Numbered from the stretch's first letter, positions 1-64,000 are shown. The stretch: DNA of 64,000 nucleotides from Candidatus Latescibacterota bacterium (GCA_965243025.1 CBDETY010000003.1:2400001-2464000), one strand, 5' to 3'. Numbers and translations: made by a program. The notes: generated by a model not told the origin, from the letters alone.

Positions 1-1
1 G

Positions 2-1003
2 AAAATCCTCGACCACATCGCGCCGCAGCCGGACGGCACCCTGCGCTGCCTGGCCAGCCGGTTCCTCACCGGCAAGCCGGTCGGTGTCTTCAACTACAAC
101 GGCAGGCGCCGGGACGACCCCAACGACCGGGTCGACCACGAGCACCGGCGCGAGCTGCGCGGCCTGCGCGTCATCGGCTCCTGGCTCAACGATGCCGACC
201 GCCGGGCCGCCAACACCCTCGACATGTACGTGACCGGGGAGGCCGGCCGCCGCTACGTCCGCCACTACCTGATCGACATGGGCTCCGCCCTCGGCAGCGG
301 CAGCTGGAGACCGCACCAGCCCAAGCACGGCAACGAGTACATGGTCGACCCGCGCACGATCCTGCGGTCGCTCCTGTCGCTGGGGTTCTACATGAAGAAG
401 TGGGAAGAGCCGGTGCCGATGCCGTACACCTCGCTCGGTTATTTCGAGAACGAGACGTTCAGTCCCGGGGGATGGGTGCCGGACTATCCCAACCCCGCCT
501 TCGAGCGCTGCACCGCCCGGGACGGGTACTGGGGCGCCAAGATCGTCATGGCCTTCCGCGACGACGAGATCCGCGCCATGGTCGAGCGGGGGCGCTACTC
601 GGATCCGGGCGCCGCCGACGAGCTGACCCGTCTGCTGGCGGAGCGGCGGGACATGATCGGGCGCTACTGGTTCGAACGCGTCAACCCGCTGGACCGCTTC
701 GAAATCGAGGGGGGCCGGCTGCGGTTCGCCGACCTCGCCGTGGATGGGGGGCTGGCGCCGCGCGCCTCGCGGCAGTGGCGGTGTGCTGTCGTCGCTGCCG
801 ACGGGGACGAGGCTGGCGAGCCGCGGCGGCTGACCGGGCCGGTCGTCCCGGTCGGCGAGGAGGCGCGGCCCGGGCAGTTCTTCGGCTACCGGCTGCAGAG
901 CCGCAGCGGCGACAGGGGGAGCTGGAGCAAGGATACCACGGTGTTTCTCTACAAGCACGAGGACGGCCGTCTGCAACTGGTGCAGATCGACCGCGAGGAG
1001 TGA
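2..1003 (+). CDS. Atypical (HipA/PI3K-PI4K/CotH-like) kinase-fold protein, 5'-truncated by the window edge; paralog of 42353..44029
   Basis: Frame is open from base 2 (KILDHIAPQPDGTLRCLAS...RELRGLRVIGSWLNDADRRAANTLDMYV...YLIDMGSALG). It is colinear with 43028..44029 at a constant offset of 43026. DxxxxN and IDMG resemble kinase catalytic-loop and DFG motifs. Confidence 0.75.
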   Translation, partial: KILDHIAPQPDGTLRCLASRFLTGKPVGVFNYNGRRRDDPNDRVDHEHRRELRGLRVIGSWLNDADRRAANTLDMYVTGEAGRRYVRHYLIDMGSALGSGSWRPHQPKHGNEYMVDPRTILRSLLSLGFYMKKWEEPVPMPYTSLGYFENETFSPGGWVPDYPNPAFERCTARDGYWGAKIVMAFRDDEIRAMVERGRYSDPGAADELTRLLAERRDMIGRYWFERVNPLDRFEIEGGRLRFADLAVDGGLAPRASRQWRCAVVAADGDEAGEPRRLTGPVVPVGEEARPGQFFGYRLQSRSGDRGSWSKDTTVFLYKHEDGRLQLVQIDREE

Positions 1004-1021
1004 GGAGAAAGGACTAAAGCA

Positions 1022-2455
1022 ATGGACGTTCTGGGGTTCGGTTTTTTTCAGGGTTTCATGCACTACCTCGGCGTGCTGCAATGGCCGCTGGTCGCCGTCT
1101 TCCTGCTCTTCATCGCCTGGCAGATACGGGGGTTCGCCCCGGAAGAGCGGCTGCAGACCGCCCTGATGTTTGCCTACTTCTTCCTGGTGATCACGACCTT
1201 CTGGATCCTCAAGCCGATCAAGAAGGGGCTCTTCATCACCTACTACAAAGGGGTCGGAGGCTTCGACCTGCTGGGCTGGAACCTCGACCCGGCGCAGGCC
1301 GAGCTGCTGGCCAAGGTCCTCAACATGGCGGTCGCCGCCGCGGCGGTCGCGGTCTTCACCCTGCTCGCCCGTTCCTTCCGGCGCCAGCAGCTCACCTTCA
1401 TCCTGTCGGGATTCTTCATCCTCTGTTACCTGGTCTACAGCTTCCTCCTCGACGGTGCCGGCGGCGGCACCGTCTGGACCTTCTACCTGTTCGGCGACCT
1501 GTTCAGCACGTTGATGGTCGCCACCTTCTTCGCCTTCCTCAACGACAGCGTCGATCCCTCTTCCGCCAAGCGTCTCTACGGACTGATCGGTCTCGGGGGG
1601 GTTTCGGGAGGTTTCTTCGGCAGCGCCGTGGTCGGCGTCAACGTCAAGAGCCTGAGCCCGGCGCTGTCCATGTGGCTGTGCCTGGCGATCGCCGTCGCCA
1701 TCGCGCTGATCGCCATGGCAGCCGGCCGGGTGGTCAGCCGCAAGCTGGCGGCGCAGGAACCCGGGGAAAGCAAGGAGGAGGAAGCCTCCGATTCTCAGGC
1801 CGCCCCCGCCGAGAGTCAGCCGCAGGGCAACCCGGCATGGGAAGGGGCGCGGCTCGCCCTGCGCTCCCCTTACTTGTTGTCGGTGGTGGCCATCGTCGGT
1901 CTCTACGAGATGGTCTCCACCATAATGGACTTTCAGTTCACCTCGACGGTGCTGCACTACCTCGAGGGGCCCCAGATCGGAGAGCATTTCCCGCGCGTGT
2001 TCACCTTCACCAACATGGTCGCCCTCGTCGTGCAGCTGTTTCTCACCAGCTTCGTGATGACGCGGTTCGGCGTCGGCACGGCGCTGCTGTTCCTGCCGGT
2101 CGCCGCCCTGCTCGGTTCCGCCGGGTTCCTGATCGCCCCGGTGCTTCTCATGGGAAGCCTGCTGAACACGACCGACAACGGCTTCAGCTACTCGATCAAC
2201 CAGTCGGCGAAGGAAGCCCTCTACGTTCCCACCACGCGGGACGAGAAGTACAAGGCCAAGGCCTTCATCGACATGTTCGTGCAGCGGTTCGCCAAGGCTC
2301 TGGCGGTCGGCCTGAGTCTTCTGATAACGACCCTCTTCGCGGGGTTCTCGAGCATCCGCTGGCTGTCGCTGGTGACCGCGGCCATCCTGGTGCTGTGGAT
2401 CCTCGCCGCCATTTACGCCGGCCGCACCTTCCGCGCGAAGGAAGAAGCAGCCTGA
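1022..2455 (+). CDS. NTT/TLC-family (Npt1/Npt2, ATP/ADP translocase-like) nucleotide transporter
   Basis: About 12 hydrophobic segments; family-typical motifs FFLVITTFWILKPIK, NDSVDPSSAKRLYGLIGLGG, RSPYLL...DFQF and YSINQSAKEALYVPTTRDEKYKAKAFID. Confidence 0.85.
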   Translation: MDVLGFGFFQGFMHYLGVLQWPLVAVFLLFIAWQIRGFAPEERLQTALMFAYFFLVITTFWILKPIKKGLFITYYKGVGGFDLLGWNLDPAQAELLAKVLNMAVAAAAVAVFTLLARSFRRQQLTFILSGFFILCYLVYSFLLDGAGGGTVWTFYLFGDLFSTLMVATFFAFLNDSVDPSSAKRLYGLIGLGGVSGGFFGSAVVGVNVKSLSPALSMWLCLAIAVAIALIAMAAGRVVSRKLAAQEPGESKEEEASDSQAAPAESQPQGNPAWEGARLALRSPYLLSVVAIVGLYEMVSTIMDFQFTSTVLHYLEGPQIGEHFPRVFTFTNMVALVVQLFLTSFVMTRFGVGTALLFLPVAALLGSAGFLIAPVLLMGSLLNTTDNGFSYSINQSAKEALYVPTTRDEKYKAKAFIDMFVQRFAKALAVGLSLLITTLFAGFSSIRWLSLVTAAILVLWILAAIYAGRTFRAKEEAA

Positions 2456-2462
2456 TCCGGCG

Positions 2463-3416
2463 TCAGGGGCGCTGCTTCGGCAGATTCAGCGGGGGCTGCG
2501 GCGGCTCTTCTTCGCCGGGGGGATGCTCGAGCGTGACGTGGCGGTAGGCGAACTCGATCCGGTCGTTCCGGTTGAAGGCCTCGATGACTCTCCCAAGAAT
2601 GTCACTGGCGATTCGTTCCCGATCGACCGCTATGGACTGGTACCGCACCCGCATGGTGATCCCCGAATGGAAGAGCTCGGCCCGGACAAAGGGCGTCTCC
2701 CCGGTCTCCTCGATGATTTCCCGGGTCACCTCGGTGGCGCAGTCGATGAGGGTCTGCTCGACCGATCGAAAATCCGAGCGATAGGAGACCCGCACCGGCA
2801 CCTCATCGAGAATGTACTTGGCCTCCTCGAGAGAGTCCGTGTCCGCGTAGTTGATGACCATCTGGTCGAACAGCAATGCATTGGGGATCAGGATAATCCG
2901 CTTGGATGCTTCTTCCCCGGGGATGGTCCCGCCCACTTCCCCCAGCAGAATGTGGCTGGGACTGATGTCGAGCACGTCGCCCGTCACCTCCTGAAAGATG
3001 ATGCGGTCACCGATCTGGAAGGGCCGCTTCATCATGACCATGATCCAGGCGGCCACCCCGGTCACGGGCCGTTGCAGGGACCAGCCCATGAGCATGCCGA
3101 GGAAGCCCAGGCCCAGTCCCATGGCAGCGAATGAACCCGACAGGCTGATGACCAGGAGGATGATCCCTGACAGCACGAAGGCGTACTTCAGCAGGGAGTG
3201 GGCCCTGTGGACCTGGACCTCGCGGCGACCCTGGCGCCGCATGGCCCCCAGGACGAAGCGTTTGGTGATCCTGTAGATGAGCACCGTAACCGTCAGCACC
3301 AAGGCGCCCGGGAGGAGATAGACGATCACGTCCACGACATCCCTGCCCATTTCGGGGACGTGATGGGCGACCCATCCCTGCGTGGTGTCCACCAGGCTGG
3401 CTACTTCCTCGTTCAT
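2463..3416 (-). CDS. mscS: Small-conductance mechanosensitive channel (MscS family)
   Basis: Three N-terminal TM segments, Gly-rich pore helix, KRPFQIGDRI...GDVLDI and IPNALL motifs. Confidence 0.85.
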   Translation of the reverse strand: MNEEVASLVDTTQGWVAHHVPEMGRDVVDVIVYLLPGALVLTVTVLIYRITKRFVLGAMRRQGRREVQVHRAHSLLKYAFVLSGIILLVISLSGSFAAMGLGLGFLGMLMGWSLQRPVTGVAAWIMVMMKRPFQIGDRIIFQEVTGDVLDISPSHILLGEVGGTIPGEEASKRIILIPNALLFDQMVINYADTDSLEEAKYILDEVPVRVSYRSDFRSVEQTLIDCATEVTREIIEETGETPFVRAELFHSGITMRVRYQSIAVDRERIASDILGRVIEAFNRNDRIEFAYRHVTLEHPPGEEEPPQPPLNLPKQRP

Positions 3417-3869
3417 CGTCGGTTCCTTTTCGCTCGATGGTTATTTATGAGGACTACTTGAAAGTTTACACGTCATCCAAGGGGTAATGCCCCCATCACT
3501 GTAACCTGATTTACCGGCCTCCGTAAAAATACCTTTGGTAACTTCCGTTTCACGGAGACGGGCACCGAAGGCATCATGGCCCCGCGACCCCCCCGGCTCC
3601 CCCTCTCACAACTGCCATCCGCTGTTCTTTGAGCCTTCCGTCTGCAAGCTACCGGGACGGAAACAGCGCGTCAACGGAACCGGGAAGTTCGTCTCCGTAT
3701 ACGGAAATGCCGCCGGATACAAGGACGATCCGGATGCCCGGAACGAGACCGCTCAGGGACTGATCCTTCCAGGATAAACCTCCTCATACGCGGTAACATC
3801 TTCATGCTGCCCGACTTCCGGATGGGCCGGGGAGATTCGCGTTCGGAGGGAGTCGGTTTCGCTGAGAAA

Positions 3870-3902
3870 GGGGACAGTAACTGTCCCCCCAATTTTTTTT
3901 TT
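3870..3902 (+). terminator. Possible intrinsic terminator (GC hairpin followed by T10), overlapping the first box
   Basis: GGGGACAG-TAA-CTGTCCCC stem, then CCAA, then ten T (3893-3902). Confidence 0.35.
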
Positions 3903-3933
3903 ACCTGTTGCACACAACGGACACCCCCTGTCC
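3870..3933. promoter_or_regulatory. Two palindromic GGACA-N5-TGTCC boxes, candidate operators of the WYL regulator
   Basis: GGACA-GTAAC-TGTCC at 3872-3886 (inside the perfect palindrome GGGGACAGT-A-ACTGTCCCC, 3870-3888) and GGACA-CCCCC-TGTCC at 3919-3933; both lie within 100 bp of the WYL start. Confidence 0.6.
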
Positions 3934-3969
3934 CCTTGGAGCCCATCTTTATCGGGGGGAGGAGAAACA

Positions 3970-4956
3970 ATGCTCATATCAGATGCGATCCACAAAGCGG
4001 ATCGGCTCGAACAGATCAAGGTACTGTTTCGGCGGCGGCCCGAAGGGGTAGGAACCGGGGAAATCGCCCGACTTTTGGGGGTGAGCCAACGGACGGCCCG
4101 GCGCTATGTGAAGGAGCTGTCGGAGCGGGGACGGCTCCCGGTATACCGGGAGGGCCGCGTCTGGAGGCTGGTGGAAGGCGGGCACATCGACCTGCTTCGC
4201 ATCCAGCTGAACCTCGACGAGGCCCTCTCGCTCTACCTGGCGGCGCGGATGCTGTCGGCCTACAGCGACAAGCACAATCCACATGTGGTTGCGTCCCTGC
4301 TCAAGCTCGCCGCAACCCTGCCCGACGCCATCGGAGAGCACGTCGAGCAGGCGGCCGTGGCTGTTTCCCAAAGGCGGCTTGCCCCGGACTACCTGAAAGT
4401 TCTGGAAGGCCTTACCCGGGCATGGGCGGGCCGGCGGCAGGTGCAGCTGGTTTATCGCGATCCCATCACCGGGGAGCGCTCCGAGCGCCTGTTCGATCCC
4501 TTCTTCATCGAGCCCTCCTTCGTGGGCTATTCCTGTTATGTGTTCGGGTTCGATCACTTCCGCCAGGCGATCCGCTCATTCAAGGTCGAGCGGCTGGAAG
4601 ATGTAGAGGTGCTCGATACCCGCTTCGAGCCTCTGCCGGACTTCGACCCCTACGACTACCTCAAGCACTCCTGGGGAATCAGGGGCGGCGACGAGGTAGT
4701 GGAAGTGAAGCTGCGCTTTTCCAGAAACGCGGTCTACCGGGTGAATGAATCGGACTGGCCCGGGGTTGTTGCCCACGAGGAAGACCGGGAGGGGCGCTGT
4801 ACGCTGACGTTCCTGGTCAATCACGTCCTGGAAATCAAGTCCTGGATCAGGGCATGGGGACCGGAGTGCGAGGTGCTGTCCCCGGAGGAATTGCGCCGGG
4901 AGATCGGGGAGGAGATGAAGGCAGCGAGGGAACTGTATGCAGACAACGAGGAATGA
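3970..4956 (+). CDS. HTH-WYL-WCX transcriptional regulator (PafB/BrxR/CapW-like)
   Basis: N-terminal wHTH (EIARLLGVSQRTARRYVKEL), WYL core (RLFDPFFI...CYVFGFDHFRQAIRSFKVERL), WCX end (SWIRAWGPECEVLSPEELR); RBS GGAGGAG. Confidence 0.93.
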   Translation: MLISDAIHKADRLEQIKVLFRRRPEGVGTGEIARLLGVSQRTARRYVKELSERGRLPVYREGRVWRLVEGGHIDLLRIQLNLDEALSLYLAARMLSAYSDKHNPHVVASLLKLAATLPDAIGEHVEQAAVAVSQRRLAPDYLKVLEGLTRAWAGRRQVQLVYRDPITGERSERLFDPFFIEPSFVGYSCYVFGFDHFRQAIRSFKVERLEDVEVLDTRFEPLPDFDPYDYLKHSWGIRGGDEVVEVKLRFSRNAVYRVNESDWPGVVAHEEDREGRCTLTFLVNHVLEIKSWIRAWGPECEVLSPEELRREIGEEMKAARELYADNEE

Positions 4957-5041
4957 TCGAAATCGGCGTCGGTGGGCGTGCCCGCCACCCTGGAAACAAG
5001 CGGCGATGCGCCATGGATCCGTGACTGTCGAATAACCCGCT

Positions 5042-5068
5042 CCTGCCTTTTAGAAACCGCAAGGCAGG
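5042..5068. terminator. Hairpin downstream of the WYL gene
   Basis: Inverted repeat CCTGCCTT...AAGGCAGG with an 11-nt loop; no clear U-tract. Confidence 0.25.
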
Positions 5069-5137
5069 GCTGAAAACCTCTTCTGCCAATTACGCAGCAG
5101 ATATCCCGAAAGGGCACATGCACGGGGAATTGACCTC

Positions 5138-8100
5138 ATGAAGGTTGCGATCGGCTGTCTCGTATGGTTGTTGTCGAGCCTGCAGGCGGAGGCCGAGCCC
5201 TTGGTCGAGGGCCGGGTGAGACTGGCCTCGGGGGATCCCGCCGCCGGGGCTCAGGTGCTGCTGTTCGATCTGAACGACCTGCGCCTGGCGCCGGCCGTGG
5301 CGACGACGGATGAGGCGGGATACTTCTCTCTGCCATTCGGGGGATTGCGGGGGCGGGTGCCGGTCCTGCCGGAGCGGTTCGAGCTGGGCCATAACTACCC
5401 CAATCCGTTCAATCCTTCCACCATCATCCCCTACCAGCTGCCGGCCCCGACCCGGTTGCGGCTCGAGATCTTCAATATCCTCGGACAGCGGGTGACGACC
5501 CTGGTCGACGGGGAACGTCCGGCCGGTTTTCACACCGCCCGCTGGGACGCCACCGATGCGGCGGGGCGGGCGGTGGCCGCGGGAGTCTACTTCTACCGGC
5601 TGAAAGGGGACGGGGTTCACCTGACTCGGCGCATGGTGTTGATCGACGGGCAGGCCGGGATTCCTTCGGCCGGGGGGAGCGGTCCATCCACCGCCGCCGG
5701 GGAGGAGGTGGAAACGCCCCCGGTGGTCGGGTTGACCGTCTCGGGAGAGGGGCTGGTCCCCTACCTCGACCCGGCCTTCCGGGTAGAGCCTGGAATGGCG
5801 CCCGTGGAGGTTGTCGTCGAAGCCCTGGGCGGGGTCCGGCATGGGAAGGTGGCCTCCAGCGGAATCCTGGGGGACGTCGACAACAACAGCCGGGTCGACA
5901 TTTTCGACGCCCTGCTGGTTGCCGTGTACAGCGCCAATCCCAGCCTCGTCATGCCGAACAACGGGGATATAACCCTCGGCGACGTCAACCGGGACGGCCG
6001 CACGGATCTCACCGACGCCTACCACATCGCCGCCTACACAGTCGATCCCTCAGACCCGACGCTGCCTCCAGGAATAGGGGAAGCCCTGGTCCAGGGGACG
6101 GGGACCGCATCGCTGTCCCCCCCGCCCTCCACCGTCTCCTTCGAGGACGACGGAGCATGGCACCGGTTTACGGTCCGGGCAGGCGAGTCGATCGTGGTGG
6201 TTGCCAACCCCACCGGAACCACCCCGCGCGTGGAGATCAACGCCACCAGCGGTTCCAATTACTGTCCGGCCGAAGCCGAGGACGACCGGGCGCGCCAGGA
6301 CGGCGAGGAAGTCTACCTCGCCGGCTGCTCCTCTGGAACGGGTACAGTTGAACTGCGGCGGGCGTCCGACCAGACCGTTCTGCAGACCTATACCTTCACG
6401 ATACGGGGACAGGGAACAGGTGGAGGGGGCGGCGGCACCGGCCCCGACCTGGTCGTCGAGCCCCCTGCGGTCAGCAACAGCAGCCCCACTGCCGGAGCCT
6501 CCTTCACCCTGAGGGCCAGAGTCCGCAACCAGGGAGCCGCCCGGTCCAGCTCGACCACCCTGCGCTACTACCGCTCCACCGACGCCACCGTTTCCACCAG
6601 CGACACCCAGGTCGGAACCGACCCGGTCAGCAGCCTGTCCGCCTCCCGCACCAGCTTCGAGTCGATCAGCCTGCGCGCCCCCTCCAGCGCCGGCACCTAC
6701 TACTACGGGGCCTGCGTCGAGAGCGTCAGCGACGAAACCGATACCGGAAACAACTGCTCCGCTTCCGTAACCGTTACCGTGGGAGCGGCCCCTGCCCCGG
6801 ATCTCGTCGTCGAGACCCCTACGGTCAGCAACGGCAGCCCGACCGCCGGAGCCTCCTTCACCCTGAGGGCCAGGGTCCGCAACCAGGGAAACGGCCGGTC
6901 CAGCTCGACCACCCTGCGCTACTACCGCTCCACCGACGCGACGGTCTCCGCCAGCGACACCGAAGTCGGCACCGATCCGGTCAGCAGCCTGTCCGCCTCC
7001 CGCACCAGCTCCGAGTTCATCAGCCTGCGCGCCCCCTCCAGCGCCGGCACCTACTACTACGGAGCCTGCGTCGAGAGCGTCAGCGGAGAAACCAATACCG
7101 GAAACAACTGCTCCGCTGCCGTCACCCTGACCGTGGGCGCCGCACCCGCCCCGGATCTCGTCGTCGAGACCCCTACGGTCAGCAACTCCAGCCCGGCCGC
7201 CGGAGCCTCCTTCACATTGAGGGCCAGGGTCCGCAACCAGGGAAACGGCCGGTCCAGCTCGACCACTCTGCGCTACTACCGCTCCACCGACGCGACGGTC
7301 TCCGCCAGCGACACCCAGGTCGGAACCGACCGGGTCAGCAGCCTGTCGGCTTCCCGGACCAGTTCCGAGTCGATCAGCCTGCGCGCTCCATCCAGCGCCG
7401 GCACCTACTACTACGGAGCCTGCGTCGAGAGCGTCACCGGAGAAACCAATACCGGAAACAACTGCTCCGCTTCCGTCACCCTGACCGTGGGCGCCGCACC
7501 CGCCCCGGATCTCGTCGTCGAGGCCCCTACGGTCAGCAACTCCAGCCCGGCCGGCGGAGCCTCCTTCACCCTGAGGGCTACGGTCCGCAACCAGGGTGCC
7601 GCCCGGTCGGGCTCGACCACCCTGCGCTACTACCGCTCCACCGACGCCACCGTTTCCACCAGCGATACCGAAGTCGGCACCGACCCGGTCAGCAGCCTGT
7701 CCGCCTCCCGCACCAGTTCCGAGTCGATCAGCCTGCGCGCCCCCTCCAGCGCCGGCACCTACTACTACGGGGCCTGCGTCGGGAGTGTCAGCGGAGAAAC
7801 CAATACCGGAAACAACTGCTCCGCTGCGGTGGCCGTAACCGTGCCCGGAACCGTCACTCAGCCGCCCCCCCAACCGGGAGTGGCGAAGCTGTACTGGTCG
7901 GACTGGGGCACGGACAAGATCCAGCGCGCCGACCTCGACGGCTCCAATGTCGAAGACCTGGTAACAGGCGCCGGACTGGACGGCCCGGACGGGCTGTCCC
8001 TGGATCTGGCCGGCGGCAGGATCTACTGGGCGGATGCCGGCACCAACAAGATTCAGCGGGCCAACCTCGACGGCTCGGGGGTAGAGGACCTCGTCACCGG

Positions 8101-10819
8101 CCTGGGGATTCCATACGGGCTGGCGCTGGACGTGTCCGGCGGCAAGATGTACTGGACCAACCGGCAGACCAACAGGATCCAGCGGGCCAACCTCGACGGC
8201 TCGGGGGTAGAAGACCTCGTAACCAGCGGCTTGACTTTTCCCGGCGCCCTGGCCCTGGACGCAGCCGGGGGCAAGATGTACTGGACGAACCCCGGCGCGA
8301 CGAAAATCCAGCGGGCCAACCTGAGCGGCTCCAACGTCGAAGATCTCGTCACCAGCGGTTTGACCAGTCCCACCGGGCTGGCACTCGACGTGGGCGGCGG
8401 CAAGATCTACTGGACCGACCGGGGCACCGACAAGATTCAGCGGGCCAACCTGAGCGGCTCCAACGTCGAAGACCTGGTAACCAGCGGCCTGAACAGTCCC
8501 AACGGGCTGGCACTCGACGCGGCCGGCGGCAAGATCTACTGGACCGACGCGGAGACGAACAAGGTGCAGCGGGCCAATCTCGACGGCTCCGGGGTCGAAG
8601 ACCTTCTCACCAGCTCCGACGGACTTGTCGATCCATCCGGAATTGCCGTCGGGGGAACCGCCCGGAACGGGTCCGGTGGCGGTGGAGGCGGTGGCACCTC
8701 CCCTGCCCCCGACCTGGTCGTCGATGCCCCCACGGTCAGCAACAGCAGCCCGACCGCAGGCGCCTCCTTCACCCTGAGGGCCACGGTACGCAACCAGGGG
8801 AACGGGAGGTCGGGCTCTACCACCCTGCGCTACTACCGCTCCACCGACGCAACGGTTTCCACCAGCGACACCGAAGTCGGCACCGACCTGGTCAGCACCC
8901 TGTCCGCCTCTCGCACCAGTTCCGAGTCGATCTTCCTTTCCGCCCCATCGAATGCCGGAACCTACTACTACGGAGCCTGCGTCGAGAGCGTCAGCGATGA
9001 GAGCGAAACCGGAAACAACTGCTCCTCAACCGTTACCGTAACCGTGGGCGCGGCACCTGCCCCTGACCTGGTCGTCGATGCCCCTGCGGTCAGCAACAGC
9101 AGCCCGACCGCAGGCGCTTCCTTCACCCTGAGGGCCACGGTACGCAACCAGGGGAACGGGAGGTCGAGCTCGACCACCCTGCGCTACTACCGCTCCACCG
9201 ACGCAACGGTTTCCACCGGCGACACCGAAGTAGGCACCGATGCGGTGACCACCCTGTCCGCCTCCCGCACCAGTGCCGAGTCGATCAGCCTCCGCGCACC
9301 CTCGAGCGCGGGGACCTACTACTACGGGGCCTGCGTCGAGAGCGTCAGCGACGAAACCGATACAGGAAACAACTGCTCCTCAGCGGTTACCGTAACCGTG
9401 GGTTCCGCCCCGGCTCCGGATCTCGTCGTTGACTCGCCTTCGGTGAGCGACAGCAGCCCGACAGCGGGGGCTTCCTTCAGGCTGAGCGCAACCGTTCGCA
9501 ACCAGGGAACCGGCCAGTCCGCGTCGACAACCGTGCGTTTCTACCGCTCGAGCGACGGGACGATCTCTGCCAGCGACACGGAAGTGGGATCAGCCCACAC
9601 AGTGGGCGGCCTTGCGGCCTCCCGAACAAGCACCCATTCAACCGACCTGACCGCCCCCTCGAGCGCCGGCACCTACTACTATGGCGCCTGTGTCGGGAGC
9701 GTCAGCGGCGAAACCAATTCCGGAAACAACTGCTCCTCAGCGGTGACCGTAACCGTTTCAGCGACCGTCACTCAGCCGGACCCCCAACCCGCCGGGATAT
9801 CAAAGCTGTACTGGTCGGACTGGGGCACGGACAAGATCCAGCGCGCCGACCTCGACGGCTCCAATGTCGAAGACCTGGTTTCCGGCGCCGGACTCAACGG
9901 TCCGGACGGCCTGTCCCTGGATCCGGCCGGCGGCAAGATCTACTGGGCGGATGCCGGCACCAACAAGATCCAGCGGGCGAACCTCGACGGCTCCGGGGTC
10001 GAAGACCTCGTCACCGGCCTGGGGATTCCATACGGGCTGGCTCTGGACGTTGCCGGCGGCAAGATGTACTGGACCAACCGGCAGACGGGAAAGATCCAGC
10101 GGGCGAACCTCGACGGCTCCGGGGCCGAAGACCTCGTCACCAGCGGCTTGACTTTCCCCGGAGCCCTGGCTCTCGACGTTGCCGGCGGCAAGATGTACTG
10201 GACCAACCCGGGGGCGACGAAAATCCAGCGGGCCGACCTGAGCGGCTCCAACGTCGAAGACCTCGTCACCAGCGGTTTGAGCAGTCCCACCGGGCTGGCA
10301 CTCGACGTTTCCGGCGGCAAGATGTACTGGACCGACCGGGGATCGGACAAGATCCAGCGGGCCGACCTGAGCGGCTCCAATGTCGAGGACCTGGTCACCA
10401 GCGGCTTGAGCAGTCCCAATGGCCTGGCACTCGACGTGGCCGGCGGCAAGATGTACTGGACCGACGCGGAGACGAACAAGGTGCAGCGGGCGAACTTGAG
10501 CGGCTCCGGAGTCGAAGACCTTCTCACCAGCTCCGACGGACTGGTCGACCCATCCGGTATTGCCCTGGGAGCTGAGAGCGCCAGTAGCACCGGTACCACC
10601 TATAGAGTGGGCGATGCGCTCCCCGGTGTCCCCACGGGCTCCTTCTTTCCGGCGCGCCTTTCCGGTGGTGCAAGTCTTTCCAGCTCCGGGGGAACCACGA
10701 CCATCACCTTCAACAATGGAGGCGAAATGGAACTGCAGGACGGGACCACCTATACCTGTATCGCTTCAGGAGGATGCAGAGTCGAGAACGGGCGCGTCAC
10801 CCTGGGGGAATTCGAATAG
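5138..10819 (+). CDS. Giant secreted protein: carboxypeptidase-regulatory-like domain, FlgD/T9SS-CTD-like domain, dockerin-like pair, 7 CARDB Ig repeats, 2 YWTD (LDL-receptor class B) propellers
   Basis: Signal peptide; LGHNYPNPFNPST...WDATD...GVYFYRL; GDVDNNSRVDIFDA and GDVNRDGRTDLTDA; PDLVV...VRNQG...GTYYYGACV...NNCS repeats; KMYWTD...KIQRANLDGS repeats. Confidence 0.9.
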   Translation: MKVAIGCLVWLLSSLQAEAEPLVEGRVRLASGDPAAGAQVLLFDLNDLRLAPAVATTDEAGYFSLPFGGLRGRVPVLPERFELGHNYPNPFNPSTIIPYQLPAPTRLRLEIFNILGQRVTTLVDGERPAGFHTARWDATDAAGRAVAAGVYFYRLKGDGVHLTRRMVLIDGQAGIPSAGGSGPSTAAGEEVETPPVVGLTVSGEGLVPYLDPAFRVEPGMAPVEVVVEALGGVRHGKVASSGILGDVDNNSRVDIFDALLVAVYSANPSLVMPNNGDITLGDVNRDGRTDLTDAYHIAAYTVDPSDPTLPPGIGEALVQGTGTASLSPPPSTVSFEDDGAWHRFTVRAGESIVVVANPTGTTPRVEINATSGSNYCPAEAEDDRARQDGEEVYLAGCSSGTGTVELRRASDQTVLQTYTFTIRGQGTGGGGGGTGPDLVVEPPAVSNSSPTAGASFTLRARVRNQGAARSSSTTLRYYRSTDATVSTSDTQVGTDPVSSLSASRTSFESISLRAPSSAGTYYYGACVESVSDETDTGNNCSASVTVTVGAAPAPDLVVETPTVSNGSPTAGASFTLRARVRNQGNGRSSSTTLRYYRSTDATVSASDTEVGTDPVSSLSASRTSSEFISLRAPSSAGTYYYGACVESVSGETNTGNNCSAAVTLTVGAAPAPDLVVETPTVSNSSPAAGASFTLRARVRNQGNGRSSSTTLRYYRSTDATVSASDTQVGTDRVSSLSASRTSSESISLRAPSSAGTYYYGACVESVTGETNTGNNCSASVTLTVGAAPAPDLVVEAPTVSNSSPAGGASFTLRATVRNQGAARSGSTTLRYYRSTDATVSTSDTEVGTDPVSSLSASRTSSESISLRAPSSAGTYYYGACVGSVSGETNTGNNCSAAVAVTVPGTVTQPPPQPGVAKLYWSDWGTDKIQRADLDGSNVEDLVTGAGLDGPDGLSLDLAGGRIYWADAGTNKIQRANLDGSGVEDLVTGLGIPYGLALDVSGGKMYWTNRQTNRIQRANLDGSGVEDLVTSGLTFPGALALDAAGGKMYWTNPGATKIQRANLSGSNVEDLVTSGLTSPTGLALDVGGGKIYWTDRGTDKIQRANLSGSNVEDLVTSGLNSPNGLALDAAGGKIYWTDAETNKVQRANLDGSGVEDLLTSSDGLVDPSGIAVGGTARNGSGGGGGGGTSPAPDLVVDAPTVSNSSPTAGASFTLRATVRNQGNGRSGSTTLRYYRSTDATVSTSDTEVGTDLVSTLSASRTSSESIFLSAPSNAGTYYYGACVESVSDESETGNNCSSTVTVTVGAAPAPDLVVDAPAVSNSSPTAGASFTLRATVRNQGNGRSSSTTLRYYRSTDATVSTGDTEVGTDAVTTLSASRTSAESISLRAPSSAGTYYYGACVESVSDETDTGNNCSSAVTVTVGSAPAPDLVVDSPSVSDSSPTAGASFRLSATVRNQGTGQSASTTVRFYRSSDGTISASDTEVGSAHTVGGLAASRTSTHSTDLTAPSSAGTYYYGACVGSVSGETNSGNNCSSAVTVTVSATVTQPDPQPAGISKLYWSDWGTDKIQRADLDGSNVEDLVSGAGLNGPDGLSLDPAGGKIYWADAGTNKIQRANLDGSGVEDLVTGLGIPYGLALDVAGGKMYWTNRQTGKIQRANLDGSGAEDLVTSGLTFPGALALDVAGGKMYWTNPGATKIQRADLSGSNVEDLVTSGLSSPTGLALDVSGGKMYWTDRGSDKIQRADLSGSNVEDLVTSGLSSPNGLALDVAGGKMYWTDAETNKVQRANLSGSGVEDLLTSSDGLVDPSGIALGAESASSTGTTYRVGDALPGVPTGSFFPARLSGGASLSSSGGTTTITFNNGGEMELQDGTTYTCIASGGCRVENGRVTLGEFE
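6443..7850 (+). repeat. Four tandem 354-bp CARDB-coding repeats
   Basis: PDLVV units begin at 6443, 6797, 7151 and 7505 with near-identical DNA. Confidence 0.9.
8708..9770 (+). repeat. Three further tandem 354-bp CARDB-coding repeats
   Basis: PDLVV units near 8708, 9062 and 9416; followed by a second YWTD propeller (about 9800-10570) that duplicates about 7880-8650. Confidence 0.85.
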
Positions 10820-11020
10820 AATGACCGATGAATGCGAAAGGGGTGAATCGGGGAAATGCCCTCGGGGGAGGTCGTTCCATGGCAAGGGAGTCTGATTCAA
10901 CTGGCTGATGAGCGCCGGGCGCGTTCTGAGCCGGAGCCTCACTCTCCTGCTCTGAGGGGACGTACGCCATTATTCGAGCACAGGTTGCCCGAAATGGAAT
11001 GCAACAGGGGGCATTACCAT

Positions 11021-14000
11021 ATGAAAACTCCCGTTCTTCTTTCTGCTTTCATGGGGTTGCCCGGCTCTTTTTTCACTCCGCTGGCTGTCGCCTATGGTTC
11101 TCCTCTTCCACCCGACAGCGTGCATTTCTGCCGGACCGTCGATCCCGACCAGTTGAACCGCCTTCATCACCCTCCTGCCGGAAAGCGTCTGCAGGATCTG
11201 AACGTCGGCGAACCGCGCACCGTGCGGCTCTTCTACTTCCTGCCCAACGACCGGCCCTACCGCTCCGAGGTCGTCGATTCCCTCAAATCCGGAATTCTCG
11301 ATCTTCAAACCTTTTTTGCCGGCCAGATGGAGACGCATGATCAGGGTCGCAAAACCTTCAATTTTGAAACCGATGACCGGGGCGACCCGGTCGTCCACCG
11401 CGTCGACGGGGACTCTTCGGACAGCCACTACAGCAGGCGAGGTTATACAGAGGGCGAGATCAAACGAGCGTTCGACAACTCAGCCAATACCATACTGATC
11501 GTGATGGACGTGAGTGCCAGATCCGTGCATGGAGTGGGAACCGGCTCGAAGGGCAGCGGATGGGCGATGATTTACGGAGAATGGAACTGGTTTGCGGCCG
11601 CGCATGAACTTGGGCACTCCTTCGGTTTGCACCATGACTTCCGCGATAATGAATACATAATGTCGTACGGTCGAGCGGATCGGGCATCCGCGAAAATATC
11701 CCCTTGCGCGGCCCGATTCCTGGCGGCAAATCCATACTTCAACTCCGATGTCCCACTTCAGAATGAATCGCCCCCCACGGTAGAGCTTGTTTCCTCTTCC
11801 GAGTATCCATTCGGATCAACAAGTACGGCCGTCCAACTGAGAGTTCGGGATGATGATGGACTTCACCAGTTGATCCTGTTCGTGATGCCCAAAAATCCCT
11901 TTCTGGGCGGCACTCCCGAAGTGAAAGCGTGGAATGCATTGTCGGCTGAAACAGATACCGTTGTTGAGTTCAACTTCGATGGCAGGCTTCCATCGGACAA
12001 CGTCGGCACCAGCCCCGAGGCTCACACGACGCTTTCGAACACCGTCCAGCATCGAATACATGCCATGGCAGTCGATACAGACGGCAATCGGAACAATATC
12101 CCGAATACCAGTTATCAGTTCAATCTGGAGGCAGGGCACTCGCCGCAACACATCGCCACGGTTGACCGGCCTTACTACTATGACATCGGGGGCTTGGCGA
12201 TTTCCCGTGACGGCTCGCATCTGGCGATCGGGACGGGCGGTACAGTCGAATTGATGGACGCTGCGAAAAGGGAACGCATAACCACCTTCCGCCATACCGA
12301 GGGCAACAGATACACGAACTGGTCCGTCGCTTTTTCACACGATGGGACGCTGCTGGCCTCCGGATCGGCGAACGGCACAATCAAGGTGTGGAACGTGAAC
12401 ACAAGAGAGGAAGCCGCCTCGCTCGACGGGCATACGGAGCAGGTTCTCGCTCTGGACTTTTCGCCTGATGGAACGCTGCTCGCTTCAGGGTCCCGGGACA
12501 GTACCGTAAAGCTTTGGGACGTGACAACATGGACGAACACGGACACGCTCGAAGGACATACGGATGGAATTGTTTTACTCGACTTTCTTCCCGGTGGGAA
12601 GCTCGCAACCAAATCCTGGCGGGATGGAACAGTCAGGATTTGGGATGTGCAAACGAGATCACAGAACTCCACCATTAACACGGATGCGGTCGGGACCGTT
12701 GCGTTGTCACCCGATGGTGCAACTCTCGCATCATCGATTTCCTGGGCCATCAAGCTATGGAGTCTGTCGACAGGAGCACAGACCGGCGCCCTCAACCATA
12801 TGCGGGAATACAATTACGCGCAGCTGGCGTTTTCCCCAGATGGAACAATCCTCGCCGTAGCCGCTAACGGTTTGATTGAAATTTGGAACGTTCCGACGAG
12901 TGAACTCCTGGCTACCATTTCCGGGGGACCGGGAGGGGTGGGAAGGATGTTGTTTTCACCCAATGGGAAGCAACTGATTGCCACTGCTGACAAGGGGATC
13001 AAATTCTGGAACGTGTCCGAGTGGACGGCTCCCACGACTCCGGTCAGCCAACGTACCTCGCAAGTTCGTGAGGCGATTCTCGGCGTAGTCCGCCTTGATT
13101 ATCCGAACCTCTCCAGCTATGCGGAAATTTCCGAGACGCATCTTGCCGGGATTACTGCCCTGTATCTCAACGATAGAGGCATCACCTCCTTGAAACCAGG
13201 GGACCTTGACGGCCTTTCAGGGTTGGAAGAACTCCGACTGTGGGGCAATCAACTCACGAGTCTGCCGGAGGACATTTTCTCCGGGCTTTCGTCTCTGGCA
13301 ATCCTTCGCTTCGGCCTCAATCAGTTGACGACACTTCCGGCAGATCTGTTGGATGGACTTTCCTCCCTGACTGACCTGCGAATGATCGGCAACCAGTTGA
13401 CGACGCTGCCAGACGGAATCTTTGAAGGACTGACCGGGCTGACGAGGCTGGCGTTGGGTAGTAACTCTGTTAACCCCCTCCCACTTACCGTATCCCTGCA
13501 AATAGTTGGAAAGGCGCAGTTCAGGGCCGAGGCACCAACGGGGGCACCCTTCGACCTCGTGCTGCCGTTGATTGTTTCAAACGGCAGTATCGACGGCGGC
13601 TCAACCTCCATAACGATACCTGCCGGCAGCGTGGGAAGTGAATTGCTCACCGTGACACGAACACCCGGCGCAGCCTATATGACCAGCATAAATATTGGAA
13701 CATTGCCCGGGTTGCCTGTCAATCATTCAGGCTACACGCTCGTCAGGTCAAACGACCTCCCGCTTGTGTTCACAGAATTGGGAGGAGCGGTATTCACTCC
13801 GGTTTGCGACCGTACGCCGCAGGTGCGCGACGCGATTGTGGGAACGGCGACCGGAGTAAGCAACTGCCGGAACGTGACCAAGGCACATCTGTCCGCTATC
13901 CCGGGCTTACATATACAAAAAAAAGAGATTGCATCACTGAAGGCTGGAGATTTCGCCGGACTCACCGCGCTGGAAAGCCTTTTCCTTTGGCGCAACGAGT

Positions 14001-15313
14001 TAAGTTCGTTGCCGGCGGGCATCTTCGACAATCTCGACGCCCTGACACAGCTCCACCTTTACACCAACAGGTTTACCACGTTGCCAGCGGGCACCTTTGA
14101 ACACCTCGGCGCACTGACATTCCTGGGCCTGTCCCATAACCAGTTGAATTCGTTGCCCCCGGGAATCTTTGACAACCTCAACGCGCTGAGAACGCTCCGC
14201 CTGTGGAGTAACCAGTTATCGACGTTACCGAAGGGCATTTTTGACAACCTCAACGCACTGACGGAGCTCAACCTTAACAACAACCATTTCACCACTCTAT
14301 CAGCGGGAATTTTCGATGGGCTGTCCTCGCTGCAAACTCTCGATCTGTACAACAACCAGCTCACCACCCTACCGTCCGGCATCTTTGACAACCTCAACGC
14401 ACTAACCGAGCTCACCCTGTACAACAACCAGTTCACCACCCTACCCGCGGGCATCTTTGAAGGACTGACCTCGCTGACAAACCTCCGCCTGGAAGGCAAC
14501 CCGGTTGATCCCCTTCCACTTACCGTGACATTGGAAAAGGTTGGCGTGAGTCAGGTCAAAGCGGTGGCCCCCACCGGCGCCCCTTTTGATATGGTCCTGC
14601 CGATAACAGTTGTAAACGGAAGCATCACCGGCGGCTCCACCACCATCTCAATTCCTGCCGGCAGCGTGGACAGCGACACCCTCACCGGGACACGAACCTC
14701 CGGTACGACGGCTGCCGTAACCGTGGATATCGGCACCTTGCCGGGATTGCCCAGTAACCATGACGGCTACGAACTCGTCAAATCCACCGACCTGCCGGTG
14801 GAGATCATCGGGGACGCCGCCGCGCAAGCCTCGACGGATTTCAACGGCGACGGCCAGACGGACTTCGCGGATTTCTTCCTCTTTATCGACGCCTTCGGCG
14901 GCACGGACTCCCGCTTCGACCTCGACGGCAGCGGTACCGTCGATTTCGTCGATTTCTTCCAGTTCATCGATGCCTTCGACCAGGCGGGGCAGGCCAAGCT
15001 GCTGGCACTCGCCCGGGAGATGATCCGCCTGCCTTCCGAAACCCAATTGCAGCAAAACGCTCCCAACCCCTTCAACAGCGAAACAGCCATCTCCTGGTTT
15101 CTGCTGGAGCCGGGGTTTGCTCGAGTGGAGGTGTTCGCGCTGAGCGGGCAGCGGGTGGCGGTCCTGCACCGGGGGCCGCTGCAGGCCGGCTTCCACCGCA
15201 TCCACTTTGACGGCCGCGACGATGCAGGCCGCGCCCTGGCCAGCGGGGTTTACCTCTACCGGCTGGTGTGCTCCGACCGCGTCCTGACCCGCAAGCTCAC
15301 CCTGCTGAGATAG
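11021..15313 (+). CDS. Secreted metzincin-type Zn peptidase + WD40 + two LRR/Ig-like modules + dockerin-like EF-hand + FlgD/T9SS-CTD-like domain
   Basis: HELGHSFGLHH and Met-turn IMSYG; GH...WD repeats; LxxLPxGIFDxL LRRs capped by TPV(S/C)xRTxQVRxAI; C-terminal DFNGDG...QNAPNPFN...RKLTLLR. Start moved to ATG 11021 (G-rich RBS, signal-like N-terminus); ORF track starts at 10856. Confidence 0.88.
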   Translation: MKTPVLLSAFMGLPGSFFTPLAVAYGSPLPPDSVHFCRTVDPDQLNRLHHPPAGKRLQDLNVGEPRTVRLFYFLPNDRPYRSEVVDSLKSGILDLQTFFAGQMETHDQGRKTFNFETDDRGDPVVHRVDGDSSDSHYSRRGYTEGEIKRAFDNSANTILIVMDVSARSVHGVGTGSKGSGWAMIYGEWNWFAAAHELGHSFGLHHDFRDNEYIMSYGRADRASAKISPCAARFLAANPYFNSDVPLQNESPPTVELVSSSEYPFGSTSTAVQLRVRDDDGLHQLILFVMPKNPFLGGTPEVKAWNALSAETDTVVEFNFDGRLPSDNVGTSPEAHTTLSNTVQHRIHAMAVDTDGNRNNIPNTSYQFNLEAGHSPQHIATVDRPYYYDIGGLAISRDGSHLAIGTGGTVELMDAAKRERITTFRHTEGNRYTNWSVAFSHDGTLLASGSANGTIKVWNVNTREEAASLDGHTEQVLALDFSPDGTLLASGSRDSTVKLWDVTTWTNTDTLEGHTDGIVLLDFLPGGKLATKSWRDGTVRIWDVQTRSQNSTINTDAVGTVALSPDGATLASSISWAIKLWSLSTGAQTGALNHMREYNYAQLAFSPDGTILAVAANGLIEIWNVPTSELLATISGGPGGVGRMLFSPNGKQLIATADKGIKFWNVSEWTAPTTPVSQRTSQVREAILGVVRLDYPNLSSYAEISETHLAGITALYLNDRGITSLKPGDLDGLSGLEELRLWGNQLTSLPEDIFSGLSSLAILRFGLNQLTTLPADLLDGLSSLTDLRMIGNQLTTLPDGIFEGLTGLTRLALGSNSVNPLPLTVSLQIVGKAQFRAEAPTGAPFDLVLPLIVSNGSIDGGSTSITIPAGSVGSELLTVTRTPGAAYMTSINIGTLPGLPVNHSGYTLVRSNDLPLVFTELGGAVFTPVCDRTPQVRDAIVGTATGVSNCRNVTKAHLSAIPGLHIQKKEIASLKAGDFAGLTALESLFLWRNELSSLPAGIFDNLDALTQLHLYTNRFTTLPAGTFEHLGALTFLGLSHNQLNSLPPGIFDNLNALRTLRLWSNQLSTLPKGIFDNLNALTELNLNNNHFTTLSAGIFDGLSSLQTLDLYNNQLTTLPSGIFDNLNALTELTLYNNQFTTLPAGIFEGLTSLTNLRLEGNPVDPLPLTVTLEKVGVSQVKAVAPTGAPFDMVLPITVVNGSITGGSTTISIPAGSVDSDTLTGTRTSGTTAAVTVDIGTLPGLPSNHDGYELVKSTDLPVEIIGDAAAQASTDFNGDGQTDFADFFLFIDAFGGTDSRFDLDGSGTVDFVDFFQFIDAFDQAGQAKLLALAREMIRLPSETQLQQNAPNPFNSETAISWFLLEPGFARVEVFALSGQRVAVLHRGPLQAGFHRIHFDGRDDAGRALASGVYLYRLVCSDRVLTRKLTLLR

Positions 15314-15325
15314 TCGCACTCCCCG

Positions 15326-17665
15326 ATGAACAACCAACCCTTCAATCGGAAACTCATCGTGTCCATCCTGGCGGTAATTCTGGTGTTATGCGTCCTCCCA
15401 GGAACCAGCCACGGCGGCGGCGTCGGCGATGTCATCGGAGGAATCGTCGAGGTCACGGTCGGCCTCGTGGAATTGACCGTCGGGATTGTCGAGATCGCCG
15501 TCGGGGTAATCGACCTTACCGTCAGCCTCCTTGCCACCCTCGCCTTGCATACGGCTGCCGTCACCGCCGCCATCATCAGCCCGGACGGCGCGACGCTGAT
15601 CAGCGCAAGTCTCGACCTGACAATTGCCCTGTGGGATCTCACGACCGGGGTGCTCGGGGCTACGCTGGAACATCTGTCTCCTGTCCTGAGCCTGGCCCTC
15701 TGCCCCCTCGATGGCTGCCTTCTGGCAAGCGGGACCGAGGACGGCAAGCTGCACCTGTGGAACCCCGACACCGGGCAGCTCATCAGAACGCTCATCGGGC
15801 ACACCGCCGCCGTGCTCAGCTCGGCTTTCAGTCCCGTCGACCACAGCCTGCTGGCAAGCAGCAGCGCGGACCGCACCATACGTCTCTGGGATGCGGTGAC
15901 GGGTACACACCAGCGGACCCTCACCGGGCATACCGACAGTGTCCTGAGCGTCGCCTTCAGTTCCACCGGCGACAAGCTGGCCAGCGGCAGCGCGGACGGC
16001 ACCATACGTCTCTGGAACCCAGGGACAGGTGCGCACCAACAGACACTCACCGGGCACACCGAAGCCGTCATGAGCCTTGCCTTCAGTTTCAGCGACAGCC
16101 TGCTGGCCAGTGGCAGCGAGGATGGAACGGTGCGGTTGTGGAACGCCCTCACCGGGGAGCACCTCGCCACTCTCGATCACAAGTCTCCTGTCCTGAGCGT
16201 GACCTTCGGTCCCGGCGACAGTCTGTTCGCCAGCGGCAGCGAGGACGGCAACGCGCGCTTGTGGGACCCCGCCGGGGAACTGTTGGCAACACTCGGGCAC
16301 GAGTCTCCGGTCCGCAGCGTGGCCTTCAGTCCCGACGGCAGCCTGCTGGTCAGCGGGGCGGAGGACGGCAAGGTGCGCCAGTGGCAGGTAAGGTCCGTCG
16401 CTAGTTGTTGTCCCCGGAATCCGGCGAACGATTTCGACACGATGAAGGCTGCCGGGAACGAATCGCCGCGAGGCATCTGGTCGGATGGAACCACCATGTG
16501 GGTTGTGGACGACTGGGACGACAAGCTGTACGCCTACGACATGGCATCAAGAGACCGGGATCCCGCCAGGGACTTCACTACCCTGGATGGGGCTGGAAAC
16601 AACAAACCATCCGGCATCTGGTCGGACGGAACCACCATGTGGGTCGCCGACTATTTCGACAGGAAGGTGTACGCCTACGACATGGCATCCGGTGCCCGGG
16701 ATTCCTCCGAGGATTTCAATACCCTGGATGCAGCCGGGAACACGAGGCCACAGGGCATCTGGTCCGACGGAACCACCATGTGGGTGGCCGACGACTGGGA
16801 CGAGAAACTGTACGCCTACGACAGGACATCAAAAGCCCGGGTACCGGCAAAGGATTTCGACACTGCCGGGAATCATTACCCCACGGGCCTCTGGTCGGAC
16901 GGAGCCAGTTTGTGGGTGGCCAACTACGCTGGATCAAAGTTGCATGCCTATGACCTGACCACCAAGGCCAGCGAACCGGACAAGGACTTTCTAACTCTGC
17001 GCTCGGCGGGAAACAATCTTCCGGTCGGCATCTGGTCTGACGGAACCACAATGTGGGTAACGGACGACTCCGACAGGAAGCTGTACGCCTACGACATGCC
17101 AACCGATGGGGAAAGACCGGTCGTGGACGCACCCCAAACCCCCGGTACTGGTACAACGACACCGCCTGCGCAAACCTCAGCGGCCACCGACTTCAACGGG
17201 GACGGCAAGACCGATTTCGTCGACTTCTTCGAGTTCATCGACGCCTTCGGCAGCACGGATTCCCGCTTCGACCTGGACGGCAACGGAACAGTGGATTTCG
17301 TGGACTTCTTCGAGTTCGTCGATGCCTTTGGCCAGGAGGAGCGCGCCAAGATGGTGGCGATAGCCCAGGAAATGATCGCTTTGCCGACTGAAACCCGGCT
17401 CCACCAGAATGCGCCCAACCCGTTCAACAGTGAAACGGTCATTTCCTGGTTCCTGTTGGAGCCGATGCCGGCGCAACTGGAGGTGTTTTCCCTGACCGGG
17501 CAAAGGGTTGCGGTCCTGCACCAGGGGCCTCGACAGGCCGGCCGCCACCGAATCCATTGGGACGGCAGGGATATCGGGGGCCGTCCCCTGGCCAGCGGGG
17601 TTTACCTGTACCGTCTGGTTACTGACGAAAGTGTCCTTACGAGGAAGCTCACCCTGCTGAGGTGA
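15326..17665 (+). CDS. Secreted WD40 + five-repeat GIWSDGTTMWV propeller + dockerin-like + FlgD/T9SS-CTD-like protein
   Basis: Signal peptide, about 7 WD40 repeats (GHT...LASGSxDGTIRLW), five repeats of about 47 aa, shared C-terminal cassette. Confidence 0.88.
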   Translation: MNNQPFNRKLIVSILAVILVLCVLPGTSHGGGVGDVIGGIVEVTVGLVELTVGIVEIAVGVIDLTVSLLATLALHTAAVTAAIISPDGATLISASLDLTIALWDLTTGVLGATLEHLSPVLSLALCPLDGCLLASGTEDGKLHLWNPDTGQLIRTLIGHTAAVLSSAFSPVDHSLLASSSADRTIRLWDAVTGTHQRTLTGHTDSVLSVAFSSTGDKLASGSADGTIRLWNPGTGAHQQTLTGHTEAVMSLAFSFSDSLLASGSEDGTVRLWNALTGEHLATLDHKSPVLSVTFGPGDSLFASGSEDGNARLWDPAGELLATLGHESPVRSVAFSPDGSLLVSGAEDGKVRQWQVRSVASCCPRNPANDFDTMKAAGNESPRGIWSDGTTMWVVDDWDDKLYAYDMASRDRDPARDFTTLDGAGNNKPSGIWSDGTTMWVADYFDRKVYAYDMASGARDSSEDFNTLDAAGNTRPQGIWSDGTTMWVADDWDEKLYAYDRTSKARVPAKDFDTAGNHYPTGLWSDGASLWVANYAGSKLHAYDLTTKASEPDKDFLTLRSAGNNLPVGIWSDGTTMWVTDDSDRKLYAYDMPTDGERPVVDAPQTPGTGTTTPPAQTSAATDFNGDGKTDFVDFFEFIDAFGSTDSRFDLDGNGTVDFVDFFEFVDAFGQEERAKMVAIAQEMIALPTETRLHQNAPNPFNSETVISWFLLEPMPAQLEVFSLTGQRVAVLHQGPRQAGRHRIHWDGRDIGGRPLASGVYLYRLVTDESVLTRKLTLLR

Positions 17666-17810
17666 GAACAGGAGGACGTTCACTTAAGGAGGGATTTATG
17701 CCTTTTCGAGAATGGAAACCAAAATTCTGGTGTCTACATATTTGCACAGGACGTTCTACATTGGCATAAGCAGTAAGCAGGGTTCTTTCGAATCGACAGG
17801 AGAAACGTAT

Positions 17811-18497
17811 ATGCAGTGTTTTTTTCTGGTCTTCTGCCTGGCCGCGCTGGCATTGCACTCGCCGCTTTTCGCCCAGAAGATTGAAGATGTCATTCACTTG
17901 AAAAATGGAGAAACGGTTCGCGGCACCATCATCGAGCAGATTCCGGGCGAATCGCTGAAGATACAAACTGCCGACGGCAGTGTTTTCGTCTATACCATAT
18001 ATGAGATCGCCGAAATAAGCAGGGAACCTGTGATGAAAATGGAAGAGGGGTTCATCAAGGCCAGGAAGAAAAATCCCTGGCTTGCCTCCGGCCTGTCATT
18101 GTTGATTCCGGGTACGGGGCAATTTTACAACGACCAACAGAAAAAGGGTTTGCCCCAACTTGGCGTTGCACTTGCGGGAGCAGGGCTTATGTGGTGGGCG
18201 GTGCGGGATAATTATGAAACTTGGGAGAGTTATGAAAACAACCCTTCCTGGAACCCGCTCGATTGGATCGATGAGAATGGAAACGACAAGCTGTTCTATC
18301 TCGGGACTCCCCTCTGGTTAGGCAGCCTGGTCTGGTCGGTGGTTGATGCAAACCGCTCGGCCAACCGGATCAACCAGGAAGGCGAACAACCTGATTTCGG
18401 TCATCTGCTGGAGTTGGGTACCGACCGGGTCACACTTGGAGTGGATCCCGTCTTCGGGCCCTACGGACCGGGTGGGAAACTGATACTTCATTTTTGA
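17811..18497 (+). CDS. Exported/membrane protein with a DVIHLKNG small beta domain and a TM2/DUF5683-like KxPWLAxxLSLLIPGxGQFYN segment
   Basis: RBS AGGAGA before ATG 17811, signal peptide, motifs as named. Confidence 0.7.
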   Translation: MQCFFLVFCLAALALHSPLFAQKIEDVIHLKNGETVRGTIIEQIPGESLKIQTADGSVFVYTIYEIAEISREPVMKMEEGFIKARKKNPWLASGLSLLIPGTGQFYNDQQKKGLPQLGVALAGAGLMWWAVRDNYETWESYENNPSWNPLDWIDENGNDKLFYLGTPLWLGSLVWSVVDANRSANRINQEGEQPDFGHLLELGTDRVTLGVDPVFGPYGPGGKLILHF

Positions 18498-18638
18498 TCT
18501 CCATTCAGGGGCGACTCTTCCATCCTGACCATGAGAGCGCAGGAAACCTCTTCATCTTTTTTCAGGAGCAGCCGGATTTGGAATGACTGACCGTCGATTG
18601 AAAATCCGTTTATCCAGTTACCCGCAAGGAGACAGTTT

Positions 18639-20528
18639 ATGAATTACTATGGTCTGATTTTGTTATTGGCCCTGAGCCTCGCCGCATGCAGAGGACCCCA
18701 GGGTCCCCCGGGCGGTGATGGCCAGATGGGCCCGATGGGCCCTACCGGCGACCAGGGTTCCCAGGGGGAAAAAGGAGAGCAGGGATCTCAAGGACCTCAA
18801 GGGGAAACGGGAGACCAGGGACCCCAGGGGGAAACTGGACCTCAGGGCCAACAGGGTTCCCAAGGGGAAAAAGGAGATCAGGGACCCCAAGGGCCTCAGG
18901 GGGAAACAGGACAGCAAGGACCTCAAGGAGAAACCGGGGAACAGGGACCTCGAGGACCCCAGGGGGAAACAGGACCTCAAGGGCCTCAAGGGGAAACTGG
19001 AGAACAGGGACCTCAAGGAACCCAGGGGGAAACAGGACAGCAAGGGCCTCAAGGAGAAACCGGGGAACAGGGATCTCAAGGACCCCAGGGGGAAACAGGA
19101 CAGCAAGGACCCCAAGGTGACCCAGGACCTGAGGGACCCCAGGGACCGGAGGGATCTCCAGGCGAGCAAGGACCTCCAGGTGACCCGGGACCTGAAGGAC
19201 CCCAGGGACCGGAGGGATCTCCAGGCGAGCAGGGACCTCCAGGTGACTCAGGACCTGAAGGACCCCAGGGACCGGAGGGACCTCCAGGGGAACAAGGACC
19301 TGAGGGACCTCAAGGGCCCGGCGGTGGCGAACAAGGGCCCCCGGGACCTCCCGGCCCCGAAGGGCCCCAGGGACCTCCTGGCGAACAAGGACCTGAAGGC
19401 GAGCGAGGACCGGAAGGACCTGAAGGACCCGAGGGACCTCAAGGCGAGCGAGGACCTGAAGGACTGGAGGGACCGGAAGGGCCAGAGGGGCCCCAGGGCG
19501 AGCGAGGGCCGGAAGGACCGGAAGGACCTCAAGGACCTGCAGGGTCCGGAGGCGGCCAAGGGGGGCAGGAACCTCCCGTCTTCGAGGCCACGGGGGACAG
19601 CGCCGCTCTGGTAGCGCTTTACTATGCGGCGGGTGGGGATGCCTGGACGCAAAAGTCCGGGTGGCTCAGCTCGGCTCCCATCAGCAGATGGTACGGAGTC
19701 ACTACCAACCCCAGCGGCCGCCAGGTACTTCGCCTGGACCTGTCAGAGAATGCGTTGTGGGGGCCAATTCCCCCCGAATTTGCCAACCTCCCCTACCTGG
19801 AATTCCTGGACCTCTCCGATAACGGTTTGCGGGAGGAAATTCCACCGGAACTGGCAAACCTGGAAAACCTGGAAGTTCTGAATCTTTCAAACAACGATTT
19901 GCAGGGGGAGATTCCGCCGGAACTGGCAAACCTCGAAAACCTGGAAATCCTCGGCCTGTTCGGCAACGATTTGCAGGGGGAAATTCCCCCGGAACTGGGA
20001 GACCTCAACAATTTGAAAGCACTGTCCCTGGGTTTCAACAGGTTGGAAGGAGAAATTCCACCGGAGCTGGCAAACCTCGAGAACCTGGAGTTCCTGAACC
20101 TGAGCAATAACCGGTTCGAGGGAATTCTGCCGGATTTTCTGGCGGATTTCCCCAACCTGGAAGACCTGTTTCTCGGTGGAAACACCCAACTGAATGGATG
20201 CTTGCCCGAAGGGGCGTCGGTGCCGTTCTGCACACAGCCAGGCAACCTCAATGCAAGGCGGGAAAACGGCACTACAGTCCTCACTTGGGATCCTGTGGAA
20301 GGGGCTACCCACTATAATATTTACTATGAGGATTTCTGGGGTGAATGCTCCGTGACTTCTGGTGGTGTAACCGGCAGCTTCGCGTGTGATTTAGTGGTTG
20401 CCGACATCTTTGAGACGACCTACACACACACCGTCAGGGAGGACGATGATGCAGAGTACTGGGTTGCTGCCTGTAACGACGACGGGTGCTCCCCGATATA
20501 CAGAACTGATTCGGGAGCCAGTCCTTAG
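18639..20528 (+). CDS. Collagen-like lipoprotein with plant-type LRR and FN3-like C-terminus
   Basis: Lipobox LSLAAC; roughly 90-95 Gly-X-Y triplets; DSAALVALY...WYGV cap; [12 protein letters not shown] LRRs; [15 protein letters not shown]. Confidence 0.9.
18693..19550 (+). repeat. Gly-X-Y coding tandem repeat (9-bp units with higher-order 63-bp blocks)
   Basis: Repeated GGACCTCAA/GGGGAAACA units; 7-triplet blocks [21 protein letters not shown] and [21 protein letters not shown]. Confidence 0.9.
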
Positions 20529-20748
20529 GATTTCTTTGGAGAAAAAGGGGCGTCTCGTCCGAACGATATCGCAGGCCCAATCACCAAAATTTGCCGGATG
20601 AGAACGCCTCTTCCCTGTTGGACCGATTTCGCATAACCCTCACCCGGGGTTTGTGAAACCACGTGATGAAACCAAACATGGATTCCAACCGAACTTCCAG
20701 GGAGACCTTTTCATCAGGTACTCCTTGCACCGGAAAGGAGGAAAGGCA

Positions 20749-21876
20749 ATGAATTACCTTGTCATTTCTTCGTTGATTGTTTTCGCCCTCGCCGCCTGCG
20801 AAGGGCCTCCGGGACCGATGGGCCCTCAAGGGCCCATGGGCGAGCAGGGTCCGTCAGGGCCACAGGGTCCTCAAGGGCCTGAGGGACCACAGGGAGAAGG
20901 TGAACAAGGACCTCCAGGGCCCCAGGGACCCCCGGGACCGCAAGGGCCTTCTGGATCCCCGGTGGAAACCGGTGAACAGGGACCTTCGGCCTCCCCTGCC
21001 ATGTCGGACAGCACCGTGCTGGTTGCGTTCTACCACGCCACGGGCGGAGAAAGCTGGAAGGACAACACCAACTGGTTGGGTGAGGCCCCCATCAGTGAAT
21101 GGTACGGTGTCACCACCAACCCGGGCGGCCGCTACGTAACCCGGCTCGATCTTTCGCAGAACGGGTTGTGGGGAACGATCCCGGCTGAACTGGGAAACCT
21201 CCCTTACCTCGAACTCCTCAGCCTGCACAGCAACGAGCTCCGGGGGGAGGTTCCGGCGGAACTGGCCAACCTTGCCAACCTGGAAATCCTGGGCCTGGAG
21301 AACAACAGGCTGCAGGGGGAAGTCCCGTCGGGATTGGGCCAGCTTGACAACCTGCTCGCGCTGGCCCTGGGGAACAACAAGCTGCAGGGAGAGATTCCAG
21401 CGGAACTGGGAAACCTCGACAACCTGGAGTACCTGAGCCTCAACAACAACCGGTTGGAAGGAGTGGTCCCGTCCGAACTTGCCGACCTCAAATACCTGCA
21501 ATCCCTGTTTCTCGACGGAAACAACCAACTGAACGGATGCCTGCCCGAGGGGGCTTCGATCTCTTACTGCACAAGCCCTGGAACCCAGCGATTCAGATGG
21601 GAGGAGGAAACGATAGTCATCAGCTGGGAACCCGTGGAAAGGGCGACCCACTACAATATCTACTGGGACGATTTCTTCACATCCTGCCGTCTGGAGCAAA
21701 GCGGTGAACCGAGCTGGTGCGAGGAACTTGCAAAAAAGGTTTCCGGGACGACCTACGTTCATACCGATCCACCGGAACCAGGCCTGTTCGACATCAACTA
21801 CTGGATCACTGCCTGCAACGGCGATGGTTGCTCGAAGATCGACACTGAAAACCCGGCCAGGTCTTCGAACCAGTAG
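20749..21876 (+). CDS. Short collagen-like lipoprotein with LRR and FN3-like domain (paralog of 18639..20528)
   Basis: RBS AGGAGG, ATG 20749, lipobox FALAAC, short Gly-X-Y run, same LRR cap, GATHYNIY-like motif. Confidence 0.88.
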
Positions 21877-21937
21877 AAAACAAACTTTCAAGAAGGTGCA
21901 TCGGAAAACCAGCCCTTCATCTGAAAGGAAGGATGCA

Positions 21938-22888
21938 ATGAAATATCCGGCGTTTTTCTTGTTACTCGCTTTTGCCTTCTCTGCATGCACCGGCCCCCGG
22001 GGGGAACAGGGTCCGATGGGACCTCAAGGTCCCCAAGGAGAAAAGGGAGAACCAGGACCAGCCGGGCCAGAAGGACCGGCGGGGGCACAAGGGGAAACGG
22101 GGGGACAGGGACCCCAGGGAGAACCTGGCCCAGCCGGTTCGAACAATGGAGGATCCGCGCAGAGCATGCTGTACTGGACCGACACCGGCGCGGGCAAGAT
22201 TCACCGCGCAAACCTCGACGGTTCCGAAGTTGAAACCATCGTCTCCGGATTGGAAGATCCGGAGGGCATTGCCCTCGACGCGGAGGCAGGCAAGGTCTAC
22301 TGGACGGAACAGGAGAGCGTTAAACGGGCAAACCTCGATGGCTCCCAGGTCGAAAGCCTCGGAACCGTATCGGGCAGCGACATCGCTTTGGACGTGGCTG
22401 GCGGCAGGTCGTACCTGGGGAACTGGAAAGAAACAATCTACCGCACGGGCCTCGGCGGCTCCCCGGTCGAAACCCTTCTCACCGATGCCGGTGCATCAGA
22501 GGTCATCGCCCTGGATCTGAGAAAGGGCAAGATGTACTGGGCAGGCTGGAGGGGAGAAGAAATCAGGCGGGCAAACCTCGACGGGTCCGAGGACGAAACC
22601 ATCATCACCGGGGCGGCGCGTGTGTACGACCTTGCCATCGACGAGGGCGGAGGCAAGATATACTCCGCAGGGTGGGACGGGATTCTTCGAGCCAACCTCG
22701 ATGGATCCCAGGTCGAAACCTTTTTCCCCGGAAGTTTCAAGGGCGTTGCCCTCGACGTGGGCGGTGGCAAGATATACTGGACGGATTGGATTGAAGGCAA
22801 CATTCAGCGGGGCAATTTCGATGGCTCCCAGGTAGAAACAATCGTCTCCGGACTGGATGAACCTCACGATGTCGCTTTGGGTCCCTGA
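21938..22888 (+). CDS. Short collagen-like lipoprotein with YWTD beta-propeller
   Basis: RBS AGGAAGG, ATG 21938, lipobox FAFSAC, Gly-X-Y run, then LYWTD...RANLDGS repeats. Confidence 0.88.
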
Positions 22889-22979
22889 ACCCGGCATGAG
22901 CGGGAATAACCAGGAATGCTGCAGGTGAACCCAGGCCGTTTGCGAATTTTCCGACGGCAATCCTGAACCCTGTGGAATC

Positions 22980-24554
22980 ATGAGAAAGCAGCTCATCTTC
23001 CCAATCTTTGTTGCAGTAGCCGCTTTGAGCTGTTTCCCGAGGTACCTCGGGGCCCGGACAGATGTCGATGTCCTCTCCGAAAGCATCGTCCGTGTTCGGG
23101 CGTACGACAATAACCAGGTTGCCGTCGAGGGAGCCGGGTTTGTCGTCAACGAAATGGGACATGTCCTTACGAATGCCCATCTCATTGAGAAAGCGGAGAG
23201 AGTAACGGTATTGTCCCTGAAAACGGACGCCGAGGCAATTCCCGGGCAGGTGTTCGCAGACCGGGAAACAAACCTCGCCCTTTTGCAAACAGAGAATTTG
23301 AACCTCCCCCACCTCAGGCTGTCCGAAAGGGCAGCCGGTGCAGGCCAAACCGTCCGGACGCTGCGCTTCGGCGTCATGGGGGACGTCTCGCTTTCCCAGG
23401 GAACCGTAAGCGCCTGGGAAACCATTTTCGAAAAGAAGGCAGGACGGCCCGTCGGGCGCCTGCTGCAACACAATGCCTTGATAACAGGAAAAGCCTTCGG
23501 CACGCCCTTGTTCAACGAATGCGGAGACGTGGTGGCAATCAACATGCCGAACCCACGCGGCGAGCCTTGGCCGTTTCGAACAGCGAAGCCGAAAGGAGCG
23601 GTTTTTGCCTTGAGCAGCAAAGACATGGTGGCTGCTCTCGACGACCGGAAAATCCCGCATCAGGCGGTAAATACTGAATGCCTGGGTGCACTCGAGCGGG
23701 CCGAACGCGACAAACTGGCCACCGAGGACAGCCTGAAACTGGCAAGGGCGGAAGCCGACTCGGCGATAAAGGCCGCATCAGAAGCCGGGGAGAAGGAGAA
23801 GGCGGCCCGGCAAGAGGCTGAAAGGGTTATAGCCCGGGCGGACGCTGCAAAAAGGGCCGCTGCCCGGAGCATTCAGGCTGCCAGAGCCCAGGCGGAGAGT
23901 CTGAAAAGAGCGACAACGCGGGCGGTCACCGCGGTAAAAGCTGCGCCCGATGGCCCGCAGGCTTCCAAGGTTCAAACGGACAGCCTGGAGACAGGGAAAG
24001 CGTTCCCCGATGCGGCGACTGATGAGATCTCCGGCAGCAGCGAACAACCTGCCCGGGAGATCCCGCTGAGCTTGAAGTGGGGAATTCCAATCGGGGGAGC
24101 CGTTGTGTTGCTCACCCTGCTCGGCTGGTTGCTTGCTACCCACCGTAGAAAGGAACAGCTGCGAAGCGCCGAGTCCCGTTTGAGCGCAGCGCACCAGGCT
24201 GCGGCGGCCGCACCGAAGCCGGCGCCTTTCAGATGCCTGCTGGAAGGCCGGGACAGCTCCGGCCGGGAATTCGCATTGACCATATCGGCCCTGGCGCTGG
24301 GTGATCCGGCCGGTGTAACGCTTGGGAGGAGTCCGGCGAATGCCGATTTCGTCGTCGATCACGATGAAGTCTCCCGCGAACACGTCCGCCTCAGGTGCAC
24401 TGGCCCCACCCTCTACGCGGAGGATTTGAACGCCCTGAACGGGACCAGGGTAAATGGCCGTTTGCTGAATCAGGAGGAAAGGGTGCCCCTGCAAAACGGG
24501 GATCGGCTCGAGACAGGCCCGATTGTTTTCTCCGTGCTCCTGGTCCAGGAGTGA
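22980..24554 (+). CDS. Membrane protein: trypsin-like (S1C) domain with degenerate triad, coiled coil, TM helix, FHA domain
   Basis: GAGFVV...VLTNAHLI, ETNLALL, HNALITGKAFGTPLFNECGDVVAIN; TM WGIPIGGAVVLLTLLGWLLA; FHA motifs LGRS...VSREH...DLNALNGTRVNG. Confidence 0.85.
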   Translation: MRKQLIFPIFVAVAALSCFPRYLGARTDVDVLSESIVRVRAYDNNQVAVEGAGFVVNEMGHVLTNAHLIEKAERVTVLSLKTDAEAIPGQVFADRETNLALLQTENLNLPHLRLSERAAGAGQTVRTLRFGVMGDVSLSQGTVSAWETIFEKKAGRPVGRLLQHNALITGKAFGTPLFNECGDVVAINMPNPRGEPWPFRTAKPKGAVFALSSKDMVAALDDRKIPHQAVNTECLGALERAERDKLATEDSLKLARAEADSAIKAASEAGEKEKAARQEAERVIARADAAKRAAARSIQAARAQAESLKRATTRAVTAVKAAPDGPQASKVQTDSLETGKAFPDAATDEISGSSEQPAREIPLSLKWGIPIGGAVVLLTLLGWLLATHRRKEQLRSAESRLSAAHQAAAAAPKPAPFRCLLEGRDSSGREFALTISALALGDPAGVTLGRSPANADFVVDHDEVSREHVRLRCTGPTLYAEDLNALNGTRVNGRLLNQEERVPLQNGDRLETGPIVFSVLLVQE

Positions 24555-24560
24555 GTTGAA

Positions 24561-25511
24561 ATGAAAAGACGCAGACCCGAACTGACGATTTTCAGTATGT
24601 CCGCGCTCGATCTGCTCGCATCGGCCCTCGGTGCTTTCATCCTGATAACCGTAGTGCTTATCCCCCTGTTCCCGAACCTGGAAATCCTGGGTCAGGTGAG
24701 GGGCGAGTTGGCCCAGAAAAAAACCGAGTTGGAACAGACCAGGGAAGATCTCGACCTGGCAATGGCCGAATTGGACCGGAAGAAATCCGAATTCCAGTTG
24801 GACAAGGAGAAATCGGAGCGGGAAAGGACTCAACTGGAGCAGAAGAACGTCGAGCTGAAACGGGAAAAGGCCGGACTCGAGCAGAAAAAGGCATTGGCCC
24901 GGCAGACCAGAACCGAACTTGTAGAACAGATCCAGGCGTTACAACAAAAGATTGACGACACCAGTGTCCTGCTCGGCATAAGGACAATCGCCAGGAAATT
25001 CGTTTTCGTCATCGATATGTCGGGCAGCATTTACCACCCCGGGGAGCACGACTACCGCCAGTTCATAAGGCTGTCCATACAAGACATGCTCGCTTCCTTC
25101 AAATCCGAAATAGAAGTCTGCCTGATCGGTTTTCAGACTCCTGAACGGGGAACAACCTTGCATTTCTGGCCCGAGAACAAGGAATACTTCCAGGTCGGGA
25201 AGGATGCACATGATCAACTGATTGAAAAGGTAAACGACTGGATGGGAATGGTAGACGGCGTCACCCCTACCCGGGCGGCGTTGCTGGAGGCCATTGCCCT
25301 GCAACCTGAGGAAATCATCCTTCTGAGCGACGGGGCTCCCTCGGAGGACTGGCGCACGGTGGTGCGAGCCGTAACCGCCGAAAACAGGCAGAGAATACCC
25401 ATACACGCAGTAGCCGTGGGAAATTACACCGCGGACCGGAAGTTCATTGATTTCCTCGTGAATCTGACAAAGCAGAACAACGGGTACGTGGTGGGAGCAA
25501 AACCGGGCTGA
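24561..25511 (+). CDS. MotB/ExbD-like single-TM protein with coiled coil and vWA domain
   Basis: Basic N-terminus, TM with Asp (SALDLLASALGAFILI), coiled coil, MIDAS motifs FVIDMSGS, GVTPT and ILLSDGAP, then IPIHAVAVG. Confidence 0.8.
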   Translation: MKRRRPELTIFSMSALDLLASALGAFILITVVLIPLFPNLEILGQVRGELAQKKTELEQTREDLDLAMAELDRKKSEFQLDKEKSERERTQLEQKNVELKREKAGLEQKKALARQTRTELVEQIQALQQKIDDTSVLLGIRTIARKFVFVIDMSGSIYHPGEHDYRQFIRLSIQDMLASFKSEIEVCLIGFQTPERGTTLHFWPENKEYFQVGKDAHDQLIEKVNDWMGMVDGVTPTRAALLEAIALQPEEIILLSDGAPSEDWRTVVRAVTAENRQRIPIHAVAVGNYTADRKFIDFLVNLTKQNNGYVVGAKPG

Positions 25512-25537
25512 CATGTACGGCTGAGAGGAGAAGGAGA

Positions 25538-26338
25538 ATGGCGGAATCCAACATGGTAAAACCCAGAAGCATCAACAGGGACCAACGACTGATCGCCAGC
25601 GTCGTCAGTCTGGCCGGGGGCATTTTTTACATAGCTGTCCTGAGCTTTGTTTTCGATCATCCCGATTCCATCGCGGGCGACTTCCTGCTGGATCGCAACT
25701 CCAGAAACTTCACCTACCCGTTCACCATCCAGAACCTCATGTGGCTGTTGTTCTGGTTCGGGTGCGGCGAACTGTTTGTGCGGTTCAACCAGGCCAAGCT
25801 CGAAATGGAGCAGATTTCCAAAGGTTATCTGCCGGAAGGTGACGAGGTAATGCTTCAGGCCCACGAATTGGGGCCCTTGCACCAGAAATCCATGCCCGTC
25901 GCCAGGGAACGGACCTTTTTCCTGCCGCGTCTGATCGTGCGCTGCATCCTGCAATTCCAGGGAAGCCGCTCCGTCAACCAGGCCAACTCCCTGCTCAATT
26001 CCTCCCTCGAGTTGTTCCAGCACGAGCTCGACCTCAAATACTCGATGCTGCGCTACCTCGTCTGGCTCATTCCGACGATGGGTTTTGTGGGCACTGTTCT
26101 CGGCATCGCCTTGTCCCTGGACTACGCGGCGAAAATCGTGGACCCCCATGACCCGGACTTGCTGCGCCAGATCACCGGGCGGCTCGGGGTCGCCTTCTAC
26201 ACCACCCTGCTTGCCCTGGTCCAGTCCATTCTTCTGGTGTTTGCGCTCCACATTGCCCAAAACCGGGAGGAAATGGCCCTGAACCTGTCCGGGCAGTACT
26301 GCCTGGACAACCTGATCAACCGCCTCTACGAAAAGTAA
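25538..26338 (+). CDS. MotA/TolQ/ExbB proton-channel family protein
   Basis: IPTMGFVGTVLGI and LGVAFYTTLLAL motifs; four TM segments. Confidence 0.88.
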   Translation: MAESNMVKPRSINRDQRLIASVVSLAGGIFYIAVLSFVFDHPDSIAGDFLLDRNSRNFTYPFTIQNLMWLLFWFGCGELFVRFNQAKLEMEQISKGYLPEGDEVMLQAHELGPLHQKSMPVARERTFFLPRLIVRCILQFQGSRSVNQANSLLNSSLELFQHELDLKYSMLRYLVWLIPTMGFVGTVLGIALSLDYAAKIVDPHDPDLLRQITGRLGVAFYTTLLALVQSILLVFALHIAQNREEMALNLSGQYCLDNLINRLYEK

Positions 26339-26391
26339 ATCTCCTTCGAGAAACTCCGCGTCTCAGGGAACCCCAAGGAAGGAAGGGAACC

Positions 26392-27045
26392 ATGCCGGTT
26401 TTTCGCCGCCCCGATGGAAACATAACCGAGAAAAAAACCGGGAAATCAGAGAAGGATTCCCCGCCGCCCGACCAGGCCAACAGGCCGCTGCCGCCGGCAT
26501 CTCAGGAAGGGGGTCAAGCCGCTCCCCCCGGTCGTTTCGATGCTGCCACCAAGCGGATGGAGACAGACCCTTCACCACCCCGCCCTGGAGATGACGAGAA
26601 AACACGGCTGGTCGGTGGACGGGCGCCGCGGTCAGACAAAGGGGTCGTCCAGGAAAGCGCCGCGGAAAGCCGCGGGATGGACGATCCGGTCGTTGGATGG
26701 CTGGTGATCGTCGAGGGGCCGGGAAAGGGCCGGGCGGTGCAACTGGGGTATGGATCCAATTCCCTCGGGCGCGGCGCAACCGACCGCGTCAAGCTCGATT
26801 TCGGCGACGACCAGATTTCCCGGAATGGCCATGCGGTGGTCACCTACGACCCCCGCGGCCGGAAGTTCTACGTGCAGCACGGGGGCGGCACCAACCTGAC
26901 GTATCTCGGCGATCAGCCGGTCTTGACTCCGGCAGAGTTGCCGCCAATGGGCCGGATCGGAATCGGGAATACCGTTCTCCGGTTCGTGCCCTTCTGCGGT
27001 ACGGAGTTCGACTGGCAGGACTCGGAAGAAAGCGAAGACGCTTGA
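26392..27045 (+). CDS. FHA-domain protein with Pro-rich N-terminus
   Basis: PVVGWLVIVEGPGKG...SLGRG...DDQISRNGHA...GGTNLTYL; candidate phospho-Thr motifs ATKRM and EKTRLV in the disordered part. Confidence 0.85.
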   Translation: MPVFRRPDGNITEKKTGKSEKDSPPPDQANRPLPPASQEGGQAAPPGRFDAATKRMETDPSPPRPGDDEKTRLVGGRAPRSDKGVVQESAAESRGMDDPVVGWLVIVEGPGKGRAVQLGYGSNSLGRGATDRVKLDFGDDQISRNGHAVVTYDPRGRKFYVQHGGGTNLTYLGDQPVLTPAELPPMGRIGIGNTVLRFVPFCGTEFDWQDSEESEDA

Positions 27046-27920
27046 GCGAAAGCGGTCGCTGTGCCGCGGGGCAAATCCGCGGCAAACGGAGCTGCCAGGA
27101 AGACGACTACGGCTTCGTCGATGCACGCGCCCTCGGAACAGACCGTAACGAACACTCCCTGTTACTGGTGGCCGACGGCATGGGCGGCCACGCCGGCGGC
27201 GCCACTGCCAGCGGTCTTCTGAGAAAGACCTTTGTCGAGGCCTACCCGCGGGCTTCCGGGCCGATCGTCCATCGCCTTCAAGGTTGTCTCCAATCGGCCA
27301 ATGCAGCCATGGCGGACGCCGTTGACCAGAATCCCGAGCTGGCCGGCATGGGTTCCACCCTGGTCGCGGCCGTCGTCTCCGCCGGGGGCCTGAACTGGAT
27401 CAGCGTCGGGGATTCCCCGTTGTGGTTGTTCCGCAAGGGCGCGCTGGAGCGGTTGAACGCAGACCACTCCATGGCACCGGTCCTCGCCGACCTCGTTTCC
27501 ACCGGGCGGATGACCGAAGAGGACGCCGCCCGGGATCCCGCCCGGCATTCGCTCAGGTCCGCGGTCACGGGCGAGGACATACATCTGGTTGACATATCGC
27601 CGCAACCGGTTCCCGTGGAGAATGGCGACCGGCTGCTGTTGGCCAGCGACGGGTTGATGACCCTCGGAGACCGGGAGATCTCCGGTATCCTTGCCGAAAC
27701 GCAGGAGGCGCCGTTGGAGGACAGCGCCGCGGCCCTTATCCAGGCAGTGGAAGCCGCGAGCAATCCCCGCCAGGACAACACCACTCTTCTGTTGTACGCC
27801 CCCGCCGGAGGCACCCAACCCCCCGGGGCCGATGTGGCCGGGTCGGAAGCCGACCGGGGCATTCCCCGCCTGAAACGCTGGGCGAGACTGTTTGGCAGAT
27901 CCGCAGGACGGAAACAGTAG
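27042..27920 (+). CDS. PP2C/PPM-family Ser/Thr protein phosphatase
   Basis: RSCQEDD, VADGMGGHAGG, GSTL, VGDSP, DHS, LLASDGL, QDNTT; probable TTG start overlapping the FHA stop (TTGA). Confidence 0.92.
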   Translation: MSESGRCAAGQIRGKRSCQEDDYGFVDARALGTDRNEHSLLLVADGMGGHAGGATASGLLRKTFVEAYPRASGPIVHRLQGCLQSANAAMADAVDQNPELAGMGSTLVAAVVSAGGLNWISVGDSPLWLFRKGALERLNADHSMAPVLADLVSTGRMTEEDAARDPARHSLRSAVTGEDIHLVDISPQPVPVENGDRLLLASDGLMTLGDREISGILAETQEAPLEDSAAALIQAVEAASNPRQDNTTLLLYAPAGGTQPPGADVAGSEADRGIPRLKRWARLFGRSAGRKQ

Positions 27921-27993
27921 GGGGTCAGCCGGGAGGCCGGGGAAGCAGAAAAGGTGCCTTGGCGGCCCTGCGATACACACACGGTCCGGTCTG

Positions 27994-29979
27994 ATGGGTG
28001 AGGAACAACAGCATCGCCTGGCGCTGCCGAAGGGGACTCGCATTCGCGACTTCGAGTTCCACCGGGTTCTCGGCCACGGCGGGTTCGGGATCACCTACCT
28101 GGGGTGGAACATCACCCTGGATATTCCCGTCGCGATCAAGGAGTACTTCCCCTCGGACCTGGCTACTCGCGAACGGAACCTGTCCGTCGTTCCGCAGACA
28201 GCCCAGGCTGCCCCTGATTTCAAATGGGGCCTCGAGCGCTTCCTGGACGAAGCCCGCATCCTCGCCCGCTTTCAACACCCCGGCATCGTCCGCATCCATC
28301 ACTTCTTCGAAGCCCACCGCACCGCCTATATCGCGATGGAATACGTGGAGGGAGAAAGTCTGTCCGCATATCTGAAGCGCAAGGGAACCCTGAGCGAAAA
28401 GGAACTGAAAGGAATATTGGATCCGTTGCTGGGCGCTTTGGAAGTGGTCCATCGAGCAGACTTTCTGCACCGGGACATCAAGCCCGCCAACATCGTCCTC
28501 CGGGCAAAGGACGGCTCCCCGGTGTTGCTGGACTTCGGCGCGGCGCGTCAGGCAATGGGCGCCAGGAGCCGCTCGGTCACGTCGATAGTTACCCCGGGGT
28601 ATGCGCCGATCGAACAGTATTCGACCCGGGCTGCCCAGGGAGAGTGGACGGACATTTACGCCCTGGGAGGGGTCTGTTATCGGGCGTTGACTGGAGAGAG
28701 CCCCTTCGATGCAACCGACCGGATGCGGAACGACCCGCTGGTTCCGGTGGCGCAACGATGCGCGGGCAAAGCCAGTCCGGGATTTCTCGCGGCGATAGAT
28801 GCGGCCCTGGCGGTCGATGCCCCGGACCGTCCCCAGAGCATTCCGGCGTGGCGAGAGTCCTTCAGCGATGCCGGGAAAGTCCGCAGGCCCCGGAAGAACC
28901 TCCCATACAGGCTTGTTGCAGCAGCCTTGGGGTTGGTTGCTCTCCTGATCGGTGGCGAAAGGTATATGGAGCACGCCGCACAGGCGGCAGCAGAGGAGAA
29001 ACGGCTGGAACAGGAAACGCTGGAGAGACAGGCTCGGGAGCAAGCCGCCCTGGAGAAACAGCGCCGGGAAAAGGAAGCGTTGGAGAAACAGCAACGGCGC
29101 AAACAAGCGTCGCTGAAGGAAAAGCGTCAGGAACAAGCCGCCCTGGAGGAACAGCGCCAGGACCGGGCGGCGTTGGAGAAGCAGCGGCGGGAAAAAGCGG
29201 CGCTGGAAATACAGCGTCAGGAAGAGGCGGTACTGGAGAAACAACGTCAGGAACGGGCCGCGTTGGAGAAGCAGCGGCGGGACGCTGCATTGGAAAAGCA
29301 ACGCCTGGAAGGTGCGGCATTGGAGAGACAGACTCAGGAACAGGCATTTGTTGCAGAGGTGGGACGCCCCCCCAACCCCGGTGGGATGAACAACGGCGAC
29401 ACCGATCTGCATACCGCCGCCCGGTTGAACCTGCCCCTGTTGACGGTATCCCTGCTCGAGCAGGGAGCTGATGTCCACGCCGGGAACAAGGACGACTGGA
29501 CACCCCTCCACGTTGCCGCCGGGGAGAACGCTTCGGCATCCGCCGAAGTCCTGCTTCAGCGGGGAGCTGACGTCCACGCAAAGAACAAGGACGGCTGGAC
29601 ACCCCTCCACGTTGCCGCCAGGGAGAACGCTTCGGCAACGGCCGAGCTCCTGCTCGAACAGAAAGCCGATGTCAACGCCAGGGAAAAATTGTTCGGCTGG
29701 ACGCCGCTGCACCTGGCCGCGGCAAAAGAGGATGCTTCTGCAACCGCCGAGATCCTGCTGAAACAGAAAGCCGATTTGAACGCCAGGGACAAATTCGGCT
29801 GGACTCCGCTGCACTCTGCGGCATCCAACAATTCTTATGAGACAGCCGAGGTTTTGTTGAACAGGGGGGCCGATGTCAACGCCAAGGACAATCACGGCTG
29901 GGGACCGCTCTACTGGGCGTCGCGAAAAAATGCCTCCGAGGCCGCGGCCGTCCTGCGCAGTCACGGCGCTCGACAGTAA
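27994..29979 (+). CDS. Hanks-type Ser/Thr kinase with TM helix, 12-aa charged repeats and C-terminal ankyrin repeats
   Basis: LGHGGFGITY, AIKEY, HRDIKPAN, DFG, GYAPIEQ, DIYALG; TM LVAAALGLVALLIGG; AALEKQRxE repeats; about 5-6 TPLH-type ankyrin repeats. Confidence 0.93.
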   Translation: MGEEQQHRLALPKGTRIRDFEFHRVLGHGGFGITYLGWNITLDIPVAIKEYFPSDLATRERNLSVVPQTAQAAPDFKWGLERFLDEARILARFQHPGIVRIHHFFEAHRTAYIAMEYVEGESLSAYLKRKGTLSEKELKGILDPLLGALEVVHRADFLHRDIKPANIVLRAKDGSPVLLDFGAARQAMGARSRSVTSIVTPGYAPIEQYSTRAAQGEWTDIYALGGVCYRALTGESPFDATDRMRNDPLVPVAQRCAGKASPGFLAAIDAALAVDAPDRPQSIPAWRESFSDAGKVRRPRKNLPYRLVAAALGLVALLIGGERYMEHAAQAAAEEKRLEQETLERQAREQAALEKQRREKEALEKQQRRKQASLKEKRQEQAALEEQRQDRAALEKQRREKAALEIQRQEEAVLEKQRQERAALEKQRRDAALEKQRLEGAALERQTQEQAFVAEVGRPPNPGGMNNGDTDLHTAARLNLPLLTVSLLEQGADVHAGNKDDWTPLHVAAGENASASAEVLLQRGADVHAKNKDGWTPLHVAARENASATAELLLEQKADVNAREKLFGWTPLHLAAAKEDASATAEILLKQKADLNARDKFGWTPLHSAASNNSYETAEVLLNRGADVNAKDNHGWGPLYWASRKNASEAAAVLRSHGARQ

Positions 29980-30080
29980 AAAAAAGACGGCCGGGGTTTA
30001 TTCAGAAACATGGCACACCACAACCGAGTGACTCATTCGCTCACGGCCTCCCGGCACAACCGCCAACTGAGGACAGGCCC

Positions 30081-33000
30081 ATGAAAACCTGGTTGTACAA
30101 ACCCGCCTGTCTGGCGATAGCGGGTCTTTTTCTTTCGCCTCGCGCAGGCCATGTCTCCCCCTTCCCTATCGACTGGTCGATCTCCTGCCGGCCGCTCGAC
30201 GCGGAGCAGTGGGAGGAAGGTCACCCCGGCGGCCATGCCGCCAAGTTGCTCTCCGCGAACGCCGACCAGACGCGCGACGTGAAGTTGATCTACTTCATTC
30301 CCAACGACCGCACGTTCGACTCCGACGTGGTCGACTCGATAAAAGTCAGGATTCCCCGCATCCAGACTTTTTTTCGGGACCAGATGCAGGCGCACGGCCG
30401 CGGCACGAAGACCTTCCAGTTTGAAACCGACGCCCAGGGAGATCCCGTGGTGCATCGCGTGGACGCGCCGAACTCCGACGACAGCTATCTCCGCTCTTAC
30501 CGTAGGGTCGGCATCGGCAACGTGCTCAGGGATCTGAGACCGGCGTTTGATTCCAGCAGCAGCATTCTGTTCATCGTCGCCGACCACAGCACCTACGACA
30601 ATCTCGGTTGGGGAAACGTGGCCGGGTTCGGCGGGCGGGCAGGCAAGAACAGCGGCTACGCCCTTGTTCCCGCCAGCTTCATTGACGAAACCGCGGCTCA
30701 CGAACTCGGCCATGCCTTCGGGTTGCAGCACGATTTCAACGACAATGCCAACATCATGTCGTACGGCCCGGGATGGAACCGGTTATCCGCGTGCAGCGCC
30801 GGGTTCCTGGCCGCGCATCCCTACTTCGATTCCGGCGTCCCGATTGAGGAGCAGCAGACCTGGGACCTTCTGGCGCCGGCCGTCGATCTCGTTTCCCCCC
30901 TCAGGTATGCGGCGGGCTCAAAGAGCTTGTCAGTTCAATTCAGAATCACCGCCCCGGGAAATCCGGGGCTTCACCAGGTGCTTTTCTTCCTCAAATCAAG
31001 GGCGCCCCACCCTGCCGCCGGATCGCATGAAGTAAAGGGATGCCATGACCTGCATGGCGTGCAGGATACCGTCGTTGTATTCCAGCATGACGGGGTGATC
31101 CCGTCGAAGGGCTCGGGAAATCTTTCCGACTCCCCTGCGCATTACCTGTCCGTACAGGCAGTCGATACCGATGGGAACGCCAATTCCGGCCCTTATAAAG
31201 ATTCTCATTTCGTTCTGGCGGAAGATTCTCCCCACCACCTCGCCACGCTTTTCAGGTATACGCGGGATACTTCGCCCGAGATCTATGGCGCGAAGTTTTC
31301 ACGGGACGGAACGATCCTGGCCGTCAGTTCGTCCGCGGGAATCCAGATCTGGAACACGGCGACTCGAGCCGCGGTCGGAAGTCTCAGCGGGGGAAGCTCC
31401 TGCCTGGCCTTTTCGCCCGACGGGACCACCCTCGCCTCCGGGTCCACCAGAACCGACGAGGCCAACATCGAGCTGTGGGACGTGGCCAACAAATCTCTGA
31501 TCGCCACCCTTCCGGGGCATACGGGAGGACCTACGGGGGTCCATTCCGTGGCGTTTTCGCCCGGCGGGGACACCCTCGCTTCAGGTTCGGGGGATCAGAC
31601 CATCAAGCTGTGGGACGTGGCAAACCGAACCCTTATCGCCACCCTCACCGGGCATGCGAGTCATGTCTTCTCGGTGGCCTTCTCGCCCGACGGTACGCTC
31701 GCTTCCGGGTCGCGGGACGGCGCCGTCAAGCTGTGGGACGCGGCATCGCAAACCAGTACAGCCACCCTGGAGGGAAATACAGGCAGGGTCCTCGACGTGG
31801 TGTTTTCCCCCGATGGATCCCTCCTCGCAGCGAGCACGGACGGGCCGATGCTGCTGTGGAACGTGGCGGCGAGAGATACGACCGCCGCCCTTCAGGGGCA
31901 CGGAGAGCCGTCGTTTTCTTCGGACGGGACCATCCTTGCCACCGGGGCAAGCCTGGGGGAGGTCCTGCTGTGGGACCTTGCGACGAAGGCAATCACCGCA
32001 AAACTCGGGCATCCGGACCGGCTGGAGGACGCCTGGGGTTTCGGGATCAACGGGGTGTTTTCTCCGGACGGTTCCCTGCTCGCTTCGGTCGGGCTGAACG
32101 GGATCGAGCTGTGGGACGCGTCGGAGTGGACGGGAGTCTCTCCTGTCGCCTCCGCGCCCGCCCACCCGGACAGTGTCGCGCTGGCTGCGCTGTACGATTC
32201 CACCAACGGGGCGGGTTGGCAGGACAGGACGAACTGGCTCAGCAGCAGGCCCCTCGGCGAGTGGGAAGGCGTCTCAACCAACAGCCTCGGCCGCGTCAAC
32301 GACCTGGAACTCAGTTGGAACCGGTTGAGCGGGACGATACCGGCCGAGACAGGCAACCTCACCTTCCTGTCCTCCCTGTACCTCTATGTCAACCAGTTGA
32401 GCGGCTCGATTCCTCCCGAGCTGGGCAACCTGTCGAATCTGATTTACCTGGAAATCAATCACAACCGGTTGAGCGGACAGATTCCCCCGGAACTGGGGAA
32501 TCTGTCCAGGCTGGAACGGTTGTGGCTGCAGAGTAACCAGTTGAACGGAGTGATCCCCTCCGAGCTCGGCGGGCTGACCAACCTCAAGAAACTGAATCTC
32601 GCTGGCAACCAGTTGAACGGGGCCATACCGGTGGAATTGGGAGACCTGACGAACCTGACCAGCCTGGGGCTCTCCAACAACCGGTTGACCGGATCGATAC
32701 CGGCGGAGTTGGGGAACCTGACCAACCTGACCAGCCTGGGGCTCTCCAACAACCAGCTGACCGGGGCCATACCGGCGGAACTGGAGAACCTGACCAACCT
32801 GACCCACCTGTACCTGGCCGGCAACCAGTTCACCGGGTGCATCCCCGCGGGCCTGCGGGACGTGGCGACCAACGACATGGGTACGCTCGGCCTGTCCGAC
32901 TGCGGCCAGGAACAAACCCGGGCTGCCACCGACTTCAACGGCGACGGCAAGACCGATTTCGTCGACTTCTTCCAGTTCATCGACGCCTTCGGCAGCACCG

Positions 33001-33407
33001 ACGCAAAGTTCGACCTCGACGGAAGCGGCACGGTCGATTTCGTCGACTTCTTCATGTTCGTCGATGCCTTCGGCCAGTCGGGGCAGGCCAAGCTGGTGGC
33101 CCTGGCCCAGGAGATGCTAGGGCTACCCGCCGGCCCGGAACTCCATCAGAACGCCCCCAACCCCTTCAACAGCGAGACCGTCATCTCCTGGTTCCAGCCC
33201 GACCCGGGGCCGGCGCGAGTGGAGGTGTTCGCCCTGACCGGACAGCGGCTGGCGGTTCTGCACAAGGGGCCGCTGCAGGCAGGTCGCCAGCGCGTTCACT
33301 GGGATGGCCGGGACGAAGAGGGCCGGCCCCTGGGCAGCGGCGTCTACCTGTACCGGCTGGTGACGGAAGAGGGCGCTTTGACTCGCAAGCTCACCCTGCT
33401 GCGATAG
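30081..33407 (+). CDS. Secreted metzincin-type peptidase + WD40 + plant-type LRR + dockerin-like + FlgD/T9SS-CTD-like protein
   Basis: HELGHAFGLQH...IMSYG, WD40 repeats, DSVALAALY cap with LSGxIPxELGNL LRRs, shared C-terminal cassette. Confidence 0.9.
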   Translation: MKTWLYKPACLAIAGLFLSPRAGHVSPFPIDWSISCRPLDAEQWEEGHPGGHAAKLLSANADQTRDVKLIYFIPNDRTFDSDVVDSIKVRIPRIQTFFRDQMQAHGRGTKTFQFETDAQGDPVVHRVDAPNSDDSYLRSYRRVGIGNVLRDLRPAFDSSSSILFIVADHSTYDNLGWGNVAGFGGRAGKNSGYALVPASFIDETAAHELGHAFGLQHDFNDNANIMSYGPGWNRLSACSAGFLAAHPYFDSGVPIEEQQTWDLLAPAVDLVSPLRYAAGSKSLSVQFRITAPGNPGLHQVLFFLKSRAPHPAAGSHEVKGCHDLHGVQDTVVVFQHDGVIPSKGSGNLSDSPAHYLSVQAVDTDGNANSGPYKDSHFVLAEDSPHHLATLFRYTRDTSPEIYGAKFSRDGTILAVSSSAGIQIWNTATRAAVGSLSGGSSCLAFSPDGTTLASGSTRTDEANIELWDVANKSLIATLPGHTGGPTGVHSVAFSPGGDTLASGSGDQTIKLWDVANRTLIATLTGHASHVFSVAFSPDGTLASGSRDGAVKLWDAASQTSTATLEGNTGRVLDVVFSPDGSLLAASTDGPMLLWNVAARDTTAALQGHGEPSFSSDGTILATGASLGEVLLWDLATKAITAKLGHPDRLEDAWGFGINGVFSPDGSLLASVGLNGIELWDASEWTGVSPVASAPAHPDSVALAALYDSTNGAGWQDRTNWLSSRPLGEWEGVSTNSLGRVNDLELSWNRLSGTIPAETGNLTFLSSLYLYVNQLSGSIPPELGNLSNLIYLEINHNRLSGQIPPELGNLSRLERLWLQSNQLNGVIPSELGGLTNLKKLNLAGNQLNGAIPVELGDLTNLTSLGLSNNRLTGSIPAELGNLTNLTSLGLSNNQLTGAIPAELENLTNLTHLYLAGNQFTGCIPAGLRDVATNDMGTLGLSDCGQEQTRAATDFNGDGKTDFVDFFQFIDAFGSTDAKFDLDGSGTVDFVDFFMFVDAFGQSGQAKLVALAQEMLGLPAGPELHQNAPNPFNSETVISWFQPDPGPARVEVFALTGQRLAVLHKGPLQAGRQRVHWDGRDEEGRPLGSGVYLYRLVTEEGALTRKLTLLR

Positions 33408-33608
33408 GGATCCAAACCCCCTGCAATCCGGTCCACCGCCGATGACTTCGGCGCAGATGGTTCGAGTTCCGGAACAGAAGGCAGCCCCACCCTTCAGTGC
33501 CGTCGGAGTAATGGGAAACTGCATGGACCAAGGGCGCCTGACCCGAGGTGCTTCTGAATGGAAGTGTTGGACCAACCCCCAGCCCCCACCAAGGAGGGGT
33601 GCAGAGTC

Positions 33609-36600
33609 ATGAAAACGCCTGCTGTGAATCACCAATTCCCTCAGCTGGTTCCAGGATTGCTGCCTTTCTGCGCAGCCTTTCTGCTCGCCGCGGGGGCAGC
33701 GGATGCCTCCACGGTTTCCTACGACAGCGACGACGACGGCCTGATCGAGATCAGCACCCTGGCGCAGTTGAACGCCATCCGCTGGGACCTGGACGGCGAC
33801 GGCGCCGCGGACAACGGTTCGAACGCATCCGCTTATACCAGAGCCTTCCCCAATCCGGCTGCGGGAATGGGCTGCGCCGCGGCCGACCACGATGGACATT
33901 CGGCCACCCCGGACGTGCCGGTCTGTACCGGGTACGAGCTGAAGGTGGACCTGGACTTCGACACCGACGGCGATGGCGACATGGATGTGGGCGACGAGTA
34001 CTGGAACAGAGGCGCGGGCTGGGAGCCCATAGGCAGTTCCGGAAACGAATTCATCGCCACCTTTGACGGCGATGGGCACACCATCACCCGCCTGTACATC
34101 GATCGCTCCTCAAGCCGGATCGGTCTGTTCGGGGTTGTCGGCGACGGCGGGCAGGTGCGGAACGTGGGAGTTCGAGAGGCCAATGTGACCGGCTCGGGCA
34201 AAGGGAGCATTGTCGGTGGGCTGGCGGGAAAGAACGCCGGCATCATCACCGGGAGCTATGTGACGGGGTCCGTGACAGGCACGGGATCGGGCAGCAGCGA
34301 AGTCGGGGGACTGGTTGGCAGGAACGCAGGCTCCAGCGGCGCCAGCCGCAGCATCGTCGCCAGCCATGCTTCGGCGTCGGTGACCGGCTCGGGCAGCCAT
34401 GGCCGGGTCGGTGGGCTGGCCGGGTACAACTACGGAAGTATCCGCGCGAGCTATGCGACCGGGGCGGTGAGGGGTACAGGCAGCAATTCGGAAGTCGGTG
34501 GACTGGTGGGGTTTCACAACGGCGGGAGCATCGCGGTCAGTTATGCGTCGGGCGCGGTCACCGGCGGGAGCCATGTCGGCGGGTTGGTGGGCAAGAACTG
34601 GGGCGGCGGCATCTGGGCCTGCTATGCGTCGGGCGCGGTGACCGGCGGTAACTACGTGGGCGGGCTGGTGGGGGAGATCCAGGGGAGCATCCGAGCGAGT
34701 TACGCGACAGGCTGGGTGACGGGGACGGGAACCTACGTCGGCGGGCTGGTGGGAAGAGACTACGACCTGGTAATCAACAACAGCTCCTCGTTCATCGGCA
34801 ATTGCTACTGGAATACCACGACCTCGGGAAAGGTGTCGAGCGCCGGAGGGGAAGGCAAGGCCACAGCGGAACTGCAGACCCCCACCGGGTACGCGGGCAT
34901 CTACGCGGAATGGAACCTGGATCTGGACAACGCGGACGGCGACCGCGATGCGACCACCGGTGGCGACGACCCCTGGGACTTCGGGACCGCGCAGCAGTAC
35001 CCGGCGCTGCGGGCGGATTTCGACGGCGACGGCACGACTACGTGGCGAGAGTTCGGAGAGCAGAGGCCGGACGCCGCCCCGCCGGACGACGCGGGTTCCC
35101 CGAATGACGCGACGCTGAAAGCGTTGGGAGTCAGTCCCGTGGACATCGAGGGTTTTGCCGCCGACGTGCGCACCTATCAAATCGGCGTGGACAACGAAGT
35201 CAGCCAAGTGACGGTTACGCCCTACCTGAATGACGAGGCGGCGACCGTCGACATCAATGGAAGTTCGGTCTCCAGCGGATCCGGTCACGCCGTCTCGCTC
35301 GCGGAAGGGCGAAACGAAATCACCATCACGGTAACCGCGCAGGACAGCACGACCACTAAAGAATACATCATTGTTGCGGGCAGAGGCTCCAACGCCCCCT
35401 TTGCCTGGAAGGTTACTGATGACTTTGGGGCGCGTCTCCCGTTTACGGAACCCTACGGTATCTGGTCAAGCGGCACGACTATGTGGGTGATGCACACATC
35501 GCTTTTTTTCAGGGATCCCGGCGAGACTTCGAAGTATACGACGCTTCAAGCATATGGAATGTCCACGAAAGAGCAAGGGGTGTCCTTCCATACTCTGAAA
35601 ACTTGGGGAAACGACGATCCCCTGGGCATTGCATCAGATGGAACAACCATGTGGGTTGCGGATCATTACGATGGCAAAATATACGCCTACCGGTTGTCCA
35701 ACTACTCAAGGAATCTGTCCAGGGAAATAAACGGTTTGGTTCTCGCAGGAATTACCAAGCCCAAAGGCATAGCCGTGGAACCCGTCCTGGGCGGGTTCTG
35801 GGTCGCCGATGATGCCGACGATAAACTATACGCCTACAATCGGCACACCCTGAGGCGAATCCCCAATGCGGATTTCAACACCCTCGCCGCCGCCGGGAAT
35901 AACAATCCGACCGGCATCTGGACAGACGGTACGACCATGTGGGTTGCTGACAGTCTCGACGCCAAGCTATACGCCTACGACAGGAGCTCCAAAGCCCGCG
36001 TTCCATCCAAAGACTTCAACACTCTGAGGGCTGCGGGTAATACAAGGCCTTGGGGCATCTGGTCTGACGGCGAGACCATGTGGGTAACCGATTGGTGGGA
36101 TAAGATATTCTCCTACAACATGCCCGACTTTTCGGACGCGACGTTGAGCATGCTGACCGTGAGTCCCGCGGGCATCGCCGGCTTCGACAGCGAAGTGACG
36201 GCCTATCACGTGGGCGTCGCCAACGACGTGACGCAGGTCTCGCTAATTCCAACCCTTACCCTGTCAGGTGGCACAATCGATCTCGACGGGAGCAGCGTCG
36301 CCAGCGGCTCCTCCCATTCGGTCTCACTGTCAGAGGGGCGAAACGACGTCACCATCACGGTAACCGCCGATGATGGCCGGACGACCGAAGTCTACACCGT
36401 AACCGTAGGACGGAGCGACACCACGGCCTACGGGTGGAACGCCGCTGAAGACTTCAACACTCTGTACTCCGCAGACAACGATTTCCCGACAGGCCTCTGG
36501 GCGGACAGCACCACGATCTGGGTTTCCGATCTGGATGGCAAACTCTACGCCTACAACAGGTCTACCAGGGCCCGTGACGCGGCGAAGGACTTCGATGCGT

Positions 36601-38006
36601 TGGGACCCGCCGGAAATACTAGCCCCCGTGGAATGTGGTCCAACGGAGTGACCATGTGGGTTGCGGACACGGATGATGACAGGATATACGCCTACAACAT
36701 CGCTACGAAATCCCATGACCGGAGCAAGGACCTCACCACCCTGAACGCGGCCGGAAACGAATATCCCACCGGCATTTGGTCCGACGGCACGACCATGTGG
36801 GTGGTGGACGCCCGGGACGAGAAGATTTACGCCTATAACCTGGCCACCAGGGCCCGTGACGCGAGCAAGGATTTCAACACCCTGAGCGCTGCTGGAAACT
36901 TCAGCCCCCAAGACATCTGGTCTGACGGCACGACCATGTGGGTGGTGGAAGACCGGGGACCCCATGCCTCAGGTGACAAGGTCTATGCATATGACATGGC
37001 GACGAAGATTCGCGAACCGGCCAAGGACTTCACCGGGTTGACGGCCGCCGGAAACAAGGAACCGTCCGGTATCTGGTCCGACGGAACGACCCTGTGGGTT
37101 GCCAACTACGAACAACGCAGCTTCACCGATGCAGGGGATCGCCTCAGGCATTACAGCGCCAAGATATATGCTTACAACATGCCGCCCAAGTCCACCGTCG
37201 GTTTCCCGGGGGCCCCCAGTATCCGGTCGGTGACCCCCGGGGAAGGCTCCCTCACCGTGACCTGGGACGCGCCATCCAGCGACGGAGGGTCCGCCATCAC
37301 CGCCTACTACCTGCGTTACACCCGCACCAGGGGTGGCGGTAATCTTCTGGGGGGCCGGGTACGTGTCTGGACTACCGACTCGGGAGCCCTGAGGTACGAA
37401 CTGACCGGCCTGGCTGAAGGCACCCAGTGGGATCTGGAGGTGCAGGCGGTCAACAGCCGAGGCGAGGGCCCTTGGTCCGCCGCCCTCAGCGGAACTCCGA
37501 CACAAGCAACACAGGCGAAAGCAGCCACCGATTTCAACGAGGACGGCAAGACCGATTTCGTCGACTTCTTCCAGTTCATCGACGCCTTCGGCAGCACCGA
37601 CCCGAAGTTCGACCTCGACGGAAGCGGCACCGTCGACTTCGTCGACTTCTTCCAGTTCGTCGATGCCTTCGACCAGCCGGGACAGGCCAAGCTGCTGGCA
37701 CTGGCCCACGAGAGGCTCGGCCTTCCTTCCGAAACCGAATTGCAGCAGAATTGGCCCAACCCCTTCAACAGCGAAACCGTAATCTCATGGTTTCTGCTGG
37801 AGCCGGGTCCAGTGCGGCTGGAGGTTTTCTCCCTGACGGGACAGCGGGTGGCGGTGCTGCAGCAGGGGCCGCTCAAGGCAGGCCGCCACCGCGTCCATTG
37901 GAACGGCCGGGACGATTCGGGCCGCCCCCTTGCCAGCGGCGTTTACCTGTACAGGCTGGCGACGGACGAGACCGTCCAGACGCGAAAACTCACACTGCTG
38001 CGGTGA
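33609..38006 (+). CDS. Secreted adhesin-like protein: GLUG-type repeats, 2 cadherin-like sandwiches, 2 five-repeat propellers, FN3, dockerin-like + FlgD/T9SS-CTD-like domain
   Basis: RBS AAGGAGG before ATG 33609; DSDDDGLIEI; VGGLVG repeats; DATL...EGRNxxTITVTAxD twice; GIWSDGTTMWV repeats; LTVTWDAPSSDGGSAITAY. Confidence 0.88.
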   Translation: MKTPAVNHQFPQLVPGLLPFCAAFLLAAGAADASTVSYDSDDDGLIEISTLAQLNAIRWDLDGDGAADNGSNASAYTRAFPNPAAGMGCAAADHDGHSATPDVPVCTGYELKVDLDFDTDGDGDMDVGDEYWNRGAGWEPIGSSGNEFIATFDGDGHTITRLYIDRSSSRIGLFGVVGDGGQVRNVGVREANVTGSGKGSIVGGLAGKNAGIITGSYVTGSVTGTGSGSSEVGGLVGRNAGSSGASRSIVASHASASVTGSGSHGRVGGLAGYNYGSIRASYATGAVRGTGSNSEVGGLVGFHNGGSIAVSYASGAVTGGSHVGGLVGKNWGGGIWACYASGAVTGGNYVGGLVGEIQGSIRASYATGWVTGTGTYVGGLVGRDYDLVINNSSSFIGNCYWNTTTSGKVSSAGGEGKATAELQTPTGYAGIYAEWNLDLDNADGDRDATTGGDDPWDFGTAQQYPALRADFDGDGTTTWREFGEQRPDAAPPDDAGSPNDATLKALGVSPVDIEGFAADVRTYQIGVDNEVSQVTVTPYLNDEAATVDINGSSVSSGSGHAVSLAEGRNEITITVTAQDSTTTKEYIIVAGRGSNAPFAWKVTDDFGARLPFTEPYGIWSSGTTMWVMHTSLFFRDPGETSKYTTLQAYGMSTKEQGVSFHTLKTWGNDDPLGIASDGTTMWVADHYDGKIYAYRLSNYSRNLSREINGLVLAGITKPKGIAVEPVLGGFWVADDADDKLYAYNRHTLRRIPNADFNTLAAAGNNNPTGIWTDGTTMWVADSLDAKLYAYDRSSKARVPSKDFNTLRAAGNTRPWGIWSDGETMWVTDWWDKIFSYNMPDFSDATLSMLTVSPAGIAGFDSEVTAYHVGVANDVTQVSLIPTLTLSGGTIDLDGSSVASGSSHSVSLSEGRNDVTITVTADDGRTTEVYTVTVGRSDTTAYGWNAAEDFNTLYSADNDFPTGLWADSTTIWVSDLDGKLYAYNRSTRARDAAKDFDALGPAGNTSPRGMWSNGVTMWVADTDDDRIYAYNIATKSHDRSKDLTTLNAAGNEYPTGIWSDGTTMWVVDARDEKIYAYNLATRARDASKDFNTLSAAGNFSPQDIWSDGTTMWVVEDRGPHASGDKVYAYDMATKIREPAKDFTGLTAAGNKEPSGIWSDGTTLWVANYEQRSFTDAGDRLRHYSAKIYAYNMPPKSTVGFPGAPSIRSVTPGEGSLTVTWDAPSSDGGSAITAYYLRYTRTRGGGNLLGGRVRVWTTDSGALRYELTGLAEGTQWDLEVQAVNSRGEGPWSAALSGTPTQATQAKAATDFNEDGKTDFVDFFQFIDAFGSTDPKFDLDGSGTVDFVDFFQFVDAFDQPGQAKLLALAHERLGLPSETELQQNWPNPFNSETVISWFLLEPGPVRLEVFSLTGQRVAVLQQGPLKAGRHRVHWNGRDDSGRPLASGVYLYRLATDETVQTRKLTLLR

Positions 38007-38156
38007 TTTTTCCTGAATGCTACGGGCGATTTCCCCCCCATCTTTGTATCCTATGGTTCATATAATTTTTGAATGTTGGTATTTCCGCTTTTTTTTGCGG
38101 CCTTTTCAGTGCTTCCGCTCAGAAAAGCGCTGCTCACCCTAGGAACGGAGAATGAT

Positions 38157-39191
38157 ATGCCGGGTTTTTTCCTGCTGGCCTGCTTTTCGGCTTTTTTTCT
38201 GACCTCTCGGGTTTTCTCCCAACAGGTCTCCGCTCCGGAGACCGAAAATCCCGGCCCGTCCCTGCAGGCCGTTGAGCCGCCCCCTGCCCCGGCTGCCTGC
38301 CTGGTCGGGGAACATTCCGGTTTCCCGGAAGCCGACGCGCGGACCGCCGCGCTTCTCGTGTGCGGCGAGCTGAACAAACAGGGCATAGCGGTCGGGGAGC
38401 CCGCTTTCCGTGCACCGGACTCCGGGGGTATCTACCGGTTGGGGCTGCACCGCCTGGGACAAAAGATCCTGGTGCGCCTGAGCCATGAATTCCCCGCCGG
38501 GACCGTCGTTGTCGAGCGGCAGATCCAGTTGGGAAATATCGAAGAGATGATCTCGGCCGCGCCGCGACTGGTCGATGCCCTCGTCCACCGGAAATCGCTC
38601 GCGGCCACGGTCGACATGGAGAGTGTCGTTGAACAGGAGGCACGCCGGCATCGAAAGATACCCGGTGAGTCCTTCTGGGATATCGGGCTCCTTGGAACTT
38701 TCGCTCTCATCACGGACGCTGACATGATAGGCAAACCGGGCTACAGTCTCGGCTGGTTTCACGAGACACCGTCCTATGCCGTGGGAACCGCGTTCTGGGG
38801 TGCAGGAGGAGAGGACGATGAGGGCGACAGCTTTCACTTTTTCTCCTGGGGAATCGGGGGCCGCTACTTCTTCAACAAGCAGAACTTCTCGCCCTATGTC
38901 GGCGGCGGGTTCTCCCACGTCTGGTCCGGCTATGAACAAACAACCTCGAGGTGGAATTCGAGGCGGGACAGGTGGGAAGAGGAATGGGAATCCGAAGACG
39001 GGAATGGCCTGGGGGGTTACGTCGTCGGCGGAATGGAAGCCATGCGTCTCACCAGTGTTCGCCTCAAGCTCGAATTGCGCGTGGACCGGCCGTTTTTTCA
39101 GTTGGAAACCCGGGACGTGATGCCGGTGACACTGGGTGTTTCGTTTTGCTTCCGCGGAGGTGGGGGAGGATTCGGAGGGATGTGGTTTTGA
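38157..39191 (+). CDS. Exported protein with probable C-terminal outer-membrane beta-barrel
   Basis: Signal peptide; alternating aromatic/Gly strands GGRYFF, SPYVGGG, GYVVGG; terminal F. Confidence 0.6.
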   Translation: MPGFFLLACFSAFFLTSRVFSQQVSAPETENPGPSLQAVEPPPAPAACLVGEHSGFPEADARTAALLVCGELNKQGIAVGEPAFRAPDSGGIYRLGLHRLGQKILVRLSHEFPAGTVVVERQIQLGNIEEMISAAPRLVDALVHRKSLAATVDMESVVEQEARRHRKIPGESFWDIGLLGTFALITDADMIGKPGYSLGWFHETPSYAVGTAFWGAGGEDDEGDSFHFFSWGIGGRYFFNKQNFSPYVGGGFSHVWSGYEQTTSRWNSRRDRWEEEWESEDGNGLGGYVVGGMEAMRLTSVRLKLELRVDRPFFQLETRDVMPVTLGVSFCFRGGGGGFGGMWF

Positions 39192-39763
39192 AACCGGCTT
39201 ACCTGTCCGCAATCCTTGTCGGCTGTGCCCTTTCCCCGGAGGCGGCAGCCGAGACGCAAACGGGCCATTCGGCATCCCTTGCCCACGACCGGAACCTGCT
39301 GCTGAAGGCGACCCGTTTCGGGGCGCTGGAGCTGGCTTTCCCCAAGGCCTGCGCGGCCATGCCCGACAGCCTGCGGGAGGGGGCCGAGGATGAGGCCAAC
39401 CAGGCCAACCGGCCCGGGTTTCAATACAAAATCGAGCACTTCTGCGGGTTTGCGGAGGGGCACGCATTGGTTCTCAGCCGCATCGTCGGTCAGGAGCCGT
39501 CCGCGGACTTCGCCTACCTGGCCGGGTACCAGCCGGTGGAGCGCCGTTCCGGGGACGACTACCTCCAGGTGCGATCCATGAATTCGGGGGCGGTAGCGCT
39601 CCGGGAGTACTCCTTCGTGCGCTCGGGCTTTATCGTCAGGCAGGTGTTCGTCCAGACCCCCGCGGCAGTGTACCAGCTGGACGTACTCATCCGGAAAGCG
39701 TGGACCGGAGTCATGATCAAGACCTACGAGTCCGTGCTTTCTTCCATTCACATCGTTCCCTGA
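39188..39763 (+). CDS. Hypothetical exported protein
   Basis: TTG overlapping the upstream TGA, signal-peptide-like MKPAYLSAILVGCALSPEAAA, fills the gap to the next gene. Confidence 0.55.
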   Translation: MKPAYLSAILVGCALSPEAAAETQTGHSASLAHDRNLLLKATRFGALELAFPKACAAMPDSLREGAEDEANQANRPGFQYKIEHFCGFAEGHALVLSRIVGQEPSADFAYLAGYQPVERRSGDDYLQVRSMNSGAVALREYSFVRSGFIVRQVFVQTPAAVYQLDVLIRKAWTGVMIKTYESVLSSIHIVP

Positions 39764-39774
39764 GGAGGGATACC

Positions 39775-40059
39775 ATGAAGAAGAAGCTGATCGCCCCGCT
39801 GCTGCTGGCCGTCCTGGTCCTGGCCGGCTGCTCCGCCCACGTGCACATGGTGGGCCAGGGTGCACAAGGGACCGAAGTGGTAGCCGCACGGCAGTTCTAC
39901 GTCATCAGCCTGGCGCCGCTCAACGAGGTGGATACGCGGGCCATGGCCGGCGGAGCCGAGGACTACACCATCAAGACAGCGGCCGGTTTCGTCGACATCG
40001 TCATCGGGGCAGTCACCGGGGGGATCATCACGTCCCGCAAGGTGGTGGTGGAAAAATAG
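39775..40059 (+). CDS. Small Bor/Iss-like lipoprotein
   Basis: RBS GAGGAGG, lipobox VLAGC, and a RQFYVISL...VDTRAM...FVDIVIG...SRKVVV pattern typical of the Bor family. Confidence 0.65.
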   Translation: MKKKLIAPLLLAVLVLAGCSAHVHMVGQGAQGTEVVAARQFYVISLAPLNEVDTRAMAGGAEDYTIKTAAGFVDIVIGAVTGGIITSRKVVVEK

Positions 40060-40074
40060 CCGGACGCTGACATC

Positions 40075-40122
40075 GCCTGCTGCCTGCCCCTCCCCCCGGG
40101 CAGGCAGCCCATACAGGCTTTT
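40075..40122 (+). terminator. Probable terminator hairpin between the Bor-like gene and ppk2
   Basis: Perfect 11-bp stem GCTGCCTGCCC/GGGCAGGCAGC (40079-40108), outer GCCTG/CAGGC, then TTTT. Confidence 0.45.
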
Positions 40123-40145
40123 CAACGGGTGGTCAGGAGCGTGAG

Positions 40146-40967
40146 ATGGCAAAAAAGGAAAAAGGAGATCCCCCCGACTCCTCCGGCAAGGGGAAGTTGA
40201 ACCGGGTGGGTTACGAGAAGGAGCTGGCCAAGCTCCAGACAGAGCTGGCCAAGCTGCAGGAATGGATACGCCACGAGGGCCTGAAGGTCGTCGTCATCTT
40301 CGAGGGCCGCGACGCGGCCGGCAAGGGAGGCGTAATCCGGCGCATCACCGAGTCGCTCAACCCCCGCATCTGCAGGGTCGTCGCCCTCGGCACTCCGACG
40401 GAGCGGCAGAAGACGCAGTGGTATTTCCAGCGCTACGTCGAGGAACTTCCGGCGGCCGGGGAGATGGTTCTGTTCGACCGCAGCTGGTACAACCGCGCCG
40501 GCGTCGAGCGGGTGATGGGTTTCTGCACGGAAACGGAAGTGAATGAGTTCTTCCGCAGCTGTCCCGAGTTCGAGCGCATGCTGGTGCGCTCGGGAATCAT
40601 CCTGATCAAGTACTGGTTCTCGGTTTCCGAGGAGGAGCAGGGACGGCGTTTCAAGCAGCGCATCTCCGACCCGGCGCGGCGCTGGAAGCTCAGCGGCATG
40701 GACCTGGAAGCGCGCACCCACTGGGTCGACTACTCGCGGGCCAAGGACGACATGTTCCGCCATACCGACATCAAGCAGGCGCCCTGGTTCGTCGTCGACG
40801 CCAACAACAAGCGCCGGGCCCGCCTCAACTGCATCTCCCACCTGCTGGGCATGATCCCTTACAGGAACGTGCTTCCTGACAAGCTCGAGCTCCCGCCGAT
40901 GCAGCAGGATGACAGCTACGTGCGCCCCCCGGTGGATGACCAGACCTTCGTGCCCGAGGTGTACTGA
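40146..40967 (+). CDS. ppk2: Polyphosphate kinase 2 (class I-like)
   Basis: FEGRDAAGKGG (Walker A), WYFQRY, FDRSWYNRAGVE (Walker B), RWKLS. Confidence 0.95.
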   Translation: MAKKEKGDPPDSSGKGKLNRVGYEKELAKLQTELAKLQEWIRHEGLKVVVIFEGRDAAGKGGVIRRITESLNPRICRVVALGTPTERQKTQWYFQRYVEELPAAGEMVLFDRSWYNRAGVERVMGFCTETEVNEFFRSCPEFERMLVRSGIILIKYWFSVSEEEQGRRFKQRISDPARRWKLSGMDLEARTHWVDYSRAKDDMFRHTDIKQAPWFVVDANNKRRARLNCISHLLGMIPYRNVLPDKLELPPMQQDDSYVRPPVDDQTFVPEVY

Positions 40968-41000
40968 GCATCCCGTCAGATCAAGGGAGACCGATCCGCG

Positions 41001-42353
41001 ATGATCCTTCGATCACTCATCCATGCACTGGTGTTGGCGTCGCTGTCCGTACCGGCGGTTTCGCAAGATGGGCTTGCCGCAGCGACCGAGACGGACACCG
41101 CCGAAGTCTACCAGACCCGGCACAATCAGATGCTCTCCTTTCCCAAGCACCTCTGGAATATCCTTATCTACCCGATCGGGCAGTTCACCATCTGGGCCGA
41201 AGCCAAAGGCCTGTTCACCCGCGGGGGCAAGGAGAAAACCGCCGGATGGTTCCCTTATGTGGTCTTCGGCGGTGAGACGGGAACCGGTGAGGAAACAGGG
41301 TTCGGGGGTGGGCTCAACCTGTTTCGCGCTGATTTGTTCGGGCGGGGAAATCAATTCTCCGCGAACTTGATCGCCAACCGCTCCAATTACAGCGGGATTG
41401 CCCGGTATGGCGACCCCGGGGTCGGCGGCGGCCCCTGGTATTGGAATGCGACCGTCGAAGCGTTGGGAACCAGGTACGACAAGGCTACCATCAATGGCGA
41501 GGGCGAATCGGGGGGCCCTGAGGAGCGGTTCGATTTCCAGCAGCGAGACGTACGGCTTACTCTGAGACGCCACTCAAACTACGGCGAGACCGATGGCTGC
41601 GAACCGGATGCGATCGTTGAACTGCGGCTGTCGTACGGCTTTCGCCAGTACGACGATATCGGCCGCGAGTCCAGCGGCATTGCCGGGGCGAACGAGGCCA
41701 TCGACCTGTTCTCGGTCGGCGGCCGAACGGCCTACGACGACCGCGACTTCAAGCCGCCGAGCCGGTCAATCAGCCATCCTTTGAACTATCAATTCCCCGG
41801 ACGCGTCCTGTTGTTCGCCGACGGGAACTACTACAGCTTCCGCGACACCGCCTTCCCCGAGCGCGGCGGACTCATCCAGATCGAGGCGGATTACGCCGTC
41901 GGGTCCGGGAACGTTCGGTATTTACATTACGCAGCCGAAGTTCAGCGATTCTTCACGCTGTTTTACAACAATCGGATTCTTGCCTTGCGGGCAAGGCTCG
42001 AAAAGGCGCATCCCCTCGGAGACGACAGCATCATTCCCTATTCCGACCTGAACACCCTGGGAGGCGGTCAGCGCTTGCGGGGCTACAAGCGAGGATTCTT
42101 CCGCGGCCAGGGCAGCCTGCTGTTCAGCGCCGAGTACCGCTACCCGATCTGGGATACCTGGAACGCCTTCCTGTTCGTCGACGAAGGGCAGGTGTTCGAA
42201 AAGTACGGCGACCTCGAACCGGCGGCGTTCAAGTACAGTTTCGGCGGCGGCATCAGCGTGCGGACGGAACGCGCCTTCCTGTTCGGGCTGCGCGTCGCCC
42301 GCAGCGAGGAGGAAAAGGCATTGGTGGGGCTTTCACTGGAGAAGGACTTCTGA
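41001..42353 (+). CDS. Omp85/BamA-TamA-family outer-membrane beta-barrel without obvious POTRA domains
   Basis: Signal peptide; LGGGQRLRGYKRGFFRG (VRGY-loop equivalent), SAEYRYP, FVDEGQV, SFGGG; terminal F. Confidence 0.85.
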   Translation: MILRSLIHALVLASLSVPAVSQDGLAAATETDTAEVYQTRHNQMLSFPKHLWNILIYPIGQFTIWAEAKGLFTRGGKEKTAGWFPYVVFGGETGTGEETGFGGGLNLFRADLFGRGNQFSANLIANRSNYSGIARYGDPGVGGGPWYWNATVEALGTRYDKATINGEGESGGPEERFDFQQRDVRLTLRRHSNYGETDGCEPDAIVELRLSYGFRQYDDIGRESSGIAGANEAIDLFSVGGRTAYDDRDFKPPSRSISHPLNYQFPGRVLLFADGNYYSFRDTAFPERGGLIQIEADYAVGSGNVRYLHYAAEVQRFFTLFYNNRILALRARLEKAHPLGDDSIIPYSDLNTLGGGQRLRGYKRGFFRGQGSLLFSAEYRYPIWDTWNAFLFVDEGQVFEKYGDLEPAAFKYSFGGGISVRTERAFLFGLRVARSEEEKALVGLSLEKDF

Positions 42354-44029
42354 TGATTGTCCCGACGGTGACGTTGCTGTTGGCTTGGAGTCTGTTGTTT
42401 CCCAACGCGGCCACGGCCGCCCCGGAGCTGACCACCGAGCCGATCAAGTGGTTCGACGCCGACAACAGGCATATCACCGAGCCGGTCGAGATCGAGGAGA
42501 ACCAGGTCTGGGACATCGCCGACCACACCTTCTTTCACCAGGTCGGGAAAGTGCTCGACCTGGGGTGGTCCGCCCGCAGGGCCGGCAACCTCCTTGGCTT
42601 CGCCGGCCCGCGCCAGGCCGACAACGTCAACGCCCTCGACGAGGTGCCCAACTCCTCCTGGTTCACCAACCGGCACTTCCTGCGGCCAATGACCCTGGAA
42701 GAGCTGGCCGCCGGACCCGGTTTCTCCGAGCCGGACGACAGCGGCCCCTGGGAGATCGTCGCCGGCAAGTTCGAAGGCGGCACCGCCGGCTTCACCATCA
42801 AGGACGCCTCGAAGCGGTATTTCCTTCTCAAGTTCGATTCCGAAGGGAACAACGAGATGGGGTCGGCCGCGGAGGCGATCGCCACCAAGGTCCTGTACGC
42901 CGCCGGGTACAACGTGCCCCGCAACTCTGTCGTCTACTTCCACCCCGGGCTGCTGCGGATCGGCCCGAAGGCCAAGGTGCCGACCGGAGACGGCGGCAAG
43001 CGGCCGATGACGCAGGCGGATCTGCAAGGCATCCTCGACAACATCATCCCGCAGCCGGACGGCACCCTGCGCTGCATGGCCAGCGAATTCCTCGAGGGCA
43101 AGCCGGTCGGGGTCTTCAACTACGACGGCCGGCGAAAAGACGACCCCAACGACCGGGTCGACCACGAGCACCGACGCGAGCTGCGCGGCCTGCGCGTGAT
43201 CGGCTCCTGGCTCAACGACGCCGACCGCCGGGCGGCCAACACCCTCGACATGTACGTGACCGAAGAGGACGGCCGCAGCTACATCCGCCACTACCTCATA
43301 GACATGGGTTCCGCCCTCGGCAGCAACAACAGGATGCCGCACCTGCCCAAGTACGGCAACGAGTACGTCTGGGATCCGCGCACGATCCTGCGCTCGCTCG
43401 TGTCGTTCGGGCTCTACCGCAAGAAGTGGGAAGAGCCGCTGCCGATGAAGTACCCCGCGATCGGCTACTTCGAGAACGAGACCTTCAGTCCCCGGGGATG
43501 GGTTCCCACCTATCCCAACCCCGCGTTCGAGCGCTGCACCGACCGGGACGGGTACTGGGGCGCCAAGATCGTCATGGCCTTCCGCGACGACGAGATCCGC
43601 GCCATGGTCGAGCAGGGGCGCTACTCCGATCCGGGCGCCACTGCGGAGCTGACCCGGCTTTTAGCCGAGCGGCGGGACATGATCGGACGCTACTGGTTCG
43701 AGCGCGTCAACCCGCTGGATCACTTTCAAGTTGAAGACGGCGGCTTGCGGTTCGCCGATCTCGCCGTGGAGGGGGGGCTGGCGCGGCGGGCGTCGCGTCA
43801 GTGGCGGTATGCTGCCGTCGATGCAGACGGAGACCCGGTTTTCGATCCGCGGCCGATAGCCGAGCCGCTCATCCCGGTCGGCGATGAGGCGCGGGGCGGG
43901 GAGTTCTTCGGCTACCGGATCCGGAGCCGGAGCGGCGATGGCACCAAGTGGAGCAACCGAACTACGGTGTTTCTCCACAAGCACGAGGATGGCCGCCTCC
44001 AACTGGTTCGGATCGACCGGGAAGGGTAG
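42353..44029 (+). CDS. Secreted atypical kinase-fold protein (HipA/PI3K-PI4K/CotH-like)
   Basis: Signal peptide ending ATAA; Gly loop EGGTAGF, beta3 Lys LLKFD, helix-C Glu AAEAIATK, catalytic loop DRRAAN, IDMG; ATG overlaps the Omp85 stop (TGATG). Confidence 0.75.
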   Translation: MIVPTVTLLLAWSLLFPNAATAAPELTTEPIKWFDADNRHITEPVEIEENQVWDIADHTFFHQVGKVLDLGWSARRAGNLLGFAGPRQADNVNALDEVPNSSWFTNRHFLRPMTLEELAAGPGFSEPDDSGPWEIVAGKFEGGTAGFTIKDASKRYFLLKFDSEGNNEMGSAAEAIATKVLYAAGYNVPRNSVVYFHPGLLRIGPKAKVPTGDGGKRPMTQADLQGILDNIIPQPDGTLRCMASEFLEGKPVGVFNYDGRRKDDPNDRVDHEHRRELRGLRVIGSWLNDADRRAANTLDMYVTEEDGRSYIRHYLIDMGSALGSNNRMPHLPKYGNEYVWDPRTILRSLVSFGLYRKKWEEPLPMKYPAIGYFENETFSPRGWVPTYPNPAFERCTDRDGYWGAKIVMAFRDDEIRAMVEQGRYSDPGATAELTRLLAERRDMIGRYWFERVNPLDHFQVEDGGLRFADLAVEGGLARRASRQWRYAAVDADGDPVFDPRPIAEPLIPVGDEARGGEFFGYRIRSRSGDGTKWSNRTTVFLHKHEDGRLQLVRIDREG

Positions 44030-44158
44030 GAAAAGTTTCTCCAGGATCCACTGGCCCTTGGCCAGGCCAGTTGTTCACGCTTCATTCCCGTTTGCGTTCG
44101 TCACCCCTGTGGCAGACCCCCTGACACTCCTGACCTTCACCAGTAAACGGGCTCGCTC

Positions 44159-45625
44159 GTGAAAACCATCTTCATCATCCTCGATTCCCTGAACCGCCAC
44201 TACCTCCGCAGCTACGGCCCCTCCTGGGTGCAGACACCCAACATCGACCGCCTGGCGCGGCGCGGCCTGGTGTTCGACAACCACTACAGCTGCTCCCTTC
44301 CCTGCATGCCGGCGCGGCGCGACCTCTACACCGGGCACGCCGGATTCCTCGAGACGCCCTGGAGCCCGCTGCAGCCCTGGGACGACACCCTGCACGCGGA
44401 GCTGCGCCGGCAGCGCCAGACCTACAGCCACCTCATCACCGACCACTACCACTACTTCCACAGCGGCGGCGAGTTCTACCACGTCCAGTTCGACAGCTGG
44501 GAGTTCGCGCGCGGCCAGGAGCGGGACGTCTGGCGGCCGCTGGTCGACCTGCCGCCCCCGCCTCCCCACCTCGGCAAGTCGCAGCGCGGGTACTGGGCCA
44601 ACCGCGCCTTCGCCGACACCGGGAACGACGAGGACTACCCGACCCCGCAGTGCTTCGCCCGCGCCATCGAGTTCCTCGACGCCAACCGCGGAGCCGACAA
44701 CTGGCACCTCCACCTCGAGTGCTTCGACCCCCACGAACCGTTCTCCTGCCCGGCGCGCTACCGCGAGCTCTACGGCGACACCTGGGAGGGGGAGCACTTC
44801 GAGTGGCCGGAGTACGCCCCGGTGAGCGAGAGCCCCGAGGCGGTCGAGCATATCCGCAAGTCGTACGCCGGCACCCTGACCATGGCCGACGCCTGGCTCG
44901 GCAGGTTCCTCGACCGGATGGACGAGCTCGACATGTGGGAGGATACCGCCGTCGTCCTGAGCACCGATCACGGTCACCTGCTCGGCGAGCACGGGTACTG
45001 GGCCAAGAACTACATGTTCGACTACGAGGAGCTGGTGCACATACCCCTGATCGTCTGCGCTCCCGGGGTCGGGCACCGCCGCGTGCCGGCGCTGACCTCC
45101 GCCCTCGACCTGATGCCGACCTTCATGGAGCTGCACCGGGGGGAACTGCCGCCGAACGTGCAGGGCCGCTCCCTCTGCCACCTGCTGCCGGGGGGCGGCA
45201 GCCACCACGACGCCGTGTTCTTCGGCTACTTCGGCAAGGACATCAACCTCACCGACGGCCGCTACAGCTACTGCCGGCAGCCGCTGCCCGGCTCCTTCGC
45301 GTACAACCACGCTGCGGTGCTGTGCACATCACCCGACCCGGGCAGGATGGGAAATCCCCTGCACAGCCGGGAGGATCTCGCCGGGGCCGAGCACGGTCTC
45401 TTCCTGCCGCACACCCACGGCATTCCCCACCTGCGCCTGAAGGTGCCGTCGCACCGGCACCACAACGCCCCGGACTTCAACCCGGTCTACGATCTGGAGG
45501 CCGACCCGGGGCAGGAGAACCCGGTCCGGGACGGCCGGCTGGAGGAGGAGCTGGCGGGACAGATGAGGGAGCTGCTCAAGCGCTACGGAGCCCCGGAGAG
45601 CGAGTTCAGGCGGGTGGGGCTGTAG
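44159..45625 (+). CDS. Formylglycine-dependent sulfatase
   Basis: IILDSL, TPNIDRLA, CMPAR (CxPxR), DPHEP, STDHG; GTG start. Confidence 0.93.
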   Translation: MKTIFIILDSLNRHYLRSYGPSWVQTPNIDRLARRGLVFDNHYSCSLPCMPARRDLYTGHAGFLETPWSPLQPWDDTLHAELRRQRQTYSHLITDHYHYFHSGGEFYHVQFDSWEFARGQERDVWRPLVDLPPPPPHLGKSQRGYWANRAFADTGNDEDYPTPQCFARAIEFLDANRGADNWHLHLECFDPHEPFSCPARYRELYGDTWEGEHFEWPEYAPVSESPEAVEHIRKSYAGTLTMADAWLGRFLDRMDELDMWEDTAVVLSTDHGHLLGEHGYWAKNYMFDYEELVHIPLIVCAPGVGHRRVPALTSALDLMPTFMELHRGELPPNVQGRSLCHLLPGGGSHHDAVFFGYFGKDINLTDGRYSYCRQPLPGSFAYNHAAVLCTSPDPGRMGNPLHSREDLAGAEHGLFLPHTHGIPHLRLKVPSHRHHNAPDFNPVYDLEADPGQENPVRDGRLEEELAGQMRELLKRYGAPESEFRRVGL

Positions 45626-45753
45626 GGGTGGGGATACAAGTGGCCTGGTCCACCGCTTCAGGAAACATCTCCTGAGGAAACCTTAGCTTTAGAGATTCCT
45701 TCGAAACCAGGGCCACTGGTATTCCGGAGAATACTCCACATTCAGTTAGAGGA

Positions 45754-47625
45754 TTGATGACCCAGCCCGAAACCGCAACCCACGACGCGGTGCAAACCGC
45801 ACCCCGAACCGGCATCCGCAACGTCGCCATCATTGCCCACGTAGACCACGGCAAAACCACCCTGGTCGACGGCATGCTCAAACAGAGCAATGTCTTCCAG
45901 GCCCACCAGCAAATCGCCGAACGGGTCCTCGATTCCAACGATCTCGAGCGCGAGCGGGGCATCACGATCCTGGCGAAGAACACGGGCATCGTCTACGAGG
46001 GCACGACCATCAACATCGTCGACACCCCCGGGCACACCGACTTCGGCGGTGAAGTCGAGCGCATCATGAACATGGTCGACGGCGTGGTGTTGCTCATCGA
46101 CGCCGTCGAGGGGCCGATGCCGCAGACGCGCTTCGTCCTCAAGCAAGCGCTGGAGCGCGGGCACAAGGCCGTCGTCGTGGTCAACAAGGTCGATCGGCCG
46201 GCGGCCCGCCCCGACGCAGTGGTCGACGCCACCTTCGATCTGTTCATCGATCTCGGGGCCGACGACGAACAGGCCGACTTCCCCGTGGTGTACACCCGTG
46301 CCCTGGAGGGCCGCGCCGGACTCGCTCCCGATCGGCTGGCCCAAAACCTGGTCCCCTTGTTCGATGCCATCGTCGGCCACCTCCCCCCGCCCCAGATCGC
46401 AATGGACGGTCCGCCGCAGTTGTTGGTCACGACCCTGGAGCACAGCTCGTATGTGGGCAGGATCGGCGTCGGCCGTTTGAGCAGCGGTTCGCTTGCCGCC
46501 GGTCAGGCGATCATGCACATCGACGCCGAAGGCGGGATGCAGCCGGCCACGGTCGGACAGGTTTTCGTCTTCCGCAACCTCAAGCGCGAGCCGGTCGAGC
46601 AAGTCCACGCCGGCAACATCGTCGCCGTCTCCGGCGTGCCCGCCATCGGTATCGGCGATACGCTGACCTGCCCGGAGCGACCGCTGGCGCTGCCGCCGAT
46701 CAAAGTCGAAGAGCCTACGGTACGCATGGTCTTCAAGGTCAACGACAGCCCCTTCTCCGGGCGCGAGGGCCGCTTCGTGACCAGCCGCGAACTGCGCAGC
46801 AGGCTTTTCGAGGAGTTGGAGAGCAATGTCGCGCTGCGCGTGGAGAACCTGGAACGTTCGGGCGAGTTTGTCGTGTCCGGCCGGGGAGAGCTGCACCTGG
46901 CCATCCTGGTCGAGACCATGCGACGCGAGGGCTACGAACTGGCCGTGAGCAACCCCGAGGTCATCTTTCGCCCGAGTGCCGGAGGTATCCTCGAACCCGT
47001 CGAGCGGGTTTTCATCGAGGTGCGTGCCGAGTATCTGGGGCCGGTCAGCGAAATCCTCGGCAAAAGGCGCGGGCGGCTGCAGGACATCCGCCACGGCGAT
47101 GACGGCGTAGTCTACGCCGAATTCCTGGTTCCCACCCGCGGAGTTCTGGGGTTTCGCCAGCCCTACATGAATGCCACGCGCGGTACGGGCACCTTCAACA
47201 CGCTCTTCCACGATTACCAGCCGGTGGCCGGGGAGATCGACGTGCAGGAGCACGGCTCGCTCATCTCACACGAGCACGGAACCGCCAGCGCCTATGCCCT
47301 GGAGCATCTGCAGCAGCGCGGCACTTTTTTCATCAGCCCCGGGGAGGAAGTCTACGCCGGTCAAGTCGTCGGCCAGGCCATCCGCAACGAAGACCTGGTC
47401 GTCAACGTCTGCCGCACGAAACACCAGACAGGCCACCGCGCTACGCCCAAGGCCATCATGGATTCACTCTCACCCCCGCGCATCCTGACGCTCGACGAGG
47501 CGATAGAATACCTGGGCAACGACGAGCTCCTGGAAGTCACGCCCAAGGCCTTGCGCGTGCGCAAGAGAGAGCTGCAACACAGCCTGCGCTACCGCGCCGA
47601 AAAGAACGCCAGGAAAGAACAATAG
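45754..47625 (+). CDS. typA: Translational GTPase TypA/BipA
   Basis: [58 protein letters not shown]. Confidence 0.97.
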
Positions 47626-47695
47626 CCCCCCTGTCGCCCGGCAGCGGAGCGACAGATGAAGCCGGACGCAGCGGTAGATGGATTCCTCGCCCGGC

Positions 47696-47962
47696 TCAAC
47701 GGGTGCGCTCCGCGACGGCCAAGTCGTGGATGCGCTGCAGGTTGACCCAGAAGCCGGCCCCGTTGCCGAACAGCTTGCCGAAACGAACCGCCATCCCGGC
47801 GGTAACCGGCTGCCTCTCGTTGATGATTTCGTAAAGGGTCTGCCGGGATATCCCGAGGGTATCGGCAAGGGCCGTTTTGCTCATGGAAAGCGCAGGCAGG
47901 ATGTCCTCGCGCAGGATCTCGCCAGGATGCACCGGATCAATGGAAGGGTGTCTTCTGATCAT
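47696..47962 (-). CDS. higA: HigA-family antitoxin (HTH-XRE)
   Basis: HPGEILREDIL...LADTLGISRQTL...VTAGMAVRF...FWVNLQ. Confidence 0.9.
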   Translation of the reverse strand: MIRRHPSIDPVHPGEILREDILPALSMSKTALADTLGISRQTLYEIINERQPVTAGMAVRFGKLFGNGAGFWVNLQRIHDLAVAERTR

Positions 47963-48089
47963 CAGTGATAGTCCTCAATGTCAACGTCCGCAGCACCGTC
48001 ATCGTCCCAACCGAATGTGACGCGCACATTGGCCGTCAGGCGGACCGAGTACCGGCCCTCACGGTCGCCCTCAGGGGATGAAAGTACGC
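47962..48089 (-). pseudogene. higB: HigB (RelE/ParE-superfamily) toxin remnant, 5'-truncated and frameshifted
   Basis: C-terminal GDREGRYSVRLTANVRVTFGW...VDIEDYH directly precedes higA; the upstream YFHPL lies in a neighbouring frame (one base missing near 48071); the N-terminal half is absent. Confidence 0.75.
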
Positions 48090-48098
48090 TCCTGAGCC

Positions 48099-48842
48099 TC
48101 AGCTGCTCCGCTTTTCCCGCCAGTACCCCTCCAGGCCGTCCCCGGGCTCCCACCCGAGAAGGCGCCGGGCCTTGCCGGCCCGCACCTGGTCCTGGGGCAG
48201 GTCCGCGGTGATGAAGAACGCCTCGCACTTCGACGGCAGCGCCTCGAGATCCGCCTCCAAGGCGCAGCGGACCGCCGCGGCCGCGTCGCGGTAGGTGACG
48301 GCGAACGGGTTCATCCCGGCTTGCGGACCGACGGAAGGGTGCGGCTCGCAGAACCGGGAGAAGAGCAGGGTCAGGACGTGGACCGGGTGCCGTTCGGAGA
48401 ACAGGCGGCAGATCTCCTGGCCCAGCGACTTGCTGAGCGCGTAGAGCCCGGTTCCCGGGTGAGGCGGAATATCCTCGACGATGCCGAAGTCCCAAGCCAG
48501 GTAGCGCGGCCCTGCCAAGGTGAAACGGGGGCCGGTGTTGACGAAGCGGAGGTGCCCGACCTCGACCGCGGCCCTGAGTCCGTTCCAGGTGCCGCGTGTG
48601 TTGACGTCGAAAGCGCCGCGGCGGTCCCGGCGCGACACCGAGCAGTTGACGATGGCGTCGGTCCCCTCGGCCGCGGCCCGCACCTGCCGGTAGTCGGCGA
48701 CGTCGACCTGCATGGTCTCGTGCGGGCCGTCCACCGGGACCACGTCGGTGACGCGCAGGTCGCAGTCTCTCTGCAGCTCCCTGACGACGTGCGGCCCCAG
48801 GTAACCGTTGCCGCCGAGCAGCAGGATACGCGGCCTAGCCAA
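48099..48842 (-). CDS. NAD-dependent epimerase/dehydratase (extended SDR, uronate-dehydrogenase-like)
   Basis: LLGGNGYLG, VNTRGTWN, YALSK. Confidence 0.88.
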   Translation of the reverse strand: MARPRILLLGGNGYLGPHVVRELQRDCDLRVTDVVPVDGPHETMQVDVADYRQVRAAAEGTDAIVNCSVSRRDRRGAFDVNTRGTWNGLRAAVEVGHLRFVNTGPRFTLAGPRYLAWDFGIVEDIPPHPGTGLYALSKSLGQEICRLFSERHPVHVLTLLFSRFCEPHPSVGPQAGMNPFAVTYRDAAAAVRCALEADLEALPSKCEAFFITADLPQDQVRAGKARRLLGWEPGDGLEGYWREKRSS

Positions 48843-50082
48843 AGGCGACTCCTCCCCTGCCCTCGAGCCCGGCGTAGCGCTGCGCGAACCCGGGGCTGCC
48901 GTTGTCGTCTATCACCTCGAGGTTGGAGCCGGCCTCGAAGATCGGCAGCCCGGCCTGCCGGTAGCGGCCGTGGAAGGCGCTGCGGTTGCCGGCGATCTCG
49001 ACGATCTCGCCGCCGGCCCGGGTGTAGCGGTAGAAGTGGCGGGGCTCCTCCACGGTCGTGTAGTCGACTTTGTATTTCCCGATTGCCGCCTCGTCGATCT
49101 CGACGCCGAGCCCGGGCCCGTCGGGCACCGGGTAGTAGCCGCCCCTCACATGGTGCGGGGTTTCGAGCAGCTGGGACTCGTAGATGTTCATGCAGGTGAT
49201 CGCCGGCCACCGGGCTTCGCTGCAGACCGAGCCGACGTGCGCGGCCCAGGCAGTGGTAAGGCCGCTGCCGACCAGCTGCAGCCAGAACGGCTTGTTGGCC
49301 GCGGCGACGACCGCCTGCTGCCGCATGATCTGCGCGGCCCCGCCGCCGATGATGAGGCCGTCGGCGATGTCGTCCCGCAGGACCGTCATGATCGCGGGCC
49401 GGTCGACGTGCATCGCAACGGGCCGGTCGATCCGGGCGCGGATCTGCCGGTTTCCGGCGACGTCCTCCTGCGGTATCGGGGTCTCGATCATCGCCACCTG
49501 CTCGTACTGCTCCAGCGACTTCAGCAGAGGCACGGCGTTGGCGGAGTTGACGAGGTGGCCGTTGAAGTCGAGGTCGAGCCGGAACTGCGGCGGGACCACC
49601 TGAGCCACCGCCTCGATGCAGGCGTGCAGGTCCTGCCAGGGCCGCGTCTTCAGCTTGGCTGACATGTAGCCCCGGGCCGCCGCGGTCTCGCACTGCCGCG
49701 CCCAGCCTGCCGGGTCCATGTCGCAGGTCCACCAGGAGACCGGGCAGCGGTTGCGGACCCGGGGGCCGAGCAGGTCGCTGACCGGGACGTTCTCGTTCCT
49801 CGCAACCGCGTCGAACAGGGCGACCTGGACGCCGCAGCCGAGGCTGTCGTCCCAGAGCAGCGAGGCGGCTTCCCTGCCGATGATGCGCTCCTCGATGTCG
49901 TCCGGGACGCGGGCGTGGGTGGCGTTGAGGATGGTCTCCCCCCAGCCGGCGGCGCCGTTCTCCAAGGTCAGGCGGCACAGCTGGATTATACGCCACGGGG
50001 AGATCCAGTACTTCAGGTAGCTGCCTGCATGCGGTTCGAACGGCACGTCGAGGTGGAAGAGCTCGACACGGGCAACCTTCAT
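48835..50082 (-). CDS. Mandelate racemase/muconate-lactonizing enzyme (enolase superfamily) protein
   Basis: GWGET, ALFDAVAR...PVSDLLG, KLK, LDFNG, IETP, PGLGVEID. Confidence 0.9.
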   Translation of the reverse strand: MKVARVELFHLDVPFEPHAGSYLKYWISPWRIIQLCRLTLENGAAGWGETILNATHARVPDDIEERIIGREAASLLWDDSLGCGVQVALFDAVARNENVPVSDLLGPRVRNRCPVSWWTCDMDPAGWARQCETAAARGYMSAKLKTRPWQDLHACIEAVAQVVPPQFRLDLDFNGHLVNSANAVPLLKSLEQYEQVAMIETPIPQEDVAGNRQIRARIDRPVAMHVDRPAIMTVLRDDIADGLIIGGGAAQIMRQQAVVAAANKPFWLQLVGSGLTTAWAAHVGSVCSEARWPAITCMNIYESQLLETPHHVRGGYYPVPDGPGLGVEIDEAAIGKYKVDYTTVEEPRHFYRYTRAGGEIVEIAGNRSAFHGRYRQAGLPIFEAGSNLEVIDDNGSPGFAQRYAGLEGRGGVAFG

Positions 50083-50342
50083 TCGGGTCCTCCTGCAATC
50101 ATCGGGGTGAAAGTCGGGGAGTGCTCGGACCGGCGGAAACCGACGGTGGGAACACCTTGCTGCAACGACGGGCGGTCAGCCTTCGTCATCGGCCGGCGCG
50201 AGCCTGGGCCAGCGCGGCGGTGCAAAAGAGGCCGGCCAATCGAGATGAAATCATGCCGGGCCAGTGACGACAGACGCTGCGCCGACGGGAACGGGCCCCC
50301 TCGATCGGCTGCGAAAGACCATTGCATGCCGGGGGCCCCCGC

Positions 50343-53165
50343 TCAGCCGGAGGCGTCCGCATCCCTTTCGATAGCCGCCTGCTCGATGCGCATGCGGCGG
50401 TTGCCGGTCTCGAAGGCGGCCAGGCCCCGCGCCGGTTCGCCGGGGCCGCGTCCGAGCCGGCCACGGACGGTTACCCCGCTCGGCAGCCGGAAAGAGTACT
50501 CCACCGGCCCACTGGCCGGCTCCGGGGCTATGGTCCTGCCCTGCGGCTCCGGCCGGCCCTGCGGCAGGACCCGGTAGCGCTGCCCTGCTGCCGTTGCGAA
50601 CCGCAGCAGGTCGCCTTCAAGCAAGGTTCCGCCCGCGGCCGCATCCCCTTCCCCAGCCCCGGTCACCGTCAGCAGACACCGCCCGCCCCAGGGATTGCGC
50701 AGGCGGCACTCCTCTCCGAGGCGCGACTCGACCTCGACGAACTCCACCTCCCCCTTGCGAATCGCGGCTGTCACCAGGAAGCCGCCCCGCCCCAGCAGGC
50801 GGAAGGAGGCCCCCCACTGCTGCGGCCACGCGGGAAACACGCGGATCACCTCCGGCTCCCCGGGCCGCGGGGACACGCTCTGCATCAGTCCCTGCTGCAA
50901 GGTCCCGGCCGCCATCCCGGAAGGCTCGAGCCCCATCGACTGGATCCCCTGCTCGAAGCAGCTGAGACCGTTGGCGAGGAATGGCCTGTACATGCTGTAG
51001 TGGGCGGCGAGCAGGGCGGGCAGCTCTTCGCCGCGGCCGGCCAGGGGAAAGGCGATCGGGGTGCGCACCAGCGACGGCCGCCAGTGCCTGCCGGTCATCG
51101 CCTTGCGGTGGTTGGGACAGAGGTCGAGCATGCGCCGCACCATCTCCTTCTGGCCGTCGTCGCCGCTCTCCAGGGTCCAGACCTCGAAGGTCTCGACCGG
51201 GTGCGCCCAGATGTCCTCGGACGGGAAGTCCCCCCGGGGGACGTCGATATGGCCGAGGTGGCCGGCGGCCCAGACGTCGTCGGCCAGGGTCCCGAAGGTG
51301 AGGGCCTTCGACTCCGGCTCGGATCCCATCGGGTAGGGGGCGAGGTGCTCCAGCAGGTCCCGCCAGCCCTCCCGCAGGCCGGCGTCGACCCCGAGGATCT
51401 CCGCGGCGCGGATGGCCGGCCCGGCGATGCCGCGGATCGCCGCGAGGTCCTTGAGGCTGTCCTTCACGAGGTAGAAGGACTCCATGACGTTGGTCCCCTC
51501 GAGGTGGTAGAGGCCGTCCTCTCCCCTGACGGCGAGGTGCCGGTAGAGCTCGGCCGCGCCGCGCAGCAGCGGATACGCCTTCTCCCGCAGCCAGGCCTCG
51601 TCCCCGGTGCGGCGGTACCGCCACCAGGCCTGCAGGGCGATCTTGCTGCCGGTCGAGACGATGTGGGCGATGGCGGCGAACGGCCGCAGCCCCCGGCGCG
51701 CCTCCTCCTCCTTGTTGCCGGCGAACGACGAGCTGTAGTAGAGGTGGGAGTCGTGCTGGCAGAGGACGCGGGTGCGCGCCGACAGGGTACCGCTGCCGGT
51801 CCTGCCGAGGAAGTAGTTGCGGAACTCCCGGGCGCTGTCCGGCGGCAGCGACACCGGTCCGTCGGCCGGGCTGGTCTCGGGGAACAGGGCGCCGGCGGCC
51901 ACCCCCCAGCGCTGCCGGGCGGCCTCCTCGCACAGGGGCAGCTGGCGCGAATACATGTCGAAGTAGGGCTCGCACAGGTCGGCGCCGTCGGCGGCCTGGA
52001 GCGGCCGGTACATCATCTCGACGATCCAGTGCCAGAGCTGGGTGCCGAGATGGGGGATGTCCCCCTCGGTCTGGAAGATCAGTCCCGCCCCCTGCGGCGC
52101 CGGACCGGGGCCCCGCGACGAGGAGGCGGCGTAGTACAGGTGCAGGGTGCGGACGCGCTCGAGGTAGTCGGCGAAGCCGTCCGCGCTGGTCAGATGCACG
52201 AAGCTCCGCGACCAGAACCGGTGCCACCAGGCGGCGTGCTCGGCGCGCAGCGTTTCATATGGCATTCCGGCCGCGGCGTCGAGCAGCTCAAGAGCCCTGT
52301 CGCCGGTGCCTTCGGCGTCCGGGCCTGTGGCCGCGGCGCTGGAGAGGAGCACCGTGCGGACTCCCTTTTCCGCGGGCAGAACGAGGGTGCGCGCCTCGGG
52401 CCGGCCCTTGCGGACCGCCTCGCGCTCGTTGGTGATGCCGAGCGGCTTCTCGTCCCAGAGCAGGGCCGCCGGCTTCCAGGCCGCCTCGTGCGCCTCGACC
52501 CGGGGCTCGGCCCCCGGCACCGCGACGGCAACCGCGGATCGGGCTCGGTACTCCTCGTCGCGGAAGAACCGCTTCTCCTCGAACTCCTGCACCACCAGCA
52601 GCCTGCTGTCACAGTCCTCGAACCGGTAGCGGGCGGTGTGCACCCCGGTCTCGACCTCCTCGGGAATCCAGCGTTTTGCGTTCCAGAGATTGAGGGGCGT
52701 GGTCACCTCCGGGGCCCGCCACATCGACAGGGTCACGCGGATCTCCCGCGGCTTCGCGCGCCGGTCGTCGACCTCCACAGCGAGGAGGTCGCGGGCCGAG
52801 GAGAGGAAGCAGCGCACCCGCACCCCGTCGCCGGAGAGGGCGCACTCGGCGTCGTACAGGGAAAGGTGCTGGCGGAAGGCATCCCCGGCCGCGAACGCCT
52901 GGCCGCCCACATCCACCTCGAGGCGGGCGCAGCCGCCGCGGTAGTCGACGGGGCTGCGGTGCGAGCCGGCGTGGTTGCGGTCGGAGGAGAAGAGATCGCG
53001 CCGGTTGAGGTGGAAACGCACCGAGTCCGGGGTCGTCCAGACCGTGGTCCCCATCATGCCGTTGCCGATCGGGGTCCCGTCGATCGACACCTCCGCGGGG
53101 CTGTGGTACACGAGGTCGGCGCGCGAGACCAGGGCGCGGTAATCGACTGCGATCAGCTCGGGCAT
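50343..53165 (-). CDS. GH95-like (alpha/alpha)6 glycoside hydrolase
   Basis: PIGNGMMG, HAAWWHRFW, YRRTGDEAWLREKAYPLL, GLMQS...IRVFPAWP...FRLLGRGGFLVTA. Confidence 0.75.
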   Translation of the reverse strand: MPELIAVDYRALVSRADLVYHSPAEVSIDGTPIGNGMMGTTVWTTPDSVRFHLNRRDLFSSDRNHAGSHRSPVDYRGGCARLEVDVGGQAFAAGDAFRQHLSLYDAECALSGDGVRVRCFLSSARDLLAVEVDDRRAKPREIRVTLSMWRAPEVTTPLNLWNAKRWIPEEVETGVHTARYRFEDCDSRLLVVQEFEEKRFFRDEEYRARSAVAVAVPGAEPRVEAHEAAWKPAALLWDEKPLGITNEREAVRKGRPEARTLVLPAEKGVRTVLLSSAAATGPDAEGTGDRALELLDAAAGMPYETLRAEHAAWWHRFWSRSFVHLTSADGFADYLERVRTLHLYYAASSSRGPGPAPQGAGLIFQTEGDIPHLGTQLWHWIVEMMYRPLQAADGADLCEPYFDMYSRQLPLCEEAARQRWGVAAGALFPETSPADGPVSLPPDSAREFRNYFLGRTGSGTLSARTRVLCQHDSHLYYSSSFAGNKEEEARRGLRPFAAIAHIVSTGSKIALQAWWRYRRTGDEAWLREKAYPLLRGAAELYRHLAVRGEDGLYHLEGTNVMESFYLVKDSLKDLAAIRGIAGPAIRAAEILGVDAGLREGWRDLLEHLAPYPMGSEPESKALTFGTLADDVWAAGHLGHIDVPRGDFPSEDIWAHPVETFEVWTLESGDDGQKEMVRRMLDLCPNHRKAMTGRHWRPSLVRTPIAFPLAGRGEELPALLAAHYSMYRPFLANGLSCFEQGIQSMGLEPSGMAAGTLQQGLMQSVSPRPGEPEVIRVFPAWPQQWGASFRLLGRGGFLVTAAIRKGEVEFVEVESRLGEECRLRNPWGGRCLLTVTGAGEGDAAAGGTLLEGDLLRFATAAGQRYRVLPQGRPEPQGRTIAPEPASGPVEYSFRLPSGVTVRGRLGRGPGEPARGLAAFETGNRRMRIEQAAIERDADASG

Positions 53166-53341
53166 CTCTCTCCTGTTGTCCGCTCCGGGCGGCGGGTTCG
53201 GCCGGCAGATACAACTGACCGGGGTTTTTTACCAGGTATCACCGAAAAAACACGAATCATTTGCGGCTCGCCGCCGCTGGACACCCGTCCTGTCCGGGAA
53301 ACCCCTGCCCTGGGGGAGGTGCCACGGGCACTCCACTCCGA

Positions 53342-55402
53342 TCAGTTCGCCGCAACGGCCGGCTCGGTCCGGAAGAAACACTGTTCGACGTAGTTCGAGG
53401 CGGTGGTCTCGTAGTACCCCCGCTGCCGGGCAACCGAGATGTTCCCGAGCCGCTTCGAGTACACGAACGGCACCGGGGCCTCCGAGACCGTGCTCAGCAC
53501 GTACAGGTGCTCGGCGAGCAGGCGGAACACCTCCCCGGCCGCGGCATCCCGCTCCGTTTCGGTCGGGGCGGCGAACATGCGGTCGCAGGAGTCGAGCACC
53601 TCCCGCGCCCAGGGGGCCGGCTCGACCCCCTCGGCCCCGCTGGTCAGGAACCACTTGTGCCACAGCGGCGTGTGGGTGAAGCCGCAGATGAAGCTCCTGT
53701 CGGTCGGCACGGCGCCGTTGCCGCACCAGACGATGGCCTGGTGGCCGTTCGCCTCCCGCAGCTGGTCGAGCAGGCCGGAGGATTTTACGATGACGTCGAT
53801 GCCGAGGGCGCTCCAGTACTCCTGGGCCATCTCGGCGCCGTTCCCCCACTCGGTCTGCTCCGACGGGTAGTGGAGGATGAAGGTCAGCCGCTCGCCGTCC
53901 GGACGCAGGCGGAAGCGGCGCTCCTCGTCCCAGCGCAGCCCCATCTCGTCGAGGAGCCGGTGGGCGCGCTCCAGGTCGTACTCCGCGTAAGCGCCTGCGA
54001 ACGAGGGATCGTACCAGCGGCTGTCGCGGGGCGGGGCCAGCTGCGAGGGCCTGCCGGCCCCGAGCCACAGCACCTCGTTCATCTCCTCGCGGTTGAAGGC
54101 CAGCGACAGGGCGCGTCGGAAGCGGACGTCGCCGATGATGCGGTTCCAGACCGGGTCCTTCGTGTGGTAGTTGAAGGGGTAGATCAGGCGGAACTCCTGG
54201 TCGGTGCGCATGATGACGGCGTGGTAATCCCCCGCCTCCTCGTTGCGCTTGAGCAGCGGGAAGTCGCTGAGCCGCATCCACTGGAACTGCAGGTCGGTCT
54301 CCCCCGAGATGATCTTGAGGTTCTTCATCTGGATGTCGGAGACGTAGGTGCGCGCCAGGCGGTCGATGTAGGGAAGCTGGTTCCCCTCCGGGTCGATCTT
54401 GTAGTAGTAGGGGTTGCGCTCGAGCACGAGGTCCCCGGGGTTGGGCTGCGCCACGTGCAGCCAGGGATCGAGAGTCGGGTAGCTCTCGACGCCGGGGACC
54501 TTTCCCGGCACGAACTCCTCCACTCCCCAGCGGCGGGCGTGCATGTAGGTGAACCACCGGGGCCAGTCCTCCGGCCCGGGATACCCCATCTCTTTCATGC
54601 GCGGCAGCAGCGACTCGATGTCGGCGTACTTCCTGTGGAACGGCTTGAGATGGTGGGACGGCAGCATGAACCACCACCAGCGCCACTGCGCCAGGCGCTG
54701 CAGGAAGACCCCGGCGGGGCGGGCGAACACGAAGCGGAAGGTGTAGCGGTCGAGGATCTCGAGCTTCACCGGCTCCCCCCCCCAGGCCGCCCACTCCTGC
54801 GGCACCGGGTAGAGCTCCTTGTCGAGGACGACGTCCTCGATGCAGAAGCGGACGTCCTCGGTGGTCACCGGGGTTCCGTCCGACCACCGGAGGCCCCGGC
54901 GGATGCGGAAGGTGAAGGCCCGGGCCCCATCTTCCTGCTTCCAGTGCTCGAGCACGCCGGGCTGCAGGGTGGCGTTGATGTACTGGACGATCGGGGAGGT
55001 GCCCGGCTCAGGCTTGATCTCGAGCAGCTGGGTCTCGTTGAAGTAGCGCAGGTAGGTGTCGCCGACGAACCCGGCGGCGGCGTAGCGCAGGGTGCCCCCG
55101 TACGAACCGATCTCCTCCCAGGGCACGACCACCAGCGGGTTCTCCGGAAGGCGCTCGTCAACCGGGGGCAGCTCGCCGCGGACGACGCGTTCGGCCAGCA
55201 GGGGCGGTTCCCGGAAGCCGGAAACGGCGCGCCCGGTGAGAGCGGCGTAGTCGTTGAGGTTGTAGCCGTTGCCCGAGTGCGGGTCGTCGACGAACTCCCC
55301 TGCCGCCGGGGCGGCCGCGGGCGGAGGCGGCAGCCGCGGTTTCTCCGCCGCCATGCAGGCGGCGAGGAAGGCGAGCGGCAGCAGGGAGACAGGTTTCGGC
55401 AT
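53342..55402 (-). CDS. ABC transporter substrate-binding protein, family 5 (lipoprotein)
   Basis: Lipobox FLAAC from ATG 55402; GELPPVDERLPENP, YGGTLR, GLRWSDGTPVTTEDV, RNPYYYKIDPEGNQLPYID. Confidence 0.9.
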   Translation of the reverse strand: MPKPVSLLPLAFLAACMAAEKPRLPPPPAAAPAAGEFVDDPHSGNGYNLNDYAALTGRAVSGFREPPLLAERVVRGELPPVDERLPENPLVVVPWEEIGSYGGTLRYAAAGFVGDTYLRYFNETQLLEIKPEPGTSPIVQYINATLQPGVLEHWKQEDGARAFTFRIRRGLRWSDGTPVTTEDVRFCIEDVVLDKELYPVPQEWAAWGGEPVKLEILDRYTFRFVFARPAGVFLQRLAQWRWWWFMLPSHHLKPFHRKYADIESLLPRMKEMGYPGPEDWPRWFTYMHARRWGVEEFVPGKVPGVESYPTLDPWLHVAQPNPGDLVLERNPYYYKIDPEGNQLPYIDRLARTYVSDIQMKNLKIISGETDLQFQWMRLSDFPLLKRNEEAGDYHAVIMRTDQEFRLIYPFNYHTKDPVWNRIIGDVRFRRALSLAFNREEMNEVLWLGAGRPSQLAPPRDSRWYDPSFAGAYAEYDLERAHRLLDEMGLRWDEERRFRLRPDGERLTFILHYPSEQTEWGNGAEMAQEYWSALGIDVIVKSSGLLDQLREANGHQAIVWCGNGAVPTDRSFICGFTHTPLWHKWFLTSGAEGVEPAPWAREVLDSCDRMFAAPTETERDAAAGEVFRLLAEHLYVLSTVSEAPVPFVYSKRLGNISVARQRGYYETTASNYVEQCFFRTEPAVAAN

Positions 55403-55688
55403 GGCGGGTCTAAAGGTGTTATCCTTCCTTCGTCCGGAGTGGGGAAATCTGAGCCCCGGCGGTTTCGCTCCTCCGGTCACACTGAAGCGTTTTCCGGTTT
55501 GATCTTTCCAAAAGGAGCTCGATCCGGATGCCATCCCGACGCGATCGCCCCTCGCAAACAATGCCTTCTCCGCCGCAAACCAAAACCGGTCGATGGCTCC
55601 TCTGCAAGCCGAGCCGGCAGGGGCCGGCCCCCTGCCTGCCCCGCAGGCCGGCAGCGCGGAGGGAGAACCGGCCGACAGGGACCACGCC

Positions 55689-56909
55689 ATGAACAGGGAC
55701 GAGCTTCACGCCAGAGCGGTCCGCCTGGAGCGGGAGCTTCGCGAGACCCGCGAACTTCTGCGCCGGGCCTGCCACGACCCCGGAGCTTTCACCGCCGAGC
55801 TGGTGCGCACCCGCGCCTACGCTTTCGACGCCGCACGGCCGGTCGCCGAGGTGGTCAGCGGTTGCGCCGGTTCCCTGGACCGGTACGGGTTCTGCGTCAT
55901 CGACAACGCAATCCCGGACGGGGAGGTGGAGGCCGTCCGGGAGGAGGTGGCAGCCGCCCGGGAGGTCATCTCCCGCAACATCGAGGCGATCAGGGAGCTC
56001 TCTGAAAAAGATGCGCCGACGGCAGGCGCCGGAGGGGGAGTGGAGCTGCGCCCGGTGCGCCGCCTCGGACATCCGCCCAAACCTCCCAACGACATCGTCT
56101 GGATGCCCCGCTTCGCCCGCCACCTGGCTTCCCCGGTGGTAACCGCCCTGGCGCGCCGCGTCCTCGACGACCACCTGCGCATCGCCCAGCTGCATTCGCG
56201 CATCGTCCCGGCGGACAAGCCGGACGAAACCGGGGTGGCGCCCCGGAAGCACCCCCTCATGCGCGGTTGGCACACGGACTGGCCCCACGACCTGTCGGCC
56301 TACGGCATGGGATCTCCCCTGGAAAACGCCGGCTGCATCCGCCAGCCCTTCCCGGACGTAACCATGTGTCTGGTGATGATCTGGTATCTCACCGACGTCG
56401 ATGAAAACTCCGGCGGCACCTGGGCGGTCCCCGGATCGCACAGGGACAAACGCAACCCGCGCGGCCCCGGCGACGGCATCATGGTCACCGCTCCGATCCC
56501 CGGCGACATGCAAGTGAGGGCGAAGGCCGGATCGGTCTATATCCAGGACTCCCGTACCTGGCATGCCTCCCCCCGGAACAACCCCAGCGGCCGGGACCGG
56601 GTGGCCATGGTGACCCGCTGGTGTCCCTGGTGGTTGTCGGTCGACGACTTCGCCCCGGGCGATGCCTTCAGCACCAACATGGTCTGCCGGCCGCTCTCCC
56701 AAGAGGAGTATCTCGCCCTGCCCGAGGCCCTGCGGCCGCTGATGAGGCACCTCTGTCCCGGCGAGCGGGACACCCTCCAGCAGCCGGTGCTCGACCGCTC
56801 CGAGGCGGCCGATCGTCAGAACCAGCGGGGATTCCGCCTGCTGGAGGAAAACCCGCAAGCCCTGGCACAGGCCAACGCCCACATCCGGGTCCCGGTGGAG
56901 GATCGGTGA
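55689..56909 (+). CDS. Phytanoyl-CoA dioxygenase (PhyH) family Fe(II)/2-oxoglutarate oxygenase
   Basis: GFCVIDNAI, WHTD (HxD), YLTDVDENSGGTWAVPGSH, WHAS...N...R. Confidence 0.88.
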   Translation: MNRDELHARAVRLERELRETRELLRRACHDPGAFTAELVRTRAYAFDAARPVAEVVSGCAGSLDRYGFCVIDNAIPDGEVEAVREEVAAAREVISRNIEAIRELSEKDAPTAGAGGGVELRPVRRLGHPPKPPNDIVWMPRFARHLASPVVTALARRVLDDHLRIAQLHSRIVPADKPDETGVAPRKHPLMRGWHTDWPHDLSAYGMGSPLENAGCIRQPFPDVTMCLVMIWYLTDVDENSGGTWAVPGSHRDKRNPRGPGDGIMVTAPIPGDMQVRAKAGSVYIQDSRTWHASPRNNPSGRDRVAMVTRWCPWWLSVDDFAPGDAFSTNMVCRPLSQEEYLALPEALRPLMRHLCPGERDTLQQPVLDRSEAADRQNQRGFRLLEENPQALAQANAHIRVPVEDR

Positions 56910-56931
56910 GGCCGGGGGAGCGGGAGCGCGC

Positions 56932-57297
56932 GTGAGCCGCAAGAGCGAAACCTGCTTCGGCAGCCGGACATCCGGTCCGCTGATGGAGTACGACTCGGAA
57001 TTCGATGCGCGGGAAGCGGCGGAGTACGCCAACAGCCGTTACCGCAGGAACCTGGCCCCGTACCGGTGCGACCGCTGCGGCATGTGGCATCTCGCGCCAG
57101 ACGACAGGGACACCCCGAGCCGTCCGTGCGGGTACTGCACCGGCAGGGACGGCCAGCCCAAGGAGTCGTACCGCAGCCGCGAGGCCGCGGCTGCCAGGGC
57201 GGAGATCCTGCGGAAGGAAGAAGGGGCCTCGCTGCAGGTGTACGCCTGCCAGTACGGCGATGGCTGGCACCTCACCGGCAGCCGCCGGCGGCGTTGA
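56932..57297 (+). CDS. Small Cys/His-rich protein with two tandem YxS..A...YxCxxxxxWHL putative zinc-binding repeats
   Basis: Internal duplication PYRCDRCGMWHL and VYACQYGDGWHL; GTG start after a G-rich RBS. Confidence 0.7.
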   Translation: MSRKSETCFGSRTSGPLMEYDSEFDAREAAEYANSRYRRNLAPYRCDRCGMWHLAPDDRDTPSRPCGYCTGRDGQPKESYRSREAAAARAEILRKEEGASLQVYACQYGDGWHLTGSRRRR

Positions 57298-57334
57298 GGT
57301 GCGTCGCCAGCTTTCACCGGAACGGAAAATCAAA

Positions 57335-58105
57335 ATGCCCCCCGACATCGACCGCTGCGTCGAGGAAGTCCTGACCAGGGGCCACTGCCTTCTGGAGAAC
57401 CAGTTCCCCCGCGGCGCCTGCGAGGCCTGCCGCGCCGGGTTCCTCCCCCTGCTCGAGGAGGTAGCCCGCCGCATCCCGGAAGGGAACCGAGGCCCCGACC
57501 GCTGGGCCATCGGCCTGCCGTTCGCGCCCCCCTTCTACCACTCCGCCTTCTTTCTCGACGAGACCGTCAACCGGATCTGCGGCCGCATCCTCGGTGAGGA
57601 CATGCATGTCGTCTACTACGGCACCGACACCCCGGTCGCCGGCTCGGAGTACCAGAAGGTCCACGCCGACATTCCGATGCTGTTCCCGGAGGATCCCAAC
57701 CACAGGCATCCCCCCGCGACCCTGTCGGTGCGCTTCACCTTCGGCGACATGACGATGGAGAACGGCCCCTTCGAGGTTGCCCCGGGCATGCAGCACCTGC
57801 CGCGCCAGGAGACGCTGGCCCGGCTGGAATCAGGGGAGCTGCCCCTGGAACCGCTGCTGCTGAACGCCGGGGACGTGATCGTGTCGGACGCCCGCACCCC
57901 TCACCGGGGCACCCCCAACCGCACCGGCGAGCCGCGGCCGTTCGCCGTCATCGTATACAACCGCTCCTGGTACTTCACCGAGTCGATGGACGCCCGCGAG
58001 CTCGAGGCCAACGAGGAGACTCCGAGGCTCACCGAATCCTTCTACCGATCCCTGTCGGAGAAGGAGCAGTTCCTGCTGCGCCGGCTGAAGAGGCAGCCGG
58101 GGTAA
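57335..58105 (+). CDS. Second PhyH-family dioxygenase
   Basis: QKVHAD, ENGPFEVAPG, AGDVIV.DARTPHRGTPN...R. Confidence 0.88.
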   Translation: MPPDIDRCVEEVLTRGHCLLENQFPRGACEACRAGFLPLLEEVARRIPEGNRGPDRWAIGLPFAPPFYHSAFFLDETVNRICGRILGEDMHVVYYGTDTPVAGSEYQKVHADIPMLFPEDPNHRHPPATLSVRFTFGDMTMENGPFEVAPGMQHLPRQETLARLESGELPLEPLLLNAGDVIVSDARTPHRGTPNRTGEPRPFAVIVYNRSWYFTESMDARELEANEETPRLTESFYRSLSEKEQFLLRRLKRQPG

Positions 58106-58129
58106 TTTCCCGCGGCGGCAGGAAGGGCT

Positions 58130-59101
58130 TCAGTGGACCTTCCTGGCGCGGTAGTCGGCCATGACCTGTTCGGTGCGGCGCAGGAGGTGCTCGTCCTTCT
58201 CGCTGCGCACCGCGGTGGGGTCCATCCCCGACCAGTCGTAGTACCCCTTGCCCGACTTCAGCCCGGTCTCGCCGCGCTCGACCATGGCGCGGAGGTAGGC
58301 CAGGGCATCCTCCCAGCCCCCGAGGTGCCGCCACAGGTGGCCGGCCACGTTGACGTGCATCTCGAGGCCGTTGATGTCGCGCTGCTTGAGGGGGCCGGCG
58401 GTGGTGAACCGCGGCGAAAGGCCCAGCTCGACGGCCAGGTCGATGGACTCGGCGTCGGCCACGCCGGTCACCAGCAGGTTCACGGCCTCGCAGATCACGG
58501 CGTGCTGCAGGCGGTTGCACAGGAAGCCGGGCACGTCCTTCTCGACGCGCAGGGGGATCTTGTCCAGCCGCTTCCAGATCTCGCAGGCCCGGTCCATGGC
58601 TTCGTCCGAGGTGTGCTGCCCGCGGATGACCTCGAGGACGGGGACGATGTGGGCGGGTTGGAAGAAGTGGGAACCGGCGATGCGGTCGGGATGGGCCATG
58701 CGCTCGCCGAGCTGGGTGATGGGCAGGCCGGAGGTGTTGCTCGCCAGCACCGTGTCCCTGGGGGCCGCCGCGTCCATGCGCCCGAAGACCTCCTGCTTGG
58801 CCTCGAGGTTCTCGGTGATCGACTCGACGACGAACTGCGCGGAGCCGACCGCTTCCTCCAGCCCGGTGGTCGCGCGGATGCGGCCGGCCACCGCGGCGGC
58901 GGTCTCGCCCTTCAGCAGATCGTGCCTTTGCAGGTCCCCGGCGCCCCGCCGGATGTTGGCCATGGCCTGGTCCAGGGTTTCCCGCCGCCGGCTCATCAGC
59001 GCGGTTTCCCTGCTGCCGAGGGCCAGCACGAGGGCGATCTGGCTGCCCATGAGGCCGCCTCCCACGACGGCCGACTTCTCGAGAAAGAGATCCGGTGCCA
59101 A
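58130..59101 (-). CDS. 3-hydroxyacyl-CoA dehydrogenase family protein
   Basis: VVGGGLMGSQIA, VESITENLEAKQ, LASNTSGL, GSHFFQP, PGFLCNR, GLKSGKGYY. Confidence 0.93.
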   Translation of the reverse strand: MAPDLFLEKSAVVGGGLMGSQIALVLALGSRETALMSRRRETLDQAMANIRRGAGDLQRHDLLKGETAAAVAGRIRATTGLEEAVGSAQFVVESITENLEAKQEVFGRMDAAAPRDTVLASNTSGLPITQLGERMAHPDRIAGSHFFQPAHIVPVLEVIRGQHTSDEAMDRACEIWKRLDKIPLRVEKDVPGFLCNRLQHAVICEAVNLLVTGVADAESIDLAVELGLSPRFTTAGPLKQRDINGLEMHVNVAGHLWRHLGGWEDALAYLRAMVERGETGLKSGKGYYDWSGMDPTAVRSEKDEHLLRRTEQVMADYRARKVH

Positions 59102-59201
59102 TACCTTCCGCCTCCTTGCGCGGGTTCCAGTTAGTAAGGTTTCACGCTGCCCCGGCCTTCATCGACCGGGTCGGTCGAGACCGATGGGTACCTACTGGTC
59201 T

Positions 59202-60545
59202 TCAGCTTCCGGCGGCCCCGCCGGCGCGGCGGCCGGCGGACGCTGCCCGGAGCGTGCCCTTCACGGCCTGCAGCGAATCCCCGGCCGCCTGAAGGGTACG
59301 GTCGACGTCCCCGTCGCTGTGCGCCAGCGACAGGTAGAGCTTGCCCCCGGGGGTGACCAGGACGCCGCGGCGGATCATCTCCACCCCGAAGCGGCGGGCG
59401 GCGTCAGCGTCGGCCTGCAGCCCGTCGGCGTGGTTGCGGACCGGGGCCTCGGTGAAGACCGGCTGCAGCACGGGACCGTCGCCGATCACCTGGAATGGAA
59501 GCCCGAGACGCCCGCCGGCTTCCTCCAGGCCCTGCCGCAGGCGCTCCGAGACCTCGTAAAGCCGCGGGTAGACCCCCTCCTTCTCCAGCTCGTCGAGGGT
59601 CGCCAGCCCGGCGGCGCAGCCAACGGGATTGCCGTTCATGGTGCCGCTGGCAAAAACGTAGCCGCTCTCGGCTTTCCGCCGGGGGTCGGCCAGGGCCATG
59701 ACCTCCTCGCGGCCGCAGACCGCGGCCAGCGGGTAGCCGCCGCTGATCGTCTTGCCGTACACCGCCAGGTCCGGCACCACGCCGTAGCGCTCCTGTGCGC
59801 CTCCCCGGGCGAGGCGGAAGCCGGTGACGATCTCGTCGAAGACCAGCAGCACCCCGCGGTCCCGCGTCACCTCCCTCAGCCTCCCGAGGAAGCCCGGCTC
59901 CGGGCGGATGGCCCGCTGCAGCGGCTCGACGATGACGGCGGCCAGCTCGTCCGCGTTGTCCTCCACGATCCGCTCCGCCGCCCCGGGATCGTTGAAGGGG
60001 GAGACGAGAACCGTCCTCGATGCGCCCCCCGGAATCCCGGAGGAGTCCGGCGCCGGGGTCGGGTACTCCGCCGGGCGGGAGGGGGCGGCGCTCTGCATGG
60101 CGTAGTCGTGGGCGCCGTGCCATCCCCCCTCGAACTTGAGGACCTTCTCCCGGCCGGTGAAGGCCCGGGCGAGGCGCAGGGCGGTGAAGGTCCCCTCGGT
60201 TCCGGAGCTGGCGTAGCGCAGCAGGCCGCCGCAGGGAACGGCCTCGGTGACCCGCCGCGCCAGGTGCAGGGCGGGCTCGTTGAGGCCGTAGAAGGTCGAC
60301 CCCAGGCCCGCCTGCTCGCGCACCGCGGCGACCACCGCGGGGTGGGCGTGCCCGAGGATCAGCGGACCCGAGCCGAGGACGTAGTCGATGTACTCCTTCC
60401 CGGCCACGTCCCGGATGCGGCTGCCCTCGCCCCGGTGGAACACGGCAGCGACCTCGTCGGGGAGCCGGAACATCCCGAAGCAGCCCCCCGCCAGGACGCG
60501 CTCGGACAGCTCTATAAGGCTCTGCTGCAGGCCGGCCCGCTCCAC
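59202..60545 (-). CDS. Class III PLP aminotransferase (glutamate-1-semialdehyde aminomutase-like)
   Basis: DVAGKEYIDY, LILGHAHP, SSGTE, KFEGGWHG, VFDEIVTGFR, YGKTISGG; probable GTG start at 60545 (ORF track extends to 60638). Confidence 0.9.
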   Translation of the reverse strand: MERAGLQQSLIELSERVLAGGCFGMFRLPDEVAAVFHRGEGSRIRDVAGKEYIDYVLGSGPLILGHAHPAVVAAVREQAGLGSTFYGLNEPALHLARRVTEAVPCGGLLRYASSGTEGTFTALRLARAFTGREKVLKFEGGWHGAHDYAMQSAAPSRPAEYPTPAPDSSGIPGGASRTVLVSPFNDPGAAERIVEDNADELAAVIVEPLQRAIRPEPGFLGRLREVTRDRGVLLVFDEIVTGFRLARGGAQERYGVVPDLAVYGKTISGGYPLAAVCGREEVMALADPRRKAESGYVFASGTMNGNPVGCAAGLATLDELEKEGVYPRLYEVSERLRQGLEEAGGRLGLPFQVIGDGPVLQPVFTEAPVRNHADGLQADADAARRFGVEMIRRGVLVTPGGKLYLSLAHSDGDVDRTLQAAGDSLQAVKGTLRAASAGRRAGGAAGS

Positions 60546-60615
60546 CCGTTCATCGCCTCCGCGCCGTGCGGGCGCCGTATCACCCGAGGGCACCGATCCC
60601 TCCCTTGCCTGCCCC

Positions 60616-61974
60616 CTACGGAGCGAACTGGTAGACAATCTGCAACTGCGCCGGATCGGTGATCTCCGGGTCGGTGTGGTGGTAGATGTTCACCGCCCCG
60701 GTGCCGCAGTCGCCGAAGTCGTCGCAGGAAAGCGTGCCGAGGAGGCCCTCGAAGTCCTCGGTCGCGCCGAGCGCCTCGCGCAGGGCGGCGCGGTCGACGT
60801 AGAGCGTGCCGTCCACGACCTCCCCGACGGACTCGATGGCGCTGAACAGCAGCGTTCCCGCGTCGTAGGAATGCACCCAGTACGGGGTGGTCGGAGACTC
60901 GCCGTACGCAGCCGAAAACGCCTCGAGCACGTCGTCGACGCTCTTGCCGGTGGCCTCGTTGACGTTCGCGCCCACCGCCGGCTCCGGACCGGCGAAGTAG
61001 ATGCCCAGCGACTGCGGCAGGGAAAGGAACTCGGTCAGCAGAAAGGCGGAGCTTGTGAGGAGCGTCGCGTCTTCCAGCCCCTCTTTCTCCTGCGCCTGCC
61101 CGGCGAAGTGCTCGCCCTCGGCGGGGAAGATCGGGAAGTAGATCCCGTCCGGCCCGGCTGCGGCGAACTCCTCGAGGATCTCCGCCATTTCCGTGGTCCC
61201 CTTCTCGATCCTGGAAGCGACCGGGACCTCGCCGCCGAGATCGCTGAACGCCCTTCCGAAGGCGACGGTCAGGCCCATGGTGTAGGGATCGCCGTCGTCC
61301 AGGGTCACCACTTTCCGCAGGCCGAGCTCATTGTAGGCGAAATCCGCTACGGCGTTCGCCTCGTAGAGGTCGTTGTTGGTGGTGCGGAAATAACCGGCGT
61401 GGTAGTTGGGACTGGCGTTGCCGGCGAGGTCGGAGGTTAGGGCCGGCGAGGTGTTGCCCGGCGAGATCATCACCAGCCCCGCCTCGCTGAGCAGCGGCGA
61501 GGCCTCGACCGCGGCGCCCGAGCAGGAGGTGCCGATGACGCCGACCACCTGCCCCTCGGCGATGACGGCCGCGGCCGCGGCGCGGCCGCCCTCTCCCGAG
61601 CACATGGCGTCAAGCGATTCTCCGAGGTCGACCTCGCGGCCGTGGATGTCCCCGTAGTCCGCGGCTGCCAGCTCGAGGCTGTTCCGCAACCCGGTGGCGA
61701 GACCGGGAACGACGGTGTGCGAGAACAGCGATCGGATCCGGATGGCCTCGCCGACGCCGATCTCGACCGCTCCGAGCGCTCCGGCCTCGAAGCCGGGGGC
61801 TTCCATATCGGCCCGCGACTCGTCCAGACCGGCCACGGGTGCGCTCCGCGCCGGACTGCTGCCGATGCGCTTGCCGGACGGCTCGCCCGGTGAGGTGGAG
61901 GAAACGGGGTCCCGGTCCGAGCAGGCGCCCAGGACCAGGAGACCGGTCAGCAGAAAAGAGAGTGGGACTTTCAT
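60616..61974 (-). CDS. Branched-chain amino acid ABC transporter substrate-binding lipoprotein (LivJ/LivK-like)
   Basis: Lipobox VLGAC; VVGVIGTSCSG, MISPGNTSPALT, YFRT, DGDPYTMGL, SYDA. Confidence 0.9.
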   Translation of the reverse strand: MKVPLSFLLTGLLVLGACSDRDPVSSTSPGEPSGKRIGSSPARSAPVAGLDESRADMEAPGFEAGALGAVEIGVGEAIRIRSLFSHTVVPGLATGLRNSLELAAADYGDIHGREVDLGESLDAMCSGEGGRAAAAAVIAEGQVVGVIGTSCSGAAVEASPLLSEAGLVMISPGNTSPALTSDLAGNASPNYHAGYFRTTNNDLYEANAVADFAYNELGLRKVVTLDDGDPYTMGLTVAFGRAFSDLGGEVPVASRIEKGTTEMAEILEEFAAAGPDGIYFPIFPAEGEHFAGQAQEKEGLEDATLLTSSAFLLTEFLSLPQSLGIYFAGPEPAVGANVNEATGKSVDDVLEAFSAAYGESPTTPYWVHSYDAGTLLFSAIESVGEVVDGTLYVDRAALREALGATEDFEGLLGTLSCDDFGDCGTGAVNIYHHTDPEITDPAQLQIVYQFAP

Positions 61975-62212
61975 GGGTCCTTCCTTTGAGAAGAATCGGG
62001 TGATTGCCCCGGTAGATGCATGGCAGCAGGAGCTCTCTGCGGTAACCGGAGGAATGGATTGAAAAAGGAGCGGCTCAGGTGAATGACATGCTGCGGGTAT
62101 TCAAGGAAATCCTCCTTTTCGCATGAATGAGATGGAGCCGGGGGAGGTGAAACTTCTGATCCGGGAGTAAGGTGCCGCGGAAAAGCAGCCTGGCTTTTTT
62201 CCATCTGCTGGC

Positions 62213-62713
62213 TCAGGTCGTATCGACGATGGCGACGCCGTCGCGCATCTCGAGCACCAGAACGCGGTCGCCGGGGCTGAGAGCGGCCCGTCCCCCGGCC
62301 CGGCGCGCCAGGAGCTCGATGGTGCGGCCCTGAACGGTTCCCGAGATCTTGCCGGTGCCGCCGACGGCGATGGGGACGGTGACTTCGGCTTCGAGGCCGA
62401 CCAGGTCCTCCCCGTCCAGGGAACTGTCCGCGGTGGAGCTTCCGAGCCGGCTGAGAACCCAGTCTCCCAGGAAGGCGCAGACCATGCCTGTGCCCAGCGC
62501 CGTGAACAACGTGGCGCCCGGCCCCATCAGCAGGCGGCCGAGCAGCCCGGCCAGCCCGAAGAAGAAGGCGAAGAACAACACCGCCCTCAGCCGCAGGAAG
62601 GCCAGCGCCCTCAGCCCGTCTCCCAGGCCATCCCCGTCTCCCCCGAACAGCGAGGCGCCGACCGCGATTCCGCCGACGATCAGGCCGCTCAGGTACAGGT
62701 AGAACAGGTCCAC
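62213..62713 (-). CDS. NfeD-like membrane protein (flotillin partner)
   Basis: N-terminal TM segments followed by OB-fold LVGLEAEVTVPI...GKI...GDRVLVL. Confidence 0.85.
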   Translation of the reverse strand: MDLFYLYLSGLIVGGIAVGASLFGGDGDGLGDGLRALAFLRLRAVLFFAFFFGLAGLLGRLLMGPGATLFTALGTGMVCAFLGDWVLSRLGSSTADSSLDGEDLVGLEAEVTVPIAVGGTGKISGTVQGRTIELLARRAGGRAALSPGDRVLVLEMRDGVAIVDTT

Positions 62714-62714
62714 G

Positions 62715-63995
62715 CTACCGATCCTGGGCCGGGAGCTGGCCGTCGGACTTCTCGGCGATGACCGAGGCCAGGTCGACTCCGGTTGTCGCCTTGATGCTCT
62801 CGAACAGCGCCGGCGCCAGCGCCCCGATCTGGTTGACGACCGCGGGCAGACCGCTCTGGCTGCCGTTGCCGGAATCGACGACGGCGAGGTGGTCGATCTT
62901 GATGTCCTTGGCCATGGCCGTGATCTGCTCGACCAGGTTGGGGAGCATCTGGATCAGCAGGAGCTCCTTGCCGTTGGGCCCGGCGATGTTCCAGATGTCG
63001 TTTTTCTGCTTGAGCACCTCGATCTCGGCGAGTCCGTTTTCGAGGATGTCGGCCGCGGCCCCCTTGGCCCGCAGCTCCGCGGCGTCGCGGTCGGCGCGCG
63101 CCGGCTCGATGACCTCGATCTCCAGCTGGCGCTTCTGCAGGGCCAGCCGCTCCTGCTCGACCTCCTGCTCGGCCTGAACCTCGGCCTTGCGGGCGACCTG
63201 TGCGGCGCGCTTCTCCGCGGCCAGGCCCTCCCCTTCCAGGTCGGCCTTGCGGACCCTGAGCAGGTTCTGCGCATCGACGATCTCGACCTGGGCCTCGGCG
63301 TCGGCGACCTCGCCGCGGCGGCGGGCATCGGCGGATTTCTCCTGCGATTCGGCGCGGTTTTCCGCCTCGGCGATCTCGGCTTCCTTGAGGACGGCGGCGG
63401 TGCTCTTGCGGCCGATGGCGTCGAGATAGCCGACCTCGTCCGAGACGTTCTGGATCTTCAGCGTGTCGAGAACCAGCCCGAGCTTCTGAAGATCGACGTC
63501 GGCCTCGCCGATGAGCGATTCGGCGAACTTCAGGCGGTCCTCGTTGACTTCCTCCGGGGTCAGGGTGGCCAGGACCCCGCGCAGGTTGCCCTCGAGGTTG
63601 TCCTTGGCAATCTCCTGTACCTCGGCGAGGTCTTTGCCCAGAAAGCGCTCCAGCGCGTTTCCGAGCAGGGGCTCGTCGCCGGCGATCTTGATGTTGGCGA
63701 TCCCCTGGACCGAAAGCGGAATGCCCCCCTTGGAGTAGGCGTTGGTGATCGAGACTTCGAGGGGAATCGTGCGCAGGTCGAGGCGGTCGACCTTTTCGAG
63801 AAGGGGGATGCGGAAGGCTCGTCCCCCCTTTATCACGCGGTAGCCGACGTCGCGGCCGTCGGAGGTCCGCCGCTTGCGGCCCGAGAAGATGATCACCTCG
63901 TTGGGCTGACAGATGAAGAGATTCGTCGTGATGATGGCGATCAGCACGACGAGCAGCGCCGAAAAAACCAGGGCGAAGGTCAGGATCATTCCCAT
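62715..63995 (-). CDS. Flotillin/SPFH-domain protein
   Basis: PNEVIIFSGR, GGRAFRIP, ANIKI, LEGNLRGVLATLTPEEVNEDR, IQNVSDEVGYL, Ala/Glu-rich coiled coil. Confidence 0.93.
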   Translation of the reverse strand: MGMILTFALVFSALLVVLIAIITTNLFICQPNEVIIFSGRKRRTSDGRDVGYRVIKGGRAFRIPLLEKVDRLDLRTIPLEVSITNAYSKGGIPLSVQGIANIKIAGDEPLLGNALERFLGKDLAEVQEIAKDNLEGNLRGVLATLTPEEVNEDRLKFAESLIGEADVDLQKLGLVLDTLKIQNVSDEVGYLDAIGRKSTAAVLKEAEIAEAENRAESQEKSADARRRGEVADAEAQVEIVDAQNLLRVRKADLEGEGLAAEKRAAQVARKAEVQAEQEVEQERLALQKRQLEIEVIEPARADRDAAELRAKGAAADILENGLAEIEVLKQKNDIWNIAGPNGKELLLIQMLPNLVEQITAMAKDIKIDHLAVVDSGNGSQSGLPAVVNQIGALAPALFESIKATTGVDLASVIAEKSDGQLPAQDR

Positions 63996-64000
63996 CTCGC

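Follow-up and report, generated by a model that had tools for sequence, protein, structure and literature searches.

A gene cluster of Candidatus Latescibacterota predicted to encode an ion-driven envelope motor with a vWA head beside FHA, kinase and phosphatase genes

The DNA analysed here (the window) is a stretch of 64,000 nt from Candidatus Latescibacterota bacterium (GCA_965243025.1 CBDETY010000003.1:2400001-2464000), and the cluster lies at 22980..29979. It consists of six adjoining genes, A to F, all on the + strand, as determined by Pfam domain search of the window ORFs; the domains and tight packing reported by the first-pass annotation were recovered, with intergenic gaps of 6 nt (A-B), 26 nt (B-C) and 53 nt (C-D). 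The overlapping PP2C start noted in that annotation also holds, as the most likely start of E, judged from the sequence, is TTG 27042, overlapping the D stop codon (TGA 27043-27045; TTGA). Within the ORF of F, which extends from TTG 27892, the most likely start is ATG 27994: the alignments with most orthologues begin near residue 35 of the ORF (range 7-40).

Gene A (22980..24554, + strand, 524 aa) encodes a signal-like N-terminus (5-23), an HtrA/DegP-like domain (Pfam Trypsin_2, 4e-18), a charged helical linker, a transmembrane (TM) helix at 368-386 and an FHA domain (Pfam, 8e-16), as placed by Pfam and hydropathy; the predicted topology has the HtrA/DegP-like domain in the periplasm and the FHA domain in the cytoplasm. 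In NCBIfam, A is matched best by models of the DegP/DegS/HtrA types. Alignment with MucD (8k2y) shows that the His of the catalytic triad is retained, with the Asp replaced by Asn and the Ser by Phe, and both substitutions are common to 23/23 orthologues; A is therefore a pseudo-enzyme despite its Trypsin_2 family match, as had been proposed. When the whole genome was searched with the Pfam FHA model, only the two copies of A matched.

Gene C (25538..26338, + strand, 266 aa) encodes a channel subunit of the MotA/TolQ/ExbB type. It matches Pfam MotA_ExbB (PF01618) with an E-value of 7.6e-10 and 39.1 bits against a cut-off of 22.9, and it also lies above the cut-off in the genome search. Hydrophobic segments are located at 18-36, 174-192 and 218-236 (hydropathy), and an alignment of 17 sequences, with identities of 66-93%, shows invariant P179, T180, G182, G185 and T186, and T222 and T223, in the last two TM helices. 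There is no invariant cytoplasmic Thr, and C is thus probably not itself a phospho-target of the FHA domains. With an AF2 model of moderate confidence (pLDDT 69), the best 25 Foldseek matches listed are all MotA, ExbB, TolQ or PomA, with probabilities of 0.98-1.0, TM-scores up to 0.62 and a best E-value of 6.5e-3, none having E <= 0.001. Look-alikes of C in the Atlas are mostly from Pseudomonadota clusters, an observation that serves as a lead only.

Gene B (24561..25511, + strand, 316 aa; Pfam VWA_3, 1.7e-8) encodes a basic N-terminus, a TM helix at 18-36 (hydropathy), a single long helix of 89 residues (45-133) in the AF2 model, and a vWA head. The first-pass annotation had pointed to an Asp in the TM helix; this is D17, which is invariant in 16/16 aligned homologues, as are D152, S154, S156, T237 and D257. 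The latter five form the MIDAS metal site (DxSxS...T...D), and the MIDAS motif of the vWA head is thus intact. The AF2 model has a mean pLDDT of 66.7, with values of 70-94 in the vWA part, and matches vWA folds in Foldseek down to E 5e-10. The helix Asp is present in all 69 B-like ORFs of metagenome loci when the sequences are read, with a narrower script pattern flagging 51 of them; the vWA head is without a Pfam match in ten of 34 B-like proteins scanned.

At its N-terminus B has what is expected of a MotB/ExbD/TolR partner subunit, one TM helix in which an Asp is conserved. The description of B as MotB-like stands as an analogy on the strength of this helix, but not as detectable homology: no OmpA, ExbD or MotB_plug domain was found in B by Pfam at E <= 0.01, and comparison with the seven ExbD proteins of the same genome gave no profile similarity (hhalign probability 0.4), such that B as a recognizable ExbD, TolR or MotB homologue is rejected. 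A weak match of the B TM region to ZorB (PADLOC, E 2.5e-3) is the sole sequence hint of kinship to motor partner subunits. The partnership is suggested instead by gene position, as the gene adjoining C encodes this single-TM protein with an invariant Asp, and both copies of C are more than 1 Mb away from all seven ExbD matches of the genome; C also retains the Thr, Pro and Gly residues of the pore helices.

The remaining three genes encode an FHA reader, a phosphatase and a kinase. Gene D (26392..27045, + strand, 217 aa) codes for a soluble FHA protein (Pfam FHA, 4.6e-6; NCBIfam FhaB/FipA-like, 1.6e-11). Alignment of 26 orthologues shows an N-terminal conserved motif, MPV[FY]R.PDG.I.E, followed by a Pro-rich linker, and an invariant Thr in E.T[RVQ].x.GG ahead of the FHA domain; the FHA domains of the cluster match the FhaB/FipA and OdhI NCBIfam models below cut-off. 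Gene E (27042..27920, + strand, 292 aa, in an ORF from 26697) codes for a PP2C phosphatase (Pfam PP2C_2, 7.9e-10, and SpoIIE; NCBIfam Stp1/IreP PP2C, 1.3e-38), and its translation shows the usual PP2C acidic motifs. Gene F (27994..29979, + strand, 661 aa from ATG 27994) codes for a Hanks-type Ser/Thr kinase (Pfam Pkinase, 2e-38) with a TM helix at 303-321 (numbered from M35), a charged, repeat-rich coiled coil of about 130 aa, and ankyrin repeats (Ank, 2e-37) that are predicted to lie outside the cytoplasm (hydropathy, Pfam); its translation carries the VAIK, HRD and DFG kinase motifs.

Joint occurrence of the genes in other genomes, on which the first-pass annotation had made its reading depend, was found by search at 26 more loci in genomes of this phylum, on metagenome contigs and in Planctomycetota. 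All six genes are present in eight of ten related loci, with the other two cut off by the sequence end. At 16 further loci of the phylum, C, D, a kinase and a B-type helix protein are each present in 16/16, A in 14/16 and PP2C in 13/16; these counts were made by tblastn, in which divergent kinase or PP2C copies may be missed. Among 27 metagenome loci (at least 4 kb on each side, genes no more than 6 kb from C, near-duplicate contigs kept in), the Asp-helix protein, an FHA protein, and FHA with kinase or PP2C are each found at 24, an A-type protein at 21, a kinase at 17 and PP2C at 15, under the same tblastn limit; the phosphatase and kinase are thus the genes not found at many loci. The distribution in the phylum is patchy (35 of 168 genomes), with two to four copies in some. 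Tandem pairs of B-like genes are present in several relatives (loci L013, L014, L073, L076, L081 and others), and the window has one B. In two Planctomycetota loci, a protein with the FHA and trypsin domains in reverse order is encoded next to kinases, a C-like gene and a gene for an Asp-helix/coiled-coil/vWA protein. Linkage of the gene set thus spans two phyla and many environmental samples; having been seen in dozens of loci it is far beyond chance, and the shuffling of gene order between loci argues for selection on the linkage itself.

The genome contains two copies of the cluster, with a DNA identity of 100% in B, C and D; the FHA end of A is 100% identical and the F kinase domain 94-100%, and the periplasmic parts diverge, to 60-94% in A and 42-80% in F. 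Such a pattern would be expected if one core were combined with varied sensors. The outer domains of the kinases likewise vary among loci, and include ankyrin, PDZ, PG_binding_1, TonB_C, FGE-sulfatase and Sel1 types.

These periplasmic features bear on an alternative in which the cluster serves envelope-stress or regulated-proteolysis signalling, with HtrA-like A-type proteins and receptor kinases monitoring damage and B-C acting as a sensor or anchor, not as a force generator on cargo. The kinase outer domains fit such a role, as do the DegP/DegS/HtrA matches of A, the A2 paralogues that lie beside dead A in many loci and have the full His/Asp/Ser triad in 12/12, and the trypsin domain of both Planctomycetota proteins, which looks active. 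Active A2 is, however, entirely missing from the window and its closest kin, and the proposal leaves unexplained why the channel subunit (C, at the identities given above) and the Asp-helix protein are the most conserved genes. We consider it unlikely as the main function, and note that it is compatible with a motor, not exclusive of it.

The flanks of the cluster raise a second alternative. Positions 5138-38006 of the window are taken up by one array of genes for repeat proteins, all on the same strand, and T9SS sorting domains are present in several of these proteins; a collagen/YWTD gene is directly upstream of A in the window, in the paralogous copy and in loci L003 and L008; and a block of about 16 kb has been duplicated as a whole. 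The vWA head could accordingly belong to a device for adhesion, surface display or motility, holding or moving the flanking proteins of collagen-like, LRR and WD40 type, which have type-IX-secretion tails, through an Agl-Glt-like or GldLM-like drive, and animal vWA domains do bind collagen through MIDAS. But the flanks are unrelated in six of the eight loci scanned, where L013 has NQR and antiporter genes, L015 has SbcC, L017 has a gene resembling undecaprenyl-phosphate translocases, and L020, L024 and L026 have others, and likewise in the Planctomycetota loci; the surface-protein association is therefore confined to close kin, and this role seems improbable. Adhesion and export of neighbouring proteins, as suggested in the first-pass annotation, are candidate roles at most.

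Several known machines were looked for without success, consistent with the absences listed in the first-pass annotation. No TonB, flagellar or T6SS families, and no nuclease or helicase effector, were found by Pfam among 35 window ORFs, and no ZorC/D/E by PADLOC among the seven ORFs that begin with A and end with the WD40-LRR gene. At the level of the whole genome, which is 96% complete, there is no match to VipB/TssC of the T6SS sheath (control positive in E. coli) or to FliG_C (control positive in four genomes). A flagellar stator is rejected for want of a FliG rotor gene, and a T6SS accessory cluster for want of TssC; with neither gene found, the objection that the cluster might serve a T6SS whose core lies elsewhere does not apply.

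Zorya also uses a MotAB-like pair outside motility, and the cluster gives weak PADLOC matches to ZorA2 (2.6e-5) and ZorB (2.5e-3). In Zorya, ZorA has a long C-terminal tail and ZorB a peptidoglycan-binding domain, and ZorC/D or ZorE are also encoded. C, in contrast, has 28 residues beyond its last TM helix and thus no long ZorA tail, B has a vWA head and no peptidoglycan-binding domain, ZorC/D/E are without a match, and FHA, kinase and PP2C genes are present; membership in Zorya is rejected for the 266-aa C, the vWA domain of B and the missing ZorC/D/E. A broader proposal, a Zorya-like or other anti-phage or conflict system in which phage-induced envelope perturbation is sensed by the motor and answered with an abortive or protective response through the kinases and FHA proteins, could draw on the patchy and multicopy distribution, the variable heads and kinase outer domains, and matches of the kinase to the mad6 and PD-T4-6 defence-kinase models, although any Hanks kinase would give these. 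The window and the loci scanned have no ZorC/D/E, nuclease or other effector, the core proteins are very conserved, unlike typical arms-race genes, and the flanks are housekeeping or surface-protein genes and not defence islands; we regard an anti-phage function as quite doubtful.

Parts of the cluster resemble other regulatory and motor systems. Hanks kinase, PP2C and FHA genes occur in one operon here, as they do in the Thr-phosphorylation switches with FHA readers: T6SS PpkA-PppA-Fha1, actinobacterial FhaA/FhaB-PstP-PknA/B and GarA/OdhI. D resembles GarA/OdhI in the Thr-bearing linker ahead of its FHA domain, but the machine controlled here would be a MotA/TolQ-type motor, neither a T6SS nor cell-wall synthesis genes. 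The TerY-P triad likewise combines genes for a vWA protein, a PP2C and a Ser/Thr kinase; in our cluster, the vWA domain is predicted to sit on a membrane stalk in the periplasm, beyond kinase reach, and a channel subunit and FHA proteins are added. The GldLM/PorLM motor of type IX secretion is of the 5:2 type, with a dimeric subunit forming a long periplasm-spanning shaft; there is no sequence relation (C matches Pfam MotA_ExbB, not GldL/M), and the shaft here would be a coiled coil with a vWA tip.

The Agl-Glt gliding machinery of Myxococcus, as described in PMC11761067, combines a TolQ/TolR-type motor (AglRQS), an FHA domain next to a TM helix (GltG) and a vWA adhesin (CglB) at the far end, and GltG is predicted to dock on the AglR5QS motor through its TM helix and the FHA domain beside it. 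In that system GltG has a TonB-like C-terminal domain, where A is protease-like; CglB is an outer-membrane lipoprotein, where the vWA domain here belongs to the motor's own predicted subunit; and AglQ/S are ordinary TolR-like proteins, with no kinase or PP2C in the model in the passages considered.

The closest precedent is PMC12204202 (Mol Biol Evol 2025), in which vWA proteins with an Asp-bearing N-terminal transpore helix (TPH) are predicted to be the dimeric partner inside a TolQ-like pentamer, and TPH-vWA genes adjoin tolQ-like genes without tolR/exbD. An Asp helix-vWA gene beside a tolQ-like gene with no tolR/exbD nearby is what we find here, a match of gene arrangement, with the comparison to the Idiomarina family made by its description. 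Proteobacteria and Verrucomicrobia are named in that paper, with predominantly heterologous TPH-vWA pairs; tandem pairs are also present in relatives of our cluster (e.g. L013, L014, L081), but only one B, with a long coiled coil, is present in the window. The text of PMC12204202 does not mention kinase, phosphatase or forkhead, and contains 'FHA' only inside 'FhaC'; our literature search found no text linking Asp-helix-vWA proteins to FHA, kinase or phosphatase genes. Of the first-pass description of the machine as undescribed, the pairing of an Asp-helix-vWA protein with a TolQ-like one had thus already been predicted, and what seems new is limited to its connection with FHA, kinase, PP2C and protease.

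We infer the function of the cluster from its sequence, and consider it moderately probable that B and C form an ion-driven motor with a vWA head that is gated by a Thr-phosphorylation circuit. Each would supply one half of a MotAB/ExbBD/TolQR-type motor in the inner membrane, with C as the channel ring and B as the central helices with the ion-binding Asp. In place of a TolR/ExbD/OmpA-like domain, B would bear a helical stalk of about 13 nm, tipped in the periplasm by a vWA head that binds in a metal-dependent way. The coiled coil and ankyrin repeats of the receptor kinase F would serve to sense something outside the cytoplasm, the signal would be reset by the phosphatase E, and phospho-threonines would be read by two FHA domains, one in soluble D and the other in membrane-tethered A, whose dead HtrA-like head in the periplasm is probably a binding module. 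The phosphorylation state may then set the docking of FHA proteins on the motor and its engagement, and ion flow would lead to pulling or turning of envelope cargo gripped by the vWA head and the A head.

A more specific version, which we offer tentatively and think rather less likely to be right than wrong, is that the 5:2 motor, switched by eukaryote-like Thr phosphorylation, is a proton-powered periplasmic unfoldase/protease or a force sensor. The vWA head would grip a protein that membrane-tethered HtrA-like partners (active A2, dead A) hold or cut, and the machine would be tuned by receptor kinase arrays with interchangeable sensors (ankyrin, FGE-sulfatase, Sel1, PDZ, TonB-like). If this version is true, these clusters would represent a widespread and unrecognised class of envelope machine, by which mechanical energy is supplied in the ATP-free periplasm.

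Genes A–F lie on the + strand of the window and are closely packed, with intergenic gaps of 6 nt between A and B, 26 nt between B and C, and 53 nt between C and D, and with the TTG start of E (27042) overlapping the D stop in the shared sequence TTGA. Pfam assigns Trypsin_2 and FHA domains to A (22980–24554), a vWA domain to B (24561–25511), MotA_ExbB to C (25538–26338; 39.1 bits against a cut-off of 22.9), FHA to D (26392–27045), PP2C to E (also matched by the NCBIfam Stp1-type PP2C, 1.3e-38), and a protein kinase domain with ankyrin repeats to F. The start of F is most likely the ATG at 27994, since the alignment of most orthologues begins near residue 35 (range 7–40) of the open reading frame. 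The FHA domains have sub-threshold NCBIfam matches to FhaB/FipA and OdhI. Domains, strand, and packing bear out the six-gene arrangement seen in the first-pass annotation; a scan of 21500–30600 returned one promoter-like and 12 terminator-like sites, which is the level of shuffled sequence (1.5 and 12.3, respectively).

The cluster sits within a long same-strand array of genes for giant eukaryote-like repeat proteins (5138–38006), with LDL-receptor class B/YWTD, CARDB, WD40, LRR, collagen triple helix, cadherin-like, and fn3 among their domains and, in several, a type IX secretion sorting domain. Upstream of the array is a gene for an HTH-WYL(-WCX) regulator (3970–4956), and one is near the cluster in the related locus L008 (6474–7253). 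Immediately upstream of A is a gene with collagen repeats and a YWTD beta-propeller (21704–22888), which is also present in the paralogous copy and in the related loci L003 (7310–8302) and L008 (7338–8336), and is missing from more distant loci; its product could be a ligand of the B vWA head.

The B protein has a basic N-terminus, Asp17, and a single TM helix (residues 18–36), followed in the AF2 model by one unbroken helix (residues 45–133; about 13 nm if straight) and an alpha/beta domain that Foldseek pairs with vWA domains (lowest E 5e-10). Asp17 and the metal-site residues (DxSxS, Thr, and Asp) are invariant in 16/16 homologues. Profile comparison with hhalign detected no relationship between B and the ExbD proteins of the same genome, so that 'MotB-like' describes a role and not a family. 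C is 66–93% identical among 17 orthologues, with invariant Pro, Thr, and Gly residues in its last two TM helices, and its hydropathy profile, with three strong segments and one weaker, is compatible with either a 3-TM or a 4-TM topology. The top of the Foldseek list for the C model (pLDDT 69) is occupied solely by MotA, ExbB, TolQ, and PomA, none of which reaches E ≤ 0.001. A complex prediction with four copies of C (residues 62–266) and two of B (residues 1–60), a 4:2 and not a 5:2 stoichiometry, scored 0.17 against a mark of 0.32, which counts neither for nor against the complex.

By hydropathy, a signal-like N-terminal segment of A precedes a TM helix (residues 368–386), which should place the HtrA-like domain in the periplasm and the FHA domain in the cytoplasm. 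In an alignment with the DegP-like protease MucD, A retains the catalytic His but has Asn for Asp and Phe for Ser, substitutions common to 23/23 orthologues; judged by these residues, A is a conserved pseudo-protease. Many related loci have a second A-like gene (A2), in which the His/Asp/Ser triad is intact in 12/12 cases. In D, a conserved N-terminal motif is followed by a Pro-rich linker and an invariant Thr just ahead of the FHA domain (26 sequences). Many loci also have, between B and C, a gene for a small FHA protein, and the D motif, MPV[FY]R.PDG.I.E (26392–26435), resembles a conserved C-terminal tail, PVRRNPETGEII, of these small FHA proteins (e.g. L015:8661–9047, L024:9420–9788, and L013:9064–9513 among the compared loci); the two may represent a shared docking or phospho-acceptor peptide. 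In F, translation and hydropathy show the kinase motifs followed by a TM helix, a charged helix rich in repeats, and ankyrin repeats; by predicted topology, the ankyrin repeats would lie outside the cytoplasm.

The whole cluster is present twice in the genome, the second copy lying within a duplicated block of about 16 kb (window 15276–31470 and G000:C3:835000–852185, i.e. L001 1–17185) with 80–92% DNA identity overall. B, C, and D are identical in DNA between the copies (100%), and B, C, D, the FHA end of A, and the F kinase domain range from 94 to 100%, whereas A and F have diverged in their periplasmic parts, a pattern that fits one core with varied sensors. The identity of B, C, and D suggests gene conversion of the core or a very recent duplication; an assembly artefact could also account for it. 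A third, divergent MotA_ExbB-like gene (L002:8720–9496; G000:C3:1623719–1624495; 258 aa, 25.5 bits) has neighbors without Pfam matches and no ExbD gene nearby.

A protein search returned 425 B homologues, and among the 120 listed the one that is named is a 'hypothetical protein' of a Gemmatimonadetes MAG. The cluster was found at nine loci in genome contigs, from MAGs labeled Candidatus Latescibacterota, Gemmatimonadota, or Gemmatimonadaceae, and in one case Acidimicrobiaceae. All six genes are present in 8/10 loci (these nine and the paralogous copy), and the remaining two loci end at a sequence edge. The locus labeled 'uncultured Acidimicrobiaceae' (L005, CAYWGY010000078.1) is 60–91% identical to the window genes at the protein level (77% for B), and a binning or labeling error seems likelier than transfer. 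Flanking genes are conserved among close kin only. A candidate from Planctomycetaceae (L012; 28% vWA match) was rejected as an unrelated vWA gene beside SmpB and radical-SAM genes.

Within the phylum, the B profile matches 35 of 168 genomes, and 7 of 52 high-quality ones; the matches are patchy by genus, with two to four in some genomes. Sixteen further loci from B-positive genomes all contain C, D, and at least one kinase gene, and A and PP2C genes are found in 14 and 13 of them, respectively. Eleven encode a full B and five a B with a non-vWA head. In B variants of this kind (L015:9059–9796 and L017:8701–9528, and also in L016, L018, and L019) the Asp helix and coiled coil are kept, and the head, about 110 residues long, has no Pfam match and contains the motif DIDLHV.DP. 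Some loci have two to four kinases, with outer domains that vary among FGE-sulfatase, PDZ, ankyrin, TonB_C, and Excalibur, and two have tandem B pairs, with A replaced by an M48 peptidase gene and a small FHA gene.

The number of cluster representatives matched by the C profile is 2893 at E ≤ 1e-3, falling to 1085 at ≤ 1e-10 and 171 at ≤ 1e-30; C is thus one member of a large subfamily. In metagenomes, a scan found 181 relatives, and 80 loci (45–75% identical to C) were retained. Neighborhoods were counted by tblastn within 6 kb of C in the 27 loci flanked by 4 kb or more on both sides, near-duplicate contigs included: an Asp-helix protein, an FHA gene, and the combination of FHA with kinase or PP2C each occur in 24/27, an A-type gene in 21, a kinase in 17, and PP2C in 15. 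The motif S-A-[LIV]-D-L-F-A-S-A-[LM]-G-A-F, with small variations, is present in 69/69 B-like ORFs of the metagenome loci, and a vWA head is recognized at E ≤ 0.001 in 24 of the 34 B-like proteins scanned. In L079, one of the compared loci, the Asp helix, vWA, and FHA appear as a single ORF (1004–2260, 419 aa), where the sister loci L076 and L077 have a separate small FHA gene; the joined ORF reflects either a fusion or a frameshift in sequencing.

Among 201 sampled Planctomycetota genomes, 24 have C-family profile matches at E ≤ 1e-25. Two of eight loci retrieved share the order kinase, FHA-TM-trypsin, C-like gene, Asp-helix/coiled-coil/vWA gene, and kinase. The FHA-TM-trypsin protein has an apparently active triad and a domain order reversed relative to A, and the Asp-helix protein combines a coiled coil of about 270 residues with a vWA head. 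That two domain orders arrive at the same membrane topology favors a link that is functional and not merely inherited, and the recurrence of the set with shuffled gene order and this different domain order rules out chance juxtaposition. The other Planctomycetota C-like genes are in differing contexts; one C-like MotA_ExbB gene adjoins a GYF-domain protein (L123:9495–11730), reminiscent of GltJ in the Myxococcus gliding machine. The first-pass annotation had read the genes as a MotA/MotB-like motor wired to an FHA-kinase-phosphatase circuit and named neighborhood co-occurrence as a check; across the phylum, metagenome contigs, and Planctomycetota, the linked set does recur, and that reading is supported in part.

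Two known systems had been raised as alternative homes for these genes. The first was a T6SS accessory cluster with its core elsewhere, and against this TssC was not found in the genome (96% complete). A search of the genome for FliG also found none. The second was a Zorya-like defence, for which PADLOC on the cluster ORFs gave only weak matches to ZorA2 and ZorB and no other Zorya gene. The seven ExbD genes of the genome are adjacent or close to other TolQ/ExbB genes and at a distance of over 1 Mb from both C copies; a GldL family search gave no match anywhere, controls included. The closest precedents are TM-tethered vWA proteins with an Asp-bearing 'transpore helix', predicted to replace TolR/ExbD inside TolQ-like pentamers (PMC12204202). 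By that account, those genes are mostly paired, occur in Proteobacteria and Verrucomicrobia, and have no known function or phenotype; the words kinase, phosphatase, and forkhead are absent from the main text of that paper, as distinct from its figures and supplement. In the accessible part of PMC11761067, Myxococcus GltG is predicted to dock on the AglR5QS motor through its TM helix and the FHA domain beside it, a precedent for A. 'MotA' is absent from the eLife 2020 conflict-systems paper (PMC7159879), whose accessible part describes no such cluster. In the non-subscription literature searched, we found neither a report tying genes for FHA, kinase, and PP2C proteins to a motor of this type nor a case of direct Ser/Thr-phosphorylation control of an ion-driven 5:2 motor. 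Motors of the 5:2 type with vWA partners have already been predicted, and what is new is apparently the conserved regulatory wiring, which seems unreported in the searchable text.

We infer, as the likeliest mechanism, that five C subunits and two B helices would form an ion-driven motor, in which the B dimer would act as a periplasmic shaft with two vWA heads at its tip. Kinase F would phosphorylate Thr sites, the best candidate being the invariant Thr of D, and E would reset them. Through their FHA domains, D and the membrane-tethered A would read these sites and so engage or release the motor, and the periplasmic heads of B and A may hold a ligand in the envelope for the motor to act on.

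Among the machines and processes driven by 5:2 ion motors are flagella, TonB uptake, Tol-Pal, gliding, type IX secretion, and Zorya defence; to our knowledge, little is known about the regulation of these motors. The gene set, conserved in at least two phyla and many environmental contigs, provides a testable hypothesis on such regulation in which the parts are specified. Its kinase, phosphatase, and FHA proteins lend themselves to assay in vitro, and offer a first route to the function of the predicted vWA force transducers (PMC12204202, 2025). More speculatively, the ankyrin sensors and the eukaryote-like surface-protein neighbors might point to a role in host sensing in this organism.

What the first reader, a model, noticed from the sequence alone, without database searches (positions are those of the whole stretch)
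40146..44029. Candidate undescribed extracytoplasmic phosphorylation system: secreted atypical kinase + Omp85 barrel + PPK2, with an ATP/ADP translocase beside the kinase paralog
Seen: 42353..44029 has a cleavable signal peptide yet carries a full ordered set of kinase-fold motifs (Gly loop EGGTAGF, LLKFD Lys, helix-C Glu, DRRAAN, IDMG). It is translationally coupled (TGATG) to a POTRA-less Omp85 barrel, which follows ppk2 after a gap of only 33 bp. Its close paralog at <2..1003 is followed after 18 bp by an NTT/TLC transporter. Established: the periplasm normally lacks ATP; NTT proteins exchange ATP/ADP across membranes; class I PPK2 regenerates NTP from polyphosphate; DxxxxN...DxG is the HipA/PI4K/CotH/Fam20-type signature. 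Inference: a module in which the translocase exports ATP, PPK2 recycles ADP (or polyP is the phosphoryl donor), and the barrel exports or anchors the kinase or its phosphorylated product (protein, glycan or lipid).
Basis: partly seen in the sequence, partly recalled or inferred. Interest (0 to 1): 0.85.

Follow-up and report, generated by a model that had tools for sequence, protein, structure and literature searches.

The report
Exported kinase paired with Omp85 barrel
An outer-membrane barrel gene is tightly coupled to a gene for an exported enzyme with a kinase fold, and across many bacterial phyla the pair sits beside ATP/ADP-carrier-like transporters, which hints that these bacteria may run ATP-dependent phosphorylation outside the cytoplasm.

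Summary
42353..44029 encodes a 558-aa exported protein ("X"). Its AlphaFold2 model (pLDDT 93.8) matches atypical kinases: H. pylori CtkA Z 15.0, Fam20C Z 13.4, PI4KII Z 12.3, CotH Z 11.9. Lys160, Asp291, Asn296 and Asp317 are kept in 48-51 of 53 divergent homologues, all with an N-terminal signal or lipoprotein signal. The upstream gene is a 16-stranded Omp85 barrel without POTRA and overlaps X by TGATG.

A barrel gene lies directly upstream of X in 72 of 78 loci from other genomes. An NTT/TLC-like carrier lies directly downstream in 37 of 78. ppk2 appears in 1 of 78. One 981-aa protein fuses X to the barrel. In 151 genomes of the phylum, all 20 with the orthologous carrier also have X. Many operons add an NTT-HEAT carrier, a cNMP-binding protein and a lipoprotein purple-acid-phosphatase-like enzyme.

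So the barrel, kinase and carrier module is real and I found no paper describing it. PPK2 and the sulfatase are local neighbours only. ATP export is inferred, not shown, and three Myxococcota genomes have the pair with no TLC gene.

The parts
42353..44029 (+). X: an exported 558-aa protein. It has a signal peptide (about residues 1-23), an N-terminal helical region, an atypical kinase domain (about 120-452) and a C-terminal FnIII-like beta-sandwich (453-546).
   Evidence: There is no Pfam, NCBIfam or PDB sequence hit. The AF2 model has pLDDT 93.8. VIA gives Z 15.0 to CtkA, 13.4 to Fam20C, 12.3 to PI4KII and about 9 to FnIII domains. K160, D291, N296 and D317 are kept in 50, 51, 50 and 48 of 53 homologues.
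41001..42353 (+). POTRA-less (noNterm-type) Omp85 outer-membrane barrel, translationally coupled to X.
   Evidence: PF01103 scores 65.8 bits with no other family at E<=10. The model has 16 long strands and an N-terminal helix at 43-68. Foldseek matches BamA, TamA and Sam50 at E about 1e-12. The LRGY loop motif (R360, G361) is invariant in 30 sequences. The TGATG overlap is confirmed.
2..1003 (+). C-terminal 333 aa of X', the 80%-identical paralogue of X. The gene starts outside the window and its own barrel gene lies upstream of it.
   Evidence: L003 11984..13327 is the barrel, 61% identical; L003 13327..15003 is X'.
1022..2455 (+). Short NTT/TLC-family carrier (477 aa), 18 nt after X'.
   Evidence: PF03219 scores 71 bits against a cut-off of 21. 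TIGR00769 scores 65 against a cut-off of 387, which is not reached. It matches PDB 9j3n at E 3.3e-16. Orthologues lie directly after X in 37 of 78 loci.
40146..40967 (+). Class-I-type PPK2, cytoplasmic (no signal peptide). It is a neighbour here, not part of the conserved module.
   Evidence: TIGR03707 scores 374.8 bits against a cut-off of 301.8. It is present in 1 of 78 related loci, where a divergent gene separates it from the barrel.
44159..45625 (+). Sulfatase-family hydrolase, 129 nt after X. It is a neighbour here, not part of the conserved module.
   Evidence: PF00884 scores 121.6 bits. It is adjacent to X only in L004 among 78 loci.

Best explanation
The conserved unit is a two-gene cassette that occurs twice in this genome. 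It encodes a POTRA-less Omp85 outer-membrane barrel and, translationally coupled to it, an exported protein (X).

X has a Fam20C/CtkA/PI4KII-like kinase domain with a complete catalytic set: the beta3 Lys, the helix-C Glu, the D-x4-N catalytic loop and a metal-binding Asp. It also has a C-terminal FnIII-like domain.

Shown here: the fold, the conservation of export signals and catalytic residues, the operon structure, a natural X-barrel fusion, and the recurrent linkage and co-occurrence with NTT/TLC carriers.

Inferred:
1. X is an active phosphotransferase that works in the periplasm or at the outer membrane, held by or acting with its barrel.
2. In the lineages that carry them, the NTT carriers in the inner membrane exchange cytoplasmic ATP for periplasmic ADP and so feed X. 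This would parallel the ATP carriers that supply lumenal Fam20C in eukaryotes.
3. The lipoprotein purple-acid-phosphatase-like enzyme found in many of the operons reverses the phosphorylation or trims the nucleotides.

The substrate (envelope protein, lipid or glycan) is unknown. PPK2 and the sulfatase beside the window's second cassette are not part of the system.
For: **Fold**
- The AF2 model has pLDDT 93.8 and pTM 0.92.
- Foldseek hits to PDB: Fam20C 4kqa at E 1.7e-5, CtkA at 6.6e-5, PI4KIIalpha at 8e-4 and CotH at 2e-3.
- VIA gives Z 15.0 to CtkA (236 residues, 4.4 A). It gives 13.2-13.4 to Fam20C, 12.3 to PI4KII, 11.9 to CotH, 11.4 to HipT and 10.0 to HipA.
- An independent profile comparison gives the same answer. 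The X core scores 39.5 against a HipA alignment (P 1.1e-4). None of 60 template shuffles, none of 40 query shuffles and none of 10 earlier shuffles reach that score. It pairs K160, D291, N296 and D317 with HipA K181, D309, N314 and D332.

**Conservation**: catalytic residues are kept in 48-51 of 53 homologues, and all 53 have N-terminal signals.

**Barrel coupling**
- A barrel gene lies directly upstream in 72 of 78 loci.
- Of 77 barrel-X pairs, 55 overlap or lie within 30 nt.
- P0270 fuses X to the barrel.

**Carrier coupling**
- An NTT gene lies directly downstream in 37 of 78 loci, or 35 of the 62 loci with at least 2 kb of room.
- In 151 phylum genomes X is in 36 and the orthologous carrier in 20. 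All 20 are X-positive, and in 17 of them the two genes are adjacent.
- The carrier is homologous to solved ATP/ADP carriers.

**Exported phosphatase partner**: a metallophosphoesterase is present in 21 loci. Nine of the 10 N-termini I read have a lipobox. The best PDB relatives are diphosphonucleotide phosphatase and purple acid phosphatases.
Against: - No activity, ATP binding, substrate or direction of transport has been shown.
- 33 of 78 loci show no NTT gene. 16 of the 36 X-positive genomes in the phylum sample lack the close carrier orthologue, although a few of these have divergent NTT genes beside X.
- 3 of 3 Myxococcota genomes with the barrel-X pair have no TLC-family match. The same search finds the window's carrier as a positive control. 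A dedicated carrier is therefore not obligatory.
- X could instead be displayed on the cell surface, where carrier-supplied ATP would be of little use.
- ATP released into the periplasm could leak through porins.
- All characterised NTTs import nucleotides (PMC5381601).
- Expression evidence is weak. A few contigs from one RNA library lie on X, and DNA carry-over is not excluded.
Confidence: 0.5

Rival explanations
1. Secretion system with a kinase passenger. The barrel acts like a two-partner or type Vd (PlpD-like) translocator and puts X on the cell surface or outside the cell. There X acts on other cells or on host material, as secreted CtkA of H. pylori is said to do. The NTT carriers import nucleotides and are linked only loosely.
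For: The natural fusion has the order enzyme then barrel, like type Vd autotransporters. The best structural match is the secreted kinase CtkA. Many homologues are lipoproteins. Leptospira noNterm Omp85 genes also sit next to lipoprotein genes (PMC11358297, passages read). Characterised NTTs are importers (PMC5381601).
Against: The barrel has no POTRA domain and X has no recognisable TPS domain. The strict nesting of the carrier orthologue within X-positive genomes (20 of 20) and its adjacency to X (17 of 20) are left unexplained. The family lives mostly in free-living soil, sediment and saline bacteria.
Confidence: 0.2
2. Nucleotide or phosphate scavenging module. The exported phosphatase and X process extracellular nucleotides or phosphate esters, and the NTT carriers take up the products. 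X acts as a nucleotide-binding or phosphotransfer step, not as a signalling or modifying kinase.
For: The operons hold NTT carriers together with a lipoprotein related to diphosphonucleotide and purple acid phosphatases. Known NTTs import nucleotides.
Against: It gives no role to an Omp85 barrel fused or translationally coupled to X. A complete protein- or lipid-kinase-type catalytic set is conserved. The window's own genome has neither the phosphatase nor the NTT-HEAT gene next to either cassette.
Confidence: 0.12
3. X is a catalytically silent or regulatory accessory of its barrel, comparable to the pseudokinase Fam20A. It serves outer-membrane biogenesis, and its link to NTT carriers reflects nucleotide sensing, not catalysis.
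For: Fam20A is among the structural matches at Z 12.6-12.9. The pairing with an Omp85 family member is tight.
Against: The Lys, Asp, Asn and Asp needed for catalysis are kept in 48-51 of 53 homologues at 32-55% identity. That pattern is what purifying selection on an active site would give.
Confidence: 0.08
4. One reading: PPK2 is a working part of the module. It either regenerates ATP from ADP for the exported kinase, or polyphosphate is the phosphoryl donor.
For: There is a 33-nt gap with no terminator-like site between ppk2 and the barrel gene in this genome. Co-transcription here is therefore possible.
Against: ppk2 is in 1 of 78 related loci. In that same-genus genome a divergently oriented 319-aa gene lies between ppk2 and the barrel. 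The PPK2 has no signal peptide. The paralogous cassette has no ppk2.
Confidence: 0.03

Closest known systems
Fam20C / Golgi casein kinase (secretory-pathway kinases; PDB 4kqa, 4kqb, 5yh0)
   Same: It is an atypical kinase fold that works outside the cytosol behind a signal peptide. It is the best Foldseek match (E 1.7e-5) and scores VIA Z 13.2-13.4 over 252-261 residues, including X's N-terminal helical part from residue 31. It depends on ATP being carried into its compartment (my own knowledge). Purple acid phosphatase is a known counter-enzyme in animals (my own knowledge).
   Different: There is no sequence-family membership. PF06702 gives no hit at E<=10, and the profile score against bacterial Fam20C-like proteins is only 24.1. 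X has an FnIII-like C-terminal domain, an Omp85 partner and a bacterial envelope location.
HipA-family kinases, especially secreted CtkA of Helicobacter pylori (PDB 3akj, 3akk, 3akl)
   Same: CtkA is the highest structural match: Z 15.0, 236 residues, TM 0.52-0.56 on the CtkA length. The profile comparison with HipA aligns all four catalytic elements.
   Different: The Pfam HipA_C threshold is not reached (2 of 29 homologues, best E 0.14). There is no antitoxin partner. X carries a Sec or lipoprotein signal, is twice the size of CtkA and is coupled to an outer-membrane barrel.
noNterm Omp85 proteins (Heinz and Lithgow 2014, PMC4104836; Leptospira paralogues, PMC11358297)
   Same: It is a 16-stranded Omp85 barrel with the L6 RGY motif and no POTRA domain. 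Function is unknown, and in Leptospira these genes also sit beside lipoprotein genes (passages read).
   Different: This clade has a conserved N-terminal helix and an obligate kinase-like partner. The DUF5982 region named for the Leptospira and Cytophagales group gave no hit here.
NTT/TLC nucleotide carriers of free-living bacteria, including the NTT-HEAT and cNMP-binding forms (Major, Embley and Williams 2017, PMC5381601)
   Same: It belongs to the same family (PF03219) and is homologous to the solved carriers 9j3n and 9j3j. The same NTT-HEAT plus cNMP-binding gene pair follows X in many loci.
   Different: That paper leaves the function open. 'Outer membrane' and 'export' do not occur in its text. 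The link to a barrel and an exported kinase is the new part.
Type Vd autotransporter PlpD and two-partner secretion
   Same: An enzyme is paired with, or fused N-terminally to, an Omp85-family barrel (P0270).
   Different: There is no POTRA domain between enzyme and barrel, no TPS domain, and in the usual operon the barrel gene comes first.

Membership tests
Protein-kinase-like superfamily (atypical branch: Fam20, HipA/CtkA, PI4KII, CotH) | Two-lobed kinase fold | tested here: met
   The model has pLDDT 93.8. VIA gives Z 15.0 to CtkA, 13.4 to Fam20C, 12.3 to PI4KII, 11.9 to CotH and 10.0 to HipA. The 30 top VIA rows are all kinases.
Protein-kinase-like superfamily | ATP-binding Lys on strand 3 paired with a Glu on helix C | tested here: met
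   K160 ends strand 156-160 and is kept in 50 of 53 homologues. Position 174, in helix 169-184, is E in 38 and D in 10 of 53. K160 aligns with HipA K181. The salt bridge itself could not be measured because no coordinates were available.
Protein-kinase-like superfamily | Catalytic loop D-x4-N and a metal-binding Asp after the next hairpin | tested here: met
   D291 is kept in 51 of 53, N296 in 50 of 53 and D317 in 48 of 53. They align with HipA D309, N314 and D332.
Protein-kinase-like superfamily | Phosphotransfer from ATP | not testable with these tools
   This needs a biochemical assay.
HipA family (Pfam PF07804 HipA_C, PF20613 HipA_2) | Match to the family model above its threshold | tested here: not met
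   HipA_C matches 2 of 29 homologues with best E 0.14, and does not match X itself. X works like this family but is not a member by sequence.
Fam20C family (Pfam PF06702) | Match to the family model above its threshold | tested here: not met
   No hit at E<=10 in 29 homologues and none in the window's own genome. The profile comparison with 25 bacterial Fam20C-like proteins scores 24.1, P 0.018.
Omp85 superfamily | 16-stranded barrel with the Omp85 domain and the L6 (V/I/L)RG(Y/F) motif | tested here: met
   PF01103 scores 65.8 bits. The model has 16 long strands. Foldseek matches BamA, TamA and Sam50 at E about 1e-12. R360 and G361 are invariant in 30 sequences.
BamA, TamA and TpsB classes of Omp85 | One or more POTRA domains N-terminal to the barrel | tested here: not met
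   No POTRA family at E<=10 in 4 barrels. In the model only helices (33-37 and 43-68) precede the first strand.
noNterm Omp85 with DUF5982 | DUF5982 N-terminal region | tested here: inconclusive
   No such hit at E<=10. I did not verify that the Pfam copy holds this model.
NTT/TLC carriers (TC 2.A.12) | Match to PF03219 and homology to solved ATP/ADP carriers | tested here: met
   PF03219 scores 71 bits against a cut-off of 21, covering profile positions 150-369 of 491. PDB 9j3n matches at E 3.3e-16 and 9j3j at 7.8e-11.
NTT/TLC carriers | NCBIfam TIGR00769 NTP/NDP exchange transporter threshold | tested here: not met
   65.1 bits against a cut-off of 387.2. It is a distant branch of the family.
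NTT/TLC carriers | Adenine-nucleotide counter-exchange and its direction | not testable with these tools
   This needs a transport assay.
PPK2 as a part of the module | Recurrent linkage of ppk2 with X and the barrel | tested here: not met
   1 of 78 loci, and not adjacent there.

The most novel reading that the evidence does not exclude
Many free-living diderm bacteria run an ATP-fuelled phosphorylation system outside the cytoplasm. NTT-family carriers export ATP in exchange for ADP. A Fam20C/CtkA-like kinase docked to a dedicated Omp85 barrel phosphorylates envelope or secreted substrates. A purple-acid-phosphatase-like lipoprotein reverses the mark. This would be a bacterial counterpart of the eukaryotic secretory-pathway kinase system, and it would give a function to both the free-living NTTs and the noNterm Omp85 proteins.
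Probability: 0.35. Interest if true: 0.92.

Novelty: categorically new. Interest (0 to 1): 0.8.

Why it matters
Textbooks treat the periplasm as free of ATP, and no periplasmic ATP-dependent kinase system with its own nucleotide supply is described. My four literature searches for one found none. They did turn up the periplasmic ATP-dependent ligase Lig E as a related puzzle, which I saw only as a listing and abstract.

Two open questions become testable:
- What NTT carriers do in free-living bacteria. This was left open in 2017 (PMC5381601; abstract and first part of the text read, passages).
- What POTRA-less Omp85 proteins do (PMC4104836 and PMC11358297, passages read).

The family is large, with 2940 clusters at 50% identity at E<=1e-3. 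It spans Latescibacterota, Gemmatimonadota, Bacteroidota (Rhodothermales, Balneolaceae), Calditrichota, KSB1 and Myxococcota among others. Two record titles name strains and are not labelled as metagenome-assembled genomes: Aliifodinibius salipaludis WN023 (L056) and Halalkalibaculum sp. DA3122 (L066). These may allow genetics.

Tried and rejected
- **Sequence searches.** X, or its alignments, gave nothing usable against Pfam, NCBIfam and PDB. The weak PDB hits 3c1l and 7e40 were chance matches outside the kinase core.
- **hhalign against single E. coli HipA.** No signal. It needed a HipA alignment.
- **Family searches in genomes.**
  - PF00454, PF07804 and PF06702 gave no hit in the window's own genome.
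  - HipA_2 was not found in 151 phylum genomes.
  - Fam20C was not found in three Myxococcota genomes. It was then found in 24 of 151 genomes of that class.
- **Protein atlas.** It had no structure model for either homologue tried. The nearest named clusters (Fam20C 0.79-0.81, HipA_2, PI3_PI4, LepB_N) were only leads.
- **Complex prediction.** Unavailable, so binding of X to the barrel was not tested by co-folding.
- **Search for longer fused forms of X.** It found the X-barrel fusion but no NTT-X fusion. The tool itself says that finding none is weak evidence. The longer homologues P0259, P0269 and P0250 have no Pfam domain in their extensions.
- **Clusters c776 and c829** in the neighbourhood survey are shadow ORFs on the opposite strand, and I dropped them.
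- **Read laying.** It used contigs only. The barrel region had little cover in the RNA library, which proves nothing.
- **Literature on the solved NTT structures.** Not found, so nucleotide-binding residues of the carrier were not mapped.
- **Small shares of words in sponge metagenome runs.** Not taken as proof of habitat. One such run, when laid, did hold near-identical pieces.

Full report
**What is in the window**

Five genes lie on the + strand between 39775 and 45625.

| Coordinates | Gene | Evidence |
|---|---|---|
| 39775..40059 | Bor-like lipoprotein | |
| 40146..40967 | PPK2 | Pfam 351 bits; TIGR03707 374.8 bits against a cut-off of 301.8 |
| 41001..42353 | Omp85-domain protein | PF01103, 65.8 bits |
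| 42353..44029 | X, 558 aa | no hit in Pfam, NCBIfam or PDB sequences |
| 44159..45625 | sulfatase-family hydrolase | PF00884, 121.6 bits |

- The ppk2-barrel gap is 33 nt, and the barrel stop overlaps the X start as TGATG.
- At the left edge of the window, 2..1003 is the C-terminal third of a paralogue, X', that is 80% identical to X.
- X' is followed after 18 nt by a TLC/NTT-family carrier at 1022..2455 (PF03219 71 bits; PDB 9j3n 'ADP,ATP carrier protein 1' E 3.3e-16).
- I fetched the DNA upstream of the window. X' has its own barrel gene there, 61% identical to the first one and again overlapping X' at its stop and start.
- So the repeated unit is barrel plus X. One copy is followed by the carrier. 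The other is flanked by ppk2 and the sulfatase.

**The fold of X**

- An alignment of 53 homologues at 32-55% identity keeps K160 in 50, D291 in 51, N296 in 50 and D317 in 48 of 53.
- D267, H271, R275, R278, D399 and W402 are invariant.
- A profile comparison set the X core (residues 115-350) against E. coli HipA plus 23 HipA_C proteins taken from genomes of the phylum. It scored 39.5 (P 1.1e-4, probability 56%).
- Controls scored far lower. Reversed alignments scored 12-14 and the barrel alignment 13.9. None of 60 template shuffles (maximum 18.2), none of 40 query shuffles (maximum 21.4) and none of 10 earlier shuffles (maximum 26.0) reached 39.5.
- For scale, HipA against 25 bacterial Fam20C-like proteins scored 32-39. 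X against those Fam20C-like proteins scored 24.1, with the motifs in register.
- The HipA alignment pairs the X glycine-rich loop with the HipA P-loop. It pairs K160 with K181, D291 and N296 with D309 and N314, and D317 with D332.

The structure tool then opened.
- The AlphaFold2 model built from the 53-sequence alignment has mean pLDDT 93.8 and pTM 0.92.
- Foldseek against the PDB ranks these hits:

| Hit | E-value |
|---|---|
| Golgi casein kinase Fam20C (4kqa) | 1.7e-5 |
| H. pylori CtkA | 6.6e-5 (TM 0.52-0.56 on the CtkA length) |
| PI4KIIalpha | 8e-4 |
| CotH | 2e-3 |

- VIA-align gives these Z-scores:

| Match | Z |
|---|---|
| CtkA (236 residues, 4.4 A, model 126-459) | 15.0 |
| Fam20C (252-261 residues, starting at model residue 31) | 13.2-13.4 |
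| PI4KII | 12.3 |
| CotH | 11.9 |
| HipT | 11.4 |
| MavQ | 10.5 |
| HipA | 10.0 |

- Residues 453-546 form a separate FnIII-like beta-sandwich (Z about 9).
- In the model K160 ends strand 156-160, and E174 lies in helix 169-184. The D291..N296 loop follows helix 280-287, and D317 follows strand 309-315.
- The kinase-fold claim therefore holds.
- By sequence X is a member of neither the HipA nor the Fam20C Pfam family. It is a new family within the kinase-like superfamily.

**Export**

All 53 divergent homologues start with a hydrophobic signal-like segment. A simple lipobox pattern flags 24 of them, though some flagged positions are off by eye. In the closer alignment many members have L-x-G/A-C, where the window's protein has an A-x-A type site. 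I ran no dedicated signal-peptide predictor. The family is extracytoplasmic, partly soluble and partly lipid-anchored.

**The barrel**

- The model (pLDDT 78) has 16 long strands. They are preceded only by helices 33-37 and 43-68.
- Foldseek finds BamA, TamA and Sam50 at about 1e-12.
- The L6 RGY motif (R360, G361), an FxDxGQ strand motif and a C-terminal Phe are conserved.
- No POTRA family appears even at E<=10 in four members.
- This places it in the 'noNterm' class of Heinz and Lithgow. Its function is unknown, and in Leptospira it also neighbours lipoprotein genes (passages read).

**Neighbourhood survey**

A scan of one genome per species returned 78 loci from many phyla.
- A homologous barrel gene lies directly upstream on the same strand in 72 of 78. 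This is 68 of the 71 loci with at least 1 kb of upstream room. L016, L017 and L018 lack it, and L048 was missed by my script although it has one by eye.
- Among 77 barrel-X pairs, 23 overlap, 32 are 0-30 nt apart, 15 are 31-120 nt apart and one is further. In 6 I found no start codon.
- An NTT-like gene lies directly downstream in 37 of 78, which is 35 of the 62 loci with at least 2 kb of room. One lies somewhere in the locus in 45 of 78.
- ppk2 occurs in 1 of 78 (L004, same genus). There a divergently oriented 319-aa gene separates it from the barrel.
- A sulfatase is adjacent only in L004.

Clustering of all flanking ORFs showed a longer recurring operon, mainly in Balneolaceae, Latescibacterota and Gemmatimonadota. 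Its order is:
1. barrel
2. X
3. short NTT
4. NTT-HEAT
5. cNMP-binding protein
6. metallophosphoesterase (21 loci)
7. often a histidine kinase (12 loci)

The metallophosphoesterases are lipoproteins in 9 of the 10 N-termini I read. Their best solved relatives are diphosphonucleotide phosphatase 1 (E 1.4e-8) and purple acid phosphatases. Tandem barrel-X pairs occur in several loci.

**Co-occurrence**

- In 151 genomes sampled from the phylum, X is found in 36 and the close carrier orthologue (E<=1e-72) in 20.
- All 20 carrier-positive genomes have X. None of the 115 X-negative genomes has the orthologue.
- In 17 of the 20 the two genes are adjacent, in one they are about 10 kb apart, and in two they are far apart.

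**Fusion**

A search for longer relatives found one 981-aa protein, P0270, seen on 4 contigs. It is a lipoprotein-type X (residues 14-481) followed by the barrel family's N-terminal helix region and an Omp85 barrel (827-971). The order is the reverse of the operon order, so it is not a simple read-through. This supports a physical partnership of X and the barrel. I found no NTT-X fusion.

**Evidence against the ATP-supply model**

- Three Myxococcota genomes that carry barrel-X pairs have no TLC-family match, while the same search finds the window's own carrier.
- 16 of the 36 X-positive genomes in the phylum sample lack the close orthologue.
- The carrier is therefore not obligatory.
- Transport direction, kinase activity, substrate and the exact location of X are all untested.
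- Co-folding of X with the barrel was not available.
- Expression evidence is limited to a few contigs in one RNA library that lie on X, for example 257 nt with 4 differences.

**Comparison with what is known**

- Major, Embley and Williams (2017) described NTT, NTT-HEAT and cNMP-binding genes in free-living bacteria and left their function open. I read the abstract and the first part of the text.
- The words 'outer membrane' and 'export' do not occur in that paper.
- Four searches for exported bacterial kinases or periplasmic ATP found no description of this module.
- Earlier notes of this scan, found after my own survey, describe the same module in other genomes. They are unchecked AI notes and do not count as support.

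**Verdict**

- The reading is right on the kinase fold, the export signal and the barrel and carrier linkage. It is wrong on PPK2.
- The best-supported account is an envelope module of an Omp85 barrel with an exported Fam20C/CtkA-like kinase. In many lineages NTT carriers probably feed it with ATP.
- I hold that last step at roughly one in three to one in two.

Noticed in passing
L110-L134 (genomes of the class of G151): Bacterial Fam20C-like proteins (PF06702 above its cut-off) occur in 24 of 151 genomes sampled. Several N-termini that I read look like signal peptides or lipoboxes. This suggests a second family of exported kinase-like proteins in Myxococcota.
   Followed up: partly
window 2463..3416 (- strand): An MscS-like mechanosensitive channel gene converges on the carrier gene. 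MscS-like genes recur near the module in 5 other loci.
   Followed up: no
G110, G106, G109: The close orthologues of the short NTT in three genomes each carry one in-frame TAG. This could be a sequencing error, a pseudogene or recoding.
   Followed up: no
L082, L083 (G000:C3:3323030-3327013 and 2063037-2066861): The same genome encodes two large open frames (1051 and 925 aa) with CotH kinase domains, at 158 and 152 bits.
   Followed up: no
window 33558..38006 and 5138..10819; L003 3702..9368: There are very large exported repeat proteins. On L003, one has PD40 and ankyrin repeats plus a laminin-G domain. In the window, two giant proteins with repeated blocks were read only as translations.
   Followed up: no
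window 39500..45700: Near-identical DNA is held by four runs of one study. A sponge metagenome run holds pieces with few differences, for example 229 nt with 4. One RNA library has contigs on ppk2, X and the sulfatase gene.
   Followed up: partly
window 38073..39191 and 39775..40059: A 372-aa exported protein of no known family is conserved at 82% in the same-genus genome. A Bor-like lipoprotein (PF06291, 46.8 bits) lies upstream of ppk2.
   Followed up: no
L012, L025, L030, L006, L029: These loci hold tandem duplicated barrel-X pairs or second copies. In L012 a metallophosphoesterase gene lies between barrel and X.
   Followed up: no
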